64,000 nucleotides of DNA from an uncultured delta proteobacterium (GTDB lineage Bacteria > Desulfobacterota > Syntrophia > Syntrophales > Smithellaceae). Both the position numbers and the translations under genes were made by a program. Numbering within the stretch: position 1 is the first letter of the stretch; each line of letters starts with the position of its first letter. The notes beneath the pieces were generated by a model that did no database searches, was not told where the DNA came from, and saw only the letters and a list, made by a program, of their open reading frames with translations. Shown here piece after piece: positions 1-64,000 of this stretch. The stretch covers positions 1,301,859 to 1,365,858 of the forward strand of contig CAWEQT010000001.1 of NCBI GenBank assembly GCA_963811325.1, written 5' to 3'.

Positions 1-607
1 ATAAAGTTAAAGCGGACTTTCTTTCATCTTTGTTAAGGTATTTGTTACGGGAACTCATTGCCAGTCCATCTGACTCGCGCACTGTGGGTGAACCTGTTAT
101 TTGAATGTCCATATTAAGATCGTCAACCATTCGTTTTATAGTGACGAATTGTTGAAAATCTTTCTTCCCGAAAACGGCAATATCAGGTTTAACGATATTA
201 AATAATTTATTGCAGACAGTGGCAACGCCGCGAAAATGCCCCGGACGTGACATTCCACACAGGTTTTGAGTTACTTTTTCGACAATAACATAGGTTTGAT
301 AATTCGCAGAATACATTTCCTTATCCGGCGGATAAAAAATCACGTCAACATTTACACTTTCGGCCATTTTCAAATCACGATCTAAATCGCGGGGATATTT
401 CGAGAAATCTTCCTTGGGACCAAATTGTGTAGGATTCACATAAATGCTGACAACGACGCAATCGGCCATTTTTCTCGCTTCCTTCATAAGAAAAAGATGA
501 CCTTCGTGAAAGTAACCCATGGTGGGAACAAATGCTATTTTTTTTCCTTCCATTCTGAGACTTGTGGAAAAAGACTGCATTTGTTTTACTGACTTAATAA
601 TTTTCAT
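1..607 (-). CDS. panC: Pantoate--beta-alanine ligase, 3' end cut off by the window edge
   Basis: Manual translation from ATG at 607: [11 protein letters not shown]...[12 protein letters not shown]...[30 protein letters not shown]...[12 protein letters not shown], all hallmark PanC motifs. Confidence 0.95.
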
Positions 608-616
608 CTTTACATT

Positions 617-648
617 AAAAAAGCCCTTCGTCGTATGACGAAAGGCTT
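617..648 (-). terminator. Intrinsic terminator in the panC leader
   Basis: Minus strand AAGCCUUUCGUC-AUAC-GACGAAGGGCUU stem followed by a U-run, about 10 nt before the panC start. Confidence 0.85.
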
Positions 649-671
649 AAAATATTTTCTAATTTTCCTTT

Positions 672-698
672 CGTCTCAGTCCTTATCGGATCCAAGCG
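672..698 (-). ncRNA. pan RNA motif hairpin (cis-regulatory leader of pantothenate genes)
   Basis: Minus strand CGCUUGGAUCC-GAUAA-GGACUGAGACG folds into a hairpin with two bulged A residues, located upstream of panC as described for the pan motif. Confidence 0.75.
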
Positions 699-786
699 AA
701 TTTAATTCTTTTTACATAATTTTAACTAAATTGTCAAGAAAAATTAATATACCTGTTTCCAAAAAATGATTTATTCTCCTTAATGT

Positions 787-2754
787 TTATTTAACAACCA
801 ATATTTGCCCCGGAATGATTTTTTCACTAATGGATATCTTATTTAATTCCATTAGTTTAGTTATATTTATATTATTTTTTTTGGCAATACTTTGCAAATT
901 ATCATTTTTTGTAACAATATATTTGCTCGTTCCTAATTTATCCACATCACTCGCCGATAATACATGTTTCTTTATCTTGGCTTTTTTAGCTGATTTTTTT
1001 ACATTCTTGTCGTTGTCATTCTCATCTTCTGAATTAACGCTGATTTTATTTTGTGAAAGTTTCAACATTTGGCCTGCATTGATTTTTCCGGTTTTTAAGT
1101 TGTTCCATTCTTTCAATTGATCCAATGGAATCGAAAAACGGCGAGAAATCATTGAAAGAGTCTCTCCTTTTTTAACCTTATACCGCCCTGAAGATGCGGT
1201 TTTCATTCGGTAATTTATTTGATGTGATTTGCTTTCCGCATAGTTCCTTTCCTTTGTTATTGGAATTGTAATCCTTCTTCCTTGAACCAGCTTCCTTTTA
1301 GAACCTAATCTGTTACATGATACTATCATGGAAACAGGGATATCATATTTTTTGGCAATCGAGTAAATCGTCTCACCCCTCTTTACCTTATGTTTTATAA
1401 AATCAGGACGGGCAGAAACAAAATGAGGCTTTTCAGCCAGGGGAATGTCATTGACAACCAAATTGAACTTATCCAGAGATTCTTCTGGGAGCTTTAAATT
1501 ATATTCATGATCAGGAGTTATCTTATATCTCAAATCTGAATTAAGTAAATTTAACACGTCTTCCGATACTTCAATTTTTTCCGCAATATCTTTAAGTTTC
1601 ATCATTTTATTGACCTTGACGGACTCAAAGGCAATTGGTTTTTCTGTATTGCTTAAATCATCAAATCCATACTTTTGAGGATTTTTGACTATATGCAATG
1701 TGGCGAGAAATCGGGGAACATAGCGAGCCGTTTCATTAGGCAGTTGTCTGTATAAATCCCAAAACCCATCCATGTAATTAATATTCTGCCTGGATATAAC
1801 TCTGAGCACCCTTCCCTCTCCACAATTATAAGCAGCCAGAACTGTTAGCCAGTCACCAAACATGCTATGCAATTCTTTTAAATAAGCAATAGCCGCCTTA
1901 GTAGACTCTTGCACATCCATGCGCTCATCGACCCACTCATCGCGGCTGAGACCAAATTTATATCCTGTTGAAGGAATAAATTGCCATAAACCGAGTGCAC
2001 GGGCGCGGGAATAAGCGTTAATTTTGAAAAAACTCTCAACTAGTGGAAGCCATAAAAGCTCTTCGGGGAGTCCTGCTTTTTTTAATTCTTTTAATATAGC
2101 AGAACGGTACATACCCGAACGTTGATAAGCAGCAATAAAGTTATCGCGTTCCGGACCTTGAAAAGATTTTATTTCTTTCTCTACATCAGCGTTCATGAGT
2201 AATGGCACTTCACTATTTTTACCGTTAATTACCGTATGCCTGGATGAATAAACAGCCAGAATGCGTCTGGAAATTAAAAGACGTAGATCATCTTTTTCTT
2301 GAGCAATGGTTACATCACCATTAGCGTCAAGGAGCAAAGAATAAGCTTCATCTAAGGTATCTAATGTTTTTTCTACATCTCCCTTATCCAAGAGTTTGTC
2401 GGCATCCTCCAGCAGTTCCAATGCTTTTTCCATTAAATCCTGCTTCTCTTCGCTGACCTGGCTTTGTTGTGTTGAGTTTGAATCCGAATTTGATTTGAAA
2501 GATTTATATTCTTCAAGTTGATCATTGTTTTCATCATCTGCATCTACAGGTTGATCTTGGTTTTTTATTGTTTCTTTTGCAATATCGCCGCTGGTGGCAA
2601 TTACAATTTTTCCATCAGTTCTTCTTTCCGTGATATTTTGAGCGCAGCCAAATAAAGGAAGAGCAAAAATCAAACAAAATATGATAATATAAGCAACACA
2701 GTCGCCTTTGGTTCTAATCATTGAAACAACTCCTTTGTTTTTCAAAACATGCAT
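787..2754 (-). CDS. Lytic murein transglycosylase (MltD-like SLT domain) with three LysM domains
   Basis: SLT motifs LPLVES, ALGLWQFIPSTG, AAYNCGEG, ETARYVP; LysM repeats HKVKRGETIYSIAKKY, YKVKKGETLSMISRRF, YIVTKNDNLQSIAKK. Confidence 0.9.
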   Translation of the reverse strand: MHVLKNKGVVSMIRTKGDCVAYIIIFCLIFALPLFGCAQNITERRTDGKIVIATSGDIAKETIKNQDQPVDADDENNDQLEEYKSFKSNSDSNSTQQSQVSEEKQDLMEKALELLEDADKLLDKGDVEKTLDTLDEAYSLLLDANGDVTIAQEKDDLRLLISRRILAVYSSRHTVINGKNSEVPLLMNADVEKEIKSFQGPERDNFIAAYQRSGMYRSAILKELKKAGLPEELLWLPLVESFFKINAYSRARALGLWQFIPSTGYKFGLSRDEWVDERMDVQESTKAAIAYLKELHSMFGDWLTVLAAYNCGEGRVLRVISRQNINYMDGFWDLYRQLPNETARYVPRFLATLHIVKNPQKYGFDDLSNTEKPIAFESVKVNKMMKLKDIAEKIEVSEDVLNLLNSDLRYKITPDHEYNLKLPEESLDKFNLVVNDIPLAEKPHFVSARPDFIKHKVKRGETIYSIAKKYDIPVSMIVSCNRLGSKRKLVQGRRITIPITKERNYAESKSHQINYRMKTASSGRYKVKKGETLSMISRRFSIPLDQLKEWNNLKTGKINAGQMLKLSQNKISVNSEDENDNDKNVKKSAKKAKIKKHVLSASDVDKLGTSKYIVTKNDNLQSIAKKNNINITKLMELNKISISEKIIPGQILVVK

Positions 2755-2883
2755 TAAAGAAATATCTTTTCATAGCTGCATTAATGAATACTTACAGATA
2801 TCATCATATAGCATAGTTTTATTTTTTCCCCAAATGAAATGATTACAAGTCTTCAAAGATAATCATTTCATAAATTAATATAT

Positions 2884-3997
2884 TTATAAGTTCCCTTTGT
2901 CAGTTGAAGAATGATTTGTGGTATTCATGAGATAGGCCTGAATAAATTCATCAATATCTCCATCCAGTACTCTATTGGCATTGTTATTTTCCAGATTTGT
3001 CCTGTGATCTTTAACCATTTTATAAGGATGCAGAATATAAGATCTGATTTGACTTCCCCAAGCGATATCTTTTTTCAATTTATTTTCTTCATCAATCTTT
3101 TCGTTTTTCAACTGGAGTTCCCTTTCATAAAGCCTTGATTTTAAAAATTTCATGGCCATTGCTTTATTTTGATACTGGGAACGCTCATTTTGACATTGCA
3201 CAATTATACCCGTAGGCAAGTGGGTAATTCTTACCGCCGAATCAGTTTTATTTACATGCTGACCGCCTTTACCGCCTGCCCGAAAAGTGTCAATACGCAA
3301 ATCATCTTCGTTAATTTCAATATTAATTTCATCATCTACTTCTGGATAAACAAAAACAGATGCGAATGATGTATGACGGCGGGCGTTGGCATCAAAAGGA
3401 GAAATACGGACCAACCGGTGGATGCCGATTTCCGCTTTAGCGTAACCGTAAGCATATTCACCTTCCAATGTAAATGATACGCTTTTAATACCAGCTTCAT
3501 CTCCCGCGAGAGAATCGATTATTTTCGTAATAAATTTCTTTTTTTCCGCCCAGCGTAAGTACATGCGCAACAATATTTCAACCCAATCCTGCGCTTCTGT
3601 TCCACCTGCTCCGGCATGTATAGAAACAATGGCATTCATGGAATCCTGTTCACTGTTAAGCATCATATTAAGTTCTACCTGATTAACTGCCGAACTCAAT
3701 TGCTCCAATTCAGCGGACAGATCCTCTAGAACCTGCTCATCTTTTTCCTGGATTGCGAGGCTCCCGATATTTTCAATATCGCTGATTTGGCTATTAAACT
3801 TTTCCCACCTATCCAACGTTTCCGCAAATTTTGCCTTCTTTTGCAGAACTTCACGGGCATTCTCCTGATCATTCCAAAAGTCTTTTTTTAAACATAAATC
3901 TTCTAAATCTTTTATTTTAAGTTTCATTTCTGAAACGTCAAAGACAGTCCCCTATGTACTTTATTCTTTTTTTCAAATTACTTACTGCTTCTTGCAT
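2884..3997 (-). CDS. prfB: Peptide chain release factor 2 with programmed +1 frameshift
   Basis: GGQ motif, SPF motif, GSQIRSY. Short upstream frame MQEAVSNLKKRIKYIGDCL ends at CTT-TGA-C (3943-3937); the +1 frame joins the ORF starting at 3927. Confidence 0.95.
3937..3953 (-). other. prfB +1 frameshift site
   Basis: AGGGGACTGTCTTTGAC: SD-like purine run followed by the canonical CUU UGA C slip site. Confidence 0.9.
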
Positions 3998-5576
3998 GTT
4001 TTCGACCGGCATTTCGAATCCTCCCTTTAAAACTTATAAAAAAATAAAAGATGATCAACACAAAACAAATTATAACTAATATATCACCATATTCAGCGTA
4101 GAAGGTTGGTATATTGACAAATTTTATGTAACCTTTCAAGGCATCTTCTCGAAAAATTTTTGTTTCCGCAATTATCTTGCCGCCGGGATCAATAATTCCG
4201 CAAATACCGGTATTGGCGGCTCTTACCAGATAGAGTCGCGTCTCCACTGACCTGAAAACTGCCATGGAGAAATGCTGAAAAGGCGCTGAGGTTTTACCGA
4301 ACCAGGCATCATTGGTAATATTAACCAATAAACCGGCAGAATTATTTTTATACATTCTGGCGGCAGATGGCAATATGCTTTCGTAACAAATCAAAATTCC
4401 AATTTTTTTATTATCCAAAGATAATGGATTAAATCCTGCTCCCAGGCCAAAATCACCGATGCCGGCAGTTAATTTCTTAACGAATGGGAAAACATCTCTT
4501 AACGGCACATATTCGCCATAGGGAACAAGATGAACTTTATCATACTTGCCTTTAACTTCACCGGATGGAGACAGCAGATACGCACTGTTGAAAAAATCAT
4601 CACCGTATTCTGTTTGCGAACGACTCACAGAACCAAATAATAACCAGCTTTTCGTTTTAAGCGATAAATTTATAATCTGATCGTGCAAACTATTTATATT
4701 TTGAAACAAAAATGGAACAGCCGTTTCCGGCCAGATAATTAAACTTCCATTTCCCGGTGAGTTTTTTAAAGAAAGTTGCTCATATATGTTTAATGTTTCT
4801 CTCTGGTAATTTTCATTCCATTTTATAGACTGATCAATGTTGCCCTGTATTAACGATACTTCCATGCCTGGCGAATTTTGTACGGCTTTGTTAACTTGAT
4901 CTATGCGGCAAATGCCGTAAATGTAAATTCCGGCCAAAACAATAAAAACAACGCAAGCCACTATATATTCTCTCTTAGATCTTTTATTTATAACTTCAAA
5001 TATAGTTGCATTAATTAAAACTATTAGAAAAGACAAACCAAACACACCGGCTATATCGGCAAATTGAAGAAGATAAGTGTTTAGGTACTGGGAATAACCA
5101 AAATTTTCCCAAGGGAAACCTGTAAGCAGAAATGATTTACTATACTCAAAACAAATCCACAAAACTGGCGCAGTTAAATAAAGGGATATTTTCCCCCGGA
5201 AATATACAATGCATCCTGCAAACAAAGCGATATAAATGCTTAAATAGCAGGCAAGAAGCAACATTAAAGTAATACCTGCATATAAAGGCAGATAACCATA
5301 ATTTATAATTACAAACGCAATCCAATAAATTATTCCAATATAGCTGACAATTCCAGCGATAAAACCTAAAAGTAATCCCTGAGTAAATGTCGTAGCTTTC
5401 TTTAGAGCGAAAAAAAGAGGAATAAGAGCTATCCAGGCAAGCCAGCCGGAGCCGTACTTGGGAAAAGATAAAAATAATAACACGCCACTTAAAAAAGCTA
5501 AAAAAATGGTATTGCGTGTGAAAAAAATGATTGAACTTGATTGTAGATCATTGATGGTTTTTATTTTATTCTTCAT
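3978..5576 (-). CDS. lnt: Apolipoprotein N-acyltransferase
   Basis: N-terminal TM helices, TGFPWENFGYSQ, IIWPETA, YDKVHLVPYGEY, LICYES, VNITNDAWFG, RAANTG. Confidence 0.95.
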   Translation of the reverse strand: MKNKIKTINDLQSSSIIFFTRNTIFLAFLSGVLLFLSFPKYGSGWLAWIALIPLFFALKKATTFTQGLLLGFIAGIVSYIGIIYWIAFVIINYGYLPLYAGITLMLLLACYLSIYIALFAGCIVYFRGKISLYLTAPVLWICFEYSKSFLLTGFPWENFGYSQYLNTYLLQFADIAGVFGLSFLIVLINATIFEVINKRSKREYIVACVVFIVLAGIYIYGICRIDQVNKAVQNSPGMEVSLIQGNIDQSIKWNENYQRETLNIYEQLSLKNSPGNGSLIIWPETAVPFLFQNINSLHDQIINLSLKTKSWLLFGSVSRSQTEYGDDFFNSAYLLSPSGEVKGKYDKVHLVPYGEYVPLRDVFPFVKKLTAGIGDFGLGAGFNPLSLDNKKIGILICYESILPSAARMYKNNSAGLLVNITNDAWFGKTSAPFQHFSMAVFRSVETRLYLVRAANTGICGIIDPGGKIIAETKIFREDALKGYIKFVNIPTFYAEYGDILVIICFVLIIFYFFISFKGRIRNAGRKHARSSK

Positions 5577-6399
5577 TTATACTATTAGATTTTATTTTTT
5601 TAATTTTAACTCTTTTAATACTGCGTTCATCGGCATTTTCAATTGTAATTTCCAAGTTTTCTATTTGAAATTTTTCTCCGGTCTGAGGAATCCTTTTAGT
5701 CGAATCCAGTATTAAGCCGCTTAGAGTCTCATATCTGCCTTTTTTCAAGTTAATATTTAAGTGCTCTTCAATTTTTTCTATTTCCATCCGGCCGTCGAAT
5801 ATTAATGATCCATCCGGCGATTGGGAAATTCCATTGGCAGCCGTATCAGTTTCATGTTCATCACGAATTTCTCCGACAATTTCCTCGAGAAGATTCTCCA
5901 ATGTCACTAATCCGGCCGTCCCGCCATATTCATCAATAACTATCGCTATGTGTTTTTTATTTTCTTTTAATTCATAAAACAATAAATGCGTATTTTTTGT
6001 TTCAGGAATATAATATGGAGTGCTTAAACAAGATAATATATCTTCTTTGGTAATTTGCTTCGACCAGAATTTAAGGATGTCCTTAACATTTAAAATGCCG
6101 ATAATATTATCAATAGTATCCCTGTATACAGGAATCCGCGTATGCCTTGACGCGATTACTTCATTGATAATTTCCTCAATTTCCGCCTCCGTGCTTACAG
6201 CAACAATCTCCGTACGTGGAATCATTATTTCACGAACTAAGGTATGGGTAAACTCTAAAATATTTTCAATTATTTCCTGCGAGGAAGGATCTATCAGACC
6301 ACTTTTCTGCGCTCTGGACAATACGGCGTCAATCTTATTTTTAATATATTTATTTTCGCGCCAGAAAAAAAGTTTGAGAATGATTTTTGTGATATTCAA
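5566..6399 (-). CDS. CorC/HlyC family CBS-domain protein (probable TTG start at 6399)
   Basis: VREIMIPRTEIV, HTRIPVY, IAIVIDEYGGTAGLVTLENLLEEIVGEIRDE, C-terminal CorC domain. The track start at 6567 overlaps the upstream gene. Confidence 0.88.
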   Translation of the reverse strand: MNITKIILKLFFWRENKYIKNKIDAVLSRAQKSGLIDPSSQEIIENILEFTHTLVREIMIPRTEIVAVSTEAEIEEIINEVIASRHTRIPVYRDTIDNIIGILNVKDILKFWSKQITKEDILSCLSTPYYIPETKNTHLLFYELKENKKHIAIVIDEYGGTAGLVTLENLLEEIVGEIRDEHETDTAANGISQSPDGSLIFDGRMEIEKIEEHLNINLKKGRYETLSGLILDSTKRIPQTGEKFQIENLEITIENADERSIKRVKIKKIKSNSINEE

Positions 6400-6416
6400 A
6401 AATATTTCCCCCTGAA

Positions 6417-7289
6417 TTATAAGCCGCGCAAATATTCCGGCCTGATCTGGCTTAAGTCTTCTTCCTTGATTACCGAACCGATCATTTTTAAAATTTTTTC
6501 TTTTTCCCGGGGTAAATAGGCTTTTACTGATAAATAATTGGAAGCATGGTTTGAAGTAAAATAGCAACTAGTAAAATTTGATTCGGCGATCATTAAATAA
6601 AGCTCACGGATAAAACCAAACATATCCGGTAAAACAAAACAGCCGGCAAGATAATCTTCATATAATTCTGTTTCCGGCACGAACATCAAAGTAAGAGCGC
6701 CAACATAGTCCGGATCTATATCGCTTAAAATTTTTGCCGTATCATGCGCATGTTCAATGCTTTTCTCAACACCACCCAGTCCCAATATCACCGTTACAGA
6801 AAGTATAATGCCCGCTTCCTTGACGCGGCGTCCTGCTTCTACCATTTGTTCGTAAGTTACACCCTTGTTGATTTTTTTAAGTAGTTCGACGTTACCTGTT
6901 TCTACACCTAAATAAATTATCTTTAAGCCCAAGGCTCTGAACGTCTTTAATTCATCAACGCTTTTTCTTAATATACTTTTGGCATTGGCATAAATCCCTA
7001 TTCTATTTATATTTGGCAGGTTATCATTAATTAATTTAAGTATTTCTTCAAGGAGTGGCTTTGGTATTATCAAAGCATCTCCATCGCATAAAAACACTCT
7101 GCTCATATCCTCATAAAAACTGGCTTCACGCAGATCTTTTTTTATTTGTTCCAAAGATTTAATCTTTAACTTTTTTTGCCGGTAAGTTCCGCAAAATGTA
7201 CATTTATTATGTGAACAGCCAACAGTTACCTGCAAAAGCAAACTGTAAGCTTCGCTCGGTGGTCTTATTATTAATCCTTCATAATCCAT
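6417..7289 (-). CDS. Radical SAM protein of unknown function
   Basis: CSHNKCTFC (CxxxCxxC), FLCDGDAL, YLGVETG. Confidence 0.85.
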   Translation of the reverse strand: MDYEGLIIRPPSEAYSLLLQVTVGCSHNKCTFCGTYRQKKLKIKSLEQIKKDLREASFYEDMSRVFLCDGDALIIPKPLLEEILKLINDNLPNINRIGIYANAKSILRKSVDELKTFRALGLKIIYLGVETGNVELLKKINKGVTYEQMVEAGRRVKEAGIILSVTVILGLGGVEKSIEHAHDTAKILSDIDPDYVGALTLMFVPETELYEDYLAGCFVLPDMFGFIRELYLMIAESNFTSCYFTSNHASNYLSVKAYLPREKEKILKMIGSVIKEEDLSQIRPEYLRGL

Positions 7290-7391
7290 AATTTGATCTT
7301 TTTTTCTTTTTAAAATTTATAATAATCTATAATATTCTCCTAACTTATTTTTTATATCAGAGATTGATAAAAAGCAAGGCTTAAGCTAAAT

Positions 7392-7424
7392 AAAAAAGGG
7401 AACCATTATTAACATGGCTCCCTT
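7392..7424 (-). terminator. Terminator after the tRNA pair
   Basis: Minus strand AAGGGAGCCAU-loop-AUGGUUCCCUU followed by a U-run. Confidence 0.75.
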
Positions 7425-7432
7425 AGATTTTC

Positions 7433-7509
7433 TGGCGGGGCCGATGGGACTTGAACCCACGCCCTCCGGCGTGACAGGCCGGCGTTATAACCAACTTAAC
7501 TACGACCCC
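7433..7509 (-). tRNA. tRNA-Asp(GTC)
   Basis: GGGGTCGTAGTTAAGTTGG...GCCTGTCACGCCGG...GGTTCAAGTCCC...CCA cloverleaf. Confidence 0.97.
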
Positions 7510-7554
7510 AAAAAATCATTTCAATTTTATTTTCGCTTTCTCAATTTAGCATAA

Positions 7555-7630
7555 TGGTAGGCGGAACAGGGATCGAACCTGTGACATCCACGGTGTAAGC
7601 GTGGCGCTCTCCCAGCTGAGCTACCCGCCC
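7555..7630 (-). tRNA. tRNA-Val(TAC)
   Basis: GGGCGGGTAGCTCAGCTGGGAGAGC CCACG-CTTACAC-CGTGG...GGTTCGATCC...CCA. Confidence 0.97.
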
Positions 7631-7708
7631 ATAACACATTTAAAAACACTTTGAGGTTTCTAGCAACATTGATATTGCTTGTCAAGTCATAAAAGCACTA
7701 AAAACCTT

Positions 7709-10114
7709 TTAATTCACTGCTTGGGAACTTATTGGAACATCTGTAGGAACTGTTGGTTTAATATCTTCTTCATCCTGAACAAATGCAATTTTAAGAACTT
7801 CATCAATATGTTCGGCAAAAATAATTTTCAGCGCATTCTGAACATTTTTTGGAACTTCCGCCAGATCTCTTTCATTATCTTTCGGAATAATCACTGTTTT
7901 AATATTACCCCTGTGAGCTGCAAGGATTTTTTCTTTGAGTCCGCCAATCGGCAAAATTCTGCCCCTTAATGTAATTTCACCGGTCATAGCAATATCCGCA
8001 CGCACTTTTTTCTGCATAAGAACTGAAGCTATGGAAGTAGCCATAGCAATACCAGCAGAAGGACCATCTTTGGGAATCGCTCCTTCCGGAACATGCACAT
8101 GAATATCAATTTTCTTATAAAAATTCTTTGCCAGGCCGAATTGATCGGCGCGAGCACGAATGTAACTCAATGCAGCTTGAACCGATTCCTGCATCACATC
8201 GCCTAACTTACCTGTCATTATCATCTTGCCGGTGCCTTCCATAATGGAGGCTTCGATAGATAAAAGTTCTCCGCCGACTTCCGTCCAGGCTAATCCAACT
8301 GTCAGACCAATTTTGCTTTTTTCTTCTATTTCACCATGATGGTATTTGGGCACGCCCAAATACTTGGATATGGACGTAGAACTGATAAACATTCTTTTCT
8401 TATTATCATTGCTCACTATCTCCCTGGCTACTTTCCGGCAAATGGAAGCAATCTCCCTGTCAAGATTACGCACACCGGCTTCCCGTGTGTATTGGCGGAT
8501 AATTTTCAGCAAAGCTCCATTAGTAAATTCGATATTTTCAATCATCAGGCCATTAGCTTTCACTTGCTTAGTAATCAGAAATTTTTTCGCTATTTGCAGC
8601 TTCTCCGGTTCCGTGTATCCTGCAATCCTGATTACTTCCATTCTGTCCTGCAACGGAGCTGGTATTGTTTGCAAAACGTTTGCTGTAGTAATGAACATTA
8701 TTTCCGACAAATCATAATCAATATCAAGATAGTTATCATTAAACGCAAAATTCTGTTCCGGATCCAGAACTTCTAACAGAGCGGATGAAGGATCTCCTCT
8801 AAAATCAGAGCTAAGCTTATCTACTTCATCCAGACAAAAAACTGGATTGTTGGAACCGGCTTTTTTTAACAACTGAATAATCTTCCCAGGCATAGCCCCA
8901 ATATAAGTTCGACGATGGCCTCGAATTTCCGCTTCATCGTGAACGCCTCCAAGAGAGATACGAACAAATTTCCTGTTTGTGGCTCTGGCAACTGATTTAG
9001 CAATAGATGTCTTTCCTACGCCCGGTGGACCAACAAGACACAAAATCGAACCTTTATTTTTCTTAACCAGCGATTGTACGGCAAGGTATTCGATAATGCG
9101 TTCCTTAACACCCTTCAATCCAAAATGATCTTCATCCAGAATCGCTTCGGATTCCTTCAGCGTGTGTTTATTTTCTGTTTTTTCCGACCAGGGCATGTCC
9201 AGTATCCAGTCAATATAATTTCTGACTACTGTAGCTTCTGCAGACATAGGGGTCATCATTTGTAATTTTTTAATTTCCTGCCGGACCTTTTTCACCGCCT
9301 CTTCCGGCATTTTCTTTTGCTTTAAACGTTTTTCTAAATCGTTTATTTCGTTGCGGAAATCATCTTTATCTCCCATTTCCTTCTGAATAGCCCGCATTTG
9401 TTCGTTAAGATAATAATCCTTTTGCGTCTTTTCCATCTGCTTTTTAACGCGTCGCTTGATCTTTTCTTCAACCTGCAAAATTTCGATTTCGGAAAGCATC
9501 AGGGTATAAATTGCTTCCAGCCGTTCGCCAATGTCAAACACCTCTATAATTTTTTGTTTATCTTCCAATTTTACATTAAGGTGAGTAATAACGACATCGG
9601 CTAGCTTTGAACCATCTTCAATTGCGGCAATTGTTCCCAACATTTCAACATGGATTTTTTTGCTGAGTTTCAGATAAAGCTCGAAAGATTCTTTAATGCT
9701 TCTCATTAGGGCTTGCTTTTTCACATCATTTTTATCATCAATATCCTCAATCTCATTTACCTTAACCAGGAAGAAATCATTGTTAGGTAAATATTCTTTT
9801 ATGGCACCGCGAGTTTTCCCTTCAACAAGCACCTTGACTGTCCCGTCAGGCAAGCGCAATAGTTGAATGATAATGCCTATTGTGCCAATATGATTGATAT
9901 CTCCCGGCTTCGGGTCATCATCTTTGGCATTCTTCTGGGCTACCATGAAAATACTTTTTTCATATTTCATCGCTGATTCCAGAGCAGCAATGGATTTTTC
10001 GCGCCCGACAAAAAGAGGCACAATCATATGTGGAAACATAACAACATCCCTCAGCGGTAAGAGAGGAATCGTTATTGTTTTATCCTGATCATTGTTTTTA
10101 TTTTCATCAAACAT
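7709..10114 (-). CDS. lon: ATP-dependent protease La
   Basis: [11 protein letters not shown]-domain, Walker [17 protein letters not shown] catalytic Ser region. Confidence 0.98.
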
Positions 10115-10135
10115 ATTTTTCCCCGTTTATTCCTT

Positions 10136-11398
10136 TTATGCAGATTCAGATTTAGTTTCGTAAATCAAAATTGGTTTTTCTTTTTTTAACACGACATCTT
10201 CACTAATAACACATTCCTTAATATTGTTTTGAGACGGAATATCATACATAACTTCCAACATTGTGTTTTCCAGTATTGAGCGTAAACCGCGCGCTCCGGA
10301 TTTTCTTTCGGTTGATAAACCGGCTATGGCTCTCAGAGCCCCGTCTGTAAATTTCAAAGATACATTTTCTAAAGCAAACAATTTTTTATATTGTTTTATT
10401 ATGGCATCTTTCGGCTCAACCAGAATTTTGATTAAAGCCAATTCATCCAATTCATCCAAAGTGGCGATAACGGGCAACCGCCCGATAAATTCAGGTATTA
10501 ATCCGAATTTTAATAAATCTTCCGATCTTACTTCAGCAAGCAATTCACCAACTCTTTTTTCTTTCTTACTTTTTATTTCGGCGCCGAAACCCATCGCATT
10601 AACTCCCAATCTTTTGGAAATGATGTTTTCCAGATCATTAAAAGCGCCACCGCAAATAAATAAAATATTTGTTGTATCTACCTGGATAAACTCCTGTTGA
10701 GGATGTTTACGACCACCTTTAGGAGGTATATTGGCCATCGTTCCCTCCATAATCTTCAACAGGGCCTGCTGGACTCCTTCACCGGAAACATCTCTGGTTA
10801 TGGAAGGATTTCCTGATTTTTTCGCAATTTTATCTATCTCGTCAATATAAACAATTCCTTTTGACGCTTTGGCAACATCATAATCGGCATTTTGCAGTAA
10901 ACTTAAAATAATATTTTCTACATCTTCGCCAACATATCCGGCTTCAGTTAAAGTTGTAGCATCAGCAATTGTAAAAGGAACATTGAGAAATTTTGCCAGA
11001 GTTTTAGCCAGTAATGTTTTACCAGAACCAGTAGGACCAATTAAAAGCACATTGCTTTTTTGAATTTCTACTCCGTCAGATTCAACGTGGGAAAATAATC
11101 TTTTATAATGATTATAAACGGCAACCGACAAAATTTTCTTGGTTTTTTCCTGACCAATTACATACTGGTCCAAGAATTTCTTAATTTCTTTCGGATAGGG
11201 CAACCCCTTGGACGAATCTTTTTCTATAAGCTTATCTTCTTCTTCCTCAACAATATACCGGCAAAGCTCAATACATTCATCGCAAATATAGGCCGTCGGA
11301 CCGGCAACTAGTTTTCGCACCTCACTTTGCATTTTTCCACAAAAAGAACAAATAAGCATTCCATCATCCATTCTATTATTCTTGCCTTTTCTTATCAC
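10136..11398 (-). CDS. clpX: ClpX ATP-binding subunit
   Basis: Zn finger CSFC...[26 protein letters not shown]. Confidence 0.98.
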
Positions 11399-12013
11399 TT
11401 AATACTCCTTTTTTTTGTTAACTGAAGATTCCTGCTTGCGAACAATGATTTCATCGATCAAACCATATTCTTTAGCTTGTTCACTAGTCATGTAATAATC
11501 GCGTTCCGTGTCATTAATAATCTTGGGAAGCGGCTGTCCTGTTAAATCAGCCAGTATTTTATTTAACTCATCTTTTAATCTTAATATTTCTTTTGCCTGA
11601 ATGTCAATGTCCGTCGCCTGTCCCTGAAAACCTCCCAAAGGTTGATGGATTAAAATTCTCGAATGAGGCAGGGCAAATCTTTTTTTCTTTTCTCCTGCAG
11701 CCAAAAGCAAAGCGGCCATGCTGGCTGATTGTCCCATGCAAACAGTCGAAATCGGTGATTTAATGTACCGCATTGTATCATAAATGGCCATCCCTGCACT
11801 TACACTTCCTCCGGGAGAATTTAAATAAAAAAAGATTTCCTTATCCGGATTTTCAGCTTCCAGATACAGCATCTGAGCAACAATTAAATTGGCCACATTA
11901 TCATCAATAGCTGTGCCCAGAAAAACTATACGATCTTTCAACAAACGTGAATAAATATCGTACGCCCGTTCACCTCGCCCATCTTGCTCAACCACCATGG
12001 GAATCAAATTCAC
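11399..12013 (-). CDS. clpP: ClpP proteolytic subunit
   Basis: [36 protein letters not shown]. Confidence 0.98.
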
Positions 12014-13335
12014 TATTTAACCTCCGCATCCGTACCATTTTTTTCAACGAGTTTAATATTTGCATTGTGCTCGATAAAGTCAAATGCCTTTTTTTGAATT
12101 AACTCCATTTTAAGACTATCTTTCCTTTCTTCATCATCGTACATTTTCTTCAATAATTCGTAATCCTGGCCTTTCTGAAGGGCTAATTCCTGAATATATT
12201 TCTCTATATCGTTCTCTTCGGCTACAAATGATTCTTTTTCGGCAATTTTTTTTAACAGTAAAAAAGATTTAACGATTTTCGCAGCGTCATCTTTGAATTT
12301 ATCGTGCATTTTAAAGCTTAATTCCAGAGCATTTTTTTCATCCATACCAGCAGAAATCATCCTTTTTTGAGTATCAGCCATCATATAATAAATCTGTCTT
12401 TCAACAAGTGACGGCGGAACTTCAAAATCATTTTCTTTTATCAATATTTCTGTAATCCTGTTTTGCAAATTAAGTTCCGTCTGGCGCTGAAATTTTTCTT
12501 CCAAAGATTTACGCACATCGTTTTTTAAATCTTCTAAAGAATTGTATCTGTCAAAATTTTTAATAAAATTCTCATCTATTTCCGGCAATTTTTTCTCTTT
12601 TATATTTTTTACCTTAACATTGAAAATAATCTCTTTTCCGGCAAATTTATTTTCGTGATAGTCAGCAGGGAATTCTACTTTAACTTCCTTAATTTCCCCG
12701 TTTTTCATGCCAATTAATTGTTCTTCAAAACCCGGAACAAATCTTTGTGATCCGATTTCCAGTAAATAGTCTTCCGCTTTTAATTCCTTGTATATTTCTC
12801 CGTTTAAACTTCCGGCAAAGTCAATCACAACAAAATCAGCATTGACAACGGGGCGATCATCTTTAACCTCCTCCATCGTCGCAAACATTTCTCTTATTTC
12901 GTTAATTCTTTTTTCTACATCAGTATCTGTTACCTTAAGTTTTTCTTTTTCTAATTCAATTCCTTTATAACCTTTAGGTTCAAACTCCGGTTCGGTTTCA
13001 AACGAAGCAGAAAAAGAAAAGTCTGTGTTTTCCTTAAATCCTTCCTGATTTATTTCGGGCCGCGAAACCGCAACTATGCCCTTATCTTCTAAAGTCTGCC
13101 AATAATATTTGTTAACAATATTGGTTGCCGTCTCTCCTTCCGCCTGTTCTTTAAAATAAGTTTCCAGCACCTTGCGGGGAATTTTCCCCGGGCGAAAACC
13201 TTTAAGCTTGGCCTTTTTACCGACTTCGCGATATACAGCATCCAACTCATTTTTAACTTCGGTCCAGGGTATTTCCAATGATAATTTTTTCTTTACGGAG
13301 CTCAATTCTTCCATTTTTACTACCACTTGATTCAC
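12013..13335 (-). CDS. tig: Trigger factor (probable GTG start at 13335 after AAGGAG)
   Basis: GFRPGKIP ribosome-binding motif, FKBP domain [11 protein letters not shown], position upstream of clpP. Confidence 0.95.
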
Positions 13336-13383
13336 TATAATATCTCCTTCTTTATTGAAATATTTACAATTTTTTTTCATGAC

Positions 13384-13471
13384 TGGTGCGAGAGAGGGGA
13401 CTTGAACCCCTATTCCGCATATGCGGGCTGGATCCTAAGTCCAGTGCGTCTGCCAATTCCGCCACTCTCGC
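13384..13471 (-). tRNA. tRNA-Leu(TAG)
   Basis: GCGAGAGTGGCGGAATTGGCAGACGC CTGGA-CTTAGGA-TCCAG, long variable arm, GGTTCAAGTCCC, CCA end. Confidence 0.97.
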
Positions 13472-13708
13472 CTGGAAATTTTCTAAAATTATATAATCAT
13501 TACGCATACAAATGTCAACGCGGATTATTTTTTGTGATTATAAATAAAACTAGCCCAATTAAGCTATTCTGTGAGTTCCTGTATTTGATTATCTGCTTTT
13601 ATGCAAGGAAAATGTCTTCATAAACCGTCTGCTCGGGATGGGAAATAAATAGTAACTCTTTAATTATATTTATACCGGTAAATTAACATAATCAAATGGA
13701 GGTTTAAT

Positions 13709-14070
13709 ATGGACGCTCATTAATGATAAATATTGAGTGGTTACCTTGCTCAATAAAGAAGAGAAGGAAGCATTTCAGACTCTTGCCTGGTGTGGTGGCC
13801 GATCAATAGCGGGCTATTTTCGCTATCCACCGATTGAGGCAATAGCAATAACCAGTTCGTATTAATATGCCTGAGTAGTTGGATATAGCCTCCAAAAATA
13901 TTTTTAAAGTTGAAGCAGTTCAAAGTAAAATGGACACATAAGGGATAAAACAAGAGACGGTTTGGGGATATAACGAATTCCGAGATAAGGAGAGAAGCAA
14001 TGGAATCCAAAACCAGCGGCATCGGCGGTAATGGCCTCATCCGTTAGCAGTTGGATGATGTACTGAACCG
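13709..14070 (+). pseudogene. Possible decayed ORF of unknown family
   Basis: Strong GGAGG SD and ATG at 13709 followed by a stop after 4 codons; protein-like fragments in shifted frames (VVTLLNKEEKEAFQTLAWCGGRSIAGYFRYPP; LDIASKNIFKVEAVQSKMDT*GIKQETVWGY). Confidence 0.3.
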
Positions 14071-14127
14071 TCTCTGTTCAAACCTCTCTCTGGGTATCGT
14101 TACTTTTCAGAACTTCAAATAATAATT

Positions 14128-14157
14128 AAAAAGGCAGAGCCAATTGACCCTGCCTTT
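14128..14157 (-). terminator. Terminator of PEP-CTERM gene 1
   Basis: AAAGGCAGGGTC-AATT-GGCTCTGCCTTT followed by Ts on the minus strand. Confidence 0.75.
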
Positions 14158-14184
14158 CTATAATTAAACCTATTATGTGTTTCG

Positions 14185-14835
14185 TTACTTCTTTAACTTT
14201 CTCCTGGCTCCAGCCAATCCAATCAAACCAAGTCCAAGAAGCAGCATGGTGGCGGGTTCGGGAACGGGAACTTCACCAACCGCGATGTTGTCAACCTCAA
14301 ATGCGTATTGCGTGCTGGTCAACACGAATTCATTGAAATTAGGCAGACCAAGGAAATTGACATAAAGATTGGTTGACGGAGCTGTTTGATTGCCGTTTGC
14401 GCTACTCGGGTTTATGGCTTGTGTGCCAGTAAAGGACGCAACTTCTATTCCAGCATTATAAAAGCTAATCGTGTTGTAGGAATCCACAGACCCCCACCAA
14501 AGGCCTAAGTAATTGTTAACCACATTTGGAAGAAATACTTTGACACTTCCTGATCCTTCGGTTGCGGGAACAGCCAAATAATTTGTAAGATCTTGACCCG
14601 ATGGACCATACGGAGCGGCGTAAAGACCTGATTCGCTGCCATTTACCACTTGTCCATTGCCTAACCATAGCAAATTAGGTGTGCCATCAAAAGTATATAC
14701 TGTCACACCACTGTAGGGGGATGTGTAACCACCGTCACCAAGAGCATAATTATAATTTATGATGGTAGCATTCGCAACACCGGACAGTCCCAGTAACAGG
14801 ACAAAGATACTTAATAAATTCAAAAATCGTTTCAT
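14185..14835 (-). CDS. PEP-CTERM exosortase-sorted surface protein 1 (resembles the Npun_F0296 type)
   Basis: Signal peptide MKRFLNLLSIFVLLLGLSGVANA; GLWWGSVDSYNTISFY; C-terminal VPEPATMLLLGLGLIGLAGARRKLKK. Confidence 0.93.
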   Translation of the reverse strand: MKRFLNLLSIFVLLLGLSGVANATIINYNYALGDGGYTSPYSGVTVYTFDGTPNLLWLGNGQVVNGSESGLYAAPYGPSGQDLTNYLAVPATEGSGSVKVFLPNVVNNYLGLWWGSVDSYNTISFYNAGIEVASFTGTQAINPSSANGNQTAPSTNLYVNFLGLPNFNEFVLTSTQYAFEVDNIAVGEVPVPEPATMLLLGLGLIGLAGARRKLKK

Positions 14836-14878
14836 TTTTTTTCCTCCTTTTTTATTCTTTACTCTTTTCCTTAATAGT

Positions 14879-14894
14879 TGCAACAAATATGCCA
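14879..14894 (-). promoter_or_regulatory. sigma54 -24/-12 promoter of PEP-CTERM gene 1
   Basis: TGGCAT-ATTTG-TTGCA. Confidence 0.85.
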
Positions 14895-14934
14895 TTTTAA
14901 TTCCCGTTTACCTAAATATTTTCAATATTTATTT

Positions 14935-14947
14935 CAAGTCCTTGATA
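14935..14947 (-). promoter_or_regulatory. Putative IHF site
   Basis: TATCAAggacTTG matches WATCAANNNNTTR and lies between the enhancer and the sigma54 promoter. Confidence 0.5.
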
Positions 14948-15025
14948 AGTAAAGGTTTATATATGTTAATAATTTTTTCTGTTGAATTACATAAATTCTT
15001 TATTACCCAAGTCATGAACATGATT

Positions 15026-15042
15026 TGTAAAGGTATCCAACA
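15026..15042. promoter_or_regulatory. 17-bp enhancer box (putative PrsR site)
   Basis: TGTAAAGGTATCCAACA (TGT-N11-ACA), 131 nt from the -24 element. Confidence 0.7.
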
Positions 15043-15126
15043 CTTTTTAAGCGTCAATATTAACCTTAATTGAAGATACGATAATAAATACAATGAATTA
15101 CGATGAATTTTTACAGAAATTTACTT

Positions 15127-15143
15127 TGTAAAGGATTTCGACA
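15127..15143. promoter_or_regulatory. 17-bp enhancer box (putative PrsR site)
   Basis: TGTAAAGGATTTCGACA, 101 bp from the previous box. Confidence 0.7.
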
Positions 15144-15276
15144 ATGCCTTTAAATAGTAATACTGACAGATAATATTAGATGGATGATAAAACTTTGTAG
15201 ATGTTGGCGGTAATCGAGACAAAGCTTAATTGGGCACTGTATGTCAAGGCATGTATGGGTAAGTGATAAGACAAAT

Positions 15277-15315
15277 AAAAACCCCTCGTGAAATATTTTA
15301 TTTCTTGCGAGGGGT
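15277..15315 (-). terminator. Terminator downstream of PEP-CTERM gene 2
   Basis: ACCCCTCG...CGAGGGGT stem followed by TTTTT on the minus strand. Confidence 0.65.
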
Positions 15316-15524
15316 AAACGATAACCACTTATGTCGTCTCGTCTTTTACTGGAGTCATTCATTTTACACTTGATCTTTTAAGGGTGATAATCACCACGAA
15401 GACCCTGTGTTTTCTTTTTTATGTTAACATCCAGTAGAATAGACTCAATACGTGCATAGCAGTACCTCGTTTGCTTAGTTTATTTCTAGAAGAACGCTAC
15501 AATGCATTATATTTATAATTTGAT

Positions 15525-16148
15525 TTACTTTTTAAACTTTCTCCTGAATCCTGCCAACCCAACTAACCCAAGACCAAGAAGGAGCATTGTGGCTGGCTCG
15601 GGAACAATCTCCATAAACTCTTGATTACAAGTGCCCGTAGGCGTTAGGATTAAAACGTCAGAGTAGTTGCCCGATTTGTAATGTTCAATCGCGAAAGCTA
15701 CCCATTTATTGTCATCCCCATACCCGTTACCATCTGATTTTGGATTCGCAATATACCATATCGCCGCCTGAATCTCTTGATTCTGAAGCAACTGAGAAGT
15801 CTTACCCCAGTTGGCCATGTTGTAAAGTATAAGATAAGCCATCTCCTCGTACTTTACGAGACCAGAGTTGCCTAGGTATGTATTGGTGAGGCCCGTAGTG
15901 TTGCTAAGAAAGGTTTCATTGACAGTCCAATGAGTGTGCAGATAGGATTCGTGCATGGGATCAACACAGAAGATATCGTTCATGGCTGTCGGACTATCGC
16001 CACCAAGATAAGGGTCTATGTAGACCTGGCCAGTAAGGTTTATTTGGCCATTTACGCCATTAAGATACAATGTGTCAGCCTTGACTGCCGGAGCAGCCAT
16101 CATGAAAAAGACCACCATTAAAGTAAGAATCATTGTCAATTTTTTCAT
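15525..16148 (-). CDS. PEP-CTERM surface protein 2 with thioester-domain-like motifs
   Basis: Signal peptide MKKLTMILTLMVVFFMMAAPAVKA; FCVD, IQAAIWY, NQEFM; IVPEPATMLLLGLGLVGLAGFRRKFKK. Confidence 0.93.
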   Translation of the reverse strand: MKKLTMILTLMVVFFMMAAPAVKADTLYLNGVNGQINLTGQVYIDPYLGGDSPTAMNDIFCVDPMHESYLHTHWTVNETFLSNTTGLTNTYLGNSGLVKYEEMAYLILYNMANWGKTSQLLQNQEIQAAIWYIANPKSDGNGYGDDNKWVAFAIEHYKSGNYSDVLILTPTGTCNQEFMEIVPEPATMLLLGLGLVGLAGFRRKFKK

Positions 16149-16195
16149 ATATTTCACCTTACTGAAAATTATTTTCTTTATTTTGTAAAATATAT

Positions 16196-16211
16196 AGCAA
16201 TTAGCGTACCA
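16196..16211 (-). promoter_or_regulatory. sigma54 promoter of PEP-CTERM gene 2
   Basis: TGGTAC-GCTAA-TTGCT. Confidence 0.85.
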
Positions 16212-16339
16212 TATTGTATAACATTTTAACGTCTGATCTCGTAAGTTGTATAACATGATGTTTTTACATCATAAACATTTTTATTTTTAAAAACTTGATG
16301 ATGAGTATAGATAAGATATTATTAAGACATGAAGAAAAG

Positions 16340-16356
16340 CGTAAATCATTTCGACA
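16340..16356. promoter_or_regulatory. 17-bp enhancer box
   Basis: CGTAAATCATTTCGACA, 128 nt from the -24 element. Confidence 0.65.
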
Positions 16357-16360
16357 CTTT

Positions 16361-16557
16361 TAATTGTTTATTGGGGTATATAGGGTCATATTTAGGCAGA
16401 AAACTATTATTTTACAATGTATTACAAGAGATTTCATTTTTGTAAAGAATTCCGACACATTAATTGTTTACTTGGGCATATATAGTCATATTTAGGCCTA
16501 AAACTATGATTTTATAATGTATTACAAGTGATTTCATTTTTGTAAAGTATTCCGACA
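16361..16557. repeat. Two-copy 100-bp tandem repeat, each unit ending in an enhancer box
   Basis: 16361-16457 vs 16461-16557, 11 mismatches in 97 nt by manual alignment; boxes TGTAAAGAATTCCGACA (16441) and TGTAAAGTATTCCGACA (16541). Confidence 0.9.
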
Positions 16558-16653
16558 TATTAAAAGATTAACATCAAACATTTTAATAAATAGATAGATT
16601 AACATCATAATTATATTATAAATATTAATGATAGGGAAAGGTAATACAAGGCT

Positions 16654-17142
16654 TTACATCAGGTAGTTTTGAAGGGCTTTATAACTCTTAAAATCAGCAT
16701 CCACAAAGAGAGCCCCGACATTAATGCTGTCTTCGGCGTCCATAACCCTGTTCGACTCACAGGACAACCTTATGGGCTTGTTCTCAATAGGCAAATTGAA
16801 AATGATCTCAAATCTTGAATTTTGCGAATCAATCCTGATCTGTTGCTTAAAATCCTTGGGAATTAAGACTTTTACACCGCCAAGAGAAATATCTGTAATG
16901 GATCCTACTCCCATTTGTCCAGGCTCCTGTTGATTAATCACAACCGGAACAGAAAGAGTCTTTCTCGGATATTGACGTTTTTCTTTTTCAACACCAGGAA
17001 AGGCTTTCCTCTCTTTAAGGTAATCGTTCAGAGCCATTTCAATCGTTGACGATAAAGACCGCCGGTCTTCTTTTGCAACTCGAGCCAGGGATTCATGCAA
17101 ATCATTGCTGGCACGAAAACATATGAGGCTGTCTTTTTTCAT
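16654..17142 (-). CDS. Ribbon-helix-helix plus PilZ domain protein
   Basis: N-terminal LICFRASNDLHESLARVAKEDRRSLSSTIEMALNDYL (RHH pattern); PilZ motifs KRQYPR (RxxxR) and DISLGG (DxSxxG). Confidence 0.85.
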   Translation of the reverse strand: MKKDSLICFRASNDLHESLARVAKEDRRSLSSTIEMALNDYLKERKAFPGVEKEKRQYPRKTLSVPVVINQQEPGQMGVGSITDISLGGVKVLIPKDFKQQIRIDSQNSRFEIIFNLPIENKPIRLSCESNRVMDAEDSINVGALFVDADFKSYKALQNYLM

Positions 17143-17185
17143 GGGGACACCTTATATTCAATAAATATCTAATTCAACTCTAAAA

Positions 17186-17201
17186 AGCATAAACTGTGCC
17201 T
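17186..17201 (-). promoter_or_regulatory. Putative sigma54 promoter of the RHH-PilZ gene
   Basis: AGGCAC-AGTTT-ATGCT with correct GG/GC spacing. Confidence 0.6.
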
Positions 17202-17318
17202 GACAAGTCATTTCCGGCCGGTTATTGATGTTAAGTCTCTCAATCACTGTCTTTTTTTTTATTAAAAACTACAATAACAGGGATGAATGGTTTTCTTTAT
17301 ACAACGAATCAGTTGAAT

Positions 17319-17335
17319 TGTAAAGAATTACGACG
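17319..17335. promoter_or_regulatory. 17-bp enhancer box
   Basis: TGTAAAGAATTACGACG, 117 nt from the putative -24 element. Confidence 0.6.
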
Positions 17336-17437
17336 GCAAATACAAGTCTACATCGTATCTTATTACTTTTTTTAATAGATTTTGATAGCTTGTTAATATA
17401 GATAACACTGAACATCCAATAATGAGTGAGGCCTAAT

Positions 17438-18106
17438 ATGAAAAACAGAAAGTCAAAATGGATTTGGGGTAGCATTTGCCTTTTTATATTTATAATAGCA
17501 ATTTTTATTTTCATATTTCGCGAGACAATTCTGTTTAAAGCAGGCAGCTTTATGGCTATGGCGCCAGCTGGCGATTATAAGGCGGACGTCGCCATTTTAG
17601 AAGGCGCTGAATTTATTACAACTGGTGCTATAACGAGCGGGATGGATTTATTATCATCAGGTAAAGTCAAGCGCATCGTTATCGTCTTGCAGAATATTGC
17701 CCCAACTGATAGGCCGTATGGCATTAATGGGAACTATCCGGATATCGTCTCGCAAGAACTTAAAAATCTCGGCCTGAAGGAAACGGAATCTAAAGTTATT
17801 GTAGTACCCATAAGACATCCAGTAACTTTAAAAGAGGCGAAAGTGGTATTAAAGGCTCTCTCGAGAGAGAATGTCAAGAGTGCCATCCTCCTATCACCGG
17901 GTTTTCATACCCGGCGAAGTTATCTGGCGTACCAACATGTAGGCCTACCCCTGCAAATTAAAATCTTCCCTTCAGCTTGCTTTACCAATTACCAACTCAA
18001 CAACTGGTGGGTTCAAGAACCTGCAGTTCGCGAATTCACCGTCGAATTGCTTAAATTGGGTTATTATTTAGCCGGAGGTTACATCCCTTTTAAATTTTCT
18101 TACTAA
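17438..18106 (+). CDS. YdcF/DUF218 (ElyC/SanA-like) family protein
   Basis: N-terminal TM anchor; TLKEAKVV and ILLSPGFHTRRSYLAY resemble the DUF218 E...A and S..H..R motifs. Confidence 0.7.
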   Translation: MKNRKSKWIWGSICLFIFIIAIFIFIFRETILFKAGSFMAMAPAGDYKADVAILEGAEFITTGAITSGMDLLSSGKVKRIVIVLQNIAPTDRPYGINGNYPDIVSQELKNLGLKETESKVIVVPIRHPVTLKEAKVVLKALSRENVKSAILLSPGFHTRRSYLAYQHVGLPLQIKIFPSACFTNYQLNNWWVQEPAVREFTVELLKLGYYLAGGYIPFKFSY

Positions 18107-18109
18107 ATG

Positions 18110-18150
18110 TTTGCTTCTCCAAACTTTTTGAAAAAGTTTGGAGAAGCAAA
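18110..18150. repeat. Perfect 20-bp inverted repeat between convergent genes (terminator or REP-like)
   Basis: TTTGCTTCTCCAAACTTTTT-G-AAAAAGTTTGGAGAAGCAAA. Confidence 0.85.
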
Positions 18151-18160
18151 TGGAAATAAA

Positions 18161-20443
18161 TTATTTAAGATTATTGAGCGTCGCCCTGGCTTCATCAGCG
18201 CCGGCGAAACTGGAATTTATCTTTAGAGCAGCACTGAGTTCTTTTTTAGCCAAGTCACGGTTGCCGTTTTTATAGTATGCCATGCCCAGGTGATATCTGA
18301 CCACGGGTTGATCGGGCATTTTATCCGCCGCTTCTTTCAAATATGTAATGGCAGTTCCGGGAACATTTTTCTTATAATATATCCATCCCAGCGTATCTGA
18401 AATATGAGCCTCTTCCGGCATCTGTTCCTTGGCTTTTTGCGCTAGATTCAAAGCTACATCGATGTTGCCGCCGTGTTCTGCATAAAGAAAAGCAAGATTA
18501 TTGGCCGCCGAAACAAAATTTGGATTTATCTTTAAAGCTTTTTCATAGTACTCCTGAGCCTTGCTGTAATTTTTTTCATTTTCATAGATCATCCCCAGCA
18601 TCATTAATGCCGAGAGCGTATCCGGTGCTTTTTCGACAGAAGCAAGACATTGATTTTTTGCCTTATCGGTTAGATTATGCCTCATATAAAAACCTGCCAA
18701 TAACATTTGCAGAGCGGGCAGGTTGGGATTGAGTTCAATTGCCTTCTTCATATTGCTTTCAGCGGAAGTCAAATCTTTTTTTGTCTCGTAGAGTGCTCCG
18801 AGCATGCTATAGAAAACAGGATTTTGCGGCACAATTTTAATTTGTTGCTGTACTCTTTCAATAGCTTTGTCCGTATTTTTTCTGCTCAAATAAACAGAAG
18901 CAATCAGTTGAAGCGCATTCACATTATCCGGCTGCAGAGATAATGCCTTTTCTAACCTTTCAAGCGCTTCTTTTTCCTTCTTTTGATATAGAAGAACTTT
19001 ACTCGATTGGATATAGCCTGCCGGATTACCCGGCGAATACTTGATTACAGCATCATATTCTCTGGCCGCACCGAGTATATCTCTTTTTGATAAATAGGCA
19101 TCACCCAGAAGAATACGTGCCTGGATATTGGAGGGATTGTCCTTTAATATAATATTGAGCTGGTCAATGGCTTCGGAAGAATTTCCTTCTCTAAAGTTAA
19201 TGTCCGCCATAAGAAGTCTTGGCTGTTCCCATTTTGGATTAAGCTTTATGGCTTCTCCCAATTCAGCTTTCGCCTGCTGAATGTTATGCTTACCTGAGTG
19301 AGCAAGAGCAGTTAAATAATGCGCCATAGCCGATTGCGGATTATTTTTAACATACTCCTGAAACAAATTTAGTGCCTGATCAAATTCATTCCGGCTCAAT
19401 AAAATTCTTCCCTTCAGGAGCAGGCCTTCCTGACTTTTGGGATTAATCTTCAGAATTTTTTCCGTCTGTTTCAAACCTTCGTCATATTTCTTTTCGTTTA
19501 TATAGAAATCGGCCAGCCTTGCTATAACACTGATATTCTCCGAATCCTGACTCAATGCTTTTTTGAAATATGATTCTGCTTTATCTTTTTCCCCTTCGAG
19601 CAAATAGAAATCGCCAAGATGAATTTTTAAATTGGCATTTTGGGGTGTAATTTCAATTCCTTTCAAAAATTGTTTTTCCGCATCATCTCGTTTGTTGATG
19701 ATTGTATAAAAATTACCAAGCTGCATAAAACTTCTTGCATCATTAGGGGCAATTTTTGTTGCTTCGATATATTCACGTTCAGCCAATTCTTTGTTTCCTG
19801 ACCGTAAATAAAATTCAGCAAGGGCGAACCGTCCCCGCAATGACTTTTCATCAGCTTTTACGGCAGCTTTGAGCATTTCTTCGGCGCTGGATAAATCTTT
19901 TTTGATTATATAAAGGTTGGCAAGATGAAGATATGCCTCCGGTTTGTTTTCTCCTTCAACTGCCTTTTTACCCTCGTTGATCGCCTCATCCAGATTTTTT
20001 TCCATGAGATAAATGTTGCTCAAAAGCATATGACCCAGAGAATTTTTTGCATCTTTGGCTAAAATCAATTCGGCCTGTTCTCTGGCCTTCTTGGTATCTC
20101 CGGACATAAGGTACAACACGCCTAACTGATTACGGGCTTCCACCATATCAGGATTTATTTCTACTGCTTTGGTCAGAACGACATATCCTTCCCTCATCAT
20201 CCCCATTTTCAAATAGGCCATTCCCAGTTTGTAGTAAGCTTTCGAATATTTGGGTTCCAACTTGATTATATTTTTATATTCAATAATAGCTTCTTTAAGC
20301 TTATTTTCTGAAAAGTATGTCTCCCCTTTCTTCCAGTGCCGCTCAATCCTTGACTCTTTGGAACATCCGGAAAACAAGATAAGAAAAGCGATAACCGATA
20401 AGGTGCAAATCGCGACATACATCCTTCTTTTTTCTAAATTCAT
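18161..20443 (-). CDS. prsT: PEP-CTERM system TPR-repeat lipoprotein (PrsT-like)
   Basis: Lipobox LFSGC, TPR repeats throughout, C-terminal AANNLAFLYA...DTLGWIYY...YHLGMAY typical of PrsT, locus context. Confidence 0.82.
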   Translation of the reverse strand: MNLEKRRMYVAICTLSVIAFLILFSGCSKESRIERHWKKGETYFSENKLKEAIIEYKNIIKLEPKYSKAYYKLGMAYLKMGMMREGYVVLTKAVEINPDMVEARNQLGVLYLMSGDTKKAREQAELILAKDAKNSLGHMLLSNIYLMEKNLDEAINEGKKAVEGENKPEAYLHLANLYIIKKDLSSAEEMLKAAVKADEKSLRGRFALAEFYLRSGNKELAEREYIEATKIAPNDARSFMQLGNFYTIINKRDDAEKQFLKGIEITPQNANLKIHLGDFYLLEGEKDKAESYFKKALSQDSENISVIARLADFYINEKKYDEGLKQTEKILKINPKSQEGLLLKGRILLSRNEFDQALNLFQEYVKNNPQSAMAHYLTALAHSGKHNIQQAKAELGEAIKLNPKWEQPRLLMADINFREGNSSEAIDQLNIILKDNPSNIQARILLGDAYLSKRDILGAAREYDAVIKYSPGNPAGYIQSSKVLLYQKKEKEALERLEKALSLQPDNVNALQLIASVYLSRKNTDKAIERVQQQIKIVPQNPVFYSMLGALYETKKDLTSAESNMKKAIELNPNLPALQMLLAGFYMRHNLTDKAKNQCLASVEKAPDTLSALMMLGMIYENEKNYSKAQEYYEKALKINPNFVSAANNLAFLYAEHGGNIDVALNLAQKAKEQMPEEAHISDTLGWIYYKKNVPGTAITYLKEAADKMPDQPVVRYHLGMAYYKNGNRDLAKKELSAALKINSSFAGADEARATLNNLK

Positions 20444-20648
20444 GCCTGTTATCTCCTTTGGGGGTTAGGATAAGTTAGAGTATAATATCTTTTTACATTG
20501 TATCCTTTTGTTATTTCTTTTTCAAGGGATAAATGGTTTCCTTCTGAAAAAGCTGGACATTCTTATTTATATTTGCTAATATGCATAACAAAACATAGAT
20601 TTAATATGTATAATAAATAGAATTTCCCCAAAAATGAGGTAACAAATT

Positions 20649-21299
20649 ATGAAGAAAAGCCTGATTGCTTTTTTATCGGTAGTCTATGTATTTTGTTTTT
20701 TTATCTATGCACCGGATGTTGCAGCTGAAAGTCCTGCGGAAAAAATACAAAAAAGTGAGGCATCGACTAATAAACAGGCTAACGACGACAAAAAAGTTGC
20801 CGGCGCTGTTAATGTCGATATTGATAAATATGTGATCGGTCCTGAAGATGTGCTCGATATTTTTGTCTGGAAGGAAGAATCCCTTACCAAAACTGTTCCT
20901 GTGCGCATTGACGGTAAGATATCCCTTCCTCTGCTGGATGATATTCAGGCTTCCGGCCGAACCCCTCTGCAACTGAAAGAAGAAATAACCAAAAAACTGC
21001 GTGGATTCGTGGATAACCCTACAGTAACGGTAACAGTGAAAGAGGCCAACAGTTATAGAGTCTTTATTTCCGGTGAAGTTAAACAACCCGGAATTGTCCA
21101 TATCCGCAGTGAAGTTACCTTGGTTAACCTGATCATCATGGCTGGCGGTTTTACAGAATGGGCAAACAAAAGAAAAATTCTAATCATAACAAAGGAAAAC
21201 GGCAAAGAAAAAAGGATTACTGCTAATTATAATAAAATCATTGATGGAGACGTACCGGATATCGTAATCAAGCCCGGAGATACTGTAATTATTCGTTAA
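20649..21299 (+). CDS. Polysaccharide export protein (Wza/SLBB family)
   Basis: YVIGPEDVLDIFVW, VRIDGKISLPLLDDIQASGRT, AGGFTEWA, IKPGDTVII. Confidence 0.9.
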   Translation: MKKSLIAFLSVVYVFCFFIYAPDVAAESPAEKIQKSEASTNKQANDDKKVAGAVNVDIDKYVIGPEDVLDIFVWKEESLTKTVPVRIDGKISLPLLDDIQASGRTPLQLKEEITKKLRGFVDNPTVTVTVKEANSYRVFISGEVKQPGIVHIRSEVTLVNLIIMAGGFTEWANKRKILIITKENGKEKRITANYNKIIDGDVPDIVIKPGDTVIIR

Positions 21300-21384
21300 C
21301 TCGATTCCCAGCTTGAAGTTTCTTAAAGATTAGAAACCCTGTTGTGAATTACTTAACATAGGCATTCATGAAAGACTTCATATT

Positions 21385-22671
21385 ATGACTCTTCACCGCA
21401 CTATACTGGCTATCATTATGTTTTTATGCATTCTAACAGCTCCTTATGTTTACGCAGCCGATATTCTCAGCCAAATTCATCCCTATATCAGTGTAAGTGG
21501 AGAATATGACGACAATATTAATCTGACAGCGAATAACAAAATAGATGACTTTATTACAACGATTCTGCCTGGAATTAAATTTTCCAATATGGATGCGGAT
21601 GCCAAATCAGGCATTGATTTGAATGTATCTGCCGGTGCTGTTTTTTATGATAAAAATCCCGATTTAAATTACTTCTGCGGCAGTGGACTTTTGAATGCCA
21701 AGTACATGACTTCTGAACATGTTAATTTCTATCTTCAAGAATCTTACTTACGGTCAGACAGTTCCCGTGAGCCGGAATCTTTTACGTCAGCTGCAGACAA
21801 TGAATATTACCTGTCAACGCTTTCACAGAGGTCCGTGTACTCACGAAATGTCGTTGCCCCAACTGTCGAATATCAGTTTGACAAAGAAAGCAGCATGGGT
21901 GTGAATTACCGAAACGATATCTATCAAACATCAGCTTCGGTCTCAGAAAATAGTATTGAGAATTATATCAATCCTTTCATAACCTATTGGTTCGATGAGC
22001 GAAACGGGATGCATCTTGACTACGCTTATACTAACGGTGATTTTGAAGCATCGCCTGATCTTAACGGCCAAAAAGTAACTGCTCGTTATATGAATCGTTT
22101 AAATCAGAATGCGACTGCTTTTGTGGAAGGTGCTTATACAAACGAATCTTTTGCCCTATCATCAGGGGACTATAACATTTATGAGCCCTCATTGGGACTG
22201 TCGTACGTCTTTACGCCCTCTTTAAAAGCGTCCGCCCAGATTGGTTACTATTGGATGGAATATTTGAACCAAGATCCCAAGTACAATGGATTAACTTTTA
22301 AAGCAGATTTAACAAATACAGATGCCCTGGCCCTGACAACGTATGCACTTCATATCCAGGGTGGTTACATTGAGGATTATTTTACTTCTCAAAATCTTGG
22401 TTTCCAGAAATATTACAGAGCCACCGGTTCAATAAATCACTATTTAGAAAAGAGATTTTCTGTGGGTTGTTCAGGCAGTGTCGAGAGAGTTGAGTATGTA
22501 GGTCAGGAACGTGTTGACACAATATGGGGTGTTGGCGCCTCTGCCTCATATCAACTGCTGAAATGGCTTACTCTATCATTGGAATTATCACATAATGCCG
22601 ACGAATCAAACAGCTCAATAGATGAGTACATCGATAACAGAGGAATATTAAGATTAACCGCAACTTATTAA
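21385..22671 (+). CDS. Outer-membrane beta-barrel protein of the EPS export system
   Basis: Signal peptide, alternating beta-strand pattern, C-terminal LRLTATY; lies between wza and wzc-like genes. Confidence 0.75.
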   Translation: MTLHRTILAIIMFLCILTAPYVYAADILSQIHPYISVSGEYDDNINLTANNKIDDFITTILPGIKFSNMDADAKSGIDLNVSAGAVFYDKNPDLNYFCGSGLLNAKYMTSEHVNFYLQESYLRSDSSREPESFTSAADNEYYLSTLSQRSVYSRNVVAPTVEYQFDKESSMGVNYRNDIYQTSASVSENSIENYINPFITYWFDERNGMHLDYAYTNGDFEASPDLNGQKVTARYMNRLNQNATAFVEGAYTNESFALSSGDYNIYEPSLGLSYVFTPSLKASAQIGYYWMEYLNQDPKYNGLTFKADLTNTDALALTTYALHIQGGYIEDYFTSQNLGFQKYYRATGSINHYLEKRFSVGCSGSVERVEYVGQERVDTIWGVGASASYQLLKWLTLSLELSHNADESNSSIDEYIDNRGILRLTATY

Positions 22672-22798
22672 AGTGAATCAACAACTTGGTCTTCCATTAT
22701 TCGGGTTGATCGCTTAATAGATATTTTATTTTACAGAACTAATTAAAACTGAATAGCTGAACCGGCATCACGAAAAATTATAAGGAGTAGAGAGATTT

Positions 22799-24286
22799 AT
22801 GATTAACCCGGCAAAAGACTTTACACTTGATGAATATCTAGAAATCCTGCGACGCAGGATGTGGTACATCATTATTCCCTTTGTACTCGTTATGGCCGGA
22901 GCATCAATTTATGCAATAATTGCTCCCCGGGAATATAAGGCATCAACACTGGTGCTGGTATCTCCGCAAAGCGTTTCTGAAGATTTCGTACATGCTACAG
23001 TTACTTCCAAAGTTGAGGAACGGCTACAGTCGATAGCGCAGGAAGTAATGAGCCGTACCCGCCTGGAAACAATAATCACCGAATTCAGATTATATGAAAA
23101 GGAGCGTAAAGACCTTTCGAAAGAAGAAGTAGTTGAACTAATGCGCAAGAATATAAAAGTAGAATTGCCGACCAAGAAAGATGAAAAAGGTTCTTTCGCC
23201 ATCAGTTTTATCAGCAATGATCCCAATACTGCGATGGCAGTCGCCAACAGGTTGTCTTCTTTATTTATTGAAGAAAACCTTAAAATCAGAGAAAACCAGG
23301 CATCCGGTACGACTGAATTCCTGACTAACGAGTTGGCTGCGGCAAAAGCAAAGCTAGATCAGATGGAAACAAGCGTTACCCGATATAAAAGACGTTTCAT
23401 GGGTGGGCTTCCCGAACAGAGAGATACCAATTTAAAGATTCTTGATCAAATGCAGAGTCAAAATCAGCGGATCAGTGAAAGCCTTAGGGCAGCTCAGGAC
23501 CGCAAGCTCTTTATCCAAAAACAACTGTCTGATATGGAAATGCCCGTAAGTATGCCGGTTGCAGCGGGGAGTGGAAAAGATAGTCAGTCCTCGATGAAAC
23601 CCTCTTTAACCCCAAAAGATGCAAGCTCTGCCGTAACAGCCGATGCAGGCGGAACCTATGAAACCAAGAAGGACAACCTAAAAAGAGAACTCGAGGATCT
23701 GCGGTCAAAATATACAGAAAATCATCCCGATGTCATCGCCATGAAGAAAAAACTGGCTGACCTGGAAAAAAATAAAGATACTTACTATAATGATATAAAA
23801 AAAGATCCCCGCTTCAGAGAATTAAAAAATGAACTGACGGCAACATCATTAGAAATAAAACGTTTGCAGGATGAAAGTGCTTCCATTGAGGCTCAGATCA
23901 ATAAATATTTGGGTAGAATTGAACAAACTCCCGCACGCGAACAGGATATGGCTTCCCTGTTAAGAGAGTATGAGAGCACCAAAAAAGATTATGAAACTTT
24001 GTTAAATAAAAACGAGGAAGCCCAGCAGGCTGAGAATCTTGAAATACGACAAAAAGGAGAGCAGTTCAGGGTAATTGATCCGGCAAGAGTTCCTGAGGAG
24101 CCCTTCTCTCCCGATGTTCCAAAAATTTTACTCATCAGCCTGTTTGCCGGACTGGCTGGTGGTTTGGCTCTGGCTTTTATACGCGAACAAATGGATAGAT
24201 CATTTCACGATGCAGCTGATGTGGAAATTTCACTCGGAATCAAAGTTCTTGCAACGATACCTAAAATTGAAGCAAAAGCATCTTAA
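22799..24286 (+). CDS. Polysaccharide chain-length determinant (GumC/Wzc N-part)
   Basis: Two TM segments flanking coiled coil; YTENHPDVI, FRVIDPARVP. Confidence 0.9.
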   Translation: MINPAKDFTLDEYLEILRRRMWYIIIPFVLVMAGASIYAIIAPREYKASTLVLVSPQSVSEDFVHATVTSKVEERLQSIAQEVMSRTRLETIITEFRLYEKERKDLSKEEVVELMRKNIKVELPTKKDEKGSFAISFISNDPNTAMAVANRLSSLFIEENLKIRENQASGTTEFLTNELAAAKAKLDQMETSVTRYKRRFMGGLPEQRDTNLKILDQMQSQNQRISESLRAAQDRKLFIQKQLSDMEMPVSMPVAAGSGKDSQSSMKPSLTPKDASSAVTADAGGTYETKKDNLKRELEDLRSKYTENHPDVIAMKKKLADLEKNKDTYYNDIKKDPRFRELKNELTATSLEIKRLQDESASIEAQINKYLGRIEQTPAREQDMASLLREYESTKKDYETLLNKNEEAQQAENLEIRQKGEQFRVIDPARVPEEPFSPDVPKILLISLFAGLAGGLALAFIREQMDRSFHDAADVEISLGIKVLATIPKIEAKAS

Positions 24287-24288
24287 TT

Positions 24289-25245
24289 ATGTATAAGAAA
24301 TTCTATGGTTTTAAAGAGAGACCATTTGAAATAGCGCCGGATCCTGCATTCGTATATCTGAGCGAAGTCCATAAGGAGGCCTTGGCCCACCTTCAATATG
24401 CCATTCAGGAGGGCAAGGGATTCAGCGTTATAACAGGTGAAGCCGGTACCGGAAAAACTACGCTTGTACGCAAACTGCTCAGCAATATTGATGGCACCCG
24501 TATACGAACCTGTTATATTTTTAACCCGATAATGGATAGTACAGATTTTCTCAACTATATATGTAATGATTTGGGCATTGAATCGGACGGCATCAAATCA
24601 CGGGGCCAGAGCCTTATCGCGCTTCACAATTATCTGCTTCAATGTTTCACTAAAAATGAAAAGGTATTTTTGATTATTGATGAAGCTCAGAGCCTGGAAG
24701 CGAGTTTACTACAGGAGGTCCGCCTGTTGACTAATCTGGAGACCGCTAAATATAAACTGTTGCATGTTATCCTTCTGGGACAGCCGGAATTAAACAAAAC
24801 TCTTTCAGAGCCTCAATTTCGGCCTCTCAAGCAGCGCATAACCATCCGTTATCATCTGCGCCCCCTGACACTGAAAGAATCAAAAGAGTATATCACTTAC
24901 AGATTAAAACGCGCGGGGTCAAGAAACCTGGCCATATTTGATAACAGCGCAATAAAGGAGATTTTCCGTTACTCGAAAGGCATTCCACGACTGATAAATA
25001 TTCTAGGCGATAACGCATTACTTACGGGATTTTCACGGGATAAAAACCGTATTGGGAAGAATATCATTCAAAGTGTTATCAGAGATATCGATATCAAAGA
25101 AAAATTTTCATGGAGTCAGAAGAGTAAGTCATTTCTGCAGGCTTTTATTATTTTGCTTCTTTTAGTCTGCGTTTCTTTTGGCCTACTGTATTTGTTTTTA
25201 CCGGACTTATTTCATAATATATTGGGGATGCTAAGCTATGGGTAA
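24289..25245 (+). CDS. ExeA-like AAA ATPase associated with XrtA/PEP-CTERM loci
   Basis: FYGFKERPF, GEAGTGKTT, IIDEAQ, LLGQPEL, GIPRLINILGDNALL. Confidence 0.9.
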   Translation: MYKKFYGFKERPFEIAPDPAFVYLSEVHKEALAHLQYAIQEGKGFSVITGEAGTGKTTLVRKLLSNIDGTRIRTCYIFNPIMDSTDFLNYICNDLGIESDGIKSRGQSLIALHNYLLQCFTKNEKVFLIIDEAQSLEASLLQEVRLLTNLETAKYKLLHVILLGQPELNKTLSEPQFRPLKQRITIRYHLRPLTLKESKEYITYRLKRAGSRNLAIFDNSAIKEIFRYSKGIPRLINILGDNALLTGFSRDKNRIGKNIIQSVIRDIDIKEKFSWSQKSKSFLQAFIILLLLVCVSFGLLYLFLPDLFHNILGMLSYG

Positions 25246-26083
25246 AATGTTTGATGCACTGCAAAAAGTGCAGCGGGAAAAATATGTGGGAACTGAAGAT
25301 GAAGTTCAAATATCTATTCCGGATGATCTTGTTATGAATGATAAAGTGGTATCTTATTTTGCTCCTTCATCCATGGTAACAGAGCAATTCAGAAGGTTGA
25401 GGACTCTTATTATTAAGCCCGGAGCGGTAAACACACCCAAACTCATTATGGTCGCCAGTTCGGTGTCCGGAGAAGGCAAAAGTCTCGTAGCAGTTAATTT
25501 AGCCAGTATTATCGCTTCTGAACTGCATAGCCACGCACTTTTGATCGATTGCGATCTTAGAAATCCTTCCCTCACTCGTTGGTTCGGTCTCCAGGAAAAA
25601 AAGGGGCTTTCCGACTATTTAACGGGAGGAGCTGAAGTGCAGGATCTTTTTATCAAGACCTCTATCGACAAACTGAGCATTCTTTGCGGCGGCAGCGTTC
25701 AGGAAAACCCGGTGGAGCTAATCGGTTCTAATAAAATGAAAACTCTGATTCAGGATTTAAAAGCGAGATATAAGGATAGATATATTATAATCGATTCCTC
25801 ACCGATTTTAGCTACAACCGAGCCCAGTGTTTTAAACGAAATAGTCGACGGGATTATCCTGGTTATCAAATCGGGTGACACACCCCGGGAAACCATTCAA
25901 CAGGCTGTGAAGTTGTTGAATAAAAATAAGATACTTGGCGTTGTATTAAACAATATGCAATTTAAAACAAAAGCATTGTTCCAAAGATATTTTGGCACTA
26001 ATCATCAATACTACGATTACCGTTATGCCAAAACGCATCCCGAACCGGGATTTTGGAGAAAAATATGGTCATCAAAAAAATGA
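25238..26083 (+). CDS. Tyrosine autokinase (CpsD/CapB, Wzc C-part)
   Basis: SSVSGEGKS, LLIDCDLRNP, IIIDSSP, C-terminal Tyr cluster HQYYDYRY. Confidence 0.92.
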   Translation: MGKMFDALQKVQREKYVGTEDEVQISIPDDLVMNDKVVSYFAPSSMVTEQFRRLRTLIIKPGAVNTPKLIMVASSVSGEGKSLVAVNLASIIASELHSHALLIDCDLRNPSLTRWFGLQEKKGLSDYLTGGAEVQDLFIKTSIDKLSILCGGSVQENPVELIGSNKMKTLIQDLKARYKDRYIIIDSSPILATTEPSVLNEIVDGIILVIKSGDTPRETIQQAVKLLNKNKILGVVLNNMQFKTKALFQRYFGTNHQYYDYRYAKTHPEPGFWRKIWSSKK

Positions 26084-26088
26084 TCTTT

Positions 26089-26154
26089 TTTTAGCTACAA
26101 CCGAGCCCAGTGTTTTAAACGAAATAGTCGACGGGATTATACGGGTTGTCAAAT
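26089..26154 (+). repeat. Direct copy of an internal segment of the kinase gene
   Basis: 26089-26140 is identical over 52 nt to 25806-25857, then 11/14 further matches. Confidence 0.9.
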
Positions 26155-26205
26155 ATTCAAAAATGTGTCTTATGAATAGCTTTATAGGGAGATAATTTTA
26201 TTTGG

Positions 26206-26234
26206 TTGACATCGGTCAAACATTGTTATACAAT
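26206..26234 (+). promoter_or_regulatory. sigma70 promoter of the EPS biosynthesis operon
   Basis: TTGACA-N17-TACAAT. Confidence 0.75.
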
Positions 26235-26343
26235 GTCACTATAAAATTATATTTGTTTGGATTGAGTTACATATAGTAAAATTTATCAATTATTAAAGCT
26301 AGAAAAAATAAAAAATTCTTTCTATCATGTGGGATAAATTTTT

Positions 26344-27504
26344 ATGAATCTGTCAAAATTAATAACAGAAAAGCACGCATCCTCTCATTCGAAAAATTTA
26401 TTGACATTCATGGATCCTGTTATTGAAGATGATCCCTCTTTTTTAAATCAGTCCCATTTCCGTCATATATTGCGTGTGGAACGTATGCGAACGGAACGAT
26501 CAAAGAAACCCTTTCTGCTTTTACTGCTTGATATTTCACATTTGATTGAAACCACGAAAGACATAAACGCAGTTGATAAAATCAAAGCATCCTTAAATCC
26601 ATCATTAAGAGAAGTCGATATCAGGGGGTGGTATCACAATAATAAAACCATCGGAGTGCTGTTTACCGAAATAAAATCTATTGATGAAATTTTTATTGAT
26701 ACAATAATTCATAAAATTTTTGATCGCTTTCGTGAGCGACTGAATCCCAACTGGATTAAGAAAATAAATATATCTTATCATATTTTTCCGGAAACAAATC
26801 ACGGATCGTTGGCAGGTGAAACTTTTAACGTAAACCTCTACCCTGATATTGTAAGACAAGATTTAAGCAAGAAATTTTCTCTTCTTATAAAAAAGATTTT
26901 TTTTGATGCAGCAGGAAGTGCAATCGCCCTTTTGCTTTTTGCACCTCTTTTTTTGATCATTGCGGCGGCCATCAAGGCTACTTCGCCCGGTCCTGTTTTT
27001 TTCCGGCAAGAGCGTGTGGGATTAAATGGCAGAACATTTCTTTTCTATAAATTCAGAACAATGAAAACAAATAATGACCCGATCAAACACAAAGAATATA
27101 TTACAAGGTTTATCAATCAGCAAGAAAAGGCGGCAATCGAACCAGGGATATTCAAATTGACTAATGATTACCGCATCACGAGGGTTGGTCACTTTCTACG
27201 CAAAACCAGTCTTGATGAACTTCCGCAATTAATAAACGTATTAAAAGGTGACATGTCTCTGGTTGGGCCGCGTCCGCCTATTTCATACGAATGTGATCTC
27301 TATGATATTTGGCACCGCAGGCGTTTACTCTCAGCCAGACCGGGAATTACAGGGCTATGGCAGGTTATGGGCCGAAGCCGCACAACTTTTGATGAAATGG
27401 TCCGGCTTGACCTTAAGTATTTGCGGGAATGGAACCTACTGCTCGATCTGAAAATTCTCCTTATGACTCCCCAGGCAGTGATAAGCGGCAGCGGTGCATT
27501 TTAA
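26344..27504 (+). CDS. Priming polyprenyl glycosylphosphotransferase with degenerate GGDEF-like N-terminal domain
   Basis: C-terminal [50 protein letters not shown]; N-terminal [19 protein letters not shown]...REVDIRGWY...IGVLFTE. Confidence 0.88.
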
Positions 27505-27578
27505 TTTCTCAACTTATGCTACAATATCGTTTTCATGGGATAGGGAAATAAATTACATTTGGAAAGGGTCTATAGTTT

Positions 27579-28583
27579 ATGTTACGCATCGGTGTGATCG
27601 GGTTTGGTTACTGGGGCCCGAATATTGTTAGAAACTTCAGTACAGCTAATGGTTCAGAGGTGACCATGATTTGCGATATGAATCAGCAAACCCTCAAAAA
27701 AGTCAAGAAAGCTTACCCCCAAATAAATGCCACTGATAATATCGATCAACTGATCAAAAATCCGGAAGTTGATGCCATTGCTATTGCCACCCCGGTTTTT
27801 ACTCACCATGAGCTGGCTAAAAAAGCACTCGAAGAAGGAAAGAGTATTTTTCTGGAAAAACCTTTTACCTATACCGTTGCCGAAGCAGAAGACCTGGTAG
27901 AACTGGCCGCAAAGAAAAATTTGAAAATAATGGTGGATCACACCTTTCTTTATACGGGAGCAGTGCGCAAGATTCGCCAGTTAATTGATGACGGCATCCT
28001 CGGTAATCTCTATTATTTCGACTCCGTCAGGGTAAATCTGGGATTATTTCAACATGACGTAAACGTTGTCTGGGATCTTGCACCCCACGATATCTCCATT
28101 ATGGATTACATCATCGGTGAGAAACCGCAGGCCGTTGTAGCAACCGGTGCCGGCCATTTTGGCCGCGGCCTGGAAGATATCGCCTATCTGACTTTTTATT
28201 ACGACCATAACATCATCGCTCATATTAACGCTAATTGGCTTTCACCGGTTAAAGTCAGGACCACACTGATCGGCGGAGAGAAAAAAATGCTGGTCTGGAA
28301 TGATCTTGAGCCGGATGAAAAAATTAAAATCTACGACAAAGGTGTTAAGGTAAAGACAAAGGAAGGACAATATAATCTGCTTGTTGACTACCGCTCGGGT
28401 GATATGTGGGCACCTAAAGTTGAGCAAACCGAAGCGCTTAAGCTAATGGCTGAAAAATTTGTTGACTATGTAAAAAATGGCGGAACCGTCATAAATGACG
28501 GCATTGCCGGTTTGAACAATGTTAAAATGCTGGAAGCAGCCAACAAATCTCTCCATAATAAAGGCAAAATTACTTACATATGA
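27579..28583 (+). CDS. Gfo/Idh/MocA oxidoreductase (WbpB/WlbA-like)
   Basis: GVIGFGYWG, IATPVFTH, FLEKP, WDLAPHD. Confidence 0.88.
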   Translation: MLRIGVIGFGYWGPNIVRNFSTANGSEVTMICDMNQQTLKKVKKAYPQINATDNIDQLIKNPEVDAIAIATPVFTHHELAKKALEEGKSIFLEKPFTYTVAEAEDLVELAAKKNLKIMVDHTFLYTGAVRKIRQLIDDGILGNLYYFDSVRVNLGLFQHDVNVVWDLAPHDISIMDYIIGEKPQAVVATGAGHFGRGLEDIAYLTFYYDHNIIAHINANWLSPVKVRTTLIGGEKKMLVWNDLEPDEKIKIYDKGVKVKTKEGQYNLLVDYRSGDMWAPKVEQTEALKLMAEKFVDYVKNGGTVINDGIAGLNNVKMLEAANKSLHNKGKITYI

Positions 28584-29056
28584 ACCATGTATGCATATCA
28601 GATGACGTGAAGCTCGGAAAAGATGTAAAACTTTCCAAGTTTATCAATCTTTATGGCTGCTGTGTTGGTGATAATACAAAAATCGGGGCTTTTGTTGAGA
28701 TTCAAAAGAACGCCTTCATTGGCAAAAACTGTAAAATATCGAGCCACACTTTCATCTGTGAAGGAGTAACCATTGAAGATAATGTTTTCATCGGACATAA
28801 TGTAGCTTTTATTAATGATTCTTTTCCACGGGCCACTGCAAAAGACGGGAAATTGCAGACGGAAGCCGATTGGAAAGTAGAGCCGACTCTTGTAAAGAAA
28901 GGAGCATCAATAGGTTCCGGCTCAACTATTCTCCCCAATATAGTCATTGGCGAGAATGCTATCATCGGCGCCGGCAGTGTGGTCACAAAAAATGTGCCGC
29001 CCGATACGATTGTCGTCGGTAATCCGGCAAAAACACTAAGAAAGGTCGACAGATAA
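28580..29056 (+). CDS. Hexapeptide-repeat N-acetyltransferase (WbpD-like)
   Basis: IGAFVEIQ, ISSHTFICEGV, IGAGSVVTKNVP...VGNPA. Confidence 0.88.
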   Translation: MNHVCISDDVKLGKDVKLSKFINLYGCCVGDNTKIGAFVEIQKNAFIGKNCKISSHTFICEGVTIEDNVFIGHNVAFINDSFPRATAKDGKLQTEADWKVEPTLVKKGASIGSGSTILPNIVIGENAIIGAGSVVTKNVPPDTIVVGNPAKTLRKVDR

Positions 29057-29059
29057 AAA

Positions 29060-30163
29060 ATGAACGTTCCATTTCTGGATTTAAAGACTCAATACAAAAG
29101 TATCAAAGATGAAATTAATACGGCAATTAACGAAGTTATGGAAAACACAGCTTTTGCCGGAGGACCTTTTGTGGCCAAATTCGAACAGGAATTTGCCAAA
29201 TTTTGTAATTGCAAGCATGCCGTGGGCGTCGGAAACGGCACGGATGCTCTGTGGCTGAGCCTGATTGCGCTAGGGGTCGGACGAGACGCAGAAGTCATTA
29301 CCGTGCCTAATACTTTTATCGCCACCGCCGAAGCAATATCGCTTGTCGGCGCAATCCCGGTCTTTGTCGACATCGATGAAAAAACAAATAATATGAATCC
29401 TTCTTTGCTGGAAGCGGCAATAACTAAAAAGACCAGAGCCATCATCCCCGTTCATTTGTTCGGACAGTCTGCGGATATGGACACCATTATGGATATTGCC
29501 AAAAAGCACGGGCTGTATGTAATTGAAGACGCCTGCCAGGCGCATGGCTCCGAATATAAAGGAAAGAAAACAGGTTCCATGGGACATACCGGCTGTTTCA
29601 GTTTTTATCCCGGTAAAAATCTGGGTGCTTATGGTGAAGGCGGTGCAGTTGTGACCAATGACGATGCGCTGGCTGCAAATATGAGAATGTTCCGTGATCA
29701 CGGCCAAGCTAAAAAGTATTATCATGGCATCATCGGCTGGAACGCCAGACTCGATGGCATCCAGGGTGCCATACTTAACGTTAAATTAAAATATCTGCCA
29801 GCCTGGAATGATTCCCGCCGGAAGCACGCCAAAGATTACACAAGAGGGCTTTCCGCAGTGAAGGAGGTTATCGTTCCGCAGGAAGCAGACTACGCCAGGC
29901 ACATCTATCATATTTACGCTATTCGAGTGAAAGACAGGGACAAGCTCATGGCTTACCTGACTGAAAAAGGAATCGCCTGCGGCATTCATTATCCCGTGCC
30001 TATTCATCTGCAGGATGCGTATAACTTCCTCAAAAAAGGCAAAGGCAGTTTCCCCGTCGCCGAAAAATGCGCGGAACAATACCTCTCTCTGCCGATGTTT
30101 GCCGAACTGTCAGACGAACAGGTCACTTATGTCGTCGAACAAATCAAAGCATATTATGCATGA
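29060..30163 (+). CDS. DegT/DnrJ/EryC1/StrS aminotransferase (WbpE-like)
   Basis: GNGTDAL, IPVHLFGQ, IEDACQAHG, SFYPGKNLGAYGEGG, NARLD. Confidence 0.93.
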   Translation: MNVPFLDLKTQYKSIKDEINTAINEVMENTAFAGGPFVAKFEQEFAKFCNCKHAVGVGNGTDALWLSLIALGVGRDAEVITVPNTFIATAEAISLVGAIPVFVDIDEKTNNMNPSLLEAAITKKTRAIIPVHLFGQSADMDTIMDIAKKHGLYVIEDACQAHGSEYKGKKTGSMGHTGCFSFYPGKNLGAYGEGGAVVTNDDALAANMRMFRDHGQAKKYYHGIIGWNARLDGIQGAILNVKLKYLPAWNDSRRKHAKDYTRGLSAVKEVIVPQEADYARHIYHIYAIRVKDRDKLMAYLTEKGIACGIHYPVPIHLQDAYNFLKKGKGSFPVAEKCAEQYLSLPMFAELSDEQVTYVVEQIKAYYA

Positions 30164-31193
30164 GCCGGAGCTCATCAATCCGTTAGAACAAGAAAACTGG
30201 AATAACCTGCTTATCTCCAAGCCGGGTTATTCCTTTTGTCATACCTCCAACTGGGCTGCCGTTCTGAGCAAATCATACAACTACAAGCCTTTCTACCTGT
30301 GTACCAGAAAAGAAAACACGTTTATCAGCCTTCTGCCGGTGATGGAAATCAATAGCGCCCTCACCGGTAGAAGAGGCGTTTGCCTGCCTTTCACTGACAT
30401 GTGTGAACCGATTGCCAAAAATGCGCAACAGTTTCAGGAATTGTTTGATCAGGCGGTCGTTATGGGTAGAAAGCGAAAATGGAAGTATATGGAAATTCGC
30501 GGAGGAGAAAAATACTTATCTGCAGAAAAGCCGTCACAATCATTTTTTGGTCATACACTGGATTTGAGTTGCGGGCAGCAGCAGCTATTTTCCAATCTGC
30601 GCAATTCCACCAGACGAAACATAAAAAAAGCGCAAAATGAAAAGGTGGAAGTCAGCATATCCAATTCACTAACCGCTGTGAAGGACTTTTACCGGCTCAA
30701 TGCCATGACCAGAAAAAAACACGGACTTCCGCCGCAGCCATACAAATTTTTTAAGCATCTATACGATCAAGTGATCGCCAGAGACATGGGTTTTGTCGCC
30801 ACCGCATCACTGCACGGTCAAGCCATCGCCGCGAATGTTTATTTAAATTTTGGAAAGGAAGTCATTTACAAATATGGATCATCGGATAAAGCATTCCAGC
30901 ATCTGAGAGCAAATAACCTGGTAATGTGGGAAGCCATCAAATGGAGTTGTGAGAGAAGATTCCAAAGCCTCTCTTTTGGCCGGACAGAACAGGGGAATGA
31001 AGGGTTAATGCAGTTCAAAGCAGGATGGGGCGTCAAACCATATCAGATTTATTATTACAGGTATGACTTACGGAAAAATGTTTTTACCTCAGATTCTTCA
31101 GATATCAATCCTTTGTTTAACAAAATATTTTCAAAACTACCCATCCCTCTTTTAAATATTCTGGGCAGAATACTTTATCGCCACATGGGATGA
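30156..31193 (+). CDS. FemAB-like GNAT family protein
   Basis: STRRNIKKA, IYKYGSS, ANNLVMWEAIKW, FGRT, GLMQFKAGWG; ATG at 30156 overlaps the upstream stop. Confidence 0.8.
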   Translation: MHEPELINPLEQENWNNLLISKPGYSFCHTSNWAAVLSKSYNYKPFYLCTRKENTFISLLPVMEINSALTGRRGVCLPFTDMCEPIAKNAQQFQELFDQAVVMGRKRKWKYMEIRGGEKYLSAEKPSQSFFGHTLDLSCGQQQLFSNLRNSTRRNIKKAQNEKVEVSISNSLTAVKDFYRLNAMTRKKHGLPPQPYKFFKHLYDQVIARDMGFVATASLHGQAIAANVYLNFGKEVIYKYGSSDKAFQHLRANNLVMWEAIKWSCERRFQSLSFGRTEQGNEGLMQFKAGWGVKPYQIYYYRYDLRKNVFTSDSSDINPLFNKIFSKLPIPLLNILGRILYRHMG

Positions 31194-31333
31194 TAAAAAG
31201 TGTTTTTGTCCTTATAATACTTGCAATTTATTAGACAATAGTCTAATAAATTCAGATTAATTGTCTATTATTGTTCCAAATTGTAAGTTATTTGCCCCCC
31301 TCGGATACCTCTATGTAACCGAGAGGGCGGAGC

Positions 31334-31368
31334 TGAATCTTGAACATTGCCCCTTTAGCCTTGAACCT
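31334..31368 (+). repeat. Phased heptamer array A
   Basis: TGAATCT TGAACAT TGCCCCT TTAGCCT TGAACCT, then degenerate units. Confidence 0.85.
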
Positions 31369-31522
31369 TTACTTGAACTGCCCCCCGTTAGGGCGAAGTC
31401 GGAGCATTTCCGAGGGGACACGCAAAGTACATAATAACGGGAAAATTAATTGCGACACAGTCTCTTCGCCAGTATGACATAATTGCTGTTTTTATACAGT
31501 TATTTAAAGGTCCCAATAAAAT

Positions 31523-33619
31523 ATGAATTCAAGTAAAAACTATTACTATTTTTTAAAAACTTTTATGCCGCGTCAGCTACAGATTTATCTGCGTAGAAAG
31601 TTTATAAATCGAAAAATTTTACTAAATAAAAATATATGGCCAATTGATAAAAAAGCTGTAACGTCGCCGGAGGACTGGCAGGGCTGGCCTGATGGTAAAA
31701 AGTTTGCATTTGTTTTGACACACGATGTAGAAACAGAAAAAGGATTAAATAAATGTCGTGAATTGATGAATATCGATGAAAAATTTGGTTTCCGGTCTTC
31801 TTTTAACTTTGTCACCGGAGATTATCAAATCCCTGAAGAGCTGCTAAATGAACTTCAGACGCGCGGTTTTGAAATAGGTATTCATGGTCTGCATCACGAC
31901 GGCAATATTTTCCGTTCAAGGAAAGTATTTGCAGAACACGCGGCACAGATCAACCAGACGCTGAAAAAATGGAATTCCGCTGGTTTCCGCAGCCCCAGCA
32001 TGTATCATAACCTGGATTGGCTGCATGATCTGAATATTAAATATGACGCCTCCACCTTTGACACAGACCCGTTCGAGCCCCAGCCGGACGGCATGGGAAC
32101 CATCTTCCCCTTCTGGATCGAGGGGAAAAACGGAAAGCGTGGTTATGTGGAACTGCCCTATACCCTTCCCCAGGATTTTTTGTTATTTATCTTAATGCAG
32201 CATGAAAATATCGACATTTGGAAAACAAAGCTTGATTGGATCGTCAAACAGAGCGGCATGGCCTTATTGATCACACATCCCGACTACATAAATTTCGCGA
32301 ACAACAAATTAAAAGAAAACGAATATCCAGTAAAATATTACGCAGAATTTCTCCAGTACATTAAAACAAAATACGAAGGCCAGTATTGGCAATCCCTGCC
32401 AAGAGATATGGCTCATTTTTGGTCAACCAACTTCAGAAATAAAAAAAATATTACCAGAAAACCAAAACATATTTGTATGCTCGCTTATTCATTTTACGAA
32501 TCAGACAACAGAATCATGCGTTACGCCGATGCACTGACCGAACGGGGCGACACGGTCGATATTATCGCATTAAAGAGTGAAGGTAACCCACCATATGAAA
32601 AGATCAGCAATGTCAACATTTATCGAGTACAAAAACGGATGATCAATGAAAAAAATCAATTAACATATCTGACGAAACTAGTGATATTTCTTATCAAGTC
32701 CTTTGCATTTATCACAAAAAAACATCTGCAACATCCATACGATATCGTCCACGTGCATTCCGTACCGGATTTTGAAGTTTTTGCGGCACTGATACCGAAA
32801 CTACAAGGCAGCTCAATCATACTGGATGTTCACGATATCGTACCGGAGTTTTATGCCAGCAAATTTTCCGGTAATAAAGACAGCTTTTTTTTCAAAGCTT
32901 TGGTTAAAATTGAACGGCTTTCGATTAAATTCTCTGACCATGTTATTATTTCCAACCATCTGTGGCATAAAACGCTAACATCCCGCTCCCTAAATGAAAG
33001 TAAATGCACCACCATAATGAATTATCCCGATGAGGCCATTTTTTATCAGCGGCCAAGAACCAGACACGATGACAAATTTATCATGCTTTACCCCGGGACA
33101 CTTGGTTGGCATCAAGGATTGGATATCGCCATTAAAGCATTCGCAAAAATAAAAGACCAGGCGCCACATGCTGAATTTCATATTTACGGTCGTGGATCCG
33201 AAAGAAATAAGCTGACCGGACTCATCGCAGAACTTCATCTGGATAACAAAGTTTTCATCAAAGATATAATGCCCATCAATGAAATAGCCGAAGTCATGGC
33301 CAATGCCGATCTGGGTATTGTGCCCAAGAAAAACGATCCTTTCGGCGGAGAAGCCTTCAGCACCAAAACACTTGAATTCATGTCTTTGGGCATACCCGTG
33401 ATTGTCTCAAAAACGAAAATAGATAATTATTATTTTAACGATTCAGTCGTAAAATTCTTCAATCCGGATGATGTGAATGATTTAGCACAGTCCATGATCA
33501 CAATGCTGAAGAACAAGGAACAACGGGACACACTCCGGGATAACGCGTTTTGCTTTGTCGAAGATTATCGCTGGTCGAAAAAGAAAAATGAATATTTTGA
33601 TTTGGTTGATTCATTATAA
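31523..33619 (+). CDS. Polysaccharide-deacetylase-like domain fused to GT4 glycosyltransferase
   Basis: N-part LTHDVE, IGIHGLHHDG, GFRSPS, ELPYTLPQD; C-part LYPGTLGWHQGLD, ADLGIVPK, KTLEFMSLGIPVI. Confidence 0.85.
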   Translation: MNSSKNYYYFLKTFMPRQLQIYLRRKFINRKILLNKNIWPIDKKAVTSPEDWQGWPDGKKFAFVLTHDVETEKGLNKCRELMNIDEKFGFRSSFNFVTGDYQIPEELLNELQTRGFEIGIHGLHHDGNIFRSRKVFAEHAAQINQTLKKWNSAGFRSPSMYHNLDWLHDLNIKYDASTFDTDPFEPQPDGMGTIFPFWIEGKNGKRGYVELPYTLPQDFLLFILMQHENIDIWKTKLDWIVKQSGMALLITHPDYINFANNKLKENEYPVKYYAEFLQYIKTKYEGQYWQSLPRDMAHFWSTNFRNKKNITRKPKHICMLAYSFYESDNRIMRYADALTERGDTVDIIALKSEGNPPYEKISNVNIYRVQKRMINEKNQLTYLTKLVIFLIKSFAFITKKHLQHPYDIVHVHSVPDFEVFAALIPKLQGSSIILDVHDIVPEFYASKFSGNKDSFFFKALVKIERLSIKFSDHVIISNHLWHKTLTSRSLNESKCTTIMNYPDEAIFYQRPRTRHDDKFIMLYPGTLGWHQGLDIAIKAFAKIKDQAPHAEFHIYGRGSERNKLTGLIAELHLDNKVFIKDIMPINEIAEVMANADLGIVPKKNDPFGGEAFSTKTLEFMSLGIPVIVSKTKIDNYYFNDSVVKFFNPDDVNDLAQSMITMLKNKEQRDTLRDNAFCFVEDYRWSKKKNEYFDLVDSL

Positions 33620-33721
33620 CCTTTAACCTTTTTTCTTTGTCCTCCGCTGGCGCGTTTAGTCCGGCGTATGTCTGGAAGGGTGTCACACAGTGACGGAGGT
33701 GGACAAAGGACTTCCGGCTTT

Positions 33722-33770
33722 CTTTCCTTTATCCTTGCTCCTTGAACCTTTAGCCTTTAACCTTGAGCAT
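33722..33770 (+). repeat. Phased heptamer array B
   Basis: CTTTCCT TTATCCT TGCTCCT TGAACCT TTAGCCT TTAACCT TGAGCAT, ending 9 nt before the ATG at 33780. Confidence 0.88.
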
Positions 33771-33779
33771 TTTTCAGTC

Positions 33780-34613
33780 ATGATTAATTTTCGTCTGGAT
33801 CGTTTCGTAACACTTTATCTTTTCAGGTATATCACAAAAAAGCAAACATCAGCCGGAGATAAGCGAATACCCATTCTCATGTATCATAGTGTTTCGGATG
33901 AGAAAGAAAAATCGCATTCTTATTACCATGTGAACACATCACCAGCAGTTTTTGACACGCACATGCGTTACCTTTATGAAAACAATTATTCAGTCATCAA
34001 TCTTCAGGATTTAAAAAAAAATTTCGACACGAGAGATTCATCTAAATATGTTGTCATTACCTTTGATGATGGCTTTTATGATTTTTTTACAAACGCCGTC
34101 CCTATTTTAAAAAAATACAATTTTAGCGCCACTGTTTTTTTACCAACCGGATTTATTCATAATGAAAAATTATCTTTTAAAGGCAAAGAATGCATGACAT
34201 GGAATGAAGTTCGGCATTTGCAGAGCAAAGGCATCAACTTTGGTTCACATACCGTCACGCACCCGCAATTGAACAATTTAAGCGCAAAAGAAATTGAAAA
34301 TGAAATTAAGTTATCTAAGCAAAAGATTGAAGATGAAACAGGCATTATAGTAAAATCTTTTTCATACCCCTATGCCTTTCCCGAAGACAATGAATTTGGA
34401 ATTACTTTGAGAGCGCTGCTTAAAAAATGCGGTTATACAAATGGCGTTACAACAAAAATCGGCACCGCGAATAAAGGCGGTGACACTTTTTTTCAACCCA
34501 GACTACCGGTAAACACGGCTGATGATATTTTATTCTTTCGTGCAAAACTGCAAGGCGCATATGATTGGTTAAGCGTACCGCAAACATTCATTAAAAGCAT
34601 CAAAGGAAAATAA
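33780..34613 (+). CDS. Polysaccharide deacetylase (CE4)
   Basis: ILMYH, ITFDDG, FGSHTVTH, FSYPY. The track start at 33690 merely reads through the repeat array. Confidence 0.9.
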   Translation: MINFRLDRFVTLYLFRYITKKQTSAGDKRIPILMYHSVSDEKEKSHSYYHVNTSPAVFDTHMRYLYENNYSVINLQDLKKNFDTRDSSKYVVITFDDGFYDFFTNAVPILKKYNFSATVFLPTGFIHNEKLSFKGKECMTWNEVRHLQSKGINFGSHTVTHPQLNNLSAKEIENEIKLSKQKIEDETGIIVKSFSYPYAFPEDNEFGITLRALLKKCGYTNGVTTKIGTANKGGDTFFQPRLPVNTADDILFFRAKLQGAYDWLSVPQTFIKSIKGK

Positions 34614-34623
34614 AGGTTTAGTC

Positions 34624-35910
34624 ATGTTTAATGTATGTATCATGGGCGCTTCTCTGACTACCGGCAACATGGGCGTATCCGCATTGGCGGCATCACTGGT
34701 TAAACTCATCCTGACCGCCCGCCCGGACGCGTCATTTACTTTTTTCATTGCGGAACGTTCATCAAAACCACAGGAAATAGAATTATCAAGTAGAAAAATC
34801 AGCATCAAAATCGCCAATACAAGACTCTCACCTAAAGCCGCAGTTGGTGAGCATGTTTTTGTCATATTTCTTTTAGCATTGTTATATAAAATAAATGCCG
34901 CACAGTCTTTTAGAAACATGATCATAAAGTATAATTTGCAATTAAAAGCAATTGCCGAAGCCGATTTCATTGGTGATGTGCGCGGTGGAGATAGTTTTAG
35001 CGATATCTATGGCGTTAAGGGTTTTCTATTAGGATCAATACCAAGTATCATTACATTGCTCATAGGAAAAAAGCTTGTTCTTTTACCTCAAACATATGGG
35101 CCATATAAAAGCAGCATTTCTAAAATAATCGCCCGATACATTTTGACCCATGCGCATATTATACTGTCGCGCGACAGAGAAAGTATGGAACTTGTAAAAG
35201 ACATACTTGGCAAGAAAAGCCACAATAAAAAGATTATATTTTGCCCTGATGTCGCCTTTGCTCTTGATTCCATTTCACCTAAGGATGATGACATTCAACC
35301 TTTTATCAATACCGGGAAAGACAATCCTATAATCGGATTGAATATTAATGGTCTTTTATACAATGGCGGATATACACGCAACAACATGTTTAATCTCAGG
35401 GTGGATTATAAGCTGTTTGTACATAAACTGTCTGAAGAAATTCTGAATAAAACCAACGCCAATCTTCTGCTCATACCACACACATTTGCAGCTCATGGCC
35501 ACGTAGAAAGCGACCCTGATGCCTGCGCTGAAGTTTTTACGGCCTTAGCGCCAGTATATAAAGGCAGGATACAAATGATTGCCGGTGAATATGATCAGCA
35601 TACTATCAAAGGTATTATCGGGCGTTGTGACTTTTTTATCGGATCGAGGATGCATGCCTGCATTGCTGCTTTATCACAGAAAATTCCTACTGCTGCCGTC
35701 GCTTACAGTAAAAAATTCAAGGGGGTGTTTGACTCCATTGATGTAGGCAATCTTGTCATTGATGCCAGAGAAATGGAAACACAGGAAGCCGTCGACATGA
35801 TTGCAGCGATGTTTGATGACCGCGCGCAAATAGAAAAAATATTGCAGGTTCAGATTGACAACGCGCAAAGGCAGCAACTGGAAATCTTTTGGAAGATATT
35901 AACGCAGTGA
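34624..35910 (+). CDS. Polysaccharide pyruvyltransferase family protein (WcaK-like)
   Basis: GNMGVSAL, GGDSFSDIYG, PQTYGP, SRDRES, CPDVAF, GSRMHACIAAL. Confidence 0.85.
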   Translation: MFNVCIMGASLTTGNMGVSALAASLVKLILTARPDASFTFFIAERSSKPQEIELSSRKISIKIANTRLSPKAAVGEHVFVIFLLALLYKINAAQSFRNMIIKYNLQLKAIAEADFIGDVRGGDSFSDIYGVKGFLLGSIPSIITLLIGKKLVLLPQTYGPYKSSISKIIARYILTHAHIILSRDRESMELVKDILGKKSHNKKIIFCPDVAFALDSISPKDDDIQPFINTGKDNPIIGLNINGLLYNGGYTRNNMFNLRVDYKLFVHKLSEEILNKTNANLLLIPHTFAAHGHVESDPDACAEVFTALAPVYKGRIQMIAGEYDQHTIKGIIGRCDFFIGSRMHACIAALSQKIPTAAVAYSKKFKGVFDSIDVGNLVIDAREMETQEAVDMIAAMFDDRAQIEKILQVQIDNAQRQQLEIFWKILTQ

Positions 35911-35956
35911 CTTTCTCCGGCTGTCATTGGAGGAACACCCTGCACACCGTGGCAAT

Positions 35957-35998
35957 TTATCCTTTACCCTTGCACCTTGAGCTTTGTGCCTTTATCCT
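35957..35998 (+). repeat. Phased heptamer array C
   Basis: TTATCCT TTACCCT TGCACCT TGAGCTT TGTGCCT TTATCCT, ending 3 nt before the ATG at 36002. Confidence 0.88.
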
Positions 35999-36001
35999 CA
36001 T

Positions 36002-37246
36002 ATGAGAAGCATTAAGACAATAAGAGACGTAGTTGGCTGGGGGTTGTGCGTCGGATGCGGTGCTTGCCAGTATTTTTGCGGCAAGGATTCTATAGAGTTA
36101 AAAAATATTGAAACAATAGGCATCCGGCCAATATTCAAAAGAGCACAAGACGTAAATTATTCAGAATGCCTTAAGTTCTGTCCCGGCTATTCAATTGGCG
36201 CAACAAGATATTTACAAGACAACGAGCACGTAATATCCGATCCGTTAATCGGACCTGTATTGGAAATCTGGCAGGGCTATGCTATCGACAAAGACATTCG
36301 TTATAAAGCTTCATCAGGAGGAGCGCTTTCTGCCCTTGCTTCATATTGTTTAGAAAAAGAAAATATGGAATTCGTATTACATGTCGGCATGGATCAGGAT
36401 ACACCTTGGTATAATAAAACAGTCCAAAGCAAAAGCAAAGCCGATTTATTAGCACGAGCAGGTTCGCGCTACGCCCCTTCCTCACCATGTGAAGCTATGG
36501 CGCTTATTGAGGCAAGCTCACGGCCTTGCGTATTTATCGGCAAACCATGTGATGCCGCAGCCGTTTCCGCTCTTCGGAAGTATCGGCCCAAATTAGATAA
36601 AAACCTGGGACTTGTTTTAACGTTTTTTTGCGCTGGGCCGCCCTGCACAGCCGGAACTCTTTCTTTACTGGAAGAACTCCGTATAGAAAAGCAAACAGTG
36701 AATGAGATACGTTACAGAGGGAAAGGTTGGCCGGGTCATTTTCAAGTGTCACTTAATAACTGTACTGAATATAAAAAACTAACGTATGAAGAATCGTGGG
36801 GGAAATTGGTAAAACACCACCGGTCATTTCGCTGTAATCTTTGCCCCGATGGTTTGGGAGAACTAGCGGATATATCGTGCGGTGACGCCTGGCATTTATA
36901 TGACAAGCAGAAAGATGATTATGGGCAATCACTTGTACTGGCGCGCTCCGAACGGGGCCGCGAGATCCTGAATCGGGCGATGGAAAGTGGTTATTTGCAA
37001 TTAGAACCTTCAAAGCCGGCAGATGTCATAAGAGCGCAACCAATGACTGGCAGGCGCGCCGAGATTTTTGGGAGACTATTGGCAATGAAAACCTTATTTA
37101 TGCCTATACCCAAATTGGTAGGTTTCTCTCTTGTTAAAGCTTGGATGAAAAATCCAATAAAAATTAAAATTAAAACTTATCTAGGCACATTAAGACGTCT
37201 CCTTACTCGCGGCCTCTGGCATCAGAAACCGTTGAATCCGGCATAA
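36002..37246 (+). CDS. Coenzyme F420 hydrogenase beta-subunit-like Fe-S protein
   Basis: CVGCGAC...CP ferredoxin motif, SSGGALSAL, GSRYAP, FIGKPC, YRGKGWPG, CNLCPD, DISCGDAW. Confidence 0.85.
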   Translation: MRSIKTIRDVVGWGLCVGCGACQYFCGKDSIELKNIETIGIRPIFKRAQDVNYSECLKFCPGYSIGATRYLQDNEHVISDPLIGPVLEIWQGYAIDKDIRYKASSGGALSALASYCLEKENMEFVLHVGMDQDTPWYNKTVQSKSKADLLARAGSRYAPSSPCEAMALIEASSRPCVFIGKPCDAAAVSALRKYRPKLDKNLGLVLTFFCAGPPCTAGTLSLLEELRIEKQTVNEIRYRGKGWPGHFQVSLNNCTEYKKLTYEESWGKLVKHHRSFRCNLCPDGLGELADISCGDAWHLYDKQKDDYGQSLVLARSERGREILNRAMESGYLQLEPSKPADVIRAQPMTGRRAEIFGRLLAMKTLFMPIPKLVGFSLVKAWMKNPIKIKIKTYLGTLRRLLTRGLWHQKPLNPA

Positions 37247-37259
37247 CATAATCGGACAA

Positions 37260-38090
37260 ATGCTTAAGAATATTAAACGTATCTTAAAAATGATCATCAG
37301 CCTGCTTGTTTTTGTTTTTGATTGCATTTCAGGACCGCTTCAATCATTATTCAATAAAGACAAGGCAACATGCGTCATCCTTTATTATCACACTGTATAT
37401 CCTGAAGAAAAAGAAGCCTTCGCTAAACAAATGGATAATCTTCTGCGGTGGGCACAACCGATCACGACAAAGGATATCGGCTCATTAAAAACTAGCGGGC
37501 ATTATTGCGCTGTTACGTTCGATGATGGGTTTAGCTGTGTTCTTGAAAACGCTTTTCCGGCAATGGCAAAAAGAAACATACCTGCTACACTTTTTGTCCC
37601 TTCAGCCTGCCTCGGCGAGCATCCACCCTGGCTTAGTGAAGGAAACTTAGACCATAAAAACGTCTTGATGACGACTGCGCAGTTAAATAGTCTGGATAAA
37701 AAGCAGGTTTTTATAGGTTCGCATGGCAGAACCCATCAAAACCTTCTTCAAATAAGCCCTGACGAAGCAAGAAAAGAAATTATTCAATCCAAAAAAGAGC
37801 TCGAAGATGTAATGAACACACCGATAGAAACGGTCAGTTTTCCTCATGGCAATTTTAATCAGACGCATATTGATATAGCTATTGAGGCAGGCTACAGGCA
37901 TGCCTACTCTACTTTACCTGAACTGATATATGCCGGTTCCGCTGATTTTGTCAGGGGAAGAGTAAAAGTAGATCCATCCGATTGGCGCATTGAATTTCGA
38001 TTGAAACTATTTGGCGCATATCGATGGCTCCCCAAAGCTTTTTTAATTAAACGGCGCTTGAACATCATTTTAAAGAAATTTTATTTTTAG
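37260..38090 (+). CDS. Polysaccharide deacetylase (CE4)
   Basis: ILYYH, VTFDDG, IGSHGRTH, SFPHG. Confidence 0.88.
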   Translation: MLKNIKRILKMIISLLVFVFDCISGPLQSLFNKDKATCVILYYHTVYPEEKEAFAKQMDNLLRWAQPITTKDIGSLKTSGHYCAVTFDDGFSCVLENAFPAMAKRNIPATLFVPSACLGEHPPWLSEGNLDHKNVLMTTAQLNSLDKKQVFIGSHGRTHQNLLQISPDEARKEIIQSKKELEDVMNTPIETVSFPHGNFNQTHIDIAIEAGYRHAYSTLPELIYAGSADFVRGRVKVDPSDWRIEFRLKLFGAYRWLPKAFLIKRRLNIILKKFYF

Positions 38091-38125
38091 TCTCACATTA
38101 GAAAAGACATAACGAATACCGGTTT

Positions 38126-39256
38126 ATGATAATTGAACATTCACAATCCAAATACAATTTCAGTGTCGACCAAATATTAAAAAATGAATGGTCTAATGCT
38201 TTAAATAAATTTTTAGATGCAAACTTCTACCAAACATGGTCTTACGGAGAACTAAAATGGAAGATGGGTAATTTGAGCCATCTTGTTTTAAAAATGAACG
38301 GGGAAATAGTTGCTTTGGCGCAATTAAGGATTGTCAGTCTCCCAATCATAAGAAAAGGCATTGCTTATTTAGCGCGAGGACCAATCTGGAGACGGCGAGA
38401 CAGAGAACAGAAATTTGATATTTTTCGCAATGTTATAAAGTCATTATTTAAGGTATATGTTGTTGAAAAAGGACTTTTATTAAGGATTCGTTCAAATGAA
38501 ATTATGGACGGATGCGATACAATTCATGAAATATTGTGTGAAGAAGGCTTTGTAAAAAAATCATCATTTCCTGATAGAACATTAATAATAGATTTAACAC
38601 CTACTATAGAAGAAATACGTCAAAACCTTGGTAGGAAATGGCGTCAAGCTTTAGCACGAGCAGAAAGATTGTCGTCACTTGATTTAGATTGCGGGAGTAG
38701 TGAAAAGCATTATAGGATTGCGTTGAACCTCTACAAGGAAATGCATGGGAGAAAACAATTTGCCGAATTTGTAGATATGGAGAGACAAGGTTTAATACAG
38801 CAAGACCTACCGGAATCACTTAAAATGAAGATAATGATATGCCGTTTAAATAATGAGCCAATTGCTGCTCTCGGTTGGTCATCAATTGGTGATACTGGAT
38901 TGCCACTTATCGCAGCAACTGGTAATAAATCTGTAGCTTTATCGACGAATGCCAGCAATTTACTGTGGTGGAAGATGATTGAAGATCTGAAAGCTCAAGG
39001 TTGCAGTTTCTGCGATGTTGGTGGTGCAGACCCTGTATTAAATCCTGGTGGTTATAAATTTAAGTCCGGCTTACTTGGGAAGAATGGAAGAGATGTATGT
39101 TTTCTTGATCCCTACGAAGCATGCAATAACGCCGTAAGCTCCTTTTTAGTAAACTGTGGAAATCAAATTATACACAGTTCATATAAAATCAAAACGAAGC
39201 TCAGAAAAACAGAAGATTTAAAAGAAATTAATACACCTGAAGCCAGCGATTCGTAA
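38126..39256 (+). CDS. FemAB-like GNAT family protein
   Basis: FYQTWSYG, RGPIW, KWRQALARA, LLWWKMI, GYKFKSG. Confidence 0.75.
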   Translation: MIIEHSQSKYNFSVDQILKNEWSNALNKFLDANFYQTWSYGELKWKMGNLSHLVLKMNGEIVALAQLRIVSLPIIRKGIAYLARGPIWRRRDREQKFDIFRNVIKSLFKVYVVEKGLLLRIRSNEIMDGCDTIHEILCEEGFVKKSSFPDRTLIIDLTPTIEEIRQNLGRKWRQALARAERLSSLDLDCGSSEKHYRIALNLYKEMHGRKQFAEFVDMERQGLIQQDLPESLKMKIMICRLNNEPIAALGWSSIGDTGLPLIAATGNKSVALSTNASNLLWWKMIEDLKAQGCSFCDVGGADPVLNPGGYKFKSGLLGKNGRDVCFLDPYEACNNAVSSFLVNCGNQIIHSSYKIKTKLRKTEDLKEINTPEASDS

Positions 39257-39408
39257 TGACTAAAATATGTGCAAATGCTATTTCAAGATCAGAAAGTAAT
39301 TTTAGTTGAAATGTTTGATGACGTAGTAAGGAAGATAATTTATTTATCATCATTGCGAGGATTTGTTCCTTTATCGTTTGCTTAAAAATATTATCTTAGG
39401 AACACCAC

Positions 39409-40350
39409 ATGGATATATCCGTTATAATCGTGAATTGGAATACGAAGGACTTTCTGATTGAGTGTCTTCAGTCTCTTGACACACAAACAGGAAACTTTCA
39501 AAAGGAAGTAATAGTTGTCGATAATGGTTCGCGCGACGATTCACAGGAGGCTGTTAAATCCGCATTCCCAAAAGTACAGATTATTGAAAATAACTCAAAT
39601 CTCGGATTCGCAAAAGCAAATAATATCGGGATTAAAGCTAGTAAAGGCAGATATCTCTGCGTAATAAACTCGGATGTTAAAGTTTTAGATGGATGTCTTG
39701 ACCAATTAGTTCGACACATGGATCAGCATCCAAACGTCGGCATGGTTGGTCCGAAAGTTTATTGGTCTGACATGACGTTGCAGAGTTCATGTAGAATATT
39801 TCCGTCCTTGTGGAATAATTTCTTTACAGCAATAGGTTTCAATAAACTGTTTCCCAAATACCGAATATTTAGCGGTGAACATATGTTATTTTTTAGTTAT
39901 GACAAGATTAGATCCGTTGATGTACTGGTTGGATGTTTCATGATGGCGCGTCGCGAAGCGGTTGATCAGGTGGGGATGCTCGATGAAAGATTCTTTATTT
40001 ATGCTGAAGACATCGATTGGTGCAAGAGATTTTGGGAGAAGGGCTGGGAAATAATGTTTAATCCCGGTGCTGAAGTGATTCATTATGGTAGAAGCAGTTC
40101 TTCTAATGATCCGTTAAGATTTTCCATCGAACAAATGAGATCAGTTCTTCAATATTGGAAGAAGCATCATGGTATCATAAAGAGGACCATCTTTTTGATA
40201 ATTTTATTTATTCATTATTCTAGCAGAATCATCATCAGTGTTTTCGCGGATTTGATAAAACCAAAGAACGACAAGGAAATCTTTTTTCGATCATCAAAAC
40301 ATATTGATTCATTACATTCACTAATTCATCTTTTAAAACAAGGCTGTTAG
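39409..40350 (+). CDS. GT2 glycosyltransferase
   Basis: SVIIVNWN, VVDNGSRD, NLGFAKANN, INSD, FIYAEDIDWC. Confidence 0.92.
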   Translation: MDISVIIVNWNTKDFLIECLQSLDTQTGNFQKEVIVVDNGSRDDSQEAVKSAFPKVQIIENNSNLGFAKANNIGIKASKGRYLCVINSDVKVLDGCLDQLVRHMDQHPNVGMVGPKVYWSDMTLQSSCRIFPSLWNNFFTAIGFNKLFPKYRIFSGEHMLFFSYDKIRSVDVLVGCFMMARREAVDQVGMLDERFFIYAEDIDWCKRFWEKGWEIMFNPGAEVIHYGRSSSSNDPLRFSIEQMRSVLQYWKKHHGIIKRTIFLIILFIHYSSRIIISVFADLIKPKNDKEIFFRSSKHIDSLHSLIHLLKQGC

Positions 40351-40401
40351 AACCATAATTATTTTAATTTTATAATGAGTAAATATTAAAGTGAGGACAT
40401 A

Positions 40402-41043
40402 ATGTCTTTGAGGTTCTATTTAATTAGATTCATTAGATATTACAATAGGCATGGCTTGCAAGAAACACTGAAGAGAATAAAAGAAAAAATGCGTCTGGCA
40501 TTGTTGTATAGGGACGAGGTCATCTTTTATTCAGATTTAATTTTTATAAACAGTCCTCCATTGAGTAAACCTGATAACTATAAAATAGAAGCTAAATTAA
40601 AAGCGGAAGAAATAAACGGAAAAGATCTGGATTGTTTAAGAAATATCATTAGTGCGGAGATACTGGCTTATCAATTTCAAGAAAGGTTCCCTCAATCAGC
40701 CATTATGTGGATTATCAAAATTGATGATGATCTGGCCGGCTATGTTTGGAGCACAGGTAAATCAACGATGCTCCCTTCTTATCTTCAGCTTTGTAATAAT
40801 GACGTATATCTTTTTGATGTTTTAGTTCTACCAAAGTATAGAGGTAAAAATATTTTTCCAATTTTGCTTGGAAACGTTTTATTTGAACTAAAAAAAATGG
40901 GTTTCGTTCGTGCCTTTTTGATTGCGCATCAATGGAATGAATCAGCTCAAAAGTCATTTTTAAAAGTTACTACTAAAATACTTGCTGTTGTGAGAAAGTA
41001 CGGCTTTGGGAAACATGTTTTTTTTACGTGGCGAAATTCATAA
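40402..41043 (+). CDS. GNAT N-acetyltransferase-like protein
   Basis: YLFDVLVLPKYRGKNI acetyl-CoA-binding motif, NESAQKSF. Confidence 0.7.
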   Translation: MSLRFYLIRFIRYYNRHGLQETLKRIKEKMRLALLYRDEVIFYSDLIFINSPPLSKPDNYKIEAKLKAEEINGKDLDCLRNIISAEILAYQFQERFPQSAIMWIIKIDDDLAGYVWSTGKSTMLPSYLQLCNNDVYLFDVLVLPKYRGKNIFPILLGNVLFELKKMGFVRAFLIAHQWNESAQKSFLKVTTKILAVVRKYGFGKHVFFTWRNS

Positions 41044-41078
41044 TGATGAGCACTCTATTGATGTCGCCAGCTCTATTT

Positions 41079-41112
41079 TTTAGACCTTATCTTTTCCAAG
41101 ATAAGGTCTAAA
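41079..41112. repeat. Perfect 15-bp inverted repeat inside the EPS operon
   Basis: TTTAGACCTTATCTT-TTCC-AAGATAAGGTCTAAA. Confidence 0.8.
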
Positions 41113-41258
41113 CGTTCTTTTTGATATGCGGTCCGAATTCTTCTACGATTTAGAATACAGCTGCTTCTGTTTATGTAGAATGGCTAATACATCGCTACCT
41201 TTGAAAAAGTCCACATTCCATCCATGATTAAAAAAATAAAGCAATCAGGAACAAAATA

Positions 41259-42152
41259 TTGATTAAGAACAATTACGTCTTAATAACAGCAGCACGTAAT
41301 GAAGAAAAGTATATAGAAAATACTATAAAGACGATTATCTCGCAAACTGTTTTACCGGTTAAGTGGATGATTGTCAGTGATGGTTCAACTGATAGAACGG
41401 AAGAAATAGTTTCACAATATGTAGCACAGTACAACTTTATAACGCTTGTTCATAAAACAGCAAACACAAACGTACAAGTTGATTTTGCTTCCAAGGTTCA
41501 TGCAATCATGATAGGATACAAAATGCTTGCCGGTACTGATTATGACTTTATTGGCATACTCGATGGCGATGTCACCTTTGATTCTTTTTACTATGAAAAT
41601 ATTTTAAATAAATTTGCCGAAAATTCTAAGTTGGGCATTGCGGGGGGAATTATCCTTGATCAATACGATGATCATTATATAAGAAGATCGCCAAGTAATT
41701 CAAATTATGTTTCCGGCTGCATTCAACTTTTTCACCGGGCGTGTTACGAAGAGATAGGTGGCCTACTCCCCATCAAAGAAGGCGGGGAAGACACAATTGC
41801 CGCCATAACAGCTCAGATGAAGGGATGGGTGGTAGAAGCCTTTGAAGAACTTAAGGTGTATCACCACAAACTCAGCAAAACCACGCGGGGTAAATTAAAA
41901 GAAGCCTTCAGAGCAGGCCGAATGTTTTACGCGCTGGGTAGCCATCCGTTATTTGAGATATTTAAATGTATCAAAAGCCTCACCACCAAACCTTACTTAT
42001 TGTTTGCTATGACAAGGATGTGTGGTTATCTTCTGCCGTTTTTCAAGAAACAAAGACGACCTGTAACGGAAGAATTTATTCAATTTTTGAGAAAAGAGCA
42101 ACTTTCCAAATTAAAACAAATTTTATCCAAAGAGAGTGAAGGTCATGCTTAA
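41259..42152 (+). CDS. GT2 glycosyltransferase
   Basis: LITAARNEE, VSDGSTD, LDGD, GGEDT. Confidence 0.9.
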   Translation: MIKNNYVLITAARNEEKYIENTIKTIISQTVLPVKWMIVSDGSTDRTEEIVSQYVAQYNFITLVHKTANTNVQVDFASKVHAIMIGYKMLAGTDYDFIGILDGDVTFDSFYYENILNKFAENSKLGIAGGIILDQYDDHYIRRSPSNSNYVSGCIQLFHRACYEEIGGLLPIKEGGEDTIAAITAQMKGWVVEAFEELKVYHHKLSKTTRGKLKEAFRAGRMFYALGSHPLFEIFKCIKSLTTKPYLLFAMTRMCGYLLPFFKKQRRPVTEEFIQFLRKEQLSKLKQILSKESEGHA

Positions 42153-43602
42153 GCACAACAAGATATTGTTTATACCATTGGTGCTGTTGTTAATGCTGGG
42201 CTATTCAACCACAATCTTTTCCGCCACTTACTATATAGATTATGCCAGCGGGTCAGATGCCAACAATGGAACGTCGATCACACAACCATGGAAACGCTGC
42301 CCGGGGATGAAAGGTTTTTCCGGCAGCTATTCCCATTCAGCAGGAGATGTATTCGTCTTCAAAGGCGGAGTAATCTGGCCTGTGGCAGCTTTGCGATTAA
42401 CAATTGCCAAAAGTGGGGCTAACGGCAATCCTGATATTTACATAGGTGGACAAAGGTGTGACGTATCAGGTTTGGCGTCGTGTAATGGAGGAACTGCATG
42501 GGGTAGTGATTATCCGATATTTGATGGCGGGGCTGTTAATGGGATGCTTGCTATCTATAGTTCCGGTAAATCACATATTACGATTGACGGAATAAAAATA
42601 GTCAATGTTGGATATACCGATGGAAGTGGACAGGCGATCGCATTTAGTGGCGGGTCAGGTATAACAGTCAAAAACTGCTGGCTTCAGCCAAACGGTGTCA
42701 ACGCCTTTGCTTACGGCGCATCATCGGGAACGTACTCCAAGGTTTACTTCCATGACAATATTATCAAGCAAGCCGGCAGGGTTCATGTGAGTGTGGGTGA
42801 TGCGACCTGTGATGATTTCCAGTTTTATAATAATACAATGTATGGCAGCTATGATTATGATCGGAAGTCTTATCATACGGATGGTTTCATGATTGGGGCA
42901 GATGGAGTCGGTACATGGAAAGCCACCAATCTCAAAATATACAACAACAAGTTTGTGGGGGATTGGACACATGGCGCAACAGCGTTTATCTATATTAATG
43001 GAACACCAAAGACCTATTATGGATGGAAGTATGTCTATATCTATAATAATCAGTTAACATCTGAGAATGCCACGGGATGCACACTATCACCTGCCGCTAT
43101 ATTTTTTGCCGGTGGGCATAGCGATGTAAAGGTCTATAATAACACCATTGATGCAAGATCAAGTTCAGGAACTCCAACAAGTCATTGTATAGCTTTCGCA
43201 TGGCGGATTAACAACATAGAGGTTAAAAATAACATATTAACAGGATGTGATAATGGCATCACAATCGGCTCGGATACCACTGGAACAGTTGACCTTGATT
43301 ATAACCTTTATTACACACTAAGTAATAATCATCTGATATGGGATAGTAGATCTGCTGTGAACAAAAGATGTAATACGCTTTCCGGCTGTCAAGGTTCACC
43401 TGTTTATCAGGAAGCACATGGTAAAGTAGGCGAACCGAGGTTTATGGCATTACCGCATGGCGGAGTTGCTGGATCGGGTGATTGGCATTTACAGGCCGGT
43501 TCACCAGCGAGAACCGGCGGCGTTAATCTTGGCATACCTTATACAAGTGATATCGAAGGTGTAGTCGGAGGGAACAGGATTGGCGCTTATGCAAGAAAAT
43601 AA
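42145..43602 (+). CDS. Secreted right-handed beta-helix protein, paralog 1 (no C-terminal anchor)
   Basis: Signal peptide, ATYYIDY..G.D.NNG...PWK, Asn/Gly-rich beta-helix repeats, C-terminal WHLQAGSPA...RIGAY. Confidence 0.75.
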   Translation: MLKHNKILFIPLVLLLMLGYSTTIFSATYYIDYASGSDANNGTSITQPWKRCPGMKGFSGSYSHSAGDVFVFKGGVIWPVAALRLTIAKSGANGNPDIYIGGQRCDVSGLASCNGGTAWGSDYPIFDGGAVNGMLAIYSSGKSHITIDGIKIVNVGYTDGSGQAIAFSGGSGITVKNCWLQPNGVNAFAYGASSGTYSKVYFHDNIIKQAGRVHVSVGDATCDDFQFYNNTMYGSYDYDRKSYHTDGFMIGADGVGTWKATNLKIYNNKFVGDWTHGATAFIYINGTPKTYYGWKYVYIYNNQLTSENATGCTLSPAAIFFAGGHSDVKVYNNTIDARSSSGTPTSHCIAFAWRINNIEVKNNILTGCDNGITIGSDTTGTVDLDYNLYYTLSNNHLIWDSRSAVNKRCNTLSGCQGSPVYQEAHGKVGEPRFMALPHGGVAGSGDWHLQAGSPARTGGVNLGIPYTSDIEGVVGGNRIGAYARK

Positions 43603-43651
43603 ATTCATTTTGATAGCTAATCAAACAACATAATTCCGGATACGTAAATCA

Positions 43652-44974
43652 ATGGAAAATGCTTTAAACCTAACGCCTTTAGGCCTTGCTTTCCTCGTGA
43701 CTATGGGACTATTAATTTTAGTCCTGCCGCGACGACTGGTTTTTCTGCCCTTTATCATGGCCGTCAGCTATACGACGTTGGGGCAGCGGGTTATGATCGC
43801 GGGACTAAATTTTGACATTATTCGAATCCTTCTACTGTTCGGCTGGGTACGACTGCTGATTCGCGGAGAGTTAAAAGCATTCGACTTCACTGTCATAGAC
43901 AAACTTATTATTGCGTTTGTTCTGGCAAGCATTATTACGGCAACCATTCTGACACCAACTATGGATACGTTTATCAATCGAATGGGGCAGGCTTATAATA
44001 CGATTTTAACTTTTTTTCTGTTTCGCTTTTTAATCAGAGACTTGGATGAAATGATTTCCGTGCTCAAAATAACGGCCATTGTCATCCTACCGCTTGCTCT
44101 TTCTATGATCATCGAAAAATCAACACAAAGGAATATCTTTTCCATGTTTGGCGGTGTTTCTGAATTTACAATGATTCGTGAGGGACATTTGCGCTGTCAG
44201 GGCCCTTTCAGGCATCCCATTCTTGCGGGAACTTTCGGTGCTACCCTTTTTCCACTGTTTCTTGCTCTCTGGAACCGACATACAAAGGGGCGAACCTTCG
44301 CTTACATCGGCATCATATCATCTACCATAATTACAGTGACGTCAGCTTCATCGGGACCGCTCATGGCTTACCTGGCATCACTTATCGGGCTTTGCTGCTG
44401 GCCTTTGCGCAATAAGATGCGTCAGGTCAGATGGCTGCTTCTGGCAGGCATTGCGATGCTAGCATTATTTATGAAAGCCCCGATCTGGTTTTTGATCGGC
44501 CGGTTAGGCTTTATAACAGGCGGTACAGGATGGTCACGTTCTGAACTAATAGACCAAGCCGTTAAACATTTTAATGAGTGGTGGTTACTTGGAACGACAT
44601 ACACTGCAGACTGGACATTCGGTGTAGGCAATGGTTTAGTTACTTTGCCAGATGACCCCAACATGGTTGATATTACAAACCAATACTTATTTATCGGAGT
44701 ACAAGGCGGTATTTTACCACTCATATTATTTATATTGATCATTGCATACTGTTTTCAGAGTCTGGGCAAAACGCGCCGCATTCTGGCTGATCAGTCAAGC
44801 TATAAGCAAATTATTCCATGGGTTCTGGGCAGCGCTCTTTTTGCACATGCAGTAACCTTTATATCTGTAGCCTATTTTGATCAAATGAGACTAATGTGGG
44901 TTTGGCTGCTGTCTATTATCGCGCTTGTCGCAAGTCTGTCCCTCAAGAAAAAAGATAAACAAACATTTTCCTAA
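43652..44974 (+). CDS. O-antigen ligase/Wzy-like polymerase
   Basis: About 11 TM segments, RCQGPFRHPILAG, TGWSRSEL, DITNQY. Confidence 0.78.
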   Translation: MENALNLTPLGLAFLVTMGLLILVLPRRLVFLPFIMAVSYTTLGQRVMIAGLNFDIIRILLLFGWVRLLIRGELKAFDFTVIDKLIIAFVLASIITATILTPTMDTFINRMGQAYNTILTFFLFRFLIRDLDEMISVLKITAIVILPLALSMIIEKSTQRNIFSMFGGVSEFTMIREGHLRCQGPFRHPILAGTFGATLFPLFLALWNRHTKGRTFAYIGIISSTIITVTSASSGPLMAYLASLIGLCCWPLRNKMRQVRWLLLAGIAMLALFMKAPIWFLIGRLGFITGGTGWSRSELIDQAVKHFNEWWLLGTTYTADWTFGVGNGLVTLPDDPNMVDITNQYLFIGVQGGILPLILFILIIAYCFQSLGKTRRILADQSSYKQIIPWVLGSALFAHAVTFISVAYFDQMRLMWVWLLSIIALVASLSLKKKDKQTFS

Positions 44975-45080
44975 TCAACAGGCACTAAGAACCTTTTTTA
45001 AAATAATCGGGCAACCAATTAATTTCATCTTTTTATTACATGTCCAGACATTTAACAAAAAATTAGGGGGTTTATTTTTC

Positions 45081-46271
45081 ATGTCATCTACTAATAATCG
45101 TTTTTCGGTTTTAATTGATCATCTAACCGTTGATATTATTACATCAGTGGAACGATTTAATAGTTTAAAAGAAGAGTGGGGAAGTCTATTCAACTCTTGC
45201 AACAATCTAAATGCATTTCAAACTTTTTTCTGGAATTATGTATGGTGGAAACATTATGGCAAAGGAATGCAGTTGTCAATTTTTACAGTTCGCGAACATA
45301 ACAACCTTGTGGGTATAGCTCCATTTATGGTGAAGTCGCGTCTTGGCATACAGGAGATTGAACCTATTGGTGGTGAACACCATTACAATTTTGCGTTGAT
45401 CATGGACAACCAGCGTTATGATGTGGCCATGGCAATCGCAATGAAGCTCGCCGGGTGCTTTCCGAAAGGCCTTATTCATATCCCATACTTTGCGGCAGAC
45501 ACCATTTCCATTAACGTTTTTATGGCAGCGCTCAATACGTATGATTGGAAAGAGACGCGGTGGACCAGGAACATCTCTCATTACGTTTCTGAAGGCAATG
45601 GCTTCAGTAATTACATGGCACACAAATCAAAAAAGTCGCGAGCTACACTCAAACGTAAACGTGCGCGACTCGAGGAAACTGGTTTAGTTAATTTAATCCA
45701 TATTTGCCTGGATGATTTAACCGAAAAGTCTGTGGAAAGAATAGCACAAATACAGAAACAAAGCTGGTTAGCAAGACGTGGTCAAGAATCTCTGTCTTCA
45801 GCATTCTATAAAGAAGTGATCTCCTCTCTAGCCCAAAACAATCACGCGGAAATTTTTCTTTACGAACAAAATGGCGAAGACATAGCGTATATTCTTAATT
45901 TTTATTCTGGAAATATTTGCTATTGTTTATTCCTTGGATTCAGTGAAACGAAAGCGCACTTGTCACCAGGGCAAATGCTCATGCTGGAGAATCTGCAAAA
46001 AGTTTTAGATAGTGGTATCACTGTTTATGATTTTTTATATGGTGAAGCTGAATATAAAAGATTTTGGGCTAATCGAACAAAGTATGTGTGTCGCGCCGTA
46101 TGCTACAGAGGTTATTGTGCATCTATCGCGTCATGGCTCCCCCACAGACTGCATGGTACTTTTTCGAAATATCAGACACTTAAAATTATTTTGGTTAAAA
46201 TGCGTAGATTTAAAACAAAAATATTTCAACATTTGAACTTTAATCCCACAAAATCGGATCACAATAGTTAA
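45081..46271 (+). CDS. CelD/BcsL-like GNAT acetyltransferase
   Basis: FQTFFW..WWKHY, LVGIAPF, LSPGQMLM, YDFLYGEAEYKRFWA. Confidence 0.8.
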   Translation: MSSTNNRFSVLIDHLTVDIITSVERFNSLKEEWGSLFNSCNNLNAFQTFFWNYVWWKHYGKGMQLSIFTVREHNNLVGIAPFMVKSRLGIQEIEPIGGEHHYNFALIMDNQRYDVAMAIAMKLAGCFPKGLIHIPYFAADTISINVFMAALNTYDWKETRWTRNISHYVSEGNGFSNYMAHKSKKSRATLKRKRARLEETGLVNLIHICLDDLTEKSVERIAQIQKQSWLARRGQESLSSAFYKEVISSLAQNNHAEIFLYEQNGEDIAYILNFYSGNICYCLFLGFSETKAHLSPGQMLMLENLQKVLDSGITVYDFLYGEAEYKRFWANRTKYVCRAVCYRGYCASIASWLPHRLHGTFSKYQTLKIILVKMRRFKTKIFQHLNFNPTKSDHNS

Positions 46272-46297
46272 AATTTGAAAAACATGAAGGAAAGAAA

Positions 46298-47488
46298 ATG
46301 AAGAAGCCGTCCGGATACGATATAAAAGTTATAAGATCATTGGAAGAAATTGAAGATGTTAGGAATTTCTGGGAAACACACCAATGCTACCCGGATGCGG
46401 ATATTGATTTCTATATTGCGTTTTGCCGTGCCAATAAAGCAAATGTGAGCCCTCATATTACTGTTCTTATGAAGCAGGGTAAACCTGATACCATGATGAT
46501 AGGTCGTCTTGACAATATAGATTTTAAATTTAGATTCGGCTATAAAATTTTATTCAGCACAAAAATAAAATCACTGAGTATCCTTTATGGTGGTATTATC
46601 GGTAACCTTACCGATCCGGCTTGTAATATGCTTTTTGAATCAATTATGGATTCGCTTTTAAAAGGTGATGCCGATATTGCATTTTTCAATCATCTGGCCT
46701 TAGATTCAAACATGTACAATCTTGCAACGAGGCTTCCTCATTATTTTCTGCGCGATCATTCGATTAAAGTCAATCAACACTGGCGGTCAATATTGCCGGA
46801 TTCATTGGACGAGTTTGAAAAAACACGTCCCAAAAATTTCAGGAACAATTTTAAAAAATATACCAAAAGATTAAATGATCAATATGGGAAAGATAAAATT
46901 ATTAAGATTTATCGGTCTATGACTGAATATGTAACTTTACTGAAGGATATAGAAACGATTGCATCCAAAACATTTCATCGTGGCTTGGGCGTTGGTTTTC
47001 TGAATGATCAAGCTACTGAAAACAGAATTTTGCTTGCGCTCAAGCAGCAACGTTTTAGAGCTTACATTATGTATATAGGCCAGCAACCATGCGCCTTTTT
47101 AACTGGTGTGAAATACGGGCATACTTTTTTCCCATGGGCCACGGGCTACGACCCGTCATTTAATCAGTATAGCCCGGGCACTCTAATTATCATGGAAATG
47201 TTTAAGGCACTATACGAGGAAGGCGATATTCAGACGGTTGATTTCGGTTTTGGTGAAGCTTTTTACAAACACAATTTTTGCAACGATAATTGGCAGGAAG
47301 CATCTGTATATGTTTATGCGCCAACTTTAAAGGGCGGATTGCTCAATGCAATTAAGTCACTGCTAGTTATCATTTCAACTCTTACTGAATACGCGTTAAA
47401 AAAACTCAATTTGACCGATAAAGTAAAAAAGATATGGCGGGACAAACTTGCACCGGGCAAAAACAATAATAATGAAAGTTCTGGATAA
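46298..47488 (+). CDS. CelD/BcsL-like GNAT acetyltransferase
   Basis: GYDPSFNQYSPGTL, VDFGFGEAFYK. Confidence 0.8.
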   Translation: MKKPSGYDIKVIRSLEEIEDVRNFWETHQCYPDADIDFYIAFCRANKANVSPHITVLMKQGKPDTMMIGRLDNIDFKFRFGYKILFSTKIKSLSILYGGIIGNLTDPACNMLFESIMDSLLKGDADIAFFNHLALDSNMYNLATRLPHYFLRDHSIKVNQHWRSILPDSLDEFEKTRPKNFRNNFKKYTKRLNDQYGKDKIIKIYRSMTEYVTLLKDIETIASKTFHRGLGVGFLNDQATENRILLALKQQRFRAYIMYIGQQPCAFLTGVKYGHTFFPWATGYDPSFNQYSPGTLIIMEMFKALYEEGDIQTVDFGFGEAFYKHNFCNDNWQEASVYVYAPTLKGGLLNAIKSLLVIISTLTEYALKKLNLTDKVKKIWRDKLAPGKNNNNESSG

Positions 47489-48920
47489 ATTAAAATCATT
47501 AAGACATTCAGAAAGCCTTCTTGGGCGCAGCGTTCGCAGCGGCGGCATTTTAGCTGCAGGCAGCCTATCAGAAAATCTATTAAGATTTATCCGCAATATC
47601 ATTTTAGCCAGATTACTTGCACCGGATGCATTTGGTCTTATGGCAACCATTATGGCAACAGTTGCCGCTGCTGAGGCATTTGCCGAGGTTGGCCTGACCA
47701 AATCGATTATTCAGAATAAGAAAGGTTCGGAAAAAGAATTTTTAAATGTCATCTGGTGGTTTTCAGCATTCAGAGCAATTATGTTATATATGATTGCTTT
47801 TTTTGCGGCGCCATTAATCGCTGATTTCCTTAATAAACCCGAGGCAACACTCATACTGCGCACTGCCCTTATTGTCATATTATTAAGAGGGTTAACCAGC
47901 CCCAACATTTTTTTGCTTCATAAAGAATTAAAGTTCAACAAATGGGTAATTTTCACACAAAGCGCGAGCATACTTGGTATACTTGCCGCTATAATATCGG
48001 CATTCTATCTTCATAATGTCTGGGCTTTGGTGCTGGGCTATGTTATTGAGGCCTTTTTAATTTTTTTATTTTCCTATATATTCTATCCTCTCATACCAAA
48101 GTTTCAAATCAACTTATCGCATGCCAAAAATATTATGAGCTTCTCAAGAAAATTCTTCGGTCTGCCGATCTTGATGGTGCTATATGGTCAAGCTGATAAC
48201 TTTGTAATTGGTAAAGTGCTGTCACTAAGCGTATTGGGTTTGTATTTTTTGGCACGAGATCTGGCAGATATGCCCAATAAGATATTTTCAAGAATCAGCC
48301 CTGTATTTATGCCGGCTTTTTCTCTGATTCAGGATGACAGAGAAAAACTGAAAAATACTTTACTTAAAATTACGGAGATAATTGTGACTTTTGGGCTGCC
48401 CTTTTTTACATTTTTAATTGCCTTTTCCAGTCCGTTATTAGGAATCATCTACGCACCGGAGTATAGTATAGTGGCGATTCCTTTCAGTATTTTTTGTTTA
48501 TCTGTTTTTCTTTATATCCTGTCGGTGCTGATGATGAACGTTGTTTTTGCCACAGGCAACCCTGATCAATTTCGAAACGCGTCACTTGCCAGAACATTTG
48601 TTTTCTTGATTTTACTATACCCCGCAACAAAGTATCTGGGACTGATAGGCGCGGCACTTTCCACGGTACTTTCCATGTGCCTGGCTTTTGCAATACAAAT
48701 CCATTACCTAAAAGACTTGTTAAATATTAATATACATGAATATTTTGCCAAGTTTATCAAAGGAGTTAACTACTCTTTCATTGTATTAATTCCCGGCATC
48801 GTTTTCGTGATCGCATTGCCTTCACATAGAATTATAGCAATGGTAATCGGCTCTGTTTTTTGTATACTAGCATGGTGCTTCGGCGTTGTCTCTTTCAGCC
48901 GCCAGAAAATGAAAAAGTAG
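47472..48920 (+). CDS. Wzx flippase
   Basis: IILARLLAPDAFG, QADNFVIGK, LGLYFLA, 12+ TM segments. Confidence 0.9.
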   Translation: MKVLDKLKSLRHSESLLGRSVRSGGILAAGSLSENLLRFIRNIILARLLAPDAFGLMATIMATVAAAEAFAEVGLTKSIIQNKKGSEKEFLNVIWWFSAFRAIMLYMIAFFAAPLIADFLNKPEATLILRTALIVILLRGLTSPNIFLLHKELKFNKWVIFTQSASILGILAAIISAFYLHNVWALVLGYVIEAFLIFLFSYIFYPLIPKFQINLSHAKNIMSFSRKFFGLPILMVLYGQADNFVIGKVLSLSVLGLYFLARDLADMPNKIFSRISPVFMPAFSLIQDDREKLKNTLLKITEIIVTFGLPFFTFLIAFSSPLLGIIYAPEYSIVAIPFSIFCLSVFLYILSVLMMNVVFATGNPDQFRNASLARTFVFLILLYPATKYLGLIGAALSTVLSMCLAFAIQIHYLKDLLNINIHEYFAKFIKGVNYSFIVLIPGIVFVIALPSHRIIAMVIGSVFCILAWCFGVVSFSRQKMKK

Positions 48921-48963
48921 AAACATGTGTTTTTGATATTGATAAAATGGATGAAATAACTTT

Positions 48964-49602
48964 ATGCTGCTGATAAAATCCCTCAATAAAATATTATATA
49001 GGCTGTATGCCTTAAACAACAGGCGATTGCGTGATATCATTCAAAGTATTATAAGTAATAATGAAGGTGGCGCTGTCCGCTCAAAAACCTTAAGAAAGAT
49101 TTTTCATGACTATCATGATATCACAATCGGGATGTACAGCTATGGCGGCTGCTTCGATTTACACAACATCCCTGCAGGAACGGTGATTGGAAGATATTGC
49201 TCATTTGCACGTAATGTATACATCTTATCCGGCAATCATCCGTTTACCAATAAATCAATGCATCCTTTTTTCTATAGTCCCTATTTCGGTTATGTTGACG
49301 AATTATCAATCACCAGAACAAAGTTGGTCATCGAAAATGATATCTGGATAGGGCAAAACGCGATCATATTGCCGTCTGTCAATAGGATCGAAAATGGCGC
49401 AGTAATAGCTGCGGGTGCTGTTGTTTCTAAAAATGTGCCGCCATTTGCTATCGTGGCAGGTAATCCGGCAAAAATTATTAAATACCGCTTTTCTCAGCAG
49501 GTTATTGACCAAATAACGCAATCAGCCTGGTGGGAAAAGGACATTAATGAAATTAAAGAGAATCATGATGAGTTTAAAAGTTTTTTAAAACCAATTGAAT
49601 AA
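48964..49602 (+). CDS. CatB/Vat-related O-acetyltransferase
   Basis: IGRYCSFA, IENDIWIG, IAAGAVVSKNVPPFAIVAGNPAKIIKYRF, AWW. Confidence 0.88.
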   Translation: MLLIKSLNKILYRLYALNNRRLRDIIQSIISNNEGGAVRSKTLRKIFHDYHDITIGMYSYGGCFDLHNIPAGTVIGRYCSFARNVYILSGNHPFTNKSMHPFFYSPYFGYVDELSITRTKLVIENDIWIGQNAIILPSVNRIENGAVIAAGAVVSKNVPPFAIVAGNPAKIIKYRFSQQVIDQITQSAWWEKDINEIKENHDEFKSFLKPIE

Positions 49603-49824
49603 CTCAAAAAAATATCTTTATCGTTTTGTCCCCCGCTTGCTGGGGTGGCAAGTTTTTCTAAAACTATAAAAAAACGCATAACAGCTTGCGGCCAAAATTC
49701 AAACATGGCAATTGCCATTTGAAAGATTCAATAAACAATATTCACTTTTATAAAAGAATTAAATTGCTGATAGGGATGATAGTAATCAGGATAAAACTCA
49801 GAAATTAGATTGAATCATATAGTC

Positions 49825-49865
49825 AAAACAAAAGGCAGCGTCGAATTAGCCCTGCCTTTTGTTTT
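49825..49865. terminator. Bidirectional terminator between the EPS operon and the convergent gene
   Basis: AAAACAAAAGGCAG-loop-CTGCCTTTTGTTTT. Confidence 0.8.
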
Positions 49866-50029
49866 TCTTGAGGAAAGGGTTTTTGACTTGGACCAAATTG
49901 GCCTTGGTATAAGGCAGATACGTTATAAAAAAGGATGCTTTCTCAGTGGCCAATAATAATAGGGGCCAGAGTTGAAAATTACTCTACCCTCTATTGTTAT
50001 TCTGTTTTCTTGCAACTATTAAAGTACTT

Positions 50030-52012
50030 TTACAAAAGTCTGTCTCTGTCCGCTCTGAAAGTAAGTGCCGCTAATTGCGCGTGTGCATGCTTTTCCATTT
50101 TCTTTCTGATGATGATGACCATAATCATTAGAAGCATGGTTAGCAGCAGCATCTCTGCAGCGTTTGGATAAGACATAGCGTAAACGATAGGTGTTAATGC
50201 CCATCTTGTTGCTATTTTTAAAAAGTCATTTGCTGCAATGACTTTTGCAACAGGTGGTGAATTTCTGTAATAAAATTCCACAAACTTTTTGCCAAAGTAA
50301 TTGGTCAAAAGATAATGATCGCGGAAGTTTCTCAATATATATACATGCGGATCGAGATAAGAACCATAGGCAGCCGTGGCAATGAAGCATCCGCCCTTAC
50401 CATTACCGCCATCATCATCAGTACCACTGTCTGCCGCAAAATCATACGCGCCCACATCCCACGGAGTTTGACGGGTATTATATAAATAATCAGTAGTGAA
50501 TGTCCCAGAAAGATTATTTCCCATGTTGATAGCAGGAGAATTAGATTGTAATTGCCAGTTTCCCGACCCTGTAACACCACCACTTGGTAAAGCAACGAAA
50601 CCTATATACGAACCGGAATAAGCAGTATTTGCTTTGCCTTGCGTTTCCTGTCCCTGTGCTTGACAAGCAGCAAGAGTATTACACCTGTTTTGTCCCGGTC
50701 TTTCATCGTATATTAGATGATCACCGTAAACCGTGTTATAGATATTATAATCAATGGTAATTGTTCCGATTGAGGATGCTGATATTATAATAGCATTGTC
50801 CGTTCCAGAGAGAATATTATTTTCAACCGTGGCACTCCCTATCACACTATCCAAGAATATCCCGGTAAACGCAACGGCCGGATTAGAGGCACAGTTATCG
50901 CCTGAAATAGTATTATTAAAAATATTGATATTTTCCTTATTGCCGTTGTATATTGATATCGCGCCAGGACAAAAGGCTTCAGAAGTACAAGTATTACTTT
51001 CGGGGGCTATAACATTGTCATATATCCATGCTCCATTTACACTATTATATCCAGGTGTGCCGTTCACATAAATGGCTGCTGTTCCTGTCATGTTTCCTCT
51101 AAACATATTATGATGGATATAAAGATTAGTCATCCAGGTATTATTAGCAGGAGTAGTATTCGCCCCGACCATAAAACCATCTGCATGATAAGTCTGAGGA
51201 TTGTAAGTTCCTAGGCCGAGAAAGATATTATTATATAATTGAATATCATCCATATAAAAAGTAAGATCAGTAGTGTTAATAACTACCCTACCCGAATTTT
51301 CTATGAGATTATCGTGAAAGAGTAGATGGGCAGTATTATATCCAATGCCGTGGCTAAAAGCATTGACAGCATTTGTGTTGAGTATGTTATTCTTCACCTC
51401 CAGGCTTGAAGTAGTCCCAGCAGCTATTCCCTGTCCTGACCCGTCCGTATATCCTGCGTTATCTATCTCAATACCGTCTATGGTCACATAGGACAATCCG
51501 TTTTTAATAGATATCACTAATGCCCCATCAACAGCTCCACCATCAAAATGTGGATAACCTGTTCCCCATGCTACTCCGCCATTGCAGGAGACAGAAGCGT
51601 TTGAGCCGCAAGGATAGTTTATTCCGTTACAGGCAGAAGTACCGTTAAGAAGAAATGGCGAGGGTGGGGTATAGCCGCATTGCTGACCACCCATGTAAAC
51701 ATCAGTAGCTCCATTTGCACCGGAGTTTTTTATTGATAATACAGTACTGTATCCAGATTGCATAGGCCATGTCACTCCGCCTTTGAAGACAAAGACATCA
51801 CCAGCGGAGTGAGAATATGTACCCGTAAATCCGGGCATTTCAGGTGCAAATTTCCACGGCGTTGAAGTGGTTGTCCCATTATTGGAATCCAAACCGTTGA
51901 CATAGTCTATGTAGTACGTAGCGGCTATTGCTATTTTAGAAGATAAAAATATGAACAGACACGTTACAAAAATTACTCCTATTTGATTTAATATTCTGCT
52001 TCTTTTTATCAT
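50030..52012 (-). CDS. Secreted beta-helix protein, paralog 2, with CFI-box-CTERM sorting domain
   Basis: Signal peptide, shared N-cap, linker [10 protein letters not shown], then [10 protein letters not shown]...LRNFRD...[10 protein letters not shown] helix and RKK. Confidence 0.82.
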
Positions 52013-52022
52013 ACTACCTCCA
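51669..52022. repeat. 354-bp near-identical duplication of 55195-55548
   Basis: Covers the SD, signal peptide and N-cap of paralogs 2 and 3, with long identical stretches. Confidence 0.9.
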
Positions 52023-52406
52023 TTTTTCTTAAATAACAAAGGCATCCATTGTTCTCTTACGCATACCATCCGGCGGTATGATCAACAAAAAAGAGCCTGT
52101 AAACTGATCTGTGCGAATAGAATAATTTCCATATAAATGCTAAAATGTGTTGGTGCATAACAGCAAATTTTGAAATTGTCAATGCCAGATTGGCTGAGGG
52201 ACTCGTCCATTTATTTATCATATCCTGAACGACAGGCAATAATGGTTATGCCATAAAACAATGGTTGATAATTTGTGGACAACAGTAATAAGTGATTGTT
52301 AAAATATCTTGGGAGCCATTAAAAGTGTAAACTATGTATCCGTTCTAAAATGTGAACGCTGTTTCAGTTGCACAGTGGATGTATTAATGTAGCCGTAATT
52401 TTCATC

Positions 52407-52431
52407 GTAGGGCGAGTTTTCCAAACACGCC
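52407..52431 (+). repeat. GTAG-type REP-like palindrome
   Basis: GTAG-GGCGAGTTT-TCC-AAACACGCC. Confidence 0.5.
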
Positions 52432-52642
52432 GCTTAGGACTTCGAACTGCTTGGGGAACGGAGTCTGCCCGTCGGCCGGAGGGTGACACCTCTCTTAAAA
52501 TCTCTCGACTTCGCGCCAGTGGAGGATATGAAATGACATTTTTCCTATTGCGAAACAGCCTCCAAGTCCGGAATGATGAATAGCAGAGTTGTGCAGGTCT
52601 CTACTTGCCCAGTCCCCCAATAACATCGGGTGCTGAAGCAGC

Positions 52643-52685
52643 GAAAGGACTTCTTCCCTGTGTCAGTTCAGGAAGAAGTCCTTTC
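52643..52685. repeat. 15-bp perfect inverted repeat after the paralog 3 stop codon
   Basis: GAAAGGACTTCTTCC-N13-GGAAGAAGTCCTTTC. Confidence 0.75.
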
Positions 52686-52688
52686 TAT

Positions 52689-55535
52689 TTACCTGCGTTT
52701 TTTCGAATACAACATAGATCTGGCAAAAGTTGCTGCAACAGATTTTGCTACGGTCATAGTTACGGTGCAAGTGCCTGTACCGGAGCATCCTCCACCTGAC
52801 CAACCGGACAAGGTGGATTCACTATTCGCCAAAGCGGTCAAGGCCACTGATTTCCCAGACTCATAATTTACTGAGCAGGTCGAGCCGCAATTGATGAGGC
52901 CATCACTGCCGGTAACAGTCCCTGTTCCCGTACCAGATTTTGTAACGGTTAAGTTATATGTAGTTATGGCAAAAGTTGCAGTAACTGATGTCGCTGCGGT
53001 CATAGATACAGTGCAAGTGCCTGTACCGGAGCATCCTCCTCCTAACCAACCGGTAAAAGTATATCCGCTAGTTGCTGAAGCGGTCAAGGTCTCTGATGTT
53101 CCCAGATCATAATTTGCTGAACAGGTCGAGCCGCAATTGATAGTACTATCACTGCTGGTGATAGTCCCCGCTCCCGTAACAGATTTTGTAACGGTTAAGT
53201 TGTATACAGGTATAAAAGTTGCTGCAACAGATGTCGCTGCGGTCATGGTTACGGTGCAAGTTCCTGTACCGGAACATCCACCTCCTGACCAACCAGAAAA
53301 AATAGATCCGTTATTCGCCAAAGCAGTCAAGGTCACTGATTTTCCAGACTCATAATTTACTGAACAGGTCGAGCCGCAATTGATGAGGCCATCACTGCCG
53401 GTGACAGTCCCAACTCCAGTACCAGATTTTGTAACGGTTAAGTTGTTTGTAGTTATGGCATAATTTGCTGTAACAGGTGTCGCTGCTGTCATGGTTACGG
53501 TGCAAATCCCTGTACCGGCGCATCCTCCTCCTGACCAGCCAGTAAACGTATATCCGTTATTGGCCGAAGCGGTTAAGGTCACAGATGTTTCTGGAGCATA
53601 ATTTGCGGAGCAGGTTGAGCCGCAATTGATGCCTGATGGATTGCTTGTCACTATACCATTAGCTGATATAATTAATAGAGCGTATTGAGTTTTGCCACCC
53701 AGGTCTGCCTCATAATTATAAGCACCCATTCCCCATGTTGAGATTGTTTCATTAAGATAATCAGTCGTGAAAAGTGATGAGAGATTAACGCCAACATCTT
53801 TAGCTGGGGAAGATGATTGCAACTGCCAGTTTCCCGTATTGTCACCTGTAGGAATAGTTACAAAACCTATGTATTTACTGGAATAAGCAGATGAATTATT
53901 GATTCCGTGAGCTTCATATCCTGCGTTTTGACAAGCGGCAAGAGTATTGTATCTGTTCGATGTCCTATTGTCCCATATTAAATGTTCACTTAAAGCCGTA
54001 TTATAGATGTCGTAATCGGCCACTATTGTGCCTGAACAGGTAGCCGTCATTATAATCGAATTATCAGTGGCAGAGAAGATATTGTTTTCAATCGTTGCAT
54101 CATTTACCTGTTCTAAATAAATTCCCGTTGGAGGGTTAGCGATACAGGCATCCATAGCTATCGTGTTGTTATAAATGCTGATATTCTCGAACTGTCCACT
54201 TTGGGCTGCTATCGCAGCAGGAGAAAAGGGTATGCCATAGATACAAGTTTCGGGAGCTATAACATTATCGTATATTAACGCACCGTTTATACTGTTGAAA
54301 TAATAAGTGGTGGGGGTCGTTGAAGACATGGTTACTTCTATTGTTCCCCCTGCGGAAGGAGTAAAACTCCCATTATATGTTTGTTCTTGTATTATTTCCC
54401 CTGGTATAAAAGACGCATGAGCTATAGTATTAAGAATAAGCGTTGTGCTTGTTACCTGTTGAATTTCTCCATACGCCCCCGATGTCAATCCTAACGCCCA
54501 ATAAGTCTCTCTCGAAGCTGTAAATCCTGCTGTTATCGGATTGGATGTCGGGGTAACAATTTTAGCACTTGCACCGTTCATGTAAATAGCCGCTGATGCC
54601 CCCCAATCACCTCTGAAGATGTTATGGTGGATTTTAACATTAGTCATCCAGTTTCCGGTATTTTGAAAAGTATTAGTTCCAATCATAATGCCGTCTGTAT
54701 GATAACTATGATTATTATAAGTACCTCTTCCCATGAAGATATTATTGTAAATTTGAGTATCATCGGAATAGGATACATTGTCGGATTGATTAATGACGAC
54801 ACGACCTGAATTTTCTATGAGATTATCGTAAAAACATAAGTGGGCTGTGTATCCGCCGTTTACAGTACTATTCCCAATATTATGATTAAAGGCATCTACA
54901 GCATTAGTATTTAAGACACAATTTTTCACTTCTAAACTGGATGTTGAATTGCCGTTTATTCCAAAACCAGTCCCATCGGTATAACCGACATTATAAACTC
55001 TTATTCCATCTATTGTTATGTAAGATAGACCGGCAGACATATTTATTCCGTAGCCAGCAGAAATAGAATTGTTAGAAGTAAATGTCGGATAACCTATCCC
55101 CCAAGGAGAACCGTCATTGCAGGAGACAGAAGCGTTTGAGCCGCAAGCCTGAGTTTGCGAATCCGACGAACACCGCACAAAAGGCGTTGCAGGAGTATAG
55201 CCGCATTGCTGACCACCCATGTAAACATCAGGAGTTCCATTTGCGCCGGAGTTTTTTATTGATAATACAGTACTGTATCCAGATTGCATAGGCCATGTCA
55301 CTCCGCCTTTGAAGACAAAGACATCACCGGCGGAGTGAGAATATGTACCCGTAAATCCGGGCATTTCAGGTGCAAATTTCCACGGCGTTGAAGTGGTTGT
55401 CCCGTTATTGGAATCCAAACCTTTAACATAATCTATGTAGTACGTATCTGCTATTGCTATTTTAGAAGATAAAAATATGAGCAGGCAGGTTACAAAAAAT
55501 ACTCCTATTTGATTTAAATTTCTGTCTCTTTTCAT
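52689..55535 (-). CDS. Secreted beta-helix protein, paralog 3, with four C-terminal InlB B-repeat-like domains
   Basis: Shared N-cap; four repeats of LTVTKSGTG.GTVT.SDG.INCGSTCS.NY..G.SV.LTA.A..G..F.GWSGGGCSGTGTCTVTMT. Confidence 0.82.
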   Translation of the reverse strand: MKRDRNLNQIGVFFVTCLLIFLSSKIAIADTYYIDYVKGLDSNNGTTTSTPWKFAPEMPGFTGTYSHSAGDVFVFKGGVTWPMQSGYSTVLSIKNSGANGTPDVYMGGQQCGYTPATPFVRCSSDSQTQACGSNASVSCNDGSPWGIGYPTFTSNNSISAGYGINMSAGLSYITIDGIRVYNVGYTDGTGFGINGNSTSSLEVKNCVLNTNAVDAFNHNIGNSTVNGGYTAHLCFYDNLIENSGRVVINQSDNVSYSDDTQIYNNIFMGRGTYNNHSYHTDGIMIGTNTFQNTGNWMTNVKIHHNIFRGDWGASAAIYMNGASAKIVTPTSNPITAGFTASRETYWALGLTSGAYGEIQQVTSTTLILNTIAHASFIPGEIIQEQTYNGSFTPSAGGTIEVTMSSTTPTTYYFNSINGALIYDNVIAPETCIYGIPFSPAAIAAQSGQFENISIYNNTIAMDACIANPPTGIYLEQVNDATIENNIFSATDNSIIMTATCSGTIVADYDIYNTALSEHLIWDNRTSNRYNTLAACQNAGYEAHGINNSSAYSSKYIGFVTIPTGDNTGNWQLQSSSPAKDVGVNLSSLFTTDYLNETISTWGMGAYNYEADLGGKTQYALLIISANGIVTSNPSGINCGSTCSANYAPETSVTLTASANNGYTFTGWSGGGCAGTGICTVTMTAATPVTANYAITTNNLTVTKSGTGVGTVTGSDGLINCGSTCSVNYESGKSVTLTALANNGSIFSGWSGGGCSGTGTCTVTMTAATSVAATFIPVYNLTVTKSVTGAGTITSSDSTINCGSTCSANYDLGTSETLTASATSGYTFTGWLGGGCSGTGTCTVSMTAATSVTATFAITTYNLTVTKSGTGTGTVTGSDGLINCGSTCSVNYESGKSVALTALANSESTLSGWSGGGCSGTGTCTVTMTVAKSVAATFARSMLYSKKRR

Positions 55536-55593
55536 GTTACTACCTCCATTTTATCTGTTTTGTTCTTCAGAATTGTTGGAGGGCTCTGAATTT

Positions 55594-55683
55594 GCCCGGT
55601 AGTTCAGCCACCTTATCCCCCTATGAAGACTTAGGTCTGTAACTTTGCGTCCCACCTTTTCAGATGGTTTGCCTTTTTCAAGC
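55594..55683 (-). ncRNA. c-di-GMP-I riboswitch aptamer, copy 3 (gene-proximal)
   Basis: P1 GCUUG/CGGGC, GGCAAACC, P2 with GAAA tetraloop, GGGACGCAAAG, P3 with CCUAA...UAAGG receptor. Confidence 0.9.
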
Positions 55684-55759
55684 TTTGGTTGTTATTACAC
55701 GCTCTTTTAAAATTTGTTATTTTGTATTGGCAGGATTGCTGGACGGATCTTTTCATGTT

Positions 55760-55849
55760 GCCCGGCAGTTCTGCCACCTTATCCACTTACGAAGACTTAG
55801 GTCAGTAACTTTGCGCCCCACCTTTTCAGATGGTTTGCCTTTTTCAAGC
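55760..55849 (-). ncRNA. c-di-GMP-I riboswitch aptamer, copy 2
   Basis: Same fold, 166 bp upstream; compensatory change in P3 relative to copy 3. Confidence 0.9.
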
Positions 55850-55925
55850 TTTGGTTGTTATTACACGCTCTTTTAAAATTTGTTATTTTGTATTGGCAGG
55901 ATTGCTGGACGGATCTTTTGATGTT

Positions 55926-56015
55926 GCCCGGCAGTTCTGCCACCTTATCCACTTACGAAGACTTAGGTCAGTAACTTTGCGCCCCACCTTTTCAAGTGGT
56001 TTGCCTTTTTCAAGC
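55926..56015 (-). ncRNA. c-di-GMP-I riboswitch aptamer, copy 1
   Basis: Same fold, a further 166 bp upstream; P2 variant CCACUU-GAAA-AGGUGG keeps pairing. Confidence 0.9.
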
Positions 56016-56030
56016 TTCTTGGTTAAATAA

Positions 56031-56046
56031 TGCAATAATTATTCCA
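56031..56046 (-). promoter_or_regulatory. Putative sigma54 promoter feeding the riboswitch array
   Basis: TGGAAT-AATTA-TTGCA; predicted +1 falls a few nt 5' of aptamer copy 1. Confidence 0.6.
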
Positions 56047-56157
56047 TAAAACAACATAATTAAATAGTGTATAATATCATTATCTTACACATAAATGTCG
56101 CTGTCGACTTTCTCAAAATATGGTCATTTTGCCCGTTTTGTAGGTTAAATTCACAAA

Positions 56158-56185
56158 AAGAACAAGGTTCAAGGGGCAAGGTTCA
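56158..56185 (-). repeat. Phased heptamer array D
   Basis: Minus strand TGAACCT TGCCCCT TGAACCT TGTTCTT. Confidence 0.8.
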
Positions 56186-56204
56186 AAAAAAGAATCCAAG
56201 CCAT

Positions 56205-56221
56205 TGTCGGAATACTTTACA
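56205..56221. promoter_or_regulatory. 17-bp enhancer box
   Basis: TGTCGGAATACTTTACA (reverse complement TGTAAAGTATTCCGACA, identical to the box at 16541), 128 nt from the -24 of PEP-CTERM gene 3. Confidence 0.8.
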
Positions 56222-56349
56222 AATATGAAAAAAGTTTTTTTATTACCCAAGCCAACACAAACAAAGAGAATGCTTTTTATAATTATTAATCGTGTATTAT
56301 CTAATATTTATAGCTATATCTGACCCCACAAAGTTATAGTTACCATTTC

Positions 56350-56365
56350 TGGCATAACAATTGCA
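56350..56365 (+). promoter_or_regulatory. sigma54 promoter of PEP-CTERM gene 3
   Basis: TGGCAT-AACAA-TTGCA. Confidence 0.85.
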
Positions 56366-56430
56366 AAATTATAATCGAAAGAAAGAAGGGGAAAATAAAA
56401 AAATAGTAAAATAAAGAAAAGGGGATTTTT

Positions 56431-57066
56431 ATGAAAATAAAATTAATTACGTTTTTTTTCACGGTTGTAATGCTTTGTGCATTCAGCACAGCAACAATGG
56501 CTCTTACTATTCCGTACAATGGTGAGGAGGTTTATATAACCCATGCCGGTTACCCTGGTAACGTTGGCGGGGGAATCTTTATGGTGCAGTCAGACCCGGG
56601 ACACAACAATCTTTTCGAAACATTTTGTACCGAACTTGGTGTTGTACTTCAATATCCTCCTTATATTGTGGAGCTTGGTACATCTTCCCTACCTTCTGGT
56701 ATCCCACTAACTCCCCAAGAAGCTTATTTATATTATAGTTTTAGAGCGGGAACTCTACCATTTTATGTTAACAATAACACTGATGCTGATGCCCTTCAGT
56801 TTGCATTCTGGATTCTTGAAGGTCAAATAAAGGGCGTTCCATCACCTGACGTTCCATTATTCGGAGCACAGACAGACGCTTACCTTGCATTCGCAAACTC
56901 TACAACATGGACTACTACCGGTGATGTTGGTGTTATGAATCTTATAAACACGCAGGGCCAATATACGCAAGCCATGTTGGCCTTGGTTCCTGAACCGCTG
57001 ACGATATTATTGCTTGGTTTTGGTCTCCTCGGTCTGGGAATTACCAGAAGAAAGTTAAAGAAATAA
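56431..57066 (+). CDS. PEP-CTERM surface protein 3 with thioester-domain-like motifs
   Basis: Signal peptide; FCTE, LQFAFWILE, TQAML; LVPEPLTILLLGFGLLGLGITRRKLKK. Confidence 0.93.
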   Translation: MKIKLITFFFTVVMLCAFSTATMALTIPYNGEEVYITHAGYPGNVGGGIFMVQSDPGHNNLFETFCTELGVVLQYPPYIVELGTSSLPSGIPLTPQEAYLYYSFRAGTLPFYVNNNTDADALQFAFWILEGQIKGVPSPDVPLFGAQTDAYLAFANSTTWTTTGDVGVMNLINTQGQYTQAMLALVPEPLTILLLGFGLLGLGITRRKLKK

Positions 57067-57085
57067 GTTAGCTATCAATAATTTG

Positions 57086-57120
57086 AAAAAAACCAGCAGT
57101 TTAAACGCTGCTGGTTTTTT
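57086..57120 (+). terminator. Terminator of PEP-CTERM gene 3
   Basis: AAAAAAACCAGCAG-TTTAAACG-CTGCTGGTTTTTT. Confidence 0.85.
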
Positions 57121-57363
57121 ATTGTGAAACTCCAATTCTAATGAAACTCAGATATTACATATTACAAATGCAGTGCAGTAATATCTGTAAGTTGTAATAA
57201 GGTTTAGACTTCAAAAGCAAAGCGCATTGAAGTTTTTTAGCCGAATTATCCAAAAGCCAAAGGCTATTGGAAACAATTCGGCAAAGCGGAAGGTACATAC
57301 CCCGCAGCTTGCTTTGGGGGTGATACCCGTGATTGTCTTGATTTCTTTGATAAAAATTGCAGG

Positions 57364-57380
57364 TGTCGGAATACTTAACA
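57364..57380. promoter_or_regulatory. 17-bp enhancer box (no linked sigma54 promoter found)
   Basis: TGTCGGAATACTTAACA. Confidence 0.65.
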
Positions 57381-57473
57381 ACTTTTTTTACACATTATTT
57401 ACGTTTAATTATTTGTTATTGTTAGCTAAATACGAATAAATTGCCTATTGGATGTGATTTGCCTGGCTTGATA

Positions 57474-57490
57474 CGTCGGAATAGTTTACA
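57474..57490. promoter_or_regulatory. 17-bp enhancer box (no linked sigma54 promoter found)
   Basis: CGTCGGAATAGTTTACA. Confidence 0.65.
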
Positions 57491-57500
57491 GATTTGAAAA

Positions 57501-57535
57501 AGATTCAAGGGGCAAGCAACAAGGTTTAAGGCAAT
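57501..57535 (-). repeat. Phased heptamer array E, overlapping the ATPase stop codon
   Basis: Plus strand AGATTCA AGGGGCA AGCAACA AGGTTTA AGGCAAT. Confidence 0.75.
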
Positions 57536-58746
57536 TGGGCAAGCCACTGCCAGGCCGGCGAGATCAAAATTTTATGTGTTCCATTGGGTATAATCCGATA
57601 ACCATTGCCAGCCTCAATTAGCAAAACGGCGGGCACACCCAATCTGTTTTGAAATGCCAAAAGAGGTTTTGCAGGCTGTGAATCGGATAATTTTGCCTCA
57701 ATAAGCAGAAAAGGTTCGCCGCTGTTAGCAATCAAAAAATCAACCTCCCTCTTCTCTTTATCCCTTATGAAATGAAGAGAAAAGACGCCTGATCCCATGT
57801 CGTTCCATATGGTTACTGCTCGCAATAACTCACAGGCCACCATGTTTTCGAAACGTGTAGCAGGATCCTTGATCCTCGGGTAGTCATAAAGATAGCATTT
57901 CCGTTCTTTCTGAATAGCCCGGGCAACTTTGCCCGTCCAAGTTGGAATACTGAATGTCAGATAAAATCTTTCCAGAATATCAAGCCAGCTCCGCACAGTA
58001 TTGTAAGAAACCTTCAAGTTTTCCGCAAGTGAAGTCACGGAAAGCGGGCTGCCAATTTTTGACGGTAGAAGTGTATAAATTGTTTCTATATCCTGCACGG
58101 ATTTGATATCTGTTAAATCACGGATGTCTTCTCTGACTAGTTGCCGCGTATAGGTGTTAGTCCAACGCCGGTAAGTGGTCTCACGACCGGAAAGGTAAGG
58201 CTCGGGAAATCCGGATAAAATGGCAAGCTGTTGCCAGATGACCTTCAGACGTTCACTTTTCTTCATATTCAAATGCAAGGGGTCGCTCATGAACTCTTCA
58301 AAAGGCCTGTTCATGCCGCCCAGTTCTGCAATGGTAAAAGGAAAAAGATGAAAAAGATAATACCTGCCTGCCAGTGAATCACCGCCTTTCTGATAGATGT
58401 CAAGGCGTCCACTGCCGGAAATGAGAAATTTGAATTCGTCACTAAATTCATCATAAATGCCCTTCAGATAATTTTTCCAGTCTTTGTATTTATGAAGTTC
58501 ATCAAAAATGATCAGGGGCACGGAATTGTCTTTCCTGACAAGATGTGAAAAAAATCCAGGATCCTGAAGAAGATGCGTGCGGTTATTCGTTATATCCCAG
58601 TTCCAATAAAGACTATTGCTAAAAGATTCGGCAATAATCTTTGTAAGTGTCGTCTTACCTGACTGGCGGGGACCGGCCAAAAAAATCATCGCTTTGTCAT
58701 GAGACAATTCTTTCCACACACTAATATAAGGGGTTCGCTTTTTCAT
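57526..58746 (-). CDS. AAA+ ATPase with DUF4143 / PD-(D/E)xK-like C-terminus (COG1373 type)
   Basis: GPRQSGKTT, IIFDELH, SGS, SLAGR, GFPEPYL, RKCYLYD, FENMVACEL, EVDFLI...IEAK. Confidence 0.9.
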   Translation of the reverse strand: MKKRTPYISVWKELSHDKAMIFLAGPRQSGKTTLTKIIAESFSNSLYWNWDITNNRTHLLQDPGFFSHLVRKDNSVPLIIFDELHKYKDWKNYLKGIYDEFSDEFKFLISGSGRLDIYQKGGDSLAGRYYLFHLFPFTIAELGGMNRPFEEFMSDPLHLNMKKSERLKVIWQQLAILSGFPEPYLSGRETTYRRWTNTYTRQLVREDIRDLTDIKSVQDIETIYTLLPSKIGSPLSVTSLAENLKVSYNTVRSWLDILERFYLTFSIPTWTGKVARAIQKERKCYLYDYPRIKDPATRFENMVACELLRAVTIWNDMGSGVFSLHFIRDKEKREVDFLIANSGEPFLLIEAKLSDSQPAKPLLAFQNRLGVPAVLLIEAGNGYRIIPNGTHKILISPAWQWLAQLP

Positions 58747-58752
58747 ATGGCT

Positions 58753-58792
58753 ATTATTCAGTTAATTGAAAAATAGTCAAGACTATTTTTCA
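58753..58792 (-). promoter_or_regulatory. sigma70-like promoter with overlapping 12-bp perfect palindrome, probably leaderless
   Basis: TTGACT-N16-AATAAT ends 6 nt before the ATG; TGAAAAATAGTC-AA-GACTATTTTTCA at 58767-58792. Confidence 0.55.
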
Positions 58793-58817
58793 GTGAGCAT
58801 AAAAAAGGACGAGGAAC

Positions 58818-58866
58818 AGGGGCAAGGACAAAGGATAAAGGTTCAAGGATAAAGGATAAAGGAGAA
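58818..58866 (-). repeat. Phased heptamer array F
   Basis: Plus strand AGGGGCA AGGACAA AGGATAA AGGTTCA AGGATAA AGGATAA AGGAGAA. Confidence 0.9.
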
Positions 58867-58936
58867 AAGAAAATTCCATTAAAAAAGTGCTCGCTTTTTT
58901 CTATCTAATATATTAAATAATTACAATATCCTAAAG

Positions 58937-59821
58937 GTGAATATGAGCGAAAATTCTCTGGCTGAAAAAATCAAGGAACATCTTAACACTAGAAATATTG
59001 TTTTTCTTCTTTTTGCGGTTTTGGCATTGATCATGGCTTATACGTCGATCAAAGCGCTTTATTTCTCAAATAAAAGCGAATATTATTCGCATATCGCGCT
59101 TATTCCTCTGGTGAGCATTTATCTGATTTACATCAACCGCGAAGAAATTTTTGCAAAAGTAAATTATTTATTTGCTGTGGGAATTCTCGTTTTGCTTCTG
59201 GGCATAGCTCTGTTTCTGGGCGGAATTTTATGGGGTGCGCCGCTGGATCAAAACAATTACGCGTCTCTTATCGCCTTTTCTATCTTCATTTTCATAAACG
59301 GAGCTTTTATTCTTCTTTACGGTATGCAGGCTTACCGAAGCGCTTTGTTCCCTCTTCTCTTTTTGATTTTTATCGTTCCTATCCCCACGGTTCTCATGGA
59401 TAATATCATCCATTTTTTACAGGTCGGTTCCACGGAGTTTGTAAATCTGTTATTTCTGGCCTCGGGAACGCCGTTTATAAGAGATGGCTTTGTCTTTCAA
59501 TTACCAAATGTCAGTGTCGAAGTGGCTAAACAATGCAGTGGCATCCGGTCAGGCATGGCTATTTTTATTGTCGCCATTTTGGCCGGTTATATGTTTCTGA
59601 ACTCCTACTGGAAAATAATTTTTCTTACTATCTGCGCAGTATTGATCGCCATGTTAAAAAATGGTATCCGGATTTTTACGCTCTCATTATTAGGAAATTA
59701 TGTTGATCCGCGAATTCTTGCAAGCTCTCTGCACAGAGAAGGCGGCATACCTTTTTTTATTGTGGCGCTGCTGTTGTTGGCTCCAATACTGTTTTTTTTA
59801 AGAAGATCAGAAAAGAAGTAA
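58937..59821 (+). CDS. xrtA: Exosortase (XrtA type, no fused EpsI domain)
   Basis: 8 TM segments, YYSHIALIP, catalytic Cys VAKQCSGIRS, Arg NGIRI, His LHREGG. Confidence 0.9.
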   Translation: MNMSENSLAEKIKEHLNTRNIVFLLFAVLALIMAYTSIKALYFSNKSEYYSHIALIPLVSIYLIYINREEIFAKVNYLFAVGILVLLLGIALFLGGILWGAPLDQNNYASLIAFSIFIFINGAFILLYGMQAYRSALFPLLFLIFIVPIPTVLMDNIIHFLQVGSTEFVNLLFLASGTPFIRDGFVFQLPNVSVEVAKQCSGIRSGMAIFIVAILAGYMFLNSYWKIIFLTICAVLIAMLKNGIRIFTLSLLGNYVDPRILASSLHREGGIPFFIVALLLLAPILFFLRRSEKK

Positions 59822-59914
59822 TATGATTTACTGATAGCGGATGGCCGGTTTTCGATTTACAGTTAACAATTAAAGTTAATAGTTAAACGGAAAAAAAGAT
59901 GTTACAGATGAATC

Positions 59915-62032
59915 ATGCCTTTTAATGTTGATCTTTCATTTGCGGCGGCGGGCGTTACTATTGCAGTGATTGTCATCGGCATTTACCGCGGGCCGCGTTC
60001 TTTTGTTCAGGGTATATTTGCCTTCGGCATGGTGCTTCTGTCTCTGGAGGCTGCACTCACTGGTCTTGTTTATCAGTCAAACTCACTTTCGGGATTCCTT
60101 TTCTGGCAGCGGTTGCGGTTTATTGTAGCCTCTCTTGTACCGGCTGCCTGGCTGTTCTTCAGCATCAGCTTTGCCCGCGCTAATTATTCCGAACAAATAT
60201 CTAAATGGAAGTGGGTTTTGCTGCTGGCAGTTGTTGCGCCGCTTTCCCTGATTACTATTTTTAATAATGACTTTATTTCTTTAGTTCTGGCGCCGCAAAA
60301 TTCGTCAACTCTGTTTATCCGGATAGGATGGTCCGGCTATCTATGGCACATAATCTCTATTATACTATCCATAGCCATTCTCATGAATCTGGAAAGAACT
60401 TTCCGTCATTCTACCGGGCACATTCGCTGGCAGACCAAATTCATGTTTCTGGGTATAGGCAGTATTTTTGGAATACGGCTTTTTACGGACAGTCAGGTTG
60501 TCCTCTTCAACGGCGTGGATACAGGTCTTTATTTAGTTGATCTGGGCGCTCTTCTGATAGCCGACTTTTTTATTTTCCGGTCGCTATTTCGCGGCAAGCC
60601 GCTGAATGTCAGCATTCAGCTTTCACACCAGTTTCTCTATACTTCCTTCACTATCCTGATTGTTGGCGCATATTTTATATCACTGGGAATGATTGCCTGG
60701 GTTTCGCTGCATTTCGAATGGCTCAGAAATATCAACCTGGCTATCTTCCTGACTTTTGTTGTAATAATTGGATTGGCCACTTTTCTGCTTTCCGATCGGC
60801 TGAGAACAAAACGAAAACGTTTCATCAGCCGGCATTTAAAGCGTCCGCAATACGATTATCAAAAAATATGGGAAGACTTCACCCAGAGAACTGCCTCTGT
60901 AACAAAAACTAACGAGTTATGTAATATTATCGTCAAGATGGTGTCGGATACACTGGGGATTCTTTCCGTCAGCATCTGGCTTGTTGACGAAAAGCAGGAA
61001 CAATTATCTTTTGGCGGGTCAACGGTGTTTACCGCAGATCAGATCGAAGAAATGAACTTTTTCAAAGAAGGAGGAAAGGAGCTGATCCGCGCCATGATTA
61101 ATCAAAAAATGCCGCTTGATTTGAAAGGGCGAGAAGATGACTGGGTTTCTGATCTGGCCCATACCTATAAATTGGAAACCAAGGAATCACGCATCCGCTA
61201 CTGCGTTCCTCTTAATGCCGCCGGACAGCTAATTGGAATAATGACCTTAAGCGAAAAAGTATTTTATGAATCGCTTACCTTTGAAGAATCGGAACTGATT
61301 AAAACTATTTCCGATCAGGCCGCGGCCGCTTTATTGGGCCTGAGACTTTCCGAACGTCTGCGTCAGACAAAGGAACTGGAGGCATTTCAGACCATGTCTG
61401 CTTTTTTTATGCACGATTTGAAAAATCTGGCATCAAAACTGTCTCTGGTGACGCAAAATCTGCCCCTGCATATGGATAACCCGGAGTTCCGCACAGATGC
61501 GCTGAAAACTATTTCTCAGAGTGTATCCAAAATTAACAAGATGAGCAGCCGCCTTTCTCTCTTAAGCCAGAAAATTGATCTTTCCTTTCGCGAAACAAAT
61601 ATAAATGACCTGATAACCGCAACTATCTCCGATTTGAAAGAATATGTAAAGGTTCCGGTATCTCAGAATTTCGATCGGAACATGCCTCTGCTTCCCATAG
61701 ATCAGGAACAAATGCACAAAGTACTTGAAAATCTGCTCATGAATGCATACGATGCGATGGGAAATGATGGCCAAATTTCTGTTGCTACAATTTTTCAGGA
61801 TAACTGGGTGGAAATTTCCGTAAGCGATACCGGCTGCGGAATTTCTAAAGAATTTTTGGAGAAAAATATTTTCCGTCCTTTTCAGACAACAAAAAAGCAG
61901 GGGATGGGCATTGGCCTTTATCATTGTAAAACTATTGTAGATGCACATGGCGGTAAACTTTACGTGGAAAGCGAGGAAGGCAAGGGAACTGTATTCAAAA
62001 TACTGCTGCCGCCTGGCAGAAACCGTGAATGA
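59915..62032 (+). CDS. prsK: PEP-CTERM system histidine kinase PrsK
   Basis: N-terminal TM block, LERTFRHS, GAF domain, H-box FMHDLKN, NLLMNA, DTGCG, FQTTKKQGMGIGLY. Confidence 0.92.
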   Translation: MPFNVDLSFAAAGVTIAVIVIGIYRGPRSFVQGIFAFGMVLLSLEAALTGLVYQSNSLSGFLFWQRLRFIVASLVPAAWLFFSISFARANYSEQISKWKWVLLLAVVAPLSLITIFNNDFISLVLAPQNSSTLFIRIGWSGYLWHIISIILSIAILMNLERTFRHSTGHIRWQTKFMFLGIGSIFGIRLFTDSQVVLFNGVDTGLYLVDLGALLIADFFIFRSLFRGKPLNVSIQLSHQFLYTSFTILIVGAYFISLGMIAWVSLHFEWLRNINLAIFLTFVVIIGLATFLLSDRLRTKRKRFISRHLKRPQYDYQKIWEDFTQRTASVTKTNELCNIIVKMVSDTLGILSVSIWLVDEKQEQLSFGGSTVFTADQIEEMNFFKEGGKELIRAMINQKMPLDLKGREDDWVSDLAHTYKLETKESRIRYCVPLNAAGQLIGIMTLSEKVFYESLTFEESELIKTISDQAAAALLGLRLSERLRQTKELEAFQTMSAFFMHDLKNLASKLSLVTQNLPLHMDNPEFRTDALKTISQSVSKINKMSSRLSLLSQKIDLSFRETNINDLITATISDLKEYVKVPVSQNFDRNMPLLPIDQEQMHKVLENLLMNAYDAMGNDGQISVATIFQDNWVEISVSDTGCGISKEFLEKNIFRPFQTTKKQGMGIGLYHCKTIVDAHGGKLYVESEEGKGTVFKILLPPGRNRE

Positions 62033-62054
62033 CTGGAAGTGACGAGGTATTATT

Positions 62055-63407
62055 TTGCGAAAACAAAAACTATTAATCGTTGACGATGATGAAGATCTGC
62101 GCACTCAGATGAAATGGGCGTTAACGGCGGACTATGATGTTTATCTGGCTGAAGACCGGCAAAGCGCCATCGCCATTATAAATAAAGAGCAGCCGGCTGT
62201 AGTCACCCTGGATCTGGGTCTGCCGCCAAATCCCGTAGGTGTTGAAGAAGGTTTCGCTATCCTCGACCATATCCTTGATAACTATAGCCACACAAAAGTT
62301 ATTATCATAACCGGGCGCGGTGAAAAAGAAAATGCCCTGCGCGCTGTCGAAAAAGGCGCATACGACTTCTTTTACAAACCGATTGAATTAGACGAGCTGA
62401 AAGTTGTGTTGCGGCGAGCATTCCATGTTTCTCAACTGGAGAAGGAACAACGTGAGTTGCGGCATCGTTTAAGCGGCGACACTTTTGAAGACATGATTGG
62501 AACTTCCCAAAAAATGCAGGATGTCTTTTCCACCATTCGCAAAGTGGCAACAACTGACGCACCTGTTTTAATAAGGGGCGAAAGCGGTACCGGCAAAGAA
62601 CTGGTTGCCCGTGCCATTCACCGGCTGAGTATCCGCGAATCCAAGCCTTTTATTCCTATTAATTGCAGCGCCATTCCTGAAAATCTTATTGAAAGTGAAC
62701 TTTTTGGGCATGAGAAAGGAACATTCACTGGCGCGCATGCTCAGCGTAAAGGAAGATTTGAAATGGCTGAGGGAGGAACTCTTTTTCTTGATGAAGTTGG
62801 TGATCTTCCACTGACACTTCAAGTAAAACTTCTTCGTTTTCTTCAAGAAAAAATAATAGAACGTGTAGGAGGCAGAGAACAAATAGAGGTGGACACTCGA
62901 TTTTTGGCGGCTACCAATCGTGATCTTGAAGAAGCAATGAAAAATTCAACTTTCCGGGACGATTTATATTATCGTCTAAGCGTCATAAATATTTCTCTCC
63001 CGCCATTGAGGGAAAGAAATGTAGATGTCGTTATCTTGGCTAAAACTTTTCTGGATCGATATACAAGTGAAAATAGAAAAAAGATTAAAGGATTCACCCG
63101 TCAAGCTATCGAATCCATCGAACGCTACCCCTGGCCTGGAAATGTCCGAGAATTGGAGAACCGGATAAAACGAGCGGTAATTATGTCTGAGGGTAAAAAA
63201 ATTTCACCGAAAGACTTAGGAATGGAGTCAACTGTAGGCAAGGAAGAGTACATTGTGCTCAAAGATGCTCGCGAAATATTGGAAAAGGAGCTCATTTTAA
63301 AAGCCATAGCGCGAAATGAACAGAATCTAACTAAAGCAGCATCGGATCTTGGAGTCAGCCGTCCTACTTTATATGATTTAATGGAAAAATTAGGTATTCC
63401 AAGGTAA
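62055..63407 (+). CDS. prsR: PEP-CTERM-box sigma54 response regulator PrsR
   Basis: Receiver LDLGLPP, GESGTGKEL, ESELFGHEKGTFTGA, WPGNVRELEN, Fis-type HTH LGVSRPTLYDLM. Confidence 0.93.
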   Translation: MRKQKLLIVDDDEDLRTQMKWALTADYDVYLAEDRQSAIAIINKEQPAVVTLDLGLPPNPVGVEEGFAILDHILDNYSHTKVIIITGRGEKENALRAVEKGAYDFFYKPIELDELKVVLRRAFHVSQLEKEQRELRHRLSGDTFEDMIGTSQKMQDVFSTIRKVATTDAPVLIRGESGTGKELVARAIHRLSIRESKPFIPINCSAIPENLIESELFGHEKGTFTGAHAQRKGRFEMAEGGTLFLDEVGDLPLTLQVKLLRFLQEKIIERVGGREQIEVDTRFLAATNRDLEEAMKNSTFRDDLYYRLSVINISLPPLRERNVDVVILAKTFLDRYTSENRKKIKGFTRQAIESIERYPWPGNVRELENRIKRAVIMSEGKKISPKDLGMESTVGKEEYIVLKDAREILEKELILKAIARNEQNLTKAASDLGVSRPTLYDLMEKLGIPR

Positions 63408-63459
63408 ACTTTTGTCATAACGGAACAAATACAATAGAATGTTTTCGTGAGGCGGTCAT

Positions 63460-64000
63460 ATGCAACTTGAAAACGATCTGTATGGCATTGATAAGAGGTT
63501 TATTATAGAAGCCGGACATATCATTAATAGGGGGACGCTAAAGAACATCGCCGGTTTATCTGAGCATATCCGCTATGTCTCAATAAAAGACACCCGGCTG
63601 ATGAATGACCTGATCCAAGCCTTCAAAGATAAGCGGTATACAAATATCTTCTATCCTCCCGAAACTAACCTGAAGATAATTCGTCATATATGCCGCATAA
63701 CTATGCCTAAAAATATATTGTCTGAGCTTGCGCATATGAAAAAGGTAATGCCGTATACTTATCACCATGTCCTGATAATCGCCCTTCTTGCTACAAAGAC
63801 AGCCTTAGACAATTCACTAAAAATTAAATATGCACCGGATATAACCATACGCCTGAGCCTTTTTCACGATCTCGGCAAATCGCGTCTGCTGCTACGCATT
63901 CTGAATAAGCGTTCACCGCTCACAAGGGAAGAACGCCGCATATTAAAAACGCATCCATTGATAGGATATGTTCTTTTGCATTATTATTTCGGCAAATACC
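63460..64000 (+). CDS. HD / HD-GYP-like phosphohydrolase, 3' end cut off by the window edge
   Basis: Manual translation, open to the window end: YTYHHVL...LFHDLGKS...ILNKRSPLTREE...KTHPLIG. Confidence 0.8.
   Translation, partial: MQLENDLYGIDKRFIIEAGHIINRGTLKNIAGLSEHIRYVSIKDTRLMNDLIQAFKDKRYTNIFYPPETNLKIIRHICRITMPKNILSELAHMKKVMPYTYHHVLIIALLATKTALDNSLKIKYAPDITIRLSLFHDLGKSRLLLRILNKRSPLTREERRILKTHPLIGYVLLHYYFGKY

Follow-up and report, generated by a model that had tools for sequence, protein, structure and literature searches.

Heptanucleotide arrays with a CCTT(G/T) core at gene junctions of a Smithella polysaccharide region, and their association with guest genes in relatives

Described heptanucleotide repeats and related elements

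Short tandemly repeated repetitive (STRR) heptanucleotides were reportedly described by Mazel in 1990 in heterocystous cyanobacteria. To our knowledge, heptanucleotide arrays (STRR and related) of cyanobacteria, Beggiatoaceae, Bacteroidota and Geobacter have been known for decades and are unexplained; nor do we know of any role for the very common PF05635 four-helix-bundle proteins outside diversity-generating retroelements. The REP/BIME elements of enterobacteria are abundant intergenic operon repeats, sometimes beside GC-rich hairpins, which can affect mRNA stability and recombination, and the stem of 23S rRNA intervening sequences (IVS) is processed by RNase III. As far as the summary of Mrazek 2007 in PMC4679880 goes, heptanucleotide long simple-sequence repeats form a wider class. 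For the TAACTGA direct repeats of marine Beggiatoaceae a translation role and recognition by S1, Csp or CsrA-like proteins have been proposed (PMC4679880), and the heptanucleotide families GGACCGG and MTYCTGA of Geobacter metallireducens have been proposed as regulatory elements (PMC2700814).

The arrays analysed here lie in a 64-kb stretch of DNA (the window) from a Smithella (Syntrophaceae), in an XrtA/PEP-CTERM polysaccharide region. Compared with the STRR, they were found to share the 7-nt period with head-to-tail units, the dispersal over many intergenic sites per genome, a patchy lineage-specific spread, copy-number change between strains and the lack of an established function. Near-identical units, as in the STRR, were not found; five positions are fixed here, and neighbouring units differ because the other two of the seven are free. 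The units of the Beggiatoaceae TAACTGA repeats are exact and number 2-6, whereas those in the window are degenerate, and the present arrays are also found in 5' leaders, at the 3' ends of genes and ahead of promoters, with a normal Shine-Dalgarno (SD) sequence after many of them. The Geobacter families are alike in having four or five tandem heptamers at many intergenic sites in a related phylum, but they have other sequences and a fixed copy number and are parts of larger conserved elements (PMC2700814). REP/BIME elements are likewise intergenic repeats inside operons, sometimes by GC-rich hairpins, but their units are palindromes of ~35 nt and not tandem heptamers. In the literature searched, a CCTT(G/T)-core repeat was not described for Syntrophaceae.

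Two further systems bear on the relatives of the window, in which arrays enclose a PF05635 ORF. As in 23S rRNA IVS that carry such an ORF (PMC10053308), the relatives' ORF sits in the loop of a long inverted-repeat stem, and the same heptamer arms are present in a 23S IVS copy from Azospirillum; the relatives' cassettes, however, lie between protein-coding operon genes, and the window has solitary arrays only. Unlike the Avd gene of diversity-generating retroelements (PMC10053308), the ORF has no reverse transcriptase or template repeat nearby. In integrons, too, promoterless guest genes are joined at short elements whose orientation relative to transcription is fixed, but attC is a single imperfect palindrome with an adjacent IntI, whereas tandem direct repeats and no integrase are found here.

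Arrays of the window

A preliminary description had reported six arrays, A to F, with the consensus T[GT]ANCCT. On direct reading all six are present, together with a seventh, a mini-array at 33617, and that consensus is a rotation of the unit CCTT(G/T)NN (CCTTKNN), repeated head-to-tail with a period of 7 nt. The arrays and the predicted structures beside them are as follows.

31295..31417, + strand: GC-rich stems around array A, with a hairpin CCCCCCTCGG...CCGAGAGGG at 31295-31327 and the closing partner CCGAGGGG at 31410-31417
31334..31380, + strand: array A, ~6 units, three of which (31352-31372) have a perfect CCTT core; 5' leader of the GT4 glycosyltransferase gene (31523-33619)
33617..33645, + strand: mini-array, TAACCTTTAACCTT, with units TAACCTT TAACCTT TTTTCTT TGTCCTC, overlapping the GT4 gene stop codon
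33636..33709, + strand: 'B-core' GC-rich hairpin, between the mini-array and array B
33722..33770, + strand: array B, 6-7 units, after the GT4 gene and ahead of the polysaccharide deacetylase gene (ATG 33780)
35957..35998, + strand: array C, 5-6 units, separating the pyruvyl transferase gene from the FrhB-like gene (ATG 36002)
56158..56185, - strand: array D, 3-4 units, AAGG-type on the + strand, in a divergent intergenic region
57501..57550, - strand: array E, 4-6 units, AAGG-type on the + strand, overlapping the AAA_14/DUF4143 ATPase stop codon
58818..58872, - strand: array F, 6-9 units, AAGG-type on the + strand, between the divergent ATPase and exosortase genes

Arrays with at least three perfect in-phase CCTT cores number six in the window and 0.0 in shuffles which, with the direct reading, establishes that the reported arrays are real. 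All 17 matches to CCTTKNNCCTT in the window fall inside arrays (1.44 expected), and B and F were also detected by Tandem Repeats Finder (TRF), which is blind to the core. A logo of 229 units from TRF-detected period-7 arrays of Syntrophaceae loci gave C.95, C.95, T.94, T.96 and G.72/T.22, followed by two nearly free positions, core values that are inflated because strand and register were picked to maximise CCTT and arrays with fewer than three CCTT units were dropped. Positions 6-7 carry ~0.2-0.4 bits, and most units are unlike their neighbours in their own array. None of the seven sites lies within a coding body, the mini-array and E reaching only into stop codons, and the arrays are non-coding. 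The CCTT strand had been taken to be always the sense strand; this is so for A, B, C and E, but for D and F, in divergent intergenic regions, it is an orientation label only.

ATG 33780 follows the end of the last full unit of B at a distance of 12 nt, and ATG 36002 that of C at 6 nt; neither gap contains a GGAG-like motif. B and C fit a pre-start-codon type (forward, a few nucleotides from the start codon, no SD), and A, D, E and F are not; the proposal that arrays replace the SD holds for the former two but not in general, many arrays being followed by a normal GGAG. B is open in one frame only, which is joined to the deacetylase ORF; this frame also holds a GTG upstream, at 33690, preceded by GGAAGGG. 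C lies inside an 18-codon upstream ORF ending ATATGA on ATG 36002. Promoter-like sites were found at 31190-31218, upstream of array A, and downstream of D, where the site belongs to a triple c-di-GMP riboswitch leader; measured from the -35 element of a predicted promoter, D lies 54-74 nt and F 40-80 nt upstream, the promoter near F being that of the ATPase gene.

In the predicted fold array A occupies a loop closed by a 9-bp GC stem, and the module of hairpin, GGGCGGAGCTGNAT and array was found again in the relatives L132, L179 and L162. Copies of B-core occur at other loci of L127, L177, L178 and L179, with a compensatory change in the inner stem (GTCAC/GTGAC versus GTCCC/GGGAC), and B-core had no Rfam match. 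The solitary arrays themselves are predicted to be unstructured as RNA (z = +0.45 for B and +0.75 for C, versus shuffles). Rfam 15 gave no match at the arrays at the gathering threshold, and over 31150-36100 at E <= 5 the single match was a chance snoRNA.

Cassettes, guest genes and array turnover in relatives

Two further features of the window enter the comparison with its relatives.

29054..29062, + strand: empty Hexapep/DegT junction, at which relatives carry an AAGG array, a PF05635 ORF and a CCTT array
57526..58746, - strand: AAA_14/DUF4143 ATPase gene (Pfam), bracketed by E and F in direct orientation

In the window the Hexapep gene abuts the DegT gene, and in sister lineages an ORF of PF05635, the Avd-like, 23S-IVS-type four-helix-bundle family, is inserted exactly between them. 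Four lineages carry the ORF between these genes, and it is absent without a scar at window 29056/29060; most likely the window has lost a PF05635 cassette. The AAGG arm, ORF and CCTT arm of the cassette make up an inverted pair, with complementarity beyond the core and, in L158, a predicted closing stem of ~35 bp (z = -2.8). In five lineages and two genomic contexts the limits of the cassette coincide exactly with arrays, the ORF being enclosed by inverted arrays in L132, L148, L158, L162 and L164. L158 retains, between arrays, a PF05635 remnant with an internal deletion, and L007 has 'empty' inverted array pairs. Furthermore, a remnant segment between two inverted arrays is flipped in L158 relative to the near-identical L159, with flanks 97-99% identical, and this inversion shows that the arrays recombine. 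A profile search of six-frame ORFs and Pfam scans found no PF05635 ORF in the window, and therefore the link between arrays and cassette rests on the relatives, where the earlier guess of a co-occurring four-helix-bundle gene is borne out.

The ATPase of the window is likely to be a guest gene as well. A paralog in L164, 25% identical, is similarly bracketed by direct CCTT arrays at another junction, and the gene is absent beside the exosortase gene in the array-free relative L254. In L162 a nucleotidyltransferase module is flanked by arrays. The arrays that flank guest genes other than PF05635 are direct and not inverted.

Orthologous arrays keep their position and flanks while unit content and number change. 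The ortholog of A in L132 (6834-6861) has flanks 92-96% identical and different units; that of E in L127 has 12 units between conserved flanks, other strains having 4-8; and that of F in L127 has 11 different units beside a promoter flank that is 100% conserved. Among strains whose PF05635 protein is identical, 8, ~14, 16 or >40 units were counted downstream of it and 5 or 6 upstream, and therefore the argument that variation among units speaks against slippage fails. The place of array C in L132 holds only CCTTTATCCTC, two units compared with 6 in the window, so that C is an in-place expansion of a two-unit seed; since its added units are not copies of adjacent ones, plain slippage is insufficient. 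Within the species, B is identical in contigs L001 and L002 and C in L001-L006, which come from different samples; B is missing from four related species. The mini-array sits in a segment of 163 nt, in place of which L132, L134, L136 and L137 have 38 nt that include the final ~8 GT4 codons.

The distribution of the arrays is lineage-specific: the 64-kb window has 6 and the 6.3 kb of L162 have 8, compared with a single array in the 78.8 kb from four related species and none in the 383 kb surrounding distant ATPase homologs. CCTT heptamer arrays occur in many phyla. When 15 PF05635 genes on cyanobacterial, Bacteroidota and other plasmids were sampled, 12 had a period-7 signal (p7 of at least 20 of 28 within 120 nt, a level reached by 0.3% of control windows) on at least one side and 7 on both, and three more had weaker or period-8 repeats by eye. 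The flanking arrays are inverted in 8-10 of the 15 loci, the heptamer changes from genome to genome, and one sampled case is the Azospirillum 23S rRNA IVS with its heptamer arms. Among small ORFs adjoining CCTT arrays across phyla, only 1 of 49 is PF05635, a figure that counts against the cassette reading given below.

Origin and possible roles of the arrays

With a probability of about 0.5, the arrays are a slippage-prone, recombinogenic heptanucleotide satellite of the STRR or long simple-sequence repeat kind, tied to guest-gene cassettes and not an integron. The repeats are lineage-specific and non-coding, and of their seven positions the five of the core, CCTT(G/T), are constrained and the other two free; in Syntrophaceae the arrays bracket guest genes inserted into operons, and inverted arms can pair into a long stem enclosing the PF05635 ORF. 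The six arrays of the window may be solitary members of the cassette-arm family that arose at junctions through insertion, loss or gene conversion and were later remodelled by slippage, gene conversion among arrays being assumed for the non-copied new units of C. The CCTT orientation would persist in operons because the opposite strand would put tandem SD-like AAGG motifs in the mRNA. Any effect on the polysaccharide genes would be incidental, the arrays acting as an unstructured pyrimidine-rich spacer before start codons (B, C) or between promoters (D, F), and no dedicated integron-like recombinase need be involved. Against neutral slippage, the fixing of positions 1-5 while 6-7 are free implies a factor or process that reads CCTTK every 7 nt; against a single cassette-arm origin, the direct arrays round non-PF05635 guest genes are left unexplained.

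Alternatively, though this seems improbable, the heptamer arrays could be the defining terminal arms of widespread, undescribed selfish PF05635 cassettes, in which the protein or a partner would recognise the phase of the heptamers and bring about insertion, excision or removal at the RNA level. The upstream arm would then be purine-rich and SD-like and the downstream arm its complement; cassettes would enter operon junctions and 23S rRNA helices, and solitary arrays, the six of the window among them and perhaps many classical cyanobacterial STRR arrays, would be footprints or secondary targets. Two orphans, the heptamer arrays and PF05635, co-occur in several phyla with a fixed architecture of purine arm, ORF and complementary pyrimidine arm, and at operon junctions of Syntrophaceae the PF05635 unit shows gain, loss, decay and inversion. 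What was a descriptive puzzle thereby becomes open to testing, through protein-repeat binding, RNase III cutting of the stem and comparison of array count with PF05635 copy number.

It is unlikely that the arrays are periodic protein-binding tracks, on mRNA for an S1-, KH- or Csp-like or PF05635 protein, or on DNA, which modulate transcription of the adjacent genes or the start of their translation. For a track on DNA, the heptad repeats upstream of ctxAB provide a parallel. The Beggiatoaceae TAACTGA repeats are a further precedent (PMC4679880), and a five-base core kept at strict 7-nt phase with positions 6-7 free, the orientation bias inside operons, the abutment of B and C, predicted to be single-stranded, on SD-less start codons, and the placing of D and F 40-120 nt upstream of promoter-like sites would all fit such tracks. 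However, unit number and content vary freely between close relatives, whole arrays are absent at orthologous junctions of the same genes in four related species, ordinary SD sequences follow many arrays, the positions differ greatly (5' leader, intercistronic, 3' end, upstream of promoters) and a candidate binding protein was not identified.

The preliminary description had suggested an integron-like shuffling of cassettes, which in its present form would make the arrays cis-acting sites served by a dedicated enzyme encoded elsewhere, or by folded single strands; this is decidedly doubtful. In relatives a gene, the PF05635 ORF, is gained or lost exactly at arrays; three kinds of guest gene are bracketed by arrays, the L158/L159 inversion lies between inverted arrays, and a 90%-identical PF05635 ORF with its arrays was found in a different genomic context. 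Within the window B and C are not gene-content breakpoints, and other indels of the same operon lack arrays: the FrhB deletion in L132 used the CATTAAGAC repeat, and a UDP-glucose dehydrogenase indel is without arrays. Moreover, within a lineage the same PF05635 protein is always in the same context, and general recombination, or replication across the hairpin, would suffice for inversion and clean loss. No integrase or transposase was found in the window (Pfam/NCBIfam scans of most ORFs of at least 80 aa) or in the gene tables of the cassette loci examined. The solitary arrays are tandem repeats in direct orientation whose predicted folds are no better than those of shuffles, and an attC-like hairpin was therefore rejected for them. 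What stands of the suggestion is therefore the guest genes at arrays and the inversion, but not a recombinase in the window or an attC-like fold.

It is very unlikely that the arrays are phase-variation switches, in which one 7-nt unit, 7 not being a multiple of 3, would shift the frame of the upstream ORF (C) or an N-terminal extension (B) and switch polysaccharide genes: the deacetylase-joined open frame of B, the ORF around C that ends ATATGA on the start codon, strain-to-strain unit number changes at other arrays and the polysaccharide locus itself, surface polysaccharide loci being typical contingency loci, would suit this, but same-species contigs from different samples show no length change (C in L001-L006, B in L001-L002), non-identical units lower slippage, no frame relation of this sort exists for A, D, E or F, and an open frame has a one-in-three chance.

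The arrays also have practical consequences. They mislead gene callers, which started at GTG 33690 and so gave a 307-aa fusion product across array B, and they interrupt short-read assemblies, in which many contigs with exosortase or PF05635 genes stop at arrays.

Heptamer arrays and their positions

Six heptamer arrays were reported in the preliminary description, and direct reading of the sequence confirmed all six; the consensus given there, T[GT]ANCCT, is CCTT(G/T)NN in a shifted register on the pyrimidine strand. A seventh, short array is also present.

Array A, 31334-31380 (+): 5' leader of a GT4 glycosyltransferase gene, 3' of a promoter-like site
Short array (TAACCTTTAACCTT...), 33617-33645 (+): overlaps the stop codon of the gene preceding B
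Array B, 33722-33770 (+): intercistronic
Array C, 35957-35998 (+): intercistronic
Array D, 56158-56185 (-): divergent intergenic region, 54-74 nt upstream of the -35 of a promoter-like site
Array E, 57501-57550 (-): overlaps the stop codon of an AAA_14/DUF4143 ATPase gene
Array F, 58818-58872 (-): divergent intergenic region, 40-80 nt upstream of the -35 of a promoter-like site

Six arrays in the window have at least three perfect in-phase CCTT cores, compared to none in shuffled sequences. The two-unit pattern CCTTKNNCCTT matched 17 times, where 1.44 matches are expected; all 17 lie within arrays, and no stray two-unit seed was found elsewhere in the window. Arrays B and F were recovered by Tandem Repeats Finder without any knowledge of the core, and the CCTT core is present in 33 of 35 arrays of period 7 (or 14/21) that this program found in 13 Syntrophaceae loci. 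The logo built from 229 units gives C.95, C.95, T.94, T.96 and G.72/T.22, followed by two almost free positions, the core values being somewhat inflated because strand and register were picked to maximise CCTT.

The rule that the pyrimidine strand is the sense strand of the transcript holds for A, B, C and E; for D and F, located between divergent genes upstream of promoter-like sites, it describes orientation only. Counts of array orientation relative to genes rest on crude gene models, and many of the compared loci are orthologous and hence not independent.

The surrounding locus is of the XrtA/PEP-CTERM polysaccharide type, with PrsT, export and chain-length genes, an exosortase, a long glycosyltransferase/acyltransferase operon, a PrsK/PrsR-type kinase and a sigma-54 activator. 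It lies on a contig of 2.78 Mb, and the Lon protease encoded in the window groups with proteins labelled Smithella sp. The promoter-like site of the ATPase gene (TTGACT-16-AATAAT, 58753-58790, minus strand) ends 7 nt before the ATG, which suggests a leaderless mRNA; its -35 lies within a perfect palindrome, AAAAATAGTC-TT-GACTATTTTT, and the entire flank is 100% conserved in the compared contig L127.

Array turnover and gene content

Among contigs of the window's own species from different samples, array C is identical in six of six (L001-L006) and B in both contigs that reach it. Array A and its ortholog in L132, another compared locus, differ in their units between flanks that are 92-96% identical. 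L127 has 12 units in array E against 4-6 in the window, and in array F 11 different ones against 6-9, beside the 100% conserved promoter flank; further strains have yet other unit numbers in both. The array upstream of the PF05635 gene found in relatives (see below) has 5 or 6 units among the compared strains. It is clear from such differences between strains and species that units are frequently gained and lost. The variation of units within a kept phase had been taken to argue against slippage; this case fails on the array downstream of the PF05635 gene, where strains with an identical PF05635 protein carry 8, 16 or over 40 units and a 96%-identical lineage about 14.

L132 has just CCTTTATCCTC where the window has array C, and the four extra units of the window are all mutually different; array C is an in-place expansion. 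Unit variation is limited to positions 6-7. Plain slippage does not fully account for array turnover; the CCTTK phase could be kept by a motif reader or by unit exchange among arrays.

The window was compared for synteny with four related species. The expectation that arrays mark gene-content breakpoints was mostly not borne out within the window (B, C, the FrhB-like gene, UDP-glucose dehydrogenase), and was borne out in relatives by the PF05635 cassette. Array B is part of a 163-nt non-coding insert, which takes the place of 38 nt (among them the final eight codons of the upstream gene) and contains a GC-rich hairpin element also present at other loci in relatives. This element, TCCTCCG...GTCAC-NNN-GTGAC-GGAGGTGGA (window 33636-33709, L127:1682-1752, L177:1664-1711, and in L178 and L179), occurs at unrelated intergenic sites with one compensatory stem change and variable inserts; the window copy has no Rfam match. 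A heptamer array often lies next to it on the 3' side, in L177 an array of another family, (GTGAACT)n.

The FrhB-like gene 3' of array C has undergone an internal deletion in L132 via a CATTAAGAC direct repeat, not via the array. The deletion between the CATTAAGAC copies leaves a stub of about 95 nt (L132:11306-11400) of this FrhB/FdhB-like gene (window 36002-37246), which is absent in L134 and L136 and intact in L137. No arrays were found at the UDP-glucose dehydrogenase indel between the window and the four related species, and this comparison rules out arrays as breakpoints of either indel. In L254, an array-free relative, the exosortase gene is directly beside PrsT, with the export genes on the opposite side. 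The window has about 38 kb, with the entire polysaccharide operon and arrays A-F, between 18161-20443 and 58943-59821 (PrsT, exosortase). A large rearrangement lies between the two lineages.

Guest genes and PF05635 cassettes

In L132 a 118-aa PF05635 ORF, annotated as '23S rRNA intervening sequence protein', a four-helix bundle, lies exactly between the Hexapep and DegT genes that abut at 29056/29060 in the window. The insert consists of an AAGG array, the ORF and a CCTT array, plus a new SD, and the same arrangement of arrays and ORF occupies this junction in three further lineages. Two of the three, at about 71% nucleotide identity, are outgroups; the most likely history is therefore a clean loss of the cassette in the window lineage. 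A co-occurring four-helix-bundle gene or recombinase had been anticipated: the former exists as PF05635 ORFs between arrays in relatives, and neither a PF05635 gene nor an integrase or transposase was found in the 64-kb window by domain scans and a PF05635 profile search. PF05635 is kin to Avd of diversity-generating retroelements (PMC10053308).

The arms flanking PF05635 ORFs are complementary past the core, at 27 of 30 positions in locus L158 and as a perfect 16-mer in L132. The L158 cassette is predicted to fold with a closing stem of about 35 bp formed from both arrays (z = -2.8). Also present in L158 is a PF05635 remnant with an internal deletion, both arms still in place around it. Direct evidence of recombination between arrays comes from L159, a second genome from the same sample, in which the remnant is flipped between the same inverted arrays within flanks that are 97-99% identical. 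The flipped remnant measures 160 bp (L158:4724-4979 and L159:4758-5020, on two 5-Mb contigs). In the compared locus L007, 'empty' pairs (AAGG array, A5 or T5, CCTT array) are found at three gene junctions.

Direct CCTT arrays bracket guest genes of other kinds: the ATPase gene of the window (E and F), a 25%-identical paralog, which occupies a different junction in L164, and, in L162, a nucleotidyltransferase module. In the array-free L254, where the exosortase adjoins PrsT, the ATPase is missing. The arrays are not an attribute of this ATPase, as none of 73 homolog loci at 86% identity or less has one (383 kb); among 80 homolog loci, arrays are confined to those of the seven closest relatives (88% identity or more). 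That the Smithella PF05635 ORF moved recently was also considered and rejected, since an identical protein keeps one context within a lineage and a single 90%-identical copy is found elsewhere; this copy, with the same arms, lies between peptidase S24 and Y-family polymerase genes in a 5.2-Mb genome.

The arrays are lineage-specific: one small array was found in 78.8 kb from the four related species and none in the 383 kb around distant ATPase homologs. A one-genome-per-species scan for five CCTTKNN units gave matches in many phyla; among the matches listed, most are near-perfect microsatellites, and degenerate arrays are mainly from Syntrophaceae and other Desulfobacterota. PF05635 accounts for one of 49 small ORFs adjoining CCTT arrays across phyla, which rules out that all such arrays adjoin PF05635 genes and indicates that most are not cassette ends.

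The association is strong in the direction from gene to arrays, not from arrays to gene. A plasmid collection was searched with the Smithella-type PF05635 protein and the flanks of 15 matches were read; a period-7 signal (p7 of 20 or more out of 28, no more than 120 nt away) lies on at least one side in 12 of the 15 and on both sides in seven, compared to 8 of 2,790 control windows. Three loci with low p7 have repeats by eye: direct octamers in Gemmatirosa, inverted repeats of 7-8 nt in Picosynechococcus, and an array downstream in the first Nostoc PCC 7120 locus. The plasmid pairs are mostly inverted, with a purine arm 5' and its complement 3', and the heptamer is genome-specific: GGGAAAA, GGGAGTA, GGGAACA, GGGTGTA, CAGGTGA and GGAGTCA in cyanobacteria, AAGGTTC in Riemerella, and GAGGACA at a copy located within a 23S rRNA gene of Azospirillum. 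TGGAGTA heptamers occur in two further PF05635 cases, from Desulfobacterota, and ACAAGGA in a Flavobacteriales genome.

On plasmids of Pseudanabaena (L259), Anabaena 90 (L262) and Picosynechococcus (L271), PF05635 ORFs with tandem arrays lie between cas6 and cas4 or cmr2 and cmr3; the repeats are heptamers in two of these and about 7-8 nt in Picosynechococcus, and the Pseudanabaena arrays, (CTAAAAG)n and (CCAAAAG)n, are direct rather than inverted. Location of several PF05635 copies between cas genes agrees with PMC3936711. Very many metagenomic homologs of PF05635 and the exosortase are on contigs that barely exceed the gene, which fits short-read assemblies breaking at flanking arrays. The literature searched held no publication linking four-helix-bundle/IVS ORFs to heptamer arrays, or on Smithella/Syntrophus repeats.

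Nature of the arrays

The best-supported reading places the window arrays among STRR-type or long simple-sequence-repeat satellite DNA (background in PMC4679880), from which the unit differs by its unusual constrained core and two free positions. Such arrays would be slippage-prone and recombinogenic, and linked to guest genes that insert, decay and are lost, foremost PF05635 cassettes, whose inverted arms are the arrays. The purine arms bear SD-like cores (AAGG, GGAG, GGGA), which may in turn explain the pyrimidine orientation of solitary arrays inside operons. No evidence was seen that the arrays serve the polysaccharide genes in a dedicated role. Arrays B and C may, from predicted folding, keep the start region unstructured where an SD is lacking.

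Alternatively, these may be parts of a cassette system in which a factor reads the heptamer phase. The integron-like form of this idea in the preliminary description is not supported: domain scans found no integrase in the window, and the solitary arrays B and C are predicted to be unstructured. Structured RNA was rejected for B and C, which fold no better than shuffles; array A is predicted to lie within a loop closed by a GC stem, and the arrays match no known Rfam family. A phase switch is also possible, B being in frame with a GTG at 33690 and C lying in an upstream ORF that ends on the ATG, but population data give no support to frame-dependent switching, B being identical in L001-L002 and C in L001-L006. 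A coding repeat (B in the deacetylase frame, C in an 18-codon upstream ORF) is ruled out as a general reading by single 7-nt unit changes between strains, by one of three frames being open and by the extension being missing from orthologous proteins. Inspection by eye spoke against a sigma-54 promoter, as the TGGCA close to array C lacks a properly spaced GC element, and against CsrA (GGA) sites, as many purine-strand units are GGT.

Several further elements were seen in the window. The motif GTCGGAATWNTTTAC has six copies compared to 0.1 expected (16442, 16542 and 17320 on the minus strand; 56206, 57365 and 57475 on the plus strand), upstream of PEP-CTERM and PilZ genes and inside a 100-nt tandem repeat (16341-16563), two of them within 15-25 nt of arrays D and E; it is a candidate regulator site for the PEP-CTERM regulon. 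Three c-di-GMP-I riboswitch aptamers in tandem (55595-56015, minus strand; 76-78 bits each) fall within a tandem repeat of 166 nt, 5' of the gene for a 948-aa InlB B-repeat (Flg_new_2) protein (52689-55535, minus strand), and this gene carries a 246-nt tandem repeat of its own (52721-53631). The prfB (release factor 2) ORF (2884-3927, minus strand) matches its family profile from position 22 on only; a programmed +1 frameshift near the start is usual for prfB and fits this late match. Finally, a match to the Rfam pan motif lies at 667-737 on the minus strand (44.8 bits, gathering score 36.2).

Follow-up and report, generated by a model that had tools for sequence, protein, structure and literature searches.

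Paralogous beta-helix proteins with different C-terminal tails encoded at an XrtA/PEP-CTERM exopolysaccharide locus

The general design of a glycan-processing beta-helix protein encoded in an exopolysaccharide (EPS) locus is already known from WceF, RbmB, VexL, and AlgG, so a further example is in itself of limited surprise. VexL, the Vi-antigen lyase, is a beta-helix depolymerase encoded in or next to its own capsule cluster. RbmB, the VPS lyase of Vibrio cholerae (PDB 9OZD/9OZL), is a beta-helix depolymerase encoded in or next to its own matrix cluster. The C5-epimerases AlgG and AlgE are periplasmic or secreted beta-helix proteins of a polymer operon that act after polymerization and use His/Asp chemistry. 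WceF of Pantoea stewartii, a beta-helix stewartan hydrolase encoded in the stewartan cluster, also shows lectin-like agglutination with stewartan (PMC7949094).

The three proteins described here, P0001, P0002, and P0003, resemble WceF, AmsF, and WcaM in being predicted secreted right-handed beta-helix proteins encoded in the biosynthetic cluster of their presumed polymer, with a proposed role in trimming or remodelling the cell's own EPS. Unlike WceF, they form a set of three paralogs that differ in their tails and include riboswitch control. Their signals look Sec-type, whereas export by the Tat pathway is reported for the WceF family.

The three genes and the locus around them

The window analyzed is a stretch of 64,000 nt from an uncultured member of the Smithellaceae, whose 3.16-Mb genome carries three copies only of the beta-helix gene. 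The features under discussion, in window positions, are as follows.

41259..42152, + strand: GT2 glycosyltransferase gene, whose stop overlaps the P0001 start by 8 nt
42145..43602, + strand: P0001, a 485-aa, tail-less beta-helix protein with a putative Sec signal, inside the EPS operon
43652..44974, + strand: putative polymerase of Wzy-like type, the next gene after P0001
47448..48920, + strand: Wzx/MOP flippase, in the same operon as P0001
50030..52012, - strand: P0002, 660 aa, with putative signal peptide, beta-helix core, CFI-box-CTERM, and a C-terminal transmembrane (TM) segment with basic tail
50183..50389, - strand: CFI-box-CTERM of P0002 (NF041770, 101.7 bits; cut-off 40)
50429-51922, - strand: beta-helix core of P0002
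52689..55535, - strand: P0003, 948 aa, with putative signal peptide, beta-helix core with internal insert, and four InlB-B-type repeats
52722..53687, - strand: Flg_new_2 units (divergent InlB B-repeat) of P0003, four in tandem at aa 617-938
53703-55448, - strand: beta-helix core of P0003
54291..54572, - strand: all-beta insert of ~95 aa inside the P0003 helix, aa 322-415
55595..56015, - strand: c-di-GMP-I riboswitch aptamers of the P0003 leader, three in tandem, each scoring 76-78 bits against a gathering score of 35

A sequence-only reading of this DNA had proposed three paralogous secreted proteins with a common core, and the proposal was borne out. The three open reading frames are intact at the positions it had assigned and share a core of ~470 aa, which in a three-way alignment is 47% and 45% identical to that of P0001; in a database search the P0002 sequence (entry P0032, 660 aa) scored E=6.6e-102 against P0001, well outside chance. 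The P0001 frame is open from 42136, with the ATG at 42145 as the likely start (ATGCTTAA), and the database copy of the protein is 485 aa long. For P0002 the frame is 50030-52069 (-), and the ATG at 52012, preceded by a GGAGGT Shine-Dalgarno (SD) sequence like the one ahead of P0003, is the likely start of the 660-aa protein. Each paralog has an N-terminal hydrophobic segment, ending in ..FSA/TYY or ..AIA/ATYY, that is consistent with a Sec signal peptide. Over its first ~320 nt (55215..55535, -), P0003 matches the coding sequence of P0002, read from 52012 downwards, at 90-100% identity, compared with ~60% elsewhere; this looks like a gene-conversion tract over the signal peptide and N-cap. The motifs singled out earlier, namely the N-cap, the Cys loop, and YH[TA]DG[FI]M[IV]G, all lie among the invariant columns of the three-way alignment. 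Family-wide the Cys loop is limited to a subclade, with Cys at both positions in ~43-45 of 225 relatives.

The swapping of C-terminal modules, also part of that reading, holds for all three proteins, and congeneric genomes add a Gly-rich TM tail on the same core, adjoining a rhombosortase-like gene. P0001 has no C-terminal tail and is encoded, as had been stated, inside the operon directly before the polymerase-like gene. P0002 carries at aa 561-629 the predicted CFI-box-CTERM, a C-terminal domain of ~69 aa that begins with CFIATAA and is recognized at ≥40 bits by NF041770; it is followed by a hydrophobic segment (aa 615 of the 660-aa form) and a basic tail (~50033-50161). The same tail occurs on paralogs in the congeneric genomes G012 and G020, and a literature search for CFI-box-CTERM found no papers. 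The four InlB-like repeats attributed to P0003 are matched by PF18998 (Flg_new_2) over four stretches at 101.3 bits (cut-off 23.6), with units starting at ~aa 617, 697, 777, and 859.

The all-beta insert of P0003, absent from the earlier description, directly follows a conserved T-A-x-I-Y strand and is modelled as strands (pLDDT 61-82). The same insertion site is used in ~20 of the 225 relatives.

The choice-of-anchor Q model (NF041518, 58 aa) matches the C-terminal helix cap, weakly in P0002 (27.9 bits against a 25-bit criterion), in 55 of 64 relatives at E≤0.01, and in neither P0001 nor P0003 at E≤0.1; the cap motif L.LQ..SPA..G.NL....D..G......GAY is nonetheless present in all three. The name of the model describes what P0001 to P0003 show, one core with alternative sorting tails; as an annotation it labels a short cap domain and assigns no function, and a literature search gave no relevant papers.

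Judging from the 8-nt overlap, P0001 is translationally coupled to the upstream GT2 gene. The Wzy-like gene encodes at least nine hydrophobic segments and has a weak Wzy_C match (23.4 bits, under the 31.7 cut-off). Elsewhere the locus encodes an XrtA-system chain-length determinant (TIGR03007, 282.7 bits; cut-off 278.85), an exosortase (TIGR02602, 131.5 bits; cut-off 105.55), and a PEP-CTERM protein (TIGR02595, 24.3 bits; cut-off 16), and by the presence of these three together it is, from its gene content, an XrtA/PEP-CTERM exopolysaccharide locus. A Tyr kinase, an export protein, and a PrsK/PrsR-type kinase and sigma-54 regulator are also encoded, along with the tailoring genes for deacetylases, a pyruvyl transferase, and FemAB-like enzymes. 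Upstream of P0002, inspection by eye found no convincing sigma-54 GG-N10-GC element. The stretch from the third riboswitch aptamer to the P0003 start codon contains an anti-SD (CCUCCA) and an SD (UGGAGG) sequence, and constrained and unconstrained RNA folds of the leader both sequester the SD.

Fold, conserved turn, and comparison with described families

The beta-helix character of the common core, originally proposed from sequence, agrees with structure prediction. The AF2 model of P0001 (pLDDT 92.7, pTM 0.91) has a right-handed parallel beta-helix core with regular strand triplets from ~aa 140 to 395 and an NN ladder at positions 208, 233, 271, 305, 336, and 366; the P0003 core was also predicted confidently. 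The fold predicted with confidence for the common core is a right-handed parallel beta-helix (pectin-lyase-like), a stack of three-stranded coils. Foldseek returned 23 PDB matches with E≤1e-3, of which almost every one is a beta-helix protein. Its matches as a whole were nearly all carbohydrate-active beta-helix proteins (GH136, PL9, PL6, GH28, AlgE4, RbmB, and tailspikes), with the surface adhesin PfbA also among them, and TM-scores against all solved structures were low (~0.4). WceF was not among the best 50 fold matches. A PDB search with the single sequence gave noise only. The cores of P0001 to P0003 had no match in Pfam (E≤0.1, PF13229 included) or NCBIfam, and PF13229 (Beta_helix) matches only 26 of 64 relatives. 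The family comprises 2,867 clusters at 50% identity (E<1e-30) across many phyla, and there is no dedicated Pfam model for it.

The prominence given earlier to the YH[TA]DG turn proved justified, since H-x-D-G is the most conserved site family-wide. In P0001 it is located as follows.

42874-42885, + strand: H247-T-D249-G of P0001, in the numbering of the 488-aa frame from 42136

His247 is the lowest-entropy column (221 of 225 relatives), followed by G275, D249 (206 of 225), and G250, all located where loop passes into strand on consecutive coils. Among relatives sharing <30% identity, His247 and Asp249 exceed the structural Asn ladder in conservation, a pattern more typical of catalysis.

The closest described family is GH136, which gave both the best sequence-profile match (E=7.6e-9) and the best Foldseek match (E ~1e-8). 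Its lacto-N-biosidases LnbX, TnX, BsaX, and ErLnb136 (PDB 5GQC, 7V6M, 7V6I, and 6KQT) have in common with our proteins the N-cap TYY[IV]..G.D.N.GTS..PWK and the C-terminal cap L...SPAI.AG....D..G....D.GA.E. GH136 enzymes have an obligatory helper, the all-alpha, LnbY-like subunit or domain GH136-I. No such domain is seen in the models, which for P0001 and P0003 contain no alpha-helical domain other than the signal helix, and the flanking genes are the GT2 and Wzy-like ones. The catalytic acid/base and nucleophile of ErLnb136 are D568 and D575, seven residues apart (PMC7335108). In profile alignments the GH136 segment DGQAWDAD is an insert with no counterpart in the family, and direct reading of the corresponding GDWTHGATAF stretch of P0001 shows no D-x6-D. 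The NCBIfam LnbX model NF047897 does not match P0001 to P0003 and matches only 7 of 64 relatives (best E, 1.9e-4). The TM-score of GH136 to the family is ~0.4, and GH136 differs further in having a disaccharide pocket and no EPS context. With the catalytic Asp pair and the helper subunit both absent, membership in GH136 was rejected.

Other assignments fared no better. Membership with WcaM, WceF, and AmsF was rejected on an hhalign comparison with E. coli K-12 WcaM (probability 0.5%, E 0.11, 35 columns). A GH28 polygalacturonase type was rejected in that, of the motif set NTD/(G)DD/GHG/RIK, only H-T-D-G resembles NTDG; direct reading of P0001 found no DD, GHG, or RIK, and PF00295 (GH28) matches 1 of 64 relatives (E=0.0094). 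RbmB is a weak fold match (E ~2e-3), and its likeness rests on fold and gene context. The AlgG/AlgE epimerases are among the fold matches but belong to a synthase-dependent pathway, compared with the Wzy-dependent one of the P0001 locus; their DPH(D/E) motif is absent from P0001 to P0003 by direct reading, the conserved turn being H-x-D-G. No characterized CAZy-type family could be assigned to the three proteins.

Association with Wzx/Wzy loci in other genomes

Synteny and co-occurrence both link the family to Wzx/Wzy EPS loci. In all seven contigs looked up by exact protein, the short, tail-less form lies inside a Wzx/Wzy operon; the order in five is GT2-(GT2)-helix-Wzy-like-..-Wzx (L015/L016, L024, L025, L026, and L018), and in L017 and L027 Wzx is the next gene after the helix gene. 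Identity among these syntenic short forms falls to ~30%, and the arrangement holds across phyla. Strong EPS markers were found within 8 kb at 17 of 35 full-length loci from different species, at 16 of 23 for proteins of ≤625 aa versus ~2-3 of 12 for longer ones. Within the genus, the Wzy type of the window occurs in exactly five genomes (G000, G005, G012, G020, and G024), and the beta-helix family is present in every one of them (hypergeometric ~1e-4, by our own estimate); the distribution of XrtA differs from that of the Wzy type. An embedded, P0001-type copy is not an obligate partner of Wzy, because G012, G020, and G024 have the Wzy type without one.

Possible roles at the cell and in the matrix

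We favor, with about as much doubt as belief, the reading that P0001 to P0003 are paralogs of a Sec-exported beta-helix family that binds and trims the cell's own Wzx/Wzy-made (XrtA/PEP-CTERM-type) EPS at three places, in line with the earlier proposal of EPS-processing enzymes, which the analysis supports in part. We infer glycan binding, catalysis, substrate, and localization alike, the three locations from the tails only. The polymer would lie along one sheet face of the helix, as assigned by coil register and conservation only. Binding of the EPS chain, and probably its catalytic cleavage or other processing, would take place at a site formed by the His247/Asp249 turn together with D276/W277, T282, Y286, and E310 on the next coils. 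Because P0001 is coupled to the GT2 gene and lies ahead of the Wzy-like polymerase, its place of action would be the periplasm or the nascent polymer. P0002 would be held at the membrane or cell surface by its CFI-box-CTERM tail. Translation of P0003 would be gated by its three c-di-GMP riboswitches, and this gating, taken with the four InlB-B-type repeats and the insert domain, suggests action in the matrix according to biofilm state. A bolder version is possible but short of probable: a new GH or PL family with a His/Asp active site would be the regular means by which XrtA-type Wzx/Wzy pathways in many uncultured phyla trim their own EPS. Chain length would be set during synthesis by the embedded copy, and on a change in c-di-GMP the other two paralogs, one anchored and one under riboswitch control, would reshape or dissolve the matrix.

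The proteins could instead be non-catalytic EPS-binding lectins or adhesins that bind the polymer or a surface without cutting it. P0002 and P0003 would then link matrix and cell as CdrA/Psl or RbmC/Bap1 do, and P0001 would chaperone nascent polymer. The triple riboswitch ahead of P0003 fits such a role, and B. thuringiensis reportedly has a triple tandem c-di-GMP riboswitch array ahead of a collagen-adhesion gene. A sorting signal and InlB-B repeats are likewise typical of surface proteins, PfbA is among the fold matches, no known catalytic motif set was matched, and WceF itself agglutinates stewartan (PMC7949094). We nevertheless consider this rather unlikely, in that the conserved His and Asp outrank the Asn ladder and that an operon-embedded, tail-less, translationally coupled P0001 fits a processing enzyme better.

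Two further accounts deserve mention. His plus Asp is chemistry used by epimerases, and the proteins might be periplasmic polymer modifiers, such as AlgG/AlgE-like C5-epimerases or other post-polymerization tailoring enzymes of a uronic-acid or pyruvylated EPS; the many tailoring genes of the locus and the fold matches to AlgE4, AlgE6, and an alginate epimerase/lyase (E ~4e-4 to 5e-3) agree with this. It is improbable, however, given the missing DPH(D/E) motif, AlgE matches weaker than the GH and PL ones, and anchored and matrix paralogs that make little sense for an export-time step. Glycanases for foreign polymers, whether the EPS of other species, phage-like depolymerase targets, or nutrients, would stand at an EPS locus by chance, which we regard as highly improbable. 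The best viral (BFVD) fold matches are indeed phage beta-helix proteins (TM 0.53-0.63), IMG/VR contigs that lack EPS genes encode full-length relatives, and long multidomain relatives are mostly outside EPS loci; yet neighbors of the IMG/VR relatives gave no PHROG match, so that no phage-tail context is supported, tblastn of 50,697 phage records found no match, and both the cross-phylum synteny of the short form and the within-genus co-occurrence with the Wzy type speak against chance.

In the communities of wastewater and anaerobic digesters, the home of Smithella-type syntrophs, exosortase/PEP-CTERM EPS systems bring about the formation of flocs and granules, and we know of no enzymes that shape or dissolve such matrices. 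The conserved beta-helix protein of the EPS operon, together with its putative surface and matrix paralogs, offers a concrete candidate for this task, one that has a candidate active site in His247/Asp249 and a tie to c-di-GMP signalling through the riboswitches ahead of P0003. Should they be active, these proteins would found a CAZy-type family that is new and counts ~3,000 sequence clusters, nearly all of them from uncultured bacteria; if only lectins, they would still be a defined matrix-cell linker for exosortase/PEP-CTERM systems.

Three paralogous genes and their tails

The three beta-helix genes proposed in the sequence-only reading are all intact in the window, and they are the only family copies in the genome (3.16 Mb, 2 contigs).

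Beta-helix ORFs in the window
42136-43602, + strand: P0001, likely start ATG at 42145, 485 aa, matching its database copy P0004
50030-52069, - strand: P0002, likely start at 52012, 660 aa, matching its database copy P0032
52689-55535, - strand: P0003, 948 aa

P0001 starts before the upstream GT2 gene has ended, with an overlap of 8 nt at the GT2 stop (ATGCTTAA). In its longest form, the P0002 ORF has 19 further codons ahead of the likely start (window 52012-52069, -), and the ATG at 52012 was preferred because the database copy has 660 aa and a GGAGGT Shine-Dalgarno sequence is present; an identical GGAGGT ribosome-binding site lies ahead of P0003. The other two paralogs are 47% and 45% identical to P0001 in the alignment, and a database search relates P0002 to P0001 with E=6.6e-102. 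The N-cap, the Cys loop, and the YH[TA]DG[FI]M[IV]G motif picked out in the sequence-only reading are invariant columns of the three-protein alignment. The C-terminal modules are also as described there: P0001 has no tail at all, P0002 has a CFI_box_CTERM domain (101.7 bits against a cut-off of 40) with a hydrophobic stretch and a basic tail behind it, and P0003 has four divergent InlB B-repeat units (PF18998; 101.3 bits). Each N-terminus is a basic and hydrophobic segment that stops just before the TYY N-cap, so predicted Sec export is the plain reading for all three.

In the core tree, P0002 and P0003 share one small clade; P0001 lies outside it, and the common ancestor spans 57 leaves. Over their first ~320 nt, the coding sequences of P0002 and P0003 are 90 to 100% identical, compared to ~60% for the rest (window 51690-52012 and 55215-55535, -), and the regions upstream are unrelated. 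This pattern suggests recent gene conversion across the stretch that encodes the signal peptide and N-cap.

Other genomes of the genus extend the set of tails. The paralog of G024 (contig C33, 12892-14850) ends in a Gly-rich transmembrane tail (SSGGGGGGAFGFIPILMALAICGLAWRRK) and is directly followed by a rhombosortase-like 190-aa gene (14823-15395; TIGR03902 at 77.5 bits, below the cut-off of 84); here, a further sorting system is combined with the same core. The G012 and G020 paralogs have CFI-box-CTERM or List_Bact repeats as tails. Because these paralogs bear differing tails, the suggested swapping of C-terminal modules on a single core is well supported. The P0003 C-terminus (window 52692-52733; ..ATFARSMLYSKKRR) and that of the InlB-repeat paralog of G024 (..AAFAKSMSRVRR) have a short basic motif in common.

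The P0003 leader contains three tandem c-di-GMP-I aptamers of 76 to 78 bits each (window 55595-56015, -). When aptamer 3 was enforced in folding, a CCUCCA anti-Shine-Dalgarno sequence paired with the UGGAGG Shine-Dalgarno sequence of P0003, which was also paired in the unconstrained fold. Directly past the P0003 stop there is a terminator-like hairpin (GGACTTCTTCC...GGAAGAAGTCC, then TTTCGC; window 52640-52690, -), and for this reason we regard P0002 as a separate transcription unit.

Core fold and candidate site

The core of P0001, P0002, and P0003 has no match in Pfam or NCBIfam. From a 64-sequence alignment, AlphaFold2 modeled the core with confidence (pLDDT 92.7, pTM 0.91) as a right-handed parallel beta-helix, in agreement with the fold first proposed; its strands come in regular triplets over ~aa 140 to 395. 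The P0003 core was modeled with equal confidence. The C-terminal cap is the NCBIfam "choice-of-anchor Q" domain in 55/64 relatives. Foldseek against the PDB placed GH136 lacto-N-biosidases at the top (E ~1e-8), followed by PL9, PL6, GH28, the adhesin PfbA, AlgE4, GH87, and RbmB, all with TM scores of ~0.3 to 0.47; the HK620 tailspike was an additional match obtained with P0003. In BFVD, uncultured tailed phages supply the best matches, which are beta-helix proteins (TM 0.53 to 0.63, 17 to 18% identity).

GH136 also came up when PDB sequences were searched with a profile (E=7.6e-9), in an alignment that rests largely on the N-cap and C-terminal cap. The catalytic pair of the GH136 enzyme ErLnb136 is D568/D575 (PMC7335108); in the profile alignment this pair corresponds to "DGQAWDAD," an insert for which the family has no counterpart. 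No GH136-I helper was found for the family either, and on these two grounds we rejected GH136 membership. A relationship to WcaM (WceF/AmsF family) was rejected as well, with an hhalign probability of 0.5%.

The least variable column of the entire protein is His247 (221/225 aligned relatives; numbering of the 488-aa P0001 ORF), and next come G275, Asp249 (206/225, plus 14 with Asn), G250, D130, and T282. The H-x-D-G motif sits at the point where a long loop, coming from the "YNN-TMY" strands, runs into the sheet strand that follows; on each of the two coils after it, the matching junctions of loop and strand are taken by D276/W277, T282/Y286, and E310. In beta-helix lyases and hydrolases (PL1, PL9, GH28) the substrate cleft forms on that face, and by the coil register, derived from DSSP strands, all of these residues are predicted to lie on it. 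P0003 carries an all-beta insert of ~95 aa within the helix, just behind the T-A-x-I-Y strand (window 54291-54572, -). The same site is used by ~20/225 relatives, with inserts of 75 to 128 aa, many with a common pattern (..GQV..G.TSG...KIY....GGW.GSGTG...). By analogy with HK620, whose insertion domain flanks its cleft, the P0003 insert may do likewise.

Hardly any variation is seen across the family in the N-cap block W52..P56-G-M58..Y65-x-H67..G-D71..K76..W81 either, which is better conserved than most helix positions. The family pattern for this block (P0001 aa 52-81; window 42280-42380) is W-K-x-x-P-G-M-x-G-F..Y-x-H..G-D-x-F-x-F-K-G-G..W, with invariant Trp and Met, and it is the most conserved block of the family.

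Gene neighborhood and spread of the family

The surrounding genes form a classical exopolysaccharide locus of the XrtA/PEP-CTERM type.

Genes of the XrtA/PEP-CTERM locus
Export protein, outer-membrane protein, chain-length determinant scoring above the TIGR03007 cut-off, ATPase, Tyr kinase, priming transferase
Amino-sugar genes, glycosyltransferases, two deacetylases, pyruvyl transferase paired with an FrhB-like protein
Several FemAB-like proteins, Wzy-like, Wzx, PEP-CTERM protein, exosortase, PrsK/PrsR

The pyruvyl transferase and FrhB/FdhB-like pair and four FemAB/Acetyltransf_6-type genes (window 34624-37246, 38126-39256, and 44925-47488, +; including 30015-31193) have counterparts elsewhere: this set recurs beside the beta-helix gene in distant relatives (loci L015 and L024 to L027), which points to an unusually decorated polymer.

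By exact protein look-up, the short, tail-less form lies inside Wzx/Wzy-type EPS operons in 7/7 contigs, a placement that holds down to ~30% identity. The order is GT2-(GT2)-helix-Wzy-like-(FemAB-like)-Wzx in five of these (L015/L016, L024, L025, L026, L018); in L017 and L027, Wzx is the next gene to the helix. Low-sensitivity BLAST found strong EPS markers within 8 kb in 17/35 full-length loci from different species: 16/23 for proteins of ≤625 aa and ~2 to 3 of 12 for longer multidomain ones.

An exhaustive HMM search returned 2,867 clusters (50% identity) at E<1e-30; with the threshold relaxed to E<1e-10, the number was 23,072. All relatives come from uncultured organisms, the named genomes all being MAGs, among them members of Smithella/Smithellaceae, Syntrophorhabdales, Acidobacteriota, Nitrospirae, Fibrobacterota, Verrucomicrobiota, Raymondbacteria, and several CPR lineages. 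Their C-terminal additions include FN3, He_PIG, InlB-B repeats, a T9SS tail, choice-of-anchor D, and CFI-box. Predicted viral contigs from IMG/VR (L107 to L111) have full-length members in co-directional gene arrays with no EPS genes; ten of their proteins (seven neighbors and three beta-helix proteins) gave no PHROG match.

Polymer type and possible function

Within the genus, the Wzy type of the window occurs in G000, G005, G012, G020, and G024, exactly the genomes with strong family matches (hypergeometric ~1e-4, by our own estimate). Close XrtA orthologues are distributed differently from the family, and the family thus follows the polymer type, not the sorting system. G012, G020, and G024 have this Wzy type with tailed paralogs only and no embedded copy; the embedded copy is therefore accessory, and a role as obligate Wzy partner is ruled out.

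Against this background, a glycanase directed at foreign polymers is very improbable. A polymer-modifying enzyme, such as an epimerase, would act on the polymer of the locus, and AlgE4 is among the fold matches of the family; we give this reading only a small chance. A non-catalytic lectin or adhesin is unlikely, if a stronger contender: PfbA is among the structural matches, and the family fits none of the known catalytic motif sets compared. The near-invariance of the His and Asp of H-x-D-G speaks against it, being more typical of catalysis. The closest functional analogues of putative self-EPS trimming enzymes are WceF, RbmB, and AlgG, and VexL is, we presume, a further one. The design is already known; the family is uncharacterized, its core lacking a curated model. 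With confidence that is about evenly balanced, we propose that its members would be putative enzymes that bind and trim the organism's own EPS, deployed in three forms.

Follow-up and report, generated by a model that had tools for sequence, protein, structure and literature searches.

Why should one leader carry three copies of the same sensor, if a recognisable ribosome-binding-site switch accompanies only the last of them? This question is raised by a tandem array on the minus strand of the window (the whole stretch of DNA analysed here, 64,000 nucleotides from an uncultured bacterium), in the leader of a gene for a 948-aa secreted protein.

Three aptamers in one leader

A search with Rfam cmscan finds three complete matches to the c-di-GMP-I family (RF01051), all on the minus strand and with E-values of about 1e-13. 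Their scores are 76.0-77.9 bits, as compared to a gathering score of 35, and each of them covers model positions 1-87 of 87. No other c-di-GMP-I match in the window reaches the gathering score, and a permissive rescan of 49000-59000 adds no copy. Tandem Repeats Finder places a repeat at 55592-56017, with a period of 166, 2.6 copies and 96% matches; its unit, repeated with an exact 166-nt period, consists of a 90-nt aptamer (P1 counted) and a 76-nt spacer. Three aptamers of the same class hence lie within 422 nt of one strand, with no gene between them, bounded by a promoter-like site and a start codon, and 58 nt separate the end of the array from the ATG (55535) of the 948-aa ORF. The features of the leader and of its surroundings are the following.

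56079..56107, minus strand: promoter-like TCGACA-17-GATAAT, the sole sigma-70-like match in 55300-56500, a consensus match only, in a region partly conserved in the relative L004
56027..56054, minus strand: alternative promoter candidate TTGTTT-16-CATTAT, read from the sequence, about 11 nt before aptamer 1
55926..56015, minus strand: aptamer 1 (distal), including P1 GCUUG/CGGGC; RF01051 76.2 bits at 55927-56015, own model R1 113.2 bits
55850..55925, minus strand: spacer 1, 76 nt; S-element core GAUCCGUCCAGCAAUCCUGCC at 55895-55915; 3′ half A-rich and variable
55760..55849, minus strand: aptamer 2 (middle); RF01051 76.0 bits at 55761-55849, R1 114.9 bits
55684..55759, minus strand: spacer 2, 76 nt; S-element core at 55729-55749; one difference from spacer 1
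55594..55683, minus strand: aptamer 3 (proximal); RF01051 77.9 bits at 55595-55683, R1 114.0 bits
55536..55593, minus strand: proximal expression platform, from sequence, folding and comparison
55585-55590 and 55566-55571, minus strand: platform hairpin arms UUCAGA and UCUGAA, from the sequence
55581-55584, minus strand: GCCC, complementary to the P1 3′ strand GGGC and just 5′ of the anti-SD
55577-55582 and 55543-55548, minus strand: anti-SD CCUCCA and SD UGGAGG, complementary to each other
52689..55535, minus strand: regulated gene, 948-aa secreted protein, from its translation; Pfam Flg_new_2, E = 3e-29
50030-52069, minus strand: adjacent paralog, directly downstream, 66% identical over the aligned part; CFI-box-CTERM and choice-of-anchor Q matches
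42136-43602: third paralog
56431-57066: PEP-CTERM protein gene, divergent from the regulated gene
58937-63407, plus strand: exosortase (EpsH family), 7TM-GAF histidine kinase and sigma-54 response regulator, beyond the PEP-CTERM gene
21385-49602, plus strand: polysaccharide biosynthesis cluster with glycosyltransferases, Wzy-like protein, flippase and FemAB-like acetyltransferases

The first-pass annotation of this DNA had read the element as a triple-tandem c-di-GMP-I array in the leader of a paralogous secreted-protein gene, which the three full-length Rfam matches bear out; the coordinates it gave (55594-56015) and its 166-bp period agree with cmscan and Tandem Repeats Finder, the element running on the minus strand. 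P1, a GNRA-capped hairpin and a receptor-bearing hairpin can be read in the aptamer sequence, with their GAAA loop and CCUAAG / AUAAGG receptor-like motif. That three intact c-di-GMP-I aptamers stand here in tandem is therefore confirmed.

Could the copy number be an artefact of assembly, the repeat having been expanded or collapsed? Three further public contigs (L001, L002 and L003) encode a protein identical to the 948-aa one, and two of them end in or beside the array: L002 (1-311) begins inside a copy-1-type aptamer and runs straight into the proximal copy, showing two copies only, and L003 (1-45) begins 45 nt before the ATG. Breaks or a collapse at such a place are, however, what a 166-bp repeat is expected to cause in short-read contigs. 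L001, from an independent ENA assembly, has the identical leader, with three copies and all of their copy-specific variants; moreover, the three window copies can be told apart from one another and triples whose copies have diverged are found in eight other contigs. Given this identical leader and the recurrence of triples and doubles in metagenomes, we consider an artefact very improbable. It is likely, on the other hand, that tandem riboswitch copy numbers are under-counted in surveys based on MAGs, given that contigs end at the array.

The copies differ in ways that preserve their pairing, as the first-pass annotation had it. Aptamers 1 and 2 are distinguished by two adjacent changes in the GAAA-capped hairpin, CCACUU versus CCAUCU, each of which pairs with AGGUGG, the C-G and U.G pairs being swapped, and spacer 1 differs from spacer 2 by a single change. 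Between copies 2 and 3 there are seven aptamer changes, one of them a true compensatory flip from U-A to A-U in the receptor arm (ACUGACC..GGCAG in copy 2, ACAGACC..GGCUG in copy 3; i.e., CUG/CAG versus CAG/CUG). The inter-copy differences thus hold one genuine compensatory flip and one wobble-preserving swap. Aptamer 3 is marked by the variants GGGACGC, ACAGACC/GGCUG and ACUACC. The first of these is the Rfam consensus and is found in most proximal copies and in 35 of 46 singles, which have A at that position; GGGGCGC occurs in 24 of the 28 upstream aptamers of arrays, including those at 55926-56015 and 55760-55849 of the window.

As for the ligand, the unpaired G directly 5′ of the G-C/C-G pairs of GGCAAA (alignment column 11) is G in all three copies, and by our own mapping onto Vc2 numbering we take it to be the equivalent of G20. 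With this placement, the claim that every copy has G at the specificity position holds, and G is likewise present in 92 of 93 distinct relatives. The equivalent of C92 (alignment column 85, likewise placed by our own alignment to Vc2) is C in 3/3 copies. With the ligand-contact roles of G20, A20 and C92 as described in PMC6140456, the ligand of all three aptamers is presumably c-di-GMP. A different case is met in another triple of the lineage (L029:26-439, minus strand), whose first aptamer has A at the G20 equivalent (GAAAAAAGCAAACC) and whose copies 2 and 3 have G; judging by these letters, it may be a mixed cGAMP/c-di-GMP array.

The proximal switch and the spacers

A true anti-SD/SD pair is found in the window array at the proximal copy only. 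CCUCC pairs with GGAGG there in every predicted state, and across the platform variants at other loci the anti-SD:SD helix measures 5-10 bp, with flanks that covary (CCUCCA/UGGAGG; CCCUCCAA/UUGGAGGG; CCUCCUUUUU/AAAAAGGAGG; ACCUCCUU/AAGGAGGU). A layout of three elements such as this one (P1, GCCC and anti-SD) is usually that of a switch whose ligand shuts translation off. Since P1, stabilised by the ligand, would free the anti-SD, we lean, if only slightly, towards c-di-GMP acting as an OFF signal for translation. Equilibrium folding of the full leader gives an SD unpaired probability of 0.003 with the proximal aptamer bound versus 0.02-0.05 with it free, but the trend is reversed for the window leader when a wider window around the RBS is taken. 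When the proximal unit, the whole leader in its 8 occupancy states and 54 related leaders are folded under constraint, no consistent bound-versus-free trend in SD accessibility emerges, and GGGC/GCCC overlaps the anti-SD helix by 2 nt only. With results this inconsistent, folding does not establish the ON/OFF direction.

The upstream aptamers had been thought to lack an expression platform of their own, and on this point the comparison leads elsewhere. Each 76-nt spacer opens with an element of about 35 nt (the S-element, AAC-AUCAAAAGAUCCGUCCAGCAAUCCUGCC) that aligns to the proximal platform, CAACAUCAAAAGAUCCGUCCAGCAAUCCUGCC of the spacer being matched by CAAAUUCAGAG and CCCUCCAACAAUUCUGAAG of the platform at either side of a three-position gap. 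Its sequence hardly varies among 30 distinct upstream units of other loci, where the 3′ half of the spacer is A-rich and variable, and conservation is higher in these first 35 nt than in the aptamer loops. Many single aptamers are likewise followed by this element, which lies there 71-81 nt ahead of the SD and AUG of type IV pilus genes (e.g., a prepilin-peptidase gene at L062 and a pilin-like gene at L009). What the spacers open with is, therefore, a conserved element homologous both to the proximal platform and to single-copy pilus-gene leaders. Its position follows a rule, an S-type element being found in 31 of 34 upstream units and a CCUCC platform in 23 of 25 proximal ones, so that upstream units carry a conserved platform-derived element and no SD, and the proximal unit carries the anti-SD/SD pair. 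From this alignment, each upstream unit reads as a copy of a whole translational riboswitch, with the next aptamer placed where the SD and AUG were.

Array spacers are 71-81 nt long (mode 76) and contain 48% A, 22% C and 11% G. The earlier claim that they hold no terminator stands: no intrinsic terminator is found in them, nor anywhere in 55300-56500, and they contain no internal promoters. A start-stop mini-ORF (GUG UAA) considered in the spacer was rejected, its GUG not being conserved in other arrays.

Singles at L007, L010, L062, L069 and about 25 other loci have a strong TTGACT-17-TAAAAT promoter some 10 nt before them and use an S-type platform, in which GUCCA faces UGGA-type SDs. The TTGTTT-16-CATTAT site before aptamer 1 occupies the position of these clear promoters, which is what makes it a candidate.

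In the predicted ligand-free minimum free energy structure, a hairpin joins the 3′ strands of the aptamer to the S-element by GGCAG/CUGCC, UGC/GCA and GGGC/GUCC, with an inner AUC/GAU. No covariation was found in its outer helices, which are a thermodynamic prediction on a very conserved sequence, and the small inner hairpin, as read from the alignments, varies among singles in a pair-preserving manner (ACU/AGU, GACU/AGUC, ACG/CGU, GCU/AGC). An all-against-all column scan and RNAalifold on 52-59 units identify neither a covarying partner for the S-element nor covariation between units; the partner search returned short ambiguous helices only (GUGG/CUGC, CGGG/CCUG), a local GGUGG/CYGCC hairpin is all that RNAalifold supports on 52 distinct units, and RNAalifold on single-copy leaders through the start codon yields no consensus downstream structure.

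Relatives of the array and the possible role of its upstream units

A scan of a genome collection found one relative only, in a Syntrophaceae MAG (L004), where two aptamers with a period of 166 nt stand before the homologous gene, with the same proximal platform and a spacer about 95% identical to that of the window. Scanning metagenomes with a lineage-specific 24-mer gave 80 loci, in which a covariance model built from five aptamers identified 121 aptamers. Nine triples are known in this way, including the window; the other eight (L006, L029, L044 and its duplicate L065, L046, L068, L072 and L083) amount to seven distinct ones, and the periods are 160-171 nt. Besides these there are about 16 doubles and 62 singles, several of which run into the end of their contig, and the comparative set comprises 87 arrays. 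Across 99 distinct members of the lineage, in an alignment that was itself fitted to the model, 95.2% of cells of the aptamer fold are paired, as compared to 36-47% in slid controls, and 14 aptamer pairs have changed on both sides.

The genealogy of the copies is position-specific between loci: first copies cluster together, proximal copies cluster by platform type, and the closest relatives of aptamer 3 are proximal copies at other loci. Lineages of copies that are shared in this way by several loci imply that the arrangement is old. Copies 1 and 2 of the window, on the other hand, are each other's closest relatives (2 differences), and this near-identity, seen against the two copies of L004, makes the third copy of the window look like a recent 166-bp duplication of an upstream unit. 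The two are too alike for selection on the newest copy itself to be judged.

A different arrangement occurs at L024, L039, L040 and L057, where 237 nt separate the two aptamers of the tandem, the second of which belongs to a different sequence type, and a third aptamer lies about 500 nt away on the opposite strand, before a divergent gene. The proteins regulated there have FN3/InlB repeats and a CFI-box C-terminus.

What, then, could the upstream units be for? The best explanation as a whole, and in our opinion a probable one, is a three-aptamer leader with translational output, in which the upstream units act as added checkpoints. A leader of about 480-540 nt with three functional c-di-GMP-I aptamers would control the gene of the secreted beta-helix/InlB-repeat protein, with translation initiation as the presumed control point, where the anti-SD CCUCCA after the proximal aptamer could pair with the SD UGGAGG. 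In the upstream units the anti-SD half of this switch (CCGUCCAGCA..CUGCC) would have been kept under strong constraint, the place of the SD being taken by the next aptamer. Without ligand, the S-element is predicted to lock the 3′ strands of the aptamer in the long alternative hairpin; with ligand bound, it would be released on a spacer that is C-rich, G-poor and apparently unstructured. As the S-element is conserved and the spacer unstructured and richer in C than in G, we propose the released strand as the site where upstream units act. Each of them would most likely be a further ligand-dependent checkpoint on the same transcript, and the candidate routes are Rho-dependent termination, RNA turnover (RNase entry) at the spacer thus exposed, or an influence on the RBS or on how the next aptamer folds. 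If characterised tandems are a guide (PMC4759541, PMC9481103), the response could become steeper and threshold-like in this way.

A simpler possibility would be that only the proximal aptamer regulates, the upstream copies being by-products of duplication that serve at most as a c-di-GMP buffer (sponge) or a stabiliser of the leader. The upstream aptamers do lack both terminator and SD, the near-identity of window copies 1 and 2 makes the last duplication recent, and upstream occupancy shifts the predicted accessibility of the SD by no more than two-fold. By-products would not be expected, however, to keep full-model scores, with changes that preserve pairing, in many diverged loci, nor to form the position-specific lineages that make the arrays old; the first 35 nt of the spacer are also conserved beyond the aptamer loops, and the order S/S/SD is nearly invariant. 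As for a sponge, general reasoning suggests that a few copies of a leader per cell cannot appreciably buffer a second messenger. We therefore regard this possibility as unlikely. Somewhat less likely still, in our estimate, is that the whole leader is one switch with a single RBS, where the SD-less anti-SD strands that aptamers 1 and 2 release or capture meet at one SD or decide how the next aptamer folds, coupling the sensors as a relay or in AND/OR fashion. Such coupling is suggested by the UCCA that the S-element keeps, complementary to the UGGA of the SD, by its place before UGGA-type SDs in single-copy relatives, by the substitution in arrays of the next aptamer's GCUUGAAAAAGG for the SD region GAUUGGAAAU, and by the tightly held spacer length of 71-81 nt. 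Yet the complementarity to the proximal SD is of just 4 bp, with a conserved mismatch (CCGUCC versus CCCUCC), no long-range partner shows covariation, and folding of the SD depends little on upstream occupancy.

The checkpoint reading could also be taken further, to a new architecture in which ligand-gated anti-SD modules without an SD of their own are chained before one complete translational switch and act through the released strand (by a relay to the next aptamer or the single RBS, or by Rho or RNase entry) and not through terminators, this S-S-SD grammar being general in Syntrophaceae-like bacteria. In this full form we hold it to be doubtful. We know of no description of a translational S-S-SD grammar with SD-less upstream platforms.

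Known tandems and the setting of the locus

That triple arrays are rare, as the first-pass annotation stated, is true, but they are not new. An experimentally characterised triple-tandem c-di-GMP-I riboswitch is Bc3-5 of Bacillus thuringiensis CT-43 (Zhou et al. 2016, PMC4759541), a survey by Sherlock et al. (2022, PMC9481103) lists 12 triplets and 347 doublets of c-di-GMP-I, and triples recur in the lineage studied here. Bc3-5, like the window array, has three highly similar c-di-GMP-I aptamers in one 5′ UTR, there of a surface-protein operon, and as a triple exerts a more stringent, digital control than double or single forms (PMC4759541). Its aptamers, however, each have their own predicted terminator/antiterminator and form a transcriptional ON switch (PMC4759541), whereas the window array has no terminator, a last unit that sequesters the SD and SD-less upstream derivatives of a translational platform, in a Syntrophaceae-like host and not a Firmicute. 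A 2025 survey reports enrichment of tandem c-di-GMP riboswitches in Thermodesulfobacteriota (PMC12452182), which fits this source. The catalogued c-di-GMP-I tandems share with the window the class and the same-class tandem arrangement, which is read as pseudo-cooperative (PMC9481103, PMC12452182), and tandem riboswitches give sharper responses (PMC4759541, PMC9481103). In both surveys, nonetheless, c-di-GMP-I tandems count as arrangements with several complete expression platforms (PMC9481103, PMC12452182), whilst in the window a recognisable RBS switch is found on the last copy only. It is this that is less ordinary in what is otherwise an already described kind of array.

Two other systems offer partial parallels. 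Vc2 (tfoY, Vibrio cholerae) has the same P1, GAAA-capped P2, receptor-bearing P3 and G20/A47/C92 pocket, and no intrinsic terminator, but is a single aptamer. The tandem glycine riboswitch also places several aptamers for the same ligand before a single recognisable RBS-level platform; its aptamers, however, are joined by a short linker and dock with each other, whereas those of the window are 76 nt apart, on platform-derived spacers and with no known inter-aptamer contact. Spacers of this length would argue against a compact dimer of the glycine type.

The array alone leaves the knowledge of riboswitch classes unchanged. It does provide a clean natural triple c-di-GMP sensor outside the Firmicutes, in the exosortase/PEP-CTERM matrix locus of an uncultured anaerobe, and it ties a family of secreted beta-helix/InlB-repeat proteins to c-di-GMP. 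The set of 87 arrays, with its strict order of platform types, makes a tractable case for how translational tandem riboswitches combine their inputs, a matter which, to our knowledge, published work on tandem c-di-GMP riboswitches has not addressed.

With its divergent PEP-CTERM gene, the exosortase and regulators beyond it and the polysaccharide cluster, the locus is an exosortase/PEP-CTERM exopolysaccharide matrix locus, and control of matrix and surface proteins by c-di-GMP is expected biology. In the regulated protein, a signal peptide is combined with a beta-helix-like, repeat-rich N-terminal region and with four divergent InlB B-repeats; for its N-terminal 595 aa, a search of PDB sequences at E <= 1 gave no match, and neither Pfam nor NCBIfam gave a family. 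At other loci, this same leader stands before genes of the same protein family or of other secreted beta-helix/InlB/CFI-box proteins. Neither paralog in the window is preceded by a riboswitch (searched at E <= 5 in the region of the adjacent paralog and at the gathering score window-wide) or by leader-like sequence, and the roughly 670 nt between the regulated gene and the adjacent paralog hold no aptamer. The mechanical ORF start of this paralog is 52069, and alignment with the riboswitch-controlled paralog suggests a start at about 52009-52015 (minus strand).

Between the promoter region of the riboswitch and the divergent PEP-CTERM gene there is a direct repeat, AAGGTTCAA-GGGGC-AAGGTTCAA, at 56164-56186 (plus strand), of which none is expected by chance. 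Weaker copies lie at 31340-31362 and 33728-33750 (minus strand), with 26-mers of BLAST-level similarity near 15125, 16432, 16532 and 57475; the repeat may be the binding site of a regulator. Elsewhere in the window, Rfam identifies a pan motif (RF01749) at 667-737 (minus strand), with 44.8 bits versus a gathering score of 36.2, and three tRNA genes at 7436-7509, 7558-7630 and 13387-13471 (minus strand; Rfam tRNA, 58-71 bits).

Follow-up and report, generated by a model that had tools for sequence, protein, structure and literature searches.

A predicted ATPase-nuclease gene between heptamer arrays at the variable exosortase locus of a Smithella-like bacterium

We identified a gene for a COG1373-type ATPase in the exosortase/EPS region of a 64,000-nucleotide stretch of DNA (hereafter, the window) from an uncultured member of the Smithellaceae. 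Judged from comparison with related loci, the gene is an insertion and is not fixed at the site beside xrtA. The locus and its relatives form a clean natural series, in which the site is empty, filled once or filled differently, and the same gene is found elsewhere. At the level of gene arrangement, the gene is thereby shown to move as a minimal unit that brings its own promoter. In one lineage heptamer arrays nearly always lie on both sides of it, and these mark other breakpoints in gene content too. The explanation to which we give somewhat better than even chances is that this is an accessory gene of the COG1373/PDC-S01 type, defence-like or selfish, in a recombination hotspot, and that the arrays are passive, fragile joints.

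The encoded protein and its family

The open reading frame (57526..58746, minus strand) encodes a protein of 406 amino acids. Pfam domains, both above the gathering score, are AAA_14 at residues 19-142 (2.8e-26; 92.5 bits vs. a cut-off of 27) followed by DUF4143 from residue 206 (6.1e-24; 85 bits vs. 28.1). The Walker A (G25PRQSGKTT33) and Walker B (I79IFDE83) motifs are intact, and G30, K31, T32, D82 and E83 are invariant among 26 homologues. The same is true of D336, E350 and K352 in the C-terminal part (EVD336F...IE350AK352); thus, the P-loop and D...ExK motifs pointed out in the first-pass annotation are conserved features of the protein. The pattern E(I/V)DF...E-x-K also occurs in paralogues of 23-36% identity encoded near xrtA in other loci (L015, L035, L040 and L049).

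DUF4143 has been placed in the PD-(D/E)xK superfamily (PMC3424549), and the C-terminus of the protein, with its catalytic D...(D/E)xK motif, is predicted to be a nuclease domain of this type. A winged helix-turn-helix is predicted in the N-terminal part of DUF4143. In an AlphaFold2 model the C-terminal segment (residues 295-406) has a pLDDT of 67-94 and a helix-strand-strand-strand topology, although the whole-chain model, made with an alignment of the 26 homologues, is poor (pLDDT 58). A Foldseek search of the PDB with this pLDDT-58 model found no solved structure at E <= 1e-3, the best matches being chain M of two McrBC complex structures (E 4e-3 to 6e-3), and a PDB sequence search with the protein gave no match. 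Searches for functional literature on DUF4143 or COG1373 returned almost nothing. The protein is most likely an NTP-dependent nuclease, a predicted activity that may serve in defence or in a selfish, addiction-like gene.

The protein matches seven PADLOC models of the PDC-S01 group over its full length (best 6.8e-53). It resembles PDC-S01 in its single-gene architecture, an ATPase fused to a PD-(D/E)xK domain, and in having relatives encoded beside toxin-antitoxin and cas genes. PDC-S01 is a very abundant candidate family that has been transferred repeatedly between Bacteria and Archaea (PMC12988326). One representative, in a published heterologous test in E. coli, gave no protection against T4, T5 or T7. 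A role in defence had been suggested earlier as a possibility; it is not borne out beyond the PADLOC match, from which we regard the gene as a candidate phage-defence gene. The PDC-S01 literature that we found contains no report of a conserved promoter/operator, sharp cassette edges or heptamer-array flanks.

Promoter and limits of the conserved unit

The gene runs antisense to both of its neighbours, a PEP-CTERM gene and xrtA, which are on the plus strand. The region upstream of its start codon (58747..58795, minus strand) contains promoter boxes and an inverted repeat, and is conserved. The -35 box (TTGACT, 58775-58780) and the -10 box (AATAAT, 58753-58758) are separated by a 16-nt spacer and match the consensus at 10 of 12 positions. 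The promoter is kept across 42 independent genomic contexts. On these grounds the gene is driven by its own sigma-70 promoter; a promoter of its own had been noted in the first-pass annotation. The -35 box lies between the 12-bp arms of the inverted repeat (58767-58778 and 58781-58792), which may be an autoregulatory operator, and the hairpin of this region has a z score of -4.25. The -10 box is only 6 nt from the ATG and there is no Shine-Dalgarno sequence; therefore, the transcript is probably leaderless.

Across the 42 contexts conservation begins about 66 nt before the ATG and stops at the stop codon, and blastn alignments with the homologues of L061 and L062, which lie in other contexts, extend from 58792/58793 to 57525-57528. 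The conserved unit consists of the promoter/operator and the ORF, with a length of about 1.27-1.29 kb and the stop codon as its 3' edge. In about 42 contexts this edge coincides with the stop codon, a sharpness beyond what random illegitimate recombination would normally yield and a hint at a defined element end.

Heptamer arrays and gene content at the locus

The window encodes three PEP-CTERM proteins together with EPS genes, an exosortase (Exosortase_EpsH, 1.9e-45; 135 bits, below the XrtA-specific cut-off of 208 bits), PrsK (TIGR02916, 392 bits vs. a cut-off of 300) and PrsR (TIGR02915, 642 bits vs. 503), and has the composition of an XrtA/PEP-CTERM EPS locus. The exosortase gene xrtA (58937-59821, plus strand) and its promoter/leader (together 58881..59821) are conserved and form the fixed right-hand border of a variable block. 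To the left of the ATPase gene, the PEP-CTERM gene (56431..57066, plus strand) has a sigma-54 promoter (56350-56365) with a TGT-N11-ACA motif further upstream (56205-56221). It is itself a variable module, absent from L017 and L059 and replaced in L057. Downstream of its terminator is a MITE-like repeat of about 215 nt (57119..57335), an inverted copy of which interrupts the xrtA leader in L010.

Short arrays of heptamers bracket the ATPase gene. Array E (about 57501..57555, plus strand) is a short, degenerate run of NNYAAGG, with three clean AAGG units among about seven loosely periodic ones, and the TAA stop codon of the ATPase gene (57526-57528) sits within it. Array F (about 58806..58867, plus strand) consists of 7-8 NNYAAGG units and separates the ATPase promoter from the conserved promoter region of xrtA; a tandem-repeat finder reports a period of 7 and 6.3 copies. 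The flanking arrays of the same orientation, and the stop codon inside one of them, are as the first-pass annotation described. Array D (56156..56186, plus strand), with three units, forms the left edge of the variable block. Further arrays are on the minus strand as CCTTRNN. One, with flanking GC-rich hairpins, lies in the gap between a FemAB-like gene and a GT4 gene (31352..31369). Two between GT4 and deacetylase genes (33620..33764) flank one copy of a GC-rich double hairpin (33639-33716), and another of 4-5 units is located between a pyruvyl-transferase gene and an FrhB-like gene (35961..35998).

In total, the window has seven period-7 AAGG/CCTT arrays of at least three units, whereas block-wise dinucleotide shuffles of the window average 0.03 and never exceed 1. 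Six of the seven are in intergenic gaps, and the ATPase gene is the only one of 46 window genes with arrays within 100 bp of both ends. Arrays were also seen in many related loci, and toxin-antitoxin modules, PEP-CTERM genes and further variable content are among their neighbours. From their distribution, the NNYAAGG arrays are a lineage-specific family of intergenic repeats, usually beside a GC-rich double hairpin. The hairpin pattern has 62 matches in the loci examined, a few of which are chance matches inside genes, and its stem segments co-vary. No Rfam family was found for the arrays or the hairpin when the window was scanned at the gathering threshold and L053 permissively. Between close relatives the units vary in number and sequence or decay (the number of units in array F differs in L057 and L016), and in sister lineages other heptamer types stand in place of NNYAAGG. 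Within the population of the window there is no array-length polymorphism: the arrays are identical in all nine contigs that encode the identical ATPase protein.

The association of arrays with the gene extends to close homologues. Seven of nine homologues of 84-97% identity (L053, L056-L060 and L067) are array-flanked on every flank for which there is sequence, and their stop codon is within an array wherever the contig includes the 3' end. Arrays occur on 14 of 17 flanks of close homologues; of the other gene ends in the window, 5 of 90 have one. Common descent of the copies inflates this statistic. An 84% homologue (L062) is without arrays, and none were found in 11 closely read loci with homologues of at most 76% identity, all of them from other lineages. 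Thus, the expectation that COG1373 homologues would generally be array-flanked holds for most close homologues and fails beyond them. In every close homologue the phase of the array runs on from the gene's terminal ...CCT TGA/TAA. About 25-40 bp of the promoter-side array appears homologous between copies at different loci. Given this homology and the continuity of phase, the arrays could travel with the gene instead of being only its target.

We found no orthologue of the ATPase gene beside xrtA in 43 loci of other species that were found with XrtA (50-93% identical). The absence is best grounded in at least five of these (L010, L013, L017, L018 and L019), which include 1.8-8 kb of sequence upstream. 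The gene is not fixed across the clade, in line with the earlier claim that it is an insertion unrelated to EPS, with empty sites in L017 and L019. In L017, the sequence corresponding to window position 56162 is joined directly to that of 58872, so that neither the PEP-CTERM gene nor the ATPase gene is present. In L019 the PEP-CTERM gene is followed directly by xrtA. The content series accordingly runs from no module (L017) to the PEP-CTERM gene only (L019) to both genes (the window). Relatives that lack the ATPase between the PEP-CTERM gene and xrtA had been predicted, and L019 is one; the single array predicted for them is not found there, as arrays E and F both have positional counterparts in its empty site. 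Therefore, the insertion did not create the arrays. Arrays have counterparts in L017 also.

Other differences between relatives show the same geography. Synteny with L017, L057 and L059 breaks at array D; breakpoints relative to other loci coincide with arrays D, E and F and with the array at 31352; and L056 has an extra toxin-antitoxin pair at array F. By this comparison, the arrays sit at the joints between modules, and differences in gene content begin or end in or beside them, although certain junctions within this island are free of arrays. The array gap at 31352 is an empty site. In L061, an 86% homologue of the ATPase gene fills it, between orthologues of the flanking genes and inverted relative to the array. 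Arrays A-D had been interpreted as empty sites or junctions; the former fits the one at 31352, but not the dedicated array system of which they were thought to be part. Insertion at array sites has occurred in both orientations.

In this Smithella-like bacterium (Syntrophales), the hypervariable gap is bounded by xrtA and a gene under the control of c-di-GMP riboswitches. Its contents in relatives are differing mixes of PEP-CTERM genes, toxin-antitoxin pairs (RHH-PemK, for example), a VanZ/LamG gene and three unrelated COG1373 genes; they include a truncated second COG1373 gene and a further PEP-CTERM gene. L015 and L052 each have an insertion of a divergent ATPase gene 30 nt before the xrtA ATG. 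A functional link between ATPase and exosortase was considered and rejected, because the COG1373 genes near xrtA in relatives differ in subfamily, position and orientation.

The exact ATPase protein is always in the context of the window, within one clonal population, where the gene is single-copy. Homologues of 84-97% identity occupy other contexts, which points to recent movement of the gene. The copy in L067, for example, is 96% identical in nucleotide sequence and lies behind a different PEP-CTERM gene, and the syntenic copy in L057 is only 90% identical, vs. 93% for the flanking xrtA and prsK. In the window the neighbours are EPS genes. Elsewhere, a 94% homologue adjoins toxin-antitoxin modules, a 77% homologue larC and a 74% homologue cas3, and copies in relatives adjoin RHH-PemK, ParE/Phd and PIN genes (L053 and L056) and cas3 (L055).

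Possible origins of the insertion and comparison with known systems

No integrase or transposase family was matched by the 46 window ORFs scanned, and the ATPase unit has neither terminal inverted repeats nor a transposase domain. Direct repeats between the flanks were sought in 56 loci, reduced to 54 after two (L077 and L102) were set aside because their scores were slicing artefacts. In 12 of the 54, repeats exceed the 99th percentile of the control; most loci are without them. Their lengths span about 20-90 bp: 33 bp in L069-L071, 47-50 bp in L131 and L134, where the repeats start at the stop codon, and 90 bp in L066. Most of the repeats are set off from the ends of the unit, and several are pre-existing dispersed repeats. 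Target-site duplication was rejected on the grounds of these inconsistent lengths and positions and the dispersed repeats. Excision by homologous recombination between arrays E and F was judged unlikely. Exact identity between them is limited to about 9-11 nt (about 9 nt when judged by eye), a microhomology that makes efficient excision as a circle improbable.

In our favoured explanation of an accessory gene in a hotspot, the arrays would be fragile, recombination-prone and selectively neutral joints between gene modules. Short-homology or illegitimate recombination, with slippage at the arrays, would insert and delete self-contained genes, and the arrays would not be att-like sites of a dedicated integration machine. 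Nothing in the analysis shows the arrays to be drivers of the ATPase insertion. It is possible, but in our judgement unlikely, that the gene is instead a self-moving cassette, the ATPase-nuclease product of which cleaves DNA rich in repeats, here the heptamer arrays or hairpins and elsewhere different repeats. A copy of the 1.27-kb unit would then be inserted in the manner of a minimal transposon or a free-standing homing endonuclease gene, with the arrays as preferred targets or scars. Its sharp ends in 42 contexts (left near the operator repeat, right at the stop codon), the near-identical copies in different contexts and the array-site insertions in both orientations are all consistent with such movement, as are the extreme abundance of the family and its repeated crossing of domains (PMC12988326), and the one negative defence test. 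The array unit CCTTGAN also equals the last six nucleotides of the gene, CCT TGA. The direct repeats above control in 12 of 54 loci could be a trace of the same process, but they vary in length, lie mostly off the unit ends, include pre-existing dispersed repeats and are missing from most loci. Movement of this kind is further disfavoured by the lack of terminal inverted repeats or a known transposase/integrase fold, the counterparts of both arrays in the L019 empty site, the single copy in the population of the window, and the rarity of homologues on plasmids (three distant matches) and phages (two distant matches). Generalised to all PDC-S01/COG1373 genes, which are at present ranked among the commonest prokaryotic 'defence systems', the idea is equally doubtful; they would be minimal self-mobile elements of about 1.27 kb, each an operator/promoter with a single ATPase-nuclease ORF up to its stop codon, inserted by their own product into repetitive intergenic DNA. 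Were it correct, the CCTTGAN arrays would be targets or footprints of the elements in the Smithella lineage.

The arrays could also be regulatory elements of the EPS/exosortase regulon, as multivalent sites for a DNA- or RNA-binding protein, with the ATPase gene between two of them by accident. As RNA, their units read as Shine-Dalgarno-like AAGG(A) or anti-Shine-Dalgarno-like CCUU, and their positions are suggestive: array D is 24 nt upstream of the TGT-N11-ACA motif that precedes the PEP-CTERM sigma-54 promoter, array E directly follows another copy of this motif, array F is directly upstream of the conserved xrtA promoter, and those at 33.7 and 36.0 kb come just before start codons within the EPS operon. 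For comparable heptamers of Beggiatoaceae (PMC4679880) and Geobacter (PMC2700814), a role as regulator binding sites has been put forward, as a proposal only. We nevertheless give this explanation a low probability. Polarity flips between CCTT before plus-strand EPS genes and AAGG before xrtA and the PEP-CTERM gene, unit number and sequence are unstable between close relatives, and other heptamer types replace the arrays in sister lineages. The same arrays flank ATPase copies beside toxin-antitoxin genes, outside the EPS context, and the 14 of 17 array-bearing flanks of homologues are hard to call accidental. Far less probable still is the dedicated, integron-like cassette system of the first-pass annotation, in which the arrays are recombination sites, E-ATPase-F is an occupied site and A-D are empty ones. 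Modules are indeed gained and lost as units (from L017 through L019 to the window, with a toxin-antitoxin pair added in L056), and the site at 31352, empty in the window, is occupied in L061. A system of arrays that integrates cassettes is nonetheless disfavoured by the scan of 46 window ORFs, which matched no recombinase family, and by the arrays themselves, which are tandem direct repeats and not attC-like imperfect palindromes. The ATPase cassette, unlike those of integrons, has its own promoter; orientation is not fixed (inverted in L061); arrays are dispensable (L062 and the closely read homologues of at most 76% identity); and some junctions of the island are without an array.

Reports of PDC-S01/COG1373 proteins in prokaryotic genomes number in the tens of thousands. 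Two questions are now testable: whether PDC-S01 genes are for defence or are selfish and mobile, and whether heptamer arrays are fragile joints or regulatory sites. Should the gene prove to be just an accessory one in a hotspot, the result would be ordinary, though of use in the annotation of EPS loci.

The unit shares features with several known systems. Like integron cassettes, the genes here are single, bounded by repeated sequence, variable between strains and able to stand in series, but there is no IntI, attI/attC structure or common external promoter, the gene has its own promoter, and orientation varies. It differs from IS elements and transposons in the lack of terminal inverted repeats, a transposase and a target-site duplication of fixed length. 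Free-standing homing endonuclease genes (intronless homing) provide another parallel, as a predicted nuclease gene with its own promoter lies between conserved genes and is present or absent among close relatives; the differences are the dozens of unrelated sites, the lack of a known cognate target and the extra AAA+ ATPase domain.

The short GC-rich hairpins resemble REP/BIME elements in being dispersed in both orientations and forming mosaics with other modules between operon genes. However, their sequence is unrelated, no RAYT-type transposase was seen, and the attached heptamer arrays have no REP/BIME counterpart. Intergenic tandem repeats of heptamers include the STRR of cyanobacteria, the TAACTGA repeats of Beggiatoaceae (PMC4679880), and GGACCGG x4 and MTYCTGA x5 of Geobacter metallireducens (PMC2700814), and the arrays are similar to these in their 7-nt units, 3-10 copies per array, many intergenic copies and lineage-specific unit sequences. 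By their tandem, intergenic arrangement and number (7 vs. 0.03 expected), the window arrays belong to this STRR-like class. The papers on Beggiatoaceae and Geobacter propose regulatory roles and describe no link to gene insertion. Those reported here are distinguished by the NNYAAGG/CCTTRNN unit, the usual pairing with a GC-rich double hairpin, and the position at the edges of variable gene content.

An exosortase locus with a variable gap

The window carries an XrtA/PEP-CTERM exopolysaccharide (EPS) locus with 39% G+C. The exosortase gene (58937-59821) scores below the subtype cut-offs for XrtA (135 vs 208 bits) and XrtC (174 vs 300 bits), despite which it sits with PrsK (59915-62032; TIGR02916, 392 bits) and PrsR (62055-63407; TIGR02915, 642 bits). 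Three PEP-CTERM protein genes and about 25 genes for EPS biosynthesis and export were also identified. XrtA relatives place the locus in Smithella/Smithellaceae, order Syntrophales.

This neighbourhood is a hotspot: among relatives (loci given here as L-numbers), the stretch from the gene with a triple c-di-GMP riboswitch to xrtA has differing combinations of PEP-CTERM genes, a VanZ/LamG gene, RHH-PemK, ParE/Phd and PIN modules, the ATPase gene studied here and a truncated second COG1373 gene. A third COG1373 ATPase gene (23% identical; L015 39-1196 and L052 2698-3864, same strand as xrtA) is inserted 30 nt ahead of the xrtA start codon, and has its own leaderless-type promoter (TTGACA-N17-TATATT). 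Adjoining xrtA, L010 and L056-L058 have a ~105-bp segment with sequence in common with the stretch immediately before this third gene; it looks like a remnant of the third gene's promoter. No recombinase or transposase family was matched among the 46 window ORFs scanned.

A 166-bp repeat contains the three tandem c-di-GMP-I aptamers (55595-56015, minus strand; 76-78 bits each) and is located upstream of a gene (52689-55535) whose 948-aa product has InlB B-repeat (Flg_new_2) domains, an arrangement that appears conserved in L017, L019, L025 and L057. The motif TGTCGGAATAnTTTACA (TGT-N11-ACA) occurs eight times (0.67 expected), every copy near PEP-CTERM genes (56205-56221, 57364-57380, 57474-57490, 15127-15143, 16340-16557 and 17319-17335), and could be an upstream activating site for the enhancer-binding protein PrsR. 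Perfect sigma-54 promoter matches are at 56350-56365 and 14879-14894. One TGT-N11-ACA is present per unit of a 100-bp tandem repeat (16341-16563; 2.2 copies, 86% matches) between a PEP-CTERM gene and a PilZ-domain gene. A pan motif (RF01749; 667-737, minus strand; 44.8 bits vs a gathering score of 36.2) was located downstream of a LysM/SLT gene (787-2754, minus strand).

The ATPase gene, its edges and its distribution

The gene between the PEP-CTERM gene and xrtA (57526-58746, minus strand) encodes a 406-aa protein with AAA_14 (2.8e-26) and DUF4143 (6.1e-24) domains, a Walker A motif GPRQSGKTT and a Walker B motif IIFDE. The C-terminal EVD336F...IE350AK352 is invariant in the 26 homologues compared and is retained in paralogues at 23-36% identity; the PD-(D/E)xK families include DUF4143 (PMC3424549). 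Seven models of the PADLOC candidate family PDC-S01 match the protein (top 6.8e-53). This family is an abundant, unvalidated defence candidate (PMC12988326); one representative tested in E. coli gave no protection against T4, T5 or T7. The predicted structure was too poor to contribute. Within its known but uncharacterised family the gene is unremarkable, and we infer only that it could encode an NTP-dependent nuclease for defence or be a selfish gene.

Both neighbours are on the opposite strand. In the promoter (TTGACT-16-AATAAT, minus strand), the -35 box is enclosed by the two arms of an inverted repeat of 12 bp (58767-58778 / 58781-58792; hairpin z = -4.25). The -10 box is only 6 nt from the ATG and a Shine-Dalgarno sequence is absent, features of the sequence that point to a leaderless transcript. 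This promoter/operator is common to all homologues. In 42 contexts whose flanks are unrelated, information content climbs ~66 nt before the ATG and drops to zero at the first base past the stop codon. For homologues of 84-88% identity located elsewhere, blastn matches to the window stop at 58792/58793, where the inverted repeat has its outer edge; the other limit is 57525-57528 in L061 and L062, and the L060 match enters the array by at most 27 nt. The travelling unit is ~1.27 kb in close homologues (at most ~1.29 kb over the wider set) and has no terminal inverted repeats, 3' UTR or second gene.

The ATPase gene was inserted here and has moved between sites. Twelve contigs encode the identical protein, with constant context and identical arrays; they represent a single clonal population. 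The gene is not fixed at this site: an orthologue beside xrtA was found in none of 43 loci with XrtA from other species (XrtA 50-93% identical), upstream DNA of 1.8-8 kb being present in at least L010, L013, L017, L018 and L019. Neither the PEP-CTERM gene nor the ATPase is present in L017, where window position 56162 is joined straight to 58872 via a 32-bp purine-rich tract. The order in L019 is PEP-CTERM gene, 430 bp, xrtA, without the ATPase, and two degenerate AAGG-rich tracts lie at the positions of the flanking arrays E and F. Because this empty site has counterparts of both arrays, insertion did not simply create them. Elsewhere, homologues adjoin toxin-antitoxin modules (94% identity), larC (77%) and type I-C cas3 (74%). 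The L067 copy is 96% nucleotide-identical, yet it is preceded by another PEP-CTERM gene and a fragment of prsR. In L057, where the ATPase is syntenic, its identity is only 90%, compared with 93% for xrtA and prsK.

A MITE-like element of ~215 nt (57119-57335) follows the PEP-CTERM terminator. In L010 (1818-2022) the xrtA leader is interrupted by a copy in inverted orientation (~78% identical), and the element is missing from the corresponding L019 position.

Heptamer arrays as flanks and joints

Arrays F (58806-58867) and E (57501-57555, the weaker) are plus-strand runs of NNYAAGG, and the ATPase TAA stop (57526-57528) is inside array E. Seven period-7 AAGG/CCTT arrays were identified in the window (0.03 expected), and the ATPase alone among window genes has one within 100 bp of both ends. 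The first-pass description of an antisense gene with its own promoter, same-orientation arrays and a stop codon in array E is confirmed.

Nine close homologues (84-97% identity) were found in other places. Seven (L053, L056, L057, L058, L059, L060 and L067) have arrays on every flank with sequence, all CCTT-type on the ATPase sense strand except the CCGTGAA-type array downstream in L059. For these seven, the stop codon is in the first array unit wherever the contig includes the 3' end. In L061, a short array of opposite polarity is present on one side only, and L062 has none. Arrays are absent in homologues of 76% identity or less, all from other lineages (11 loci read closely).

Arrays also coincide with breaks in synteny. 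The key comparison is with L061, whose ATPase is located between orthologues of 31053-31350 and 31637-32425; the matching window gap has an array at 31352 and hairpins, nothing else, and the break falls within a heptamer array. Synteny with L057 and L059 breaks at array D (56156-56186), and in L056 an RHH-PemK toxin-antitoxin module of 1.26 kb is inserted at array F. Arrays are lacking at some junctions in the same island.

The best-supported reading, to which we give somewhat better than even weight, is a self-contained accessory gene in a repeat-rich recombination hotspot, in which arrays would serve as joints for exchange of gene content. Movement of the ATPase unit by its own activity would fit the sharp edge at the stop codon, the array phase that runs on from the CCT-TGA with which the gene itself ends, and direct repeats on the flanks at 12 of the 54 usable loci. 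Around distant homologues these include direct duplications of local sequence, 47-50 bp long and beginning at the stop codon (L131/L134), 33 bp (L069-L071) and 90 bp including the start of the downstream gene (L066). However, the repeats vary in length and position and transposon hallmarks are absent; self-mobility seems unlikely. We are similarly doubtful that the arrays are regulatory elements: they adjoin TGT-N11-ACA motifs and promoters, but their polarity is inconsistent, their turnover rapid, and they also occur in non-EPS contexts. An integron-like system failed its defining tests and is very improbable.

The first-pass interpretation, with E-ATPase-F as an occupied site and arrays A-D as empty sites or junctions, survives in part: the gene is inserted and not fixed, and filled and empty sites exist (L061 and 31352), but an integron-like system is not supported. 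New and testable are the regularity with which arrays bracket the gene, the minimal cassette and its exact edges, and the series of filled and empty sites.

A wider family of structured repeats

The arrays usually adjoin a ~42-nt GC-rich double hairpin, GTCCYCCGCTGGCGGRGGTG-(hairpin 2)-CGGRGGTGGA, most commonly just 3' of it. Its stem segments co-vary. The pattern has 62 matches in the compared loci, a few of them chance hits within genes, and is dispersed (window 33639-33716, 49628, 11474 (-), and many loci), often nested with other structured modules. No Rfam family matches the array/double-hairpin repeats. Downstream of the gene for the 948-aa protein is another dispersed repeat (52375-52540), with copies 72-89% identical in L053, L058 and L067 that adjoin hairpin elements.

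Three array unit types were distinguished by lineage (CCTTGNN, CCGTGAA/CTGTAAA and TCACTAT). Sister lineages have further heptamer array families, made of CCGTGAA/CTGTGAA (>20 units), TCACTAT/TTACTAT or YTCCTGT units, at L059 1740-2000, L060 160-250, L039, and L040 downstream of the ATPase. The YTCCTGT arrays resemble the MTYCTGA repeats of Geobacter metallireducens.
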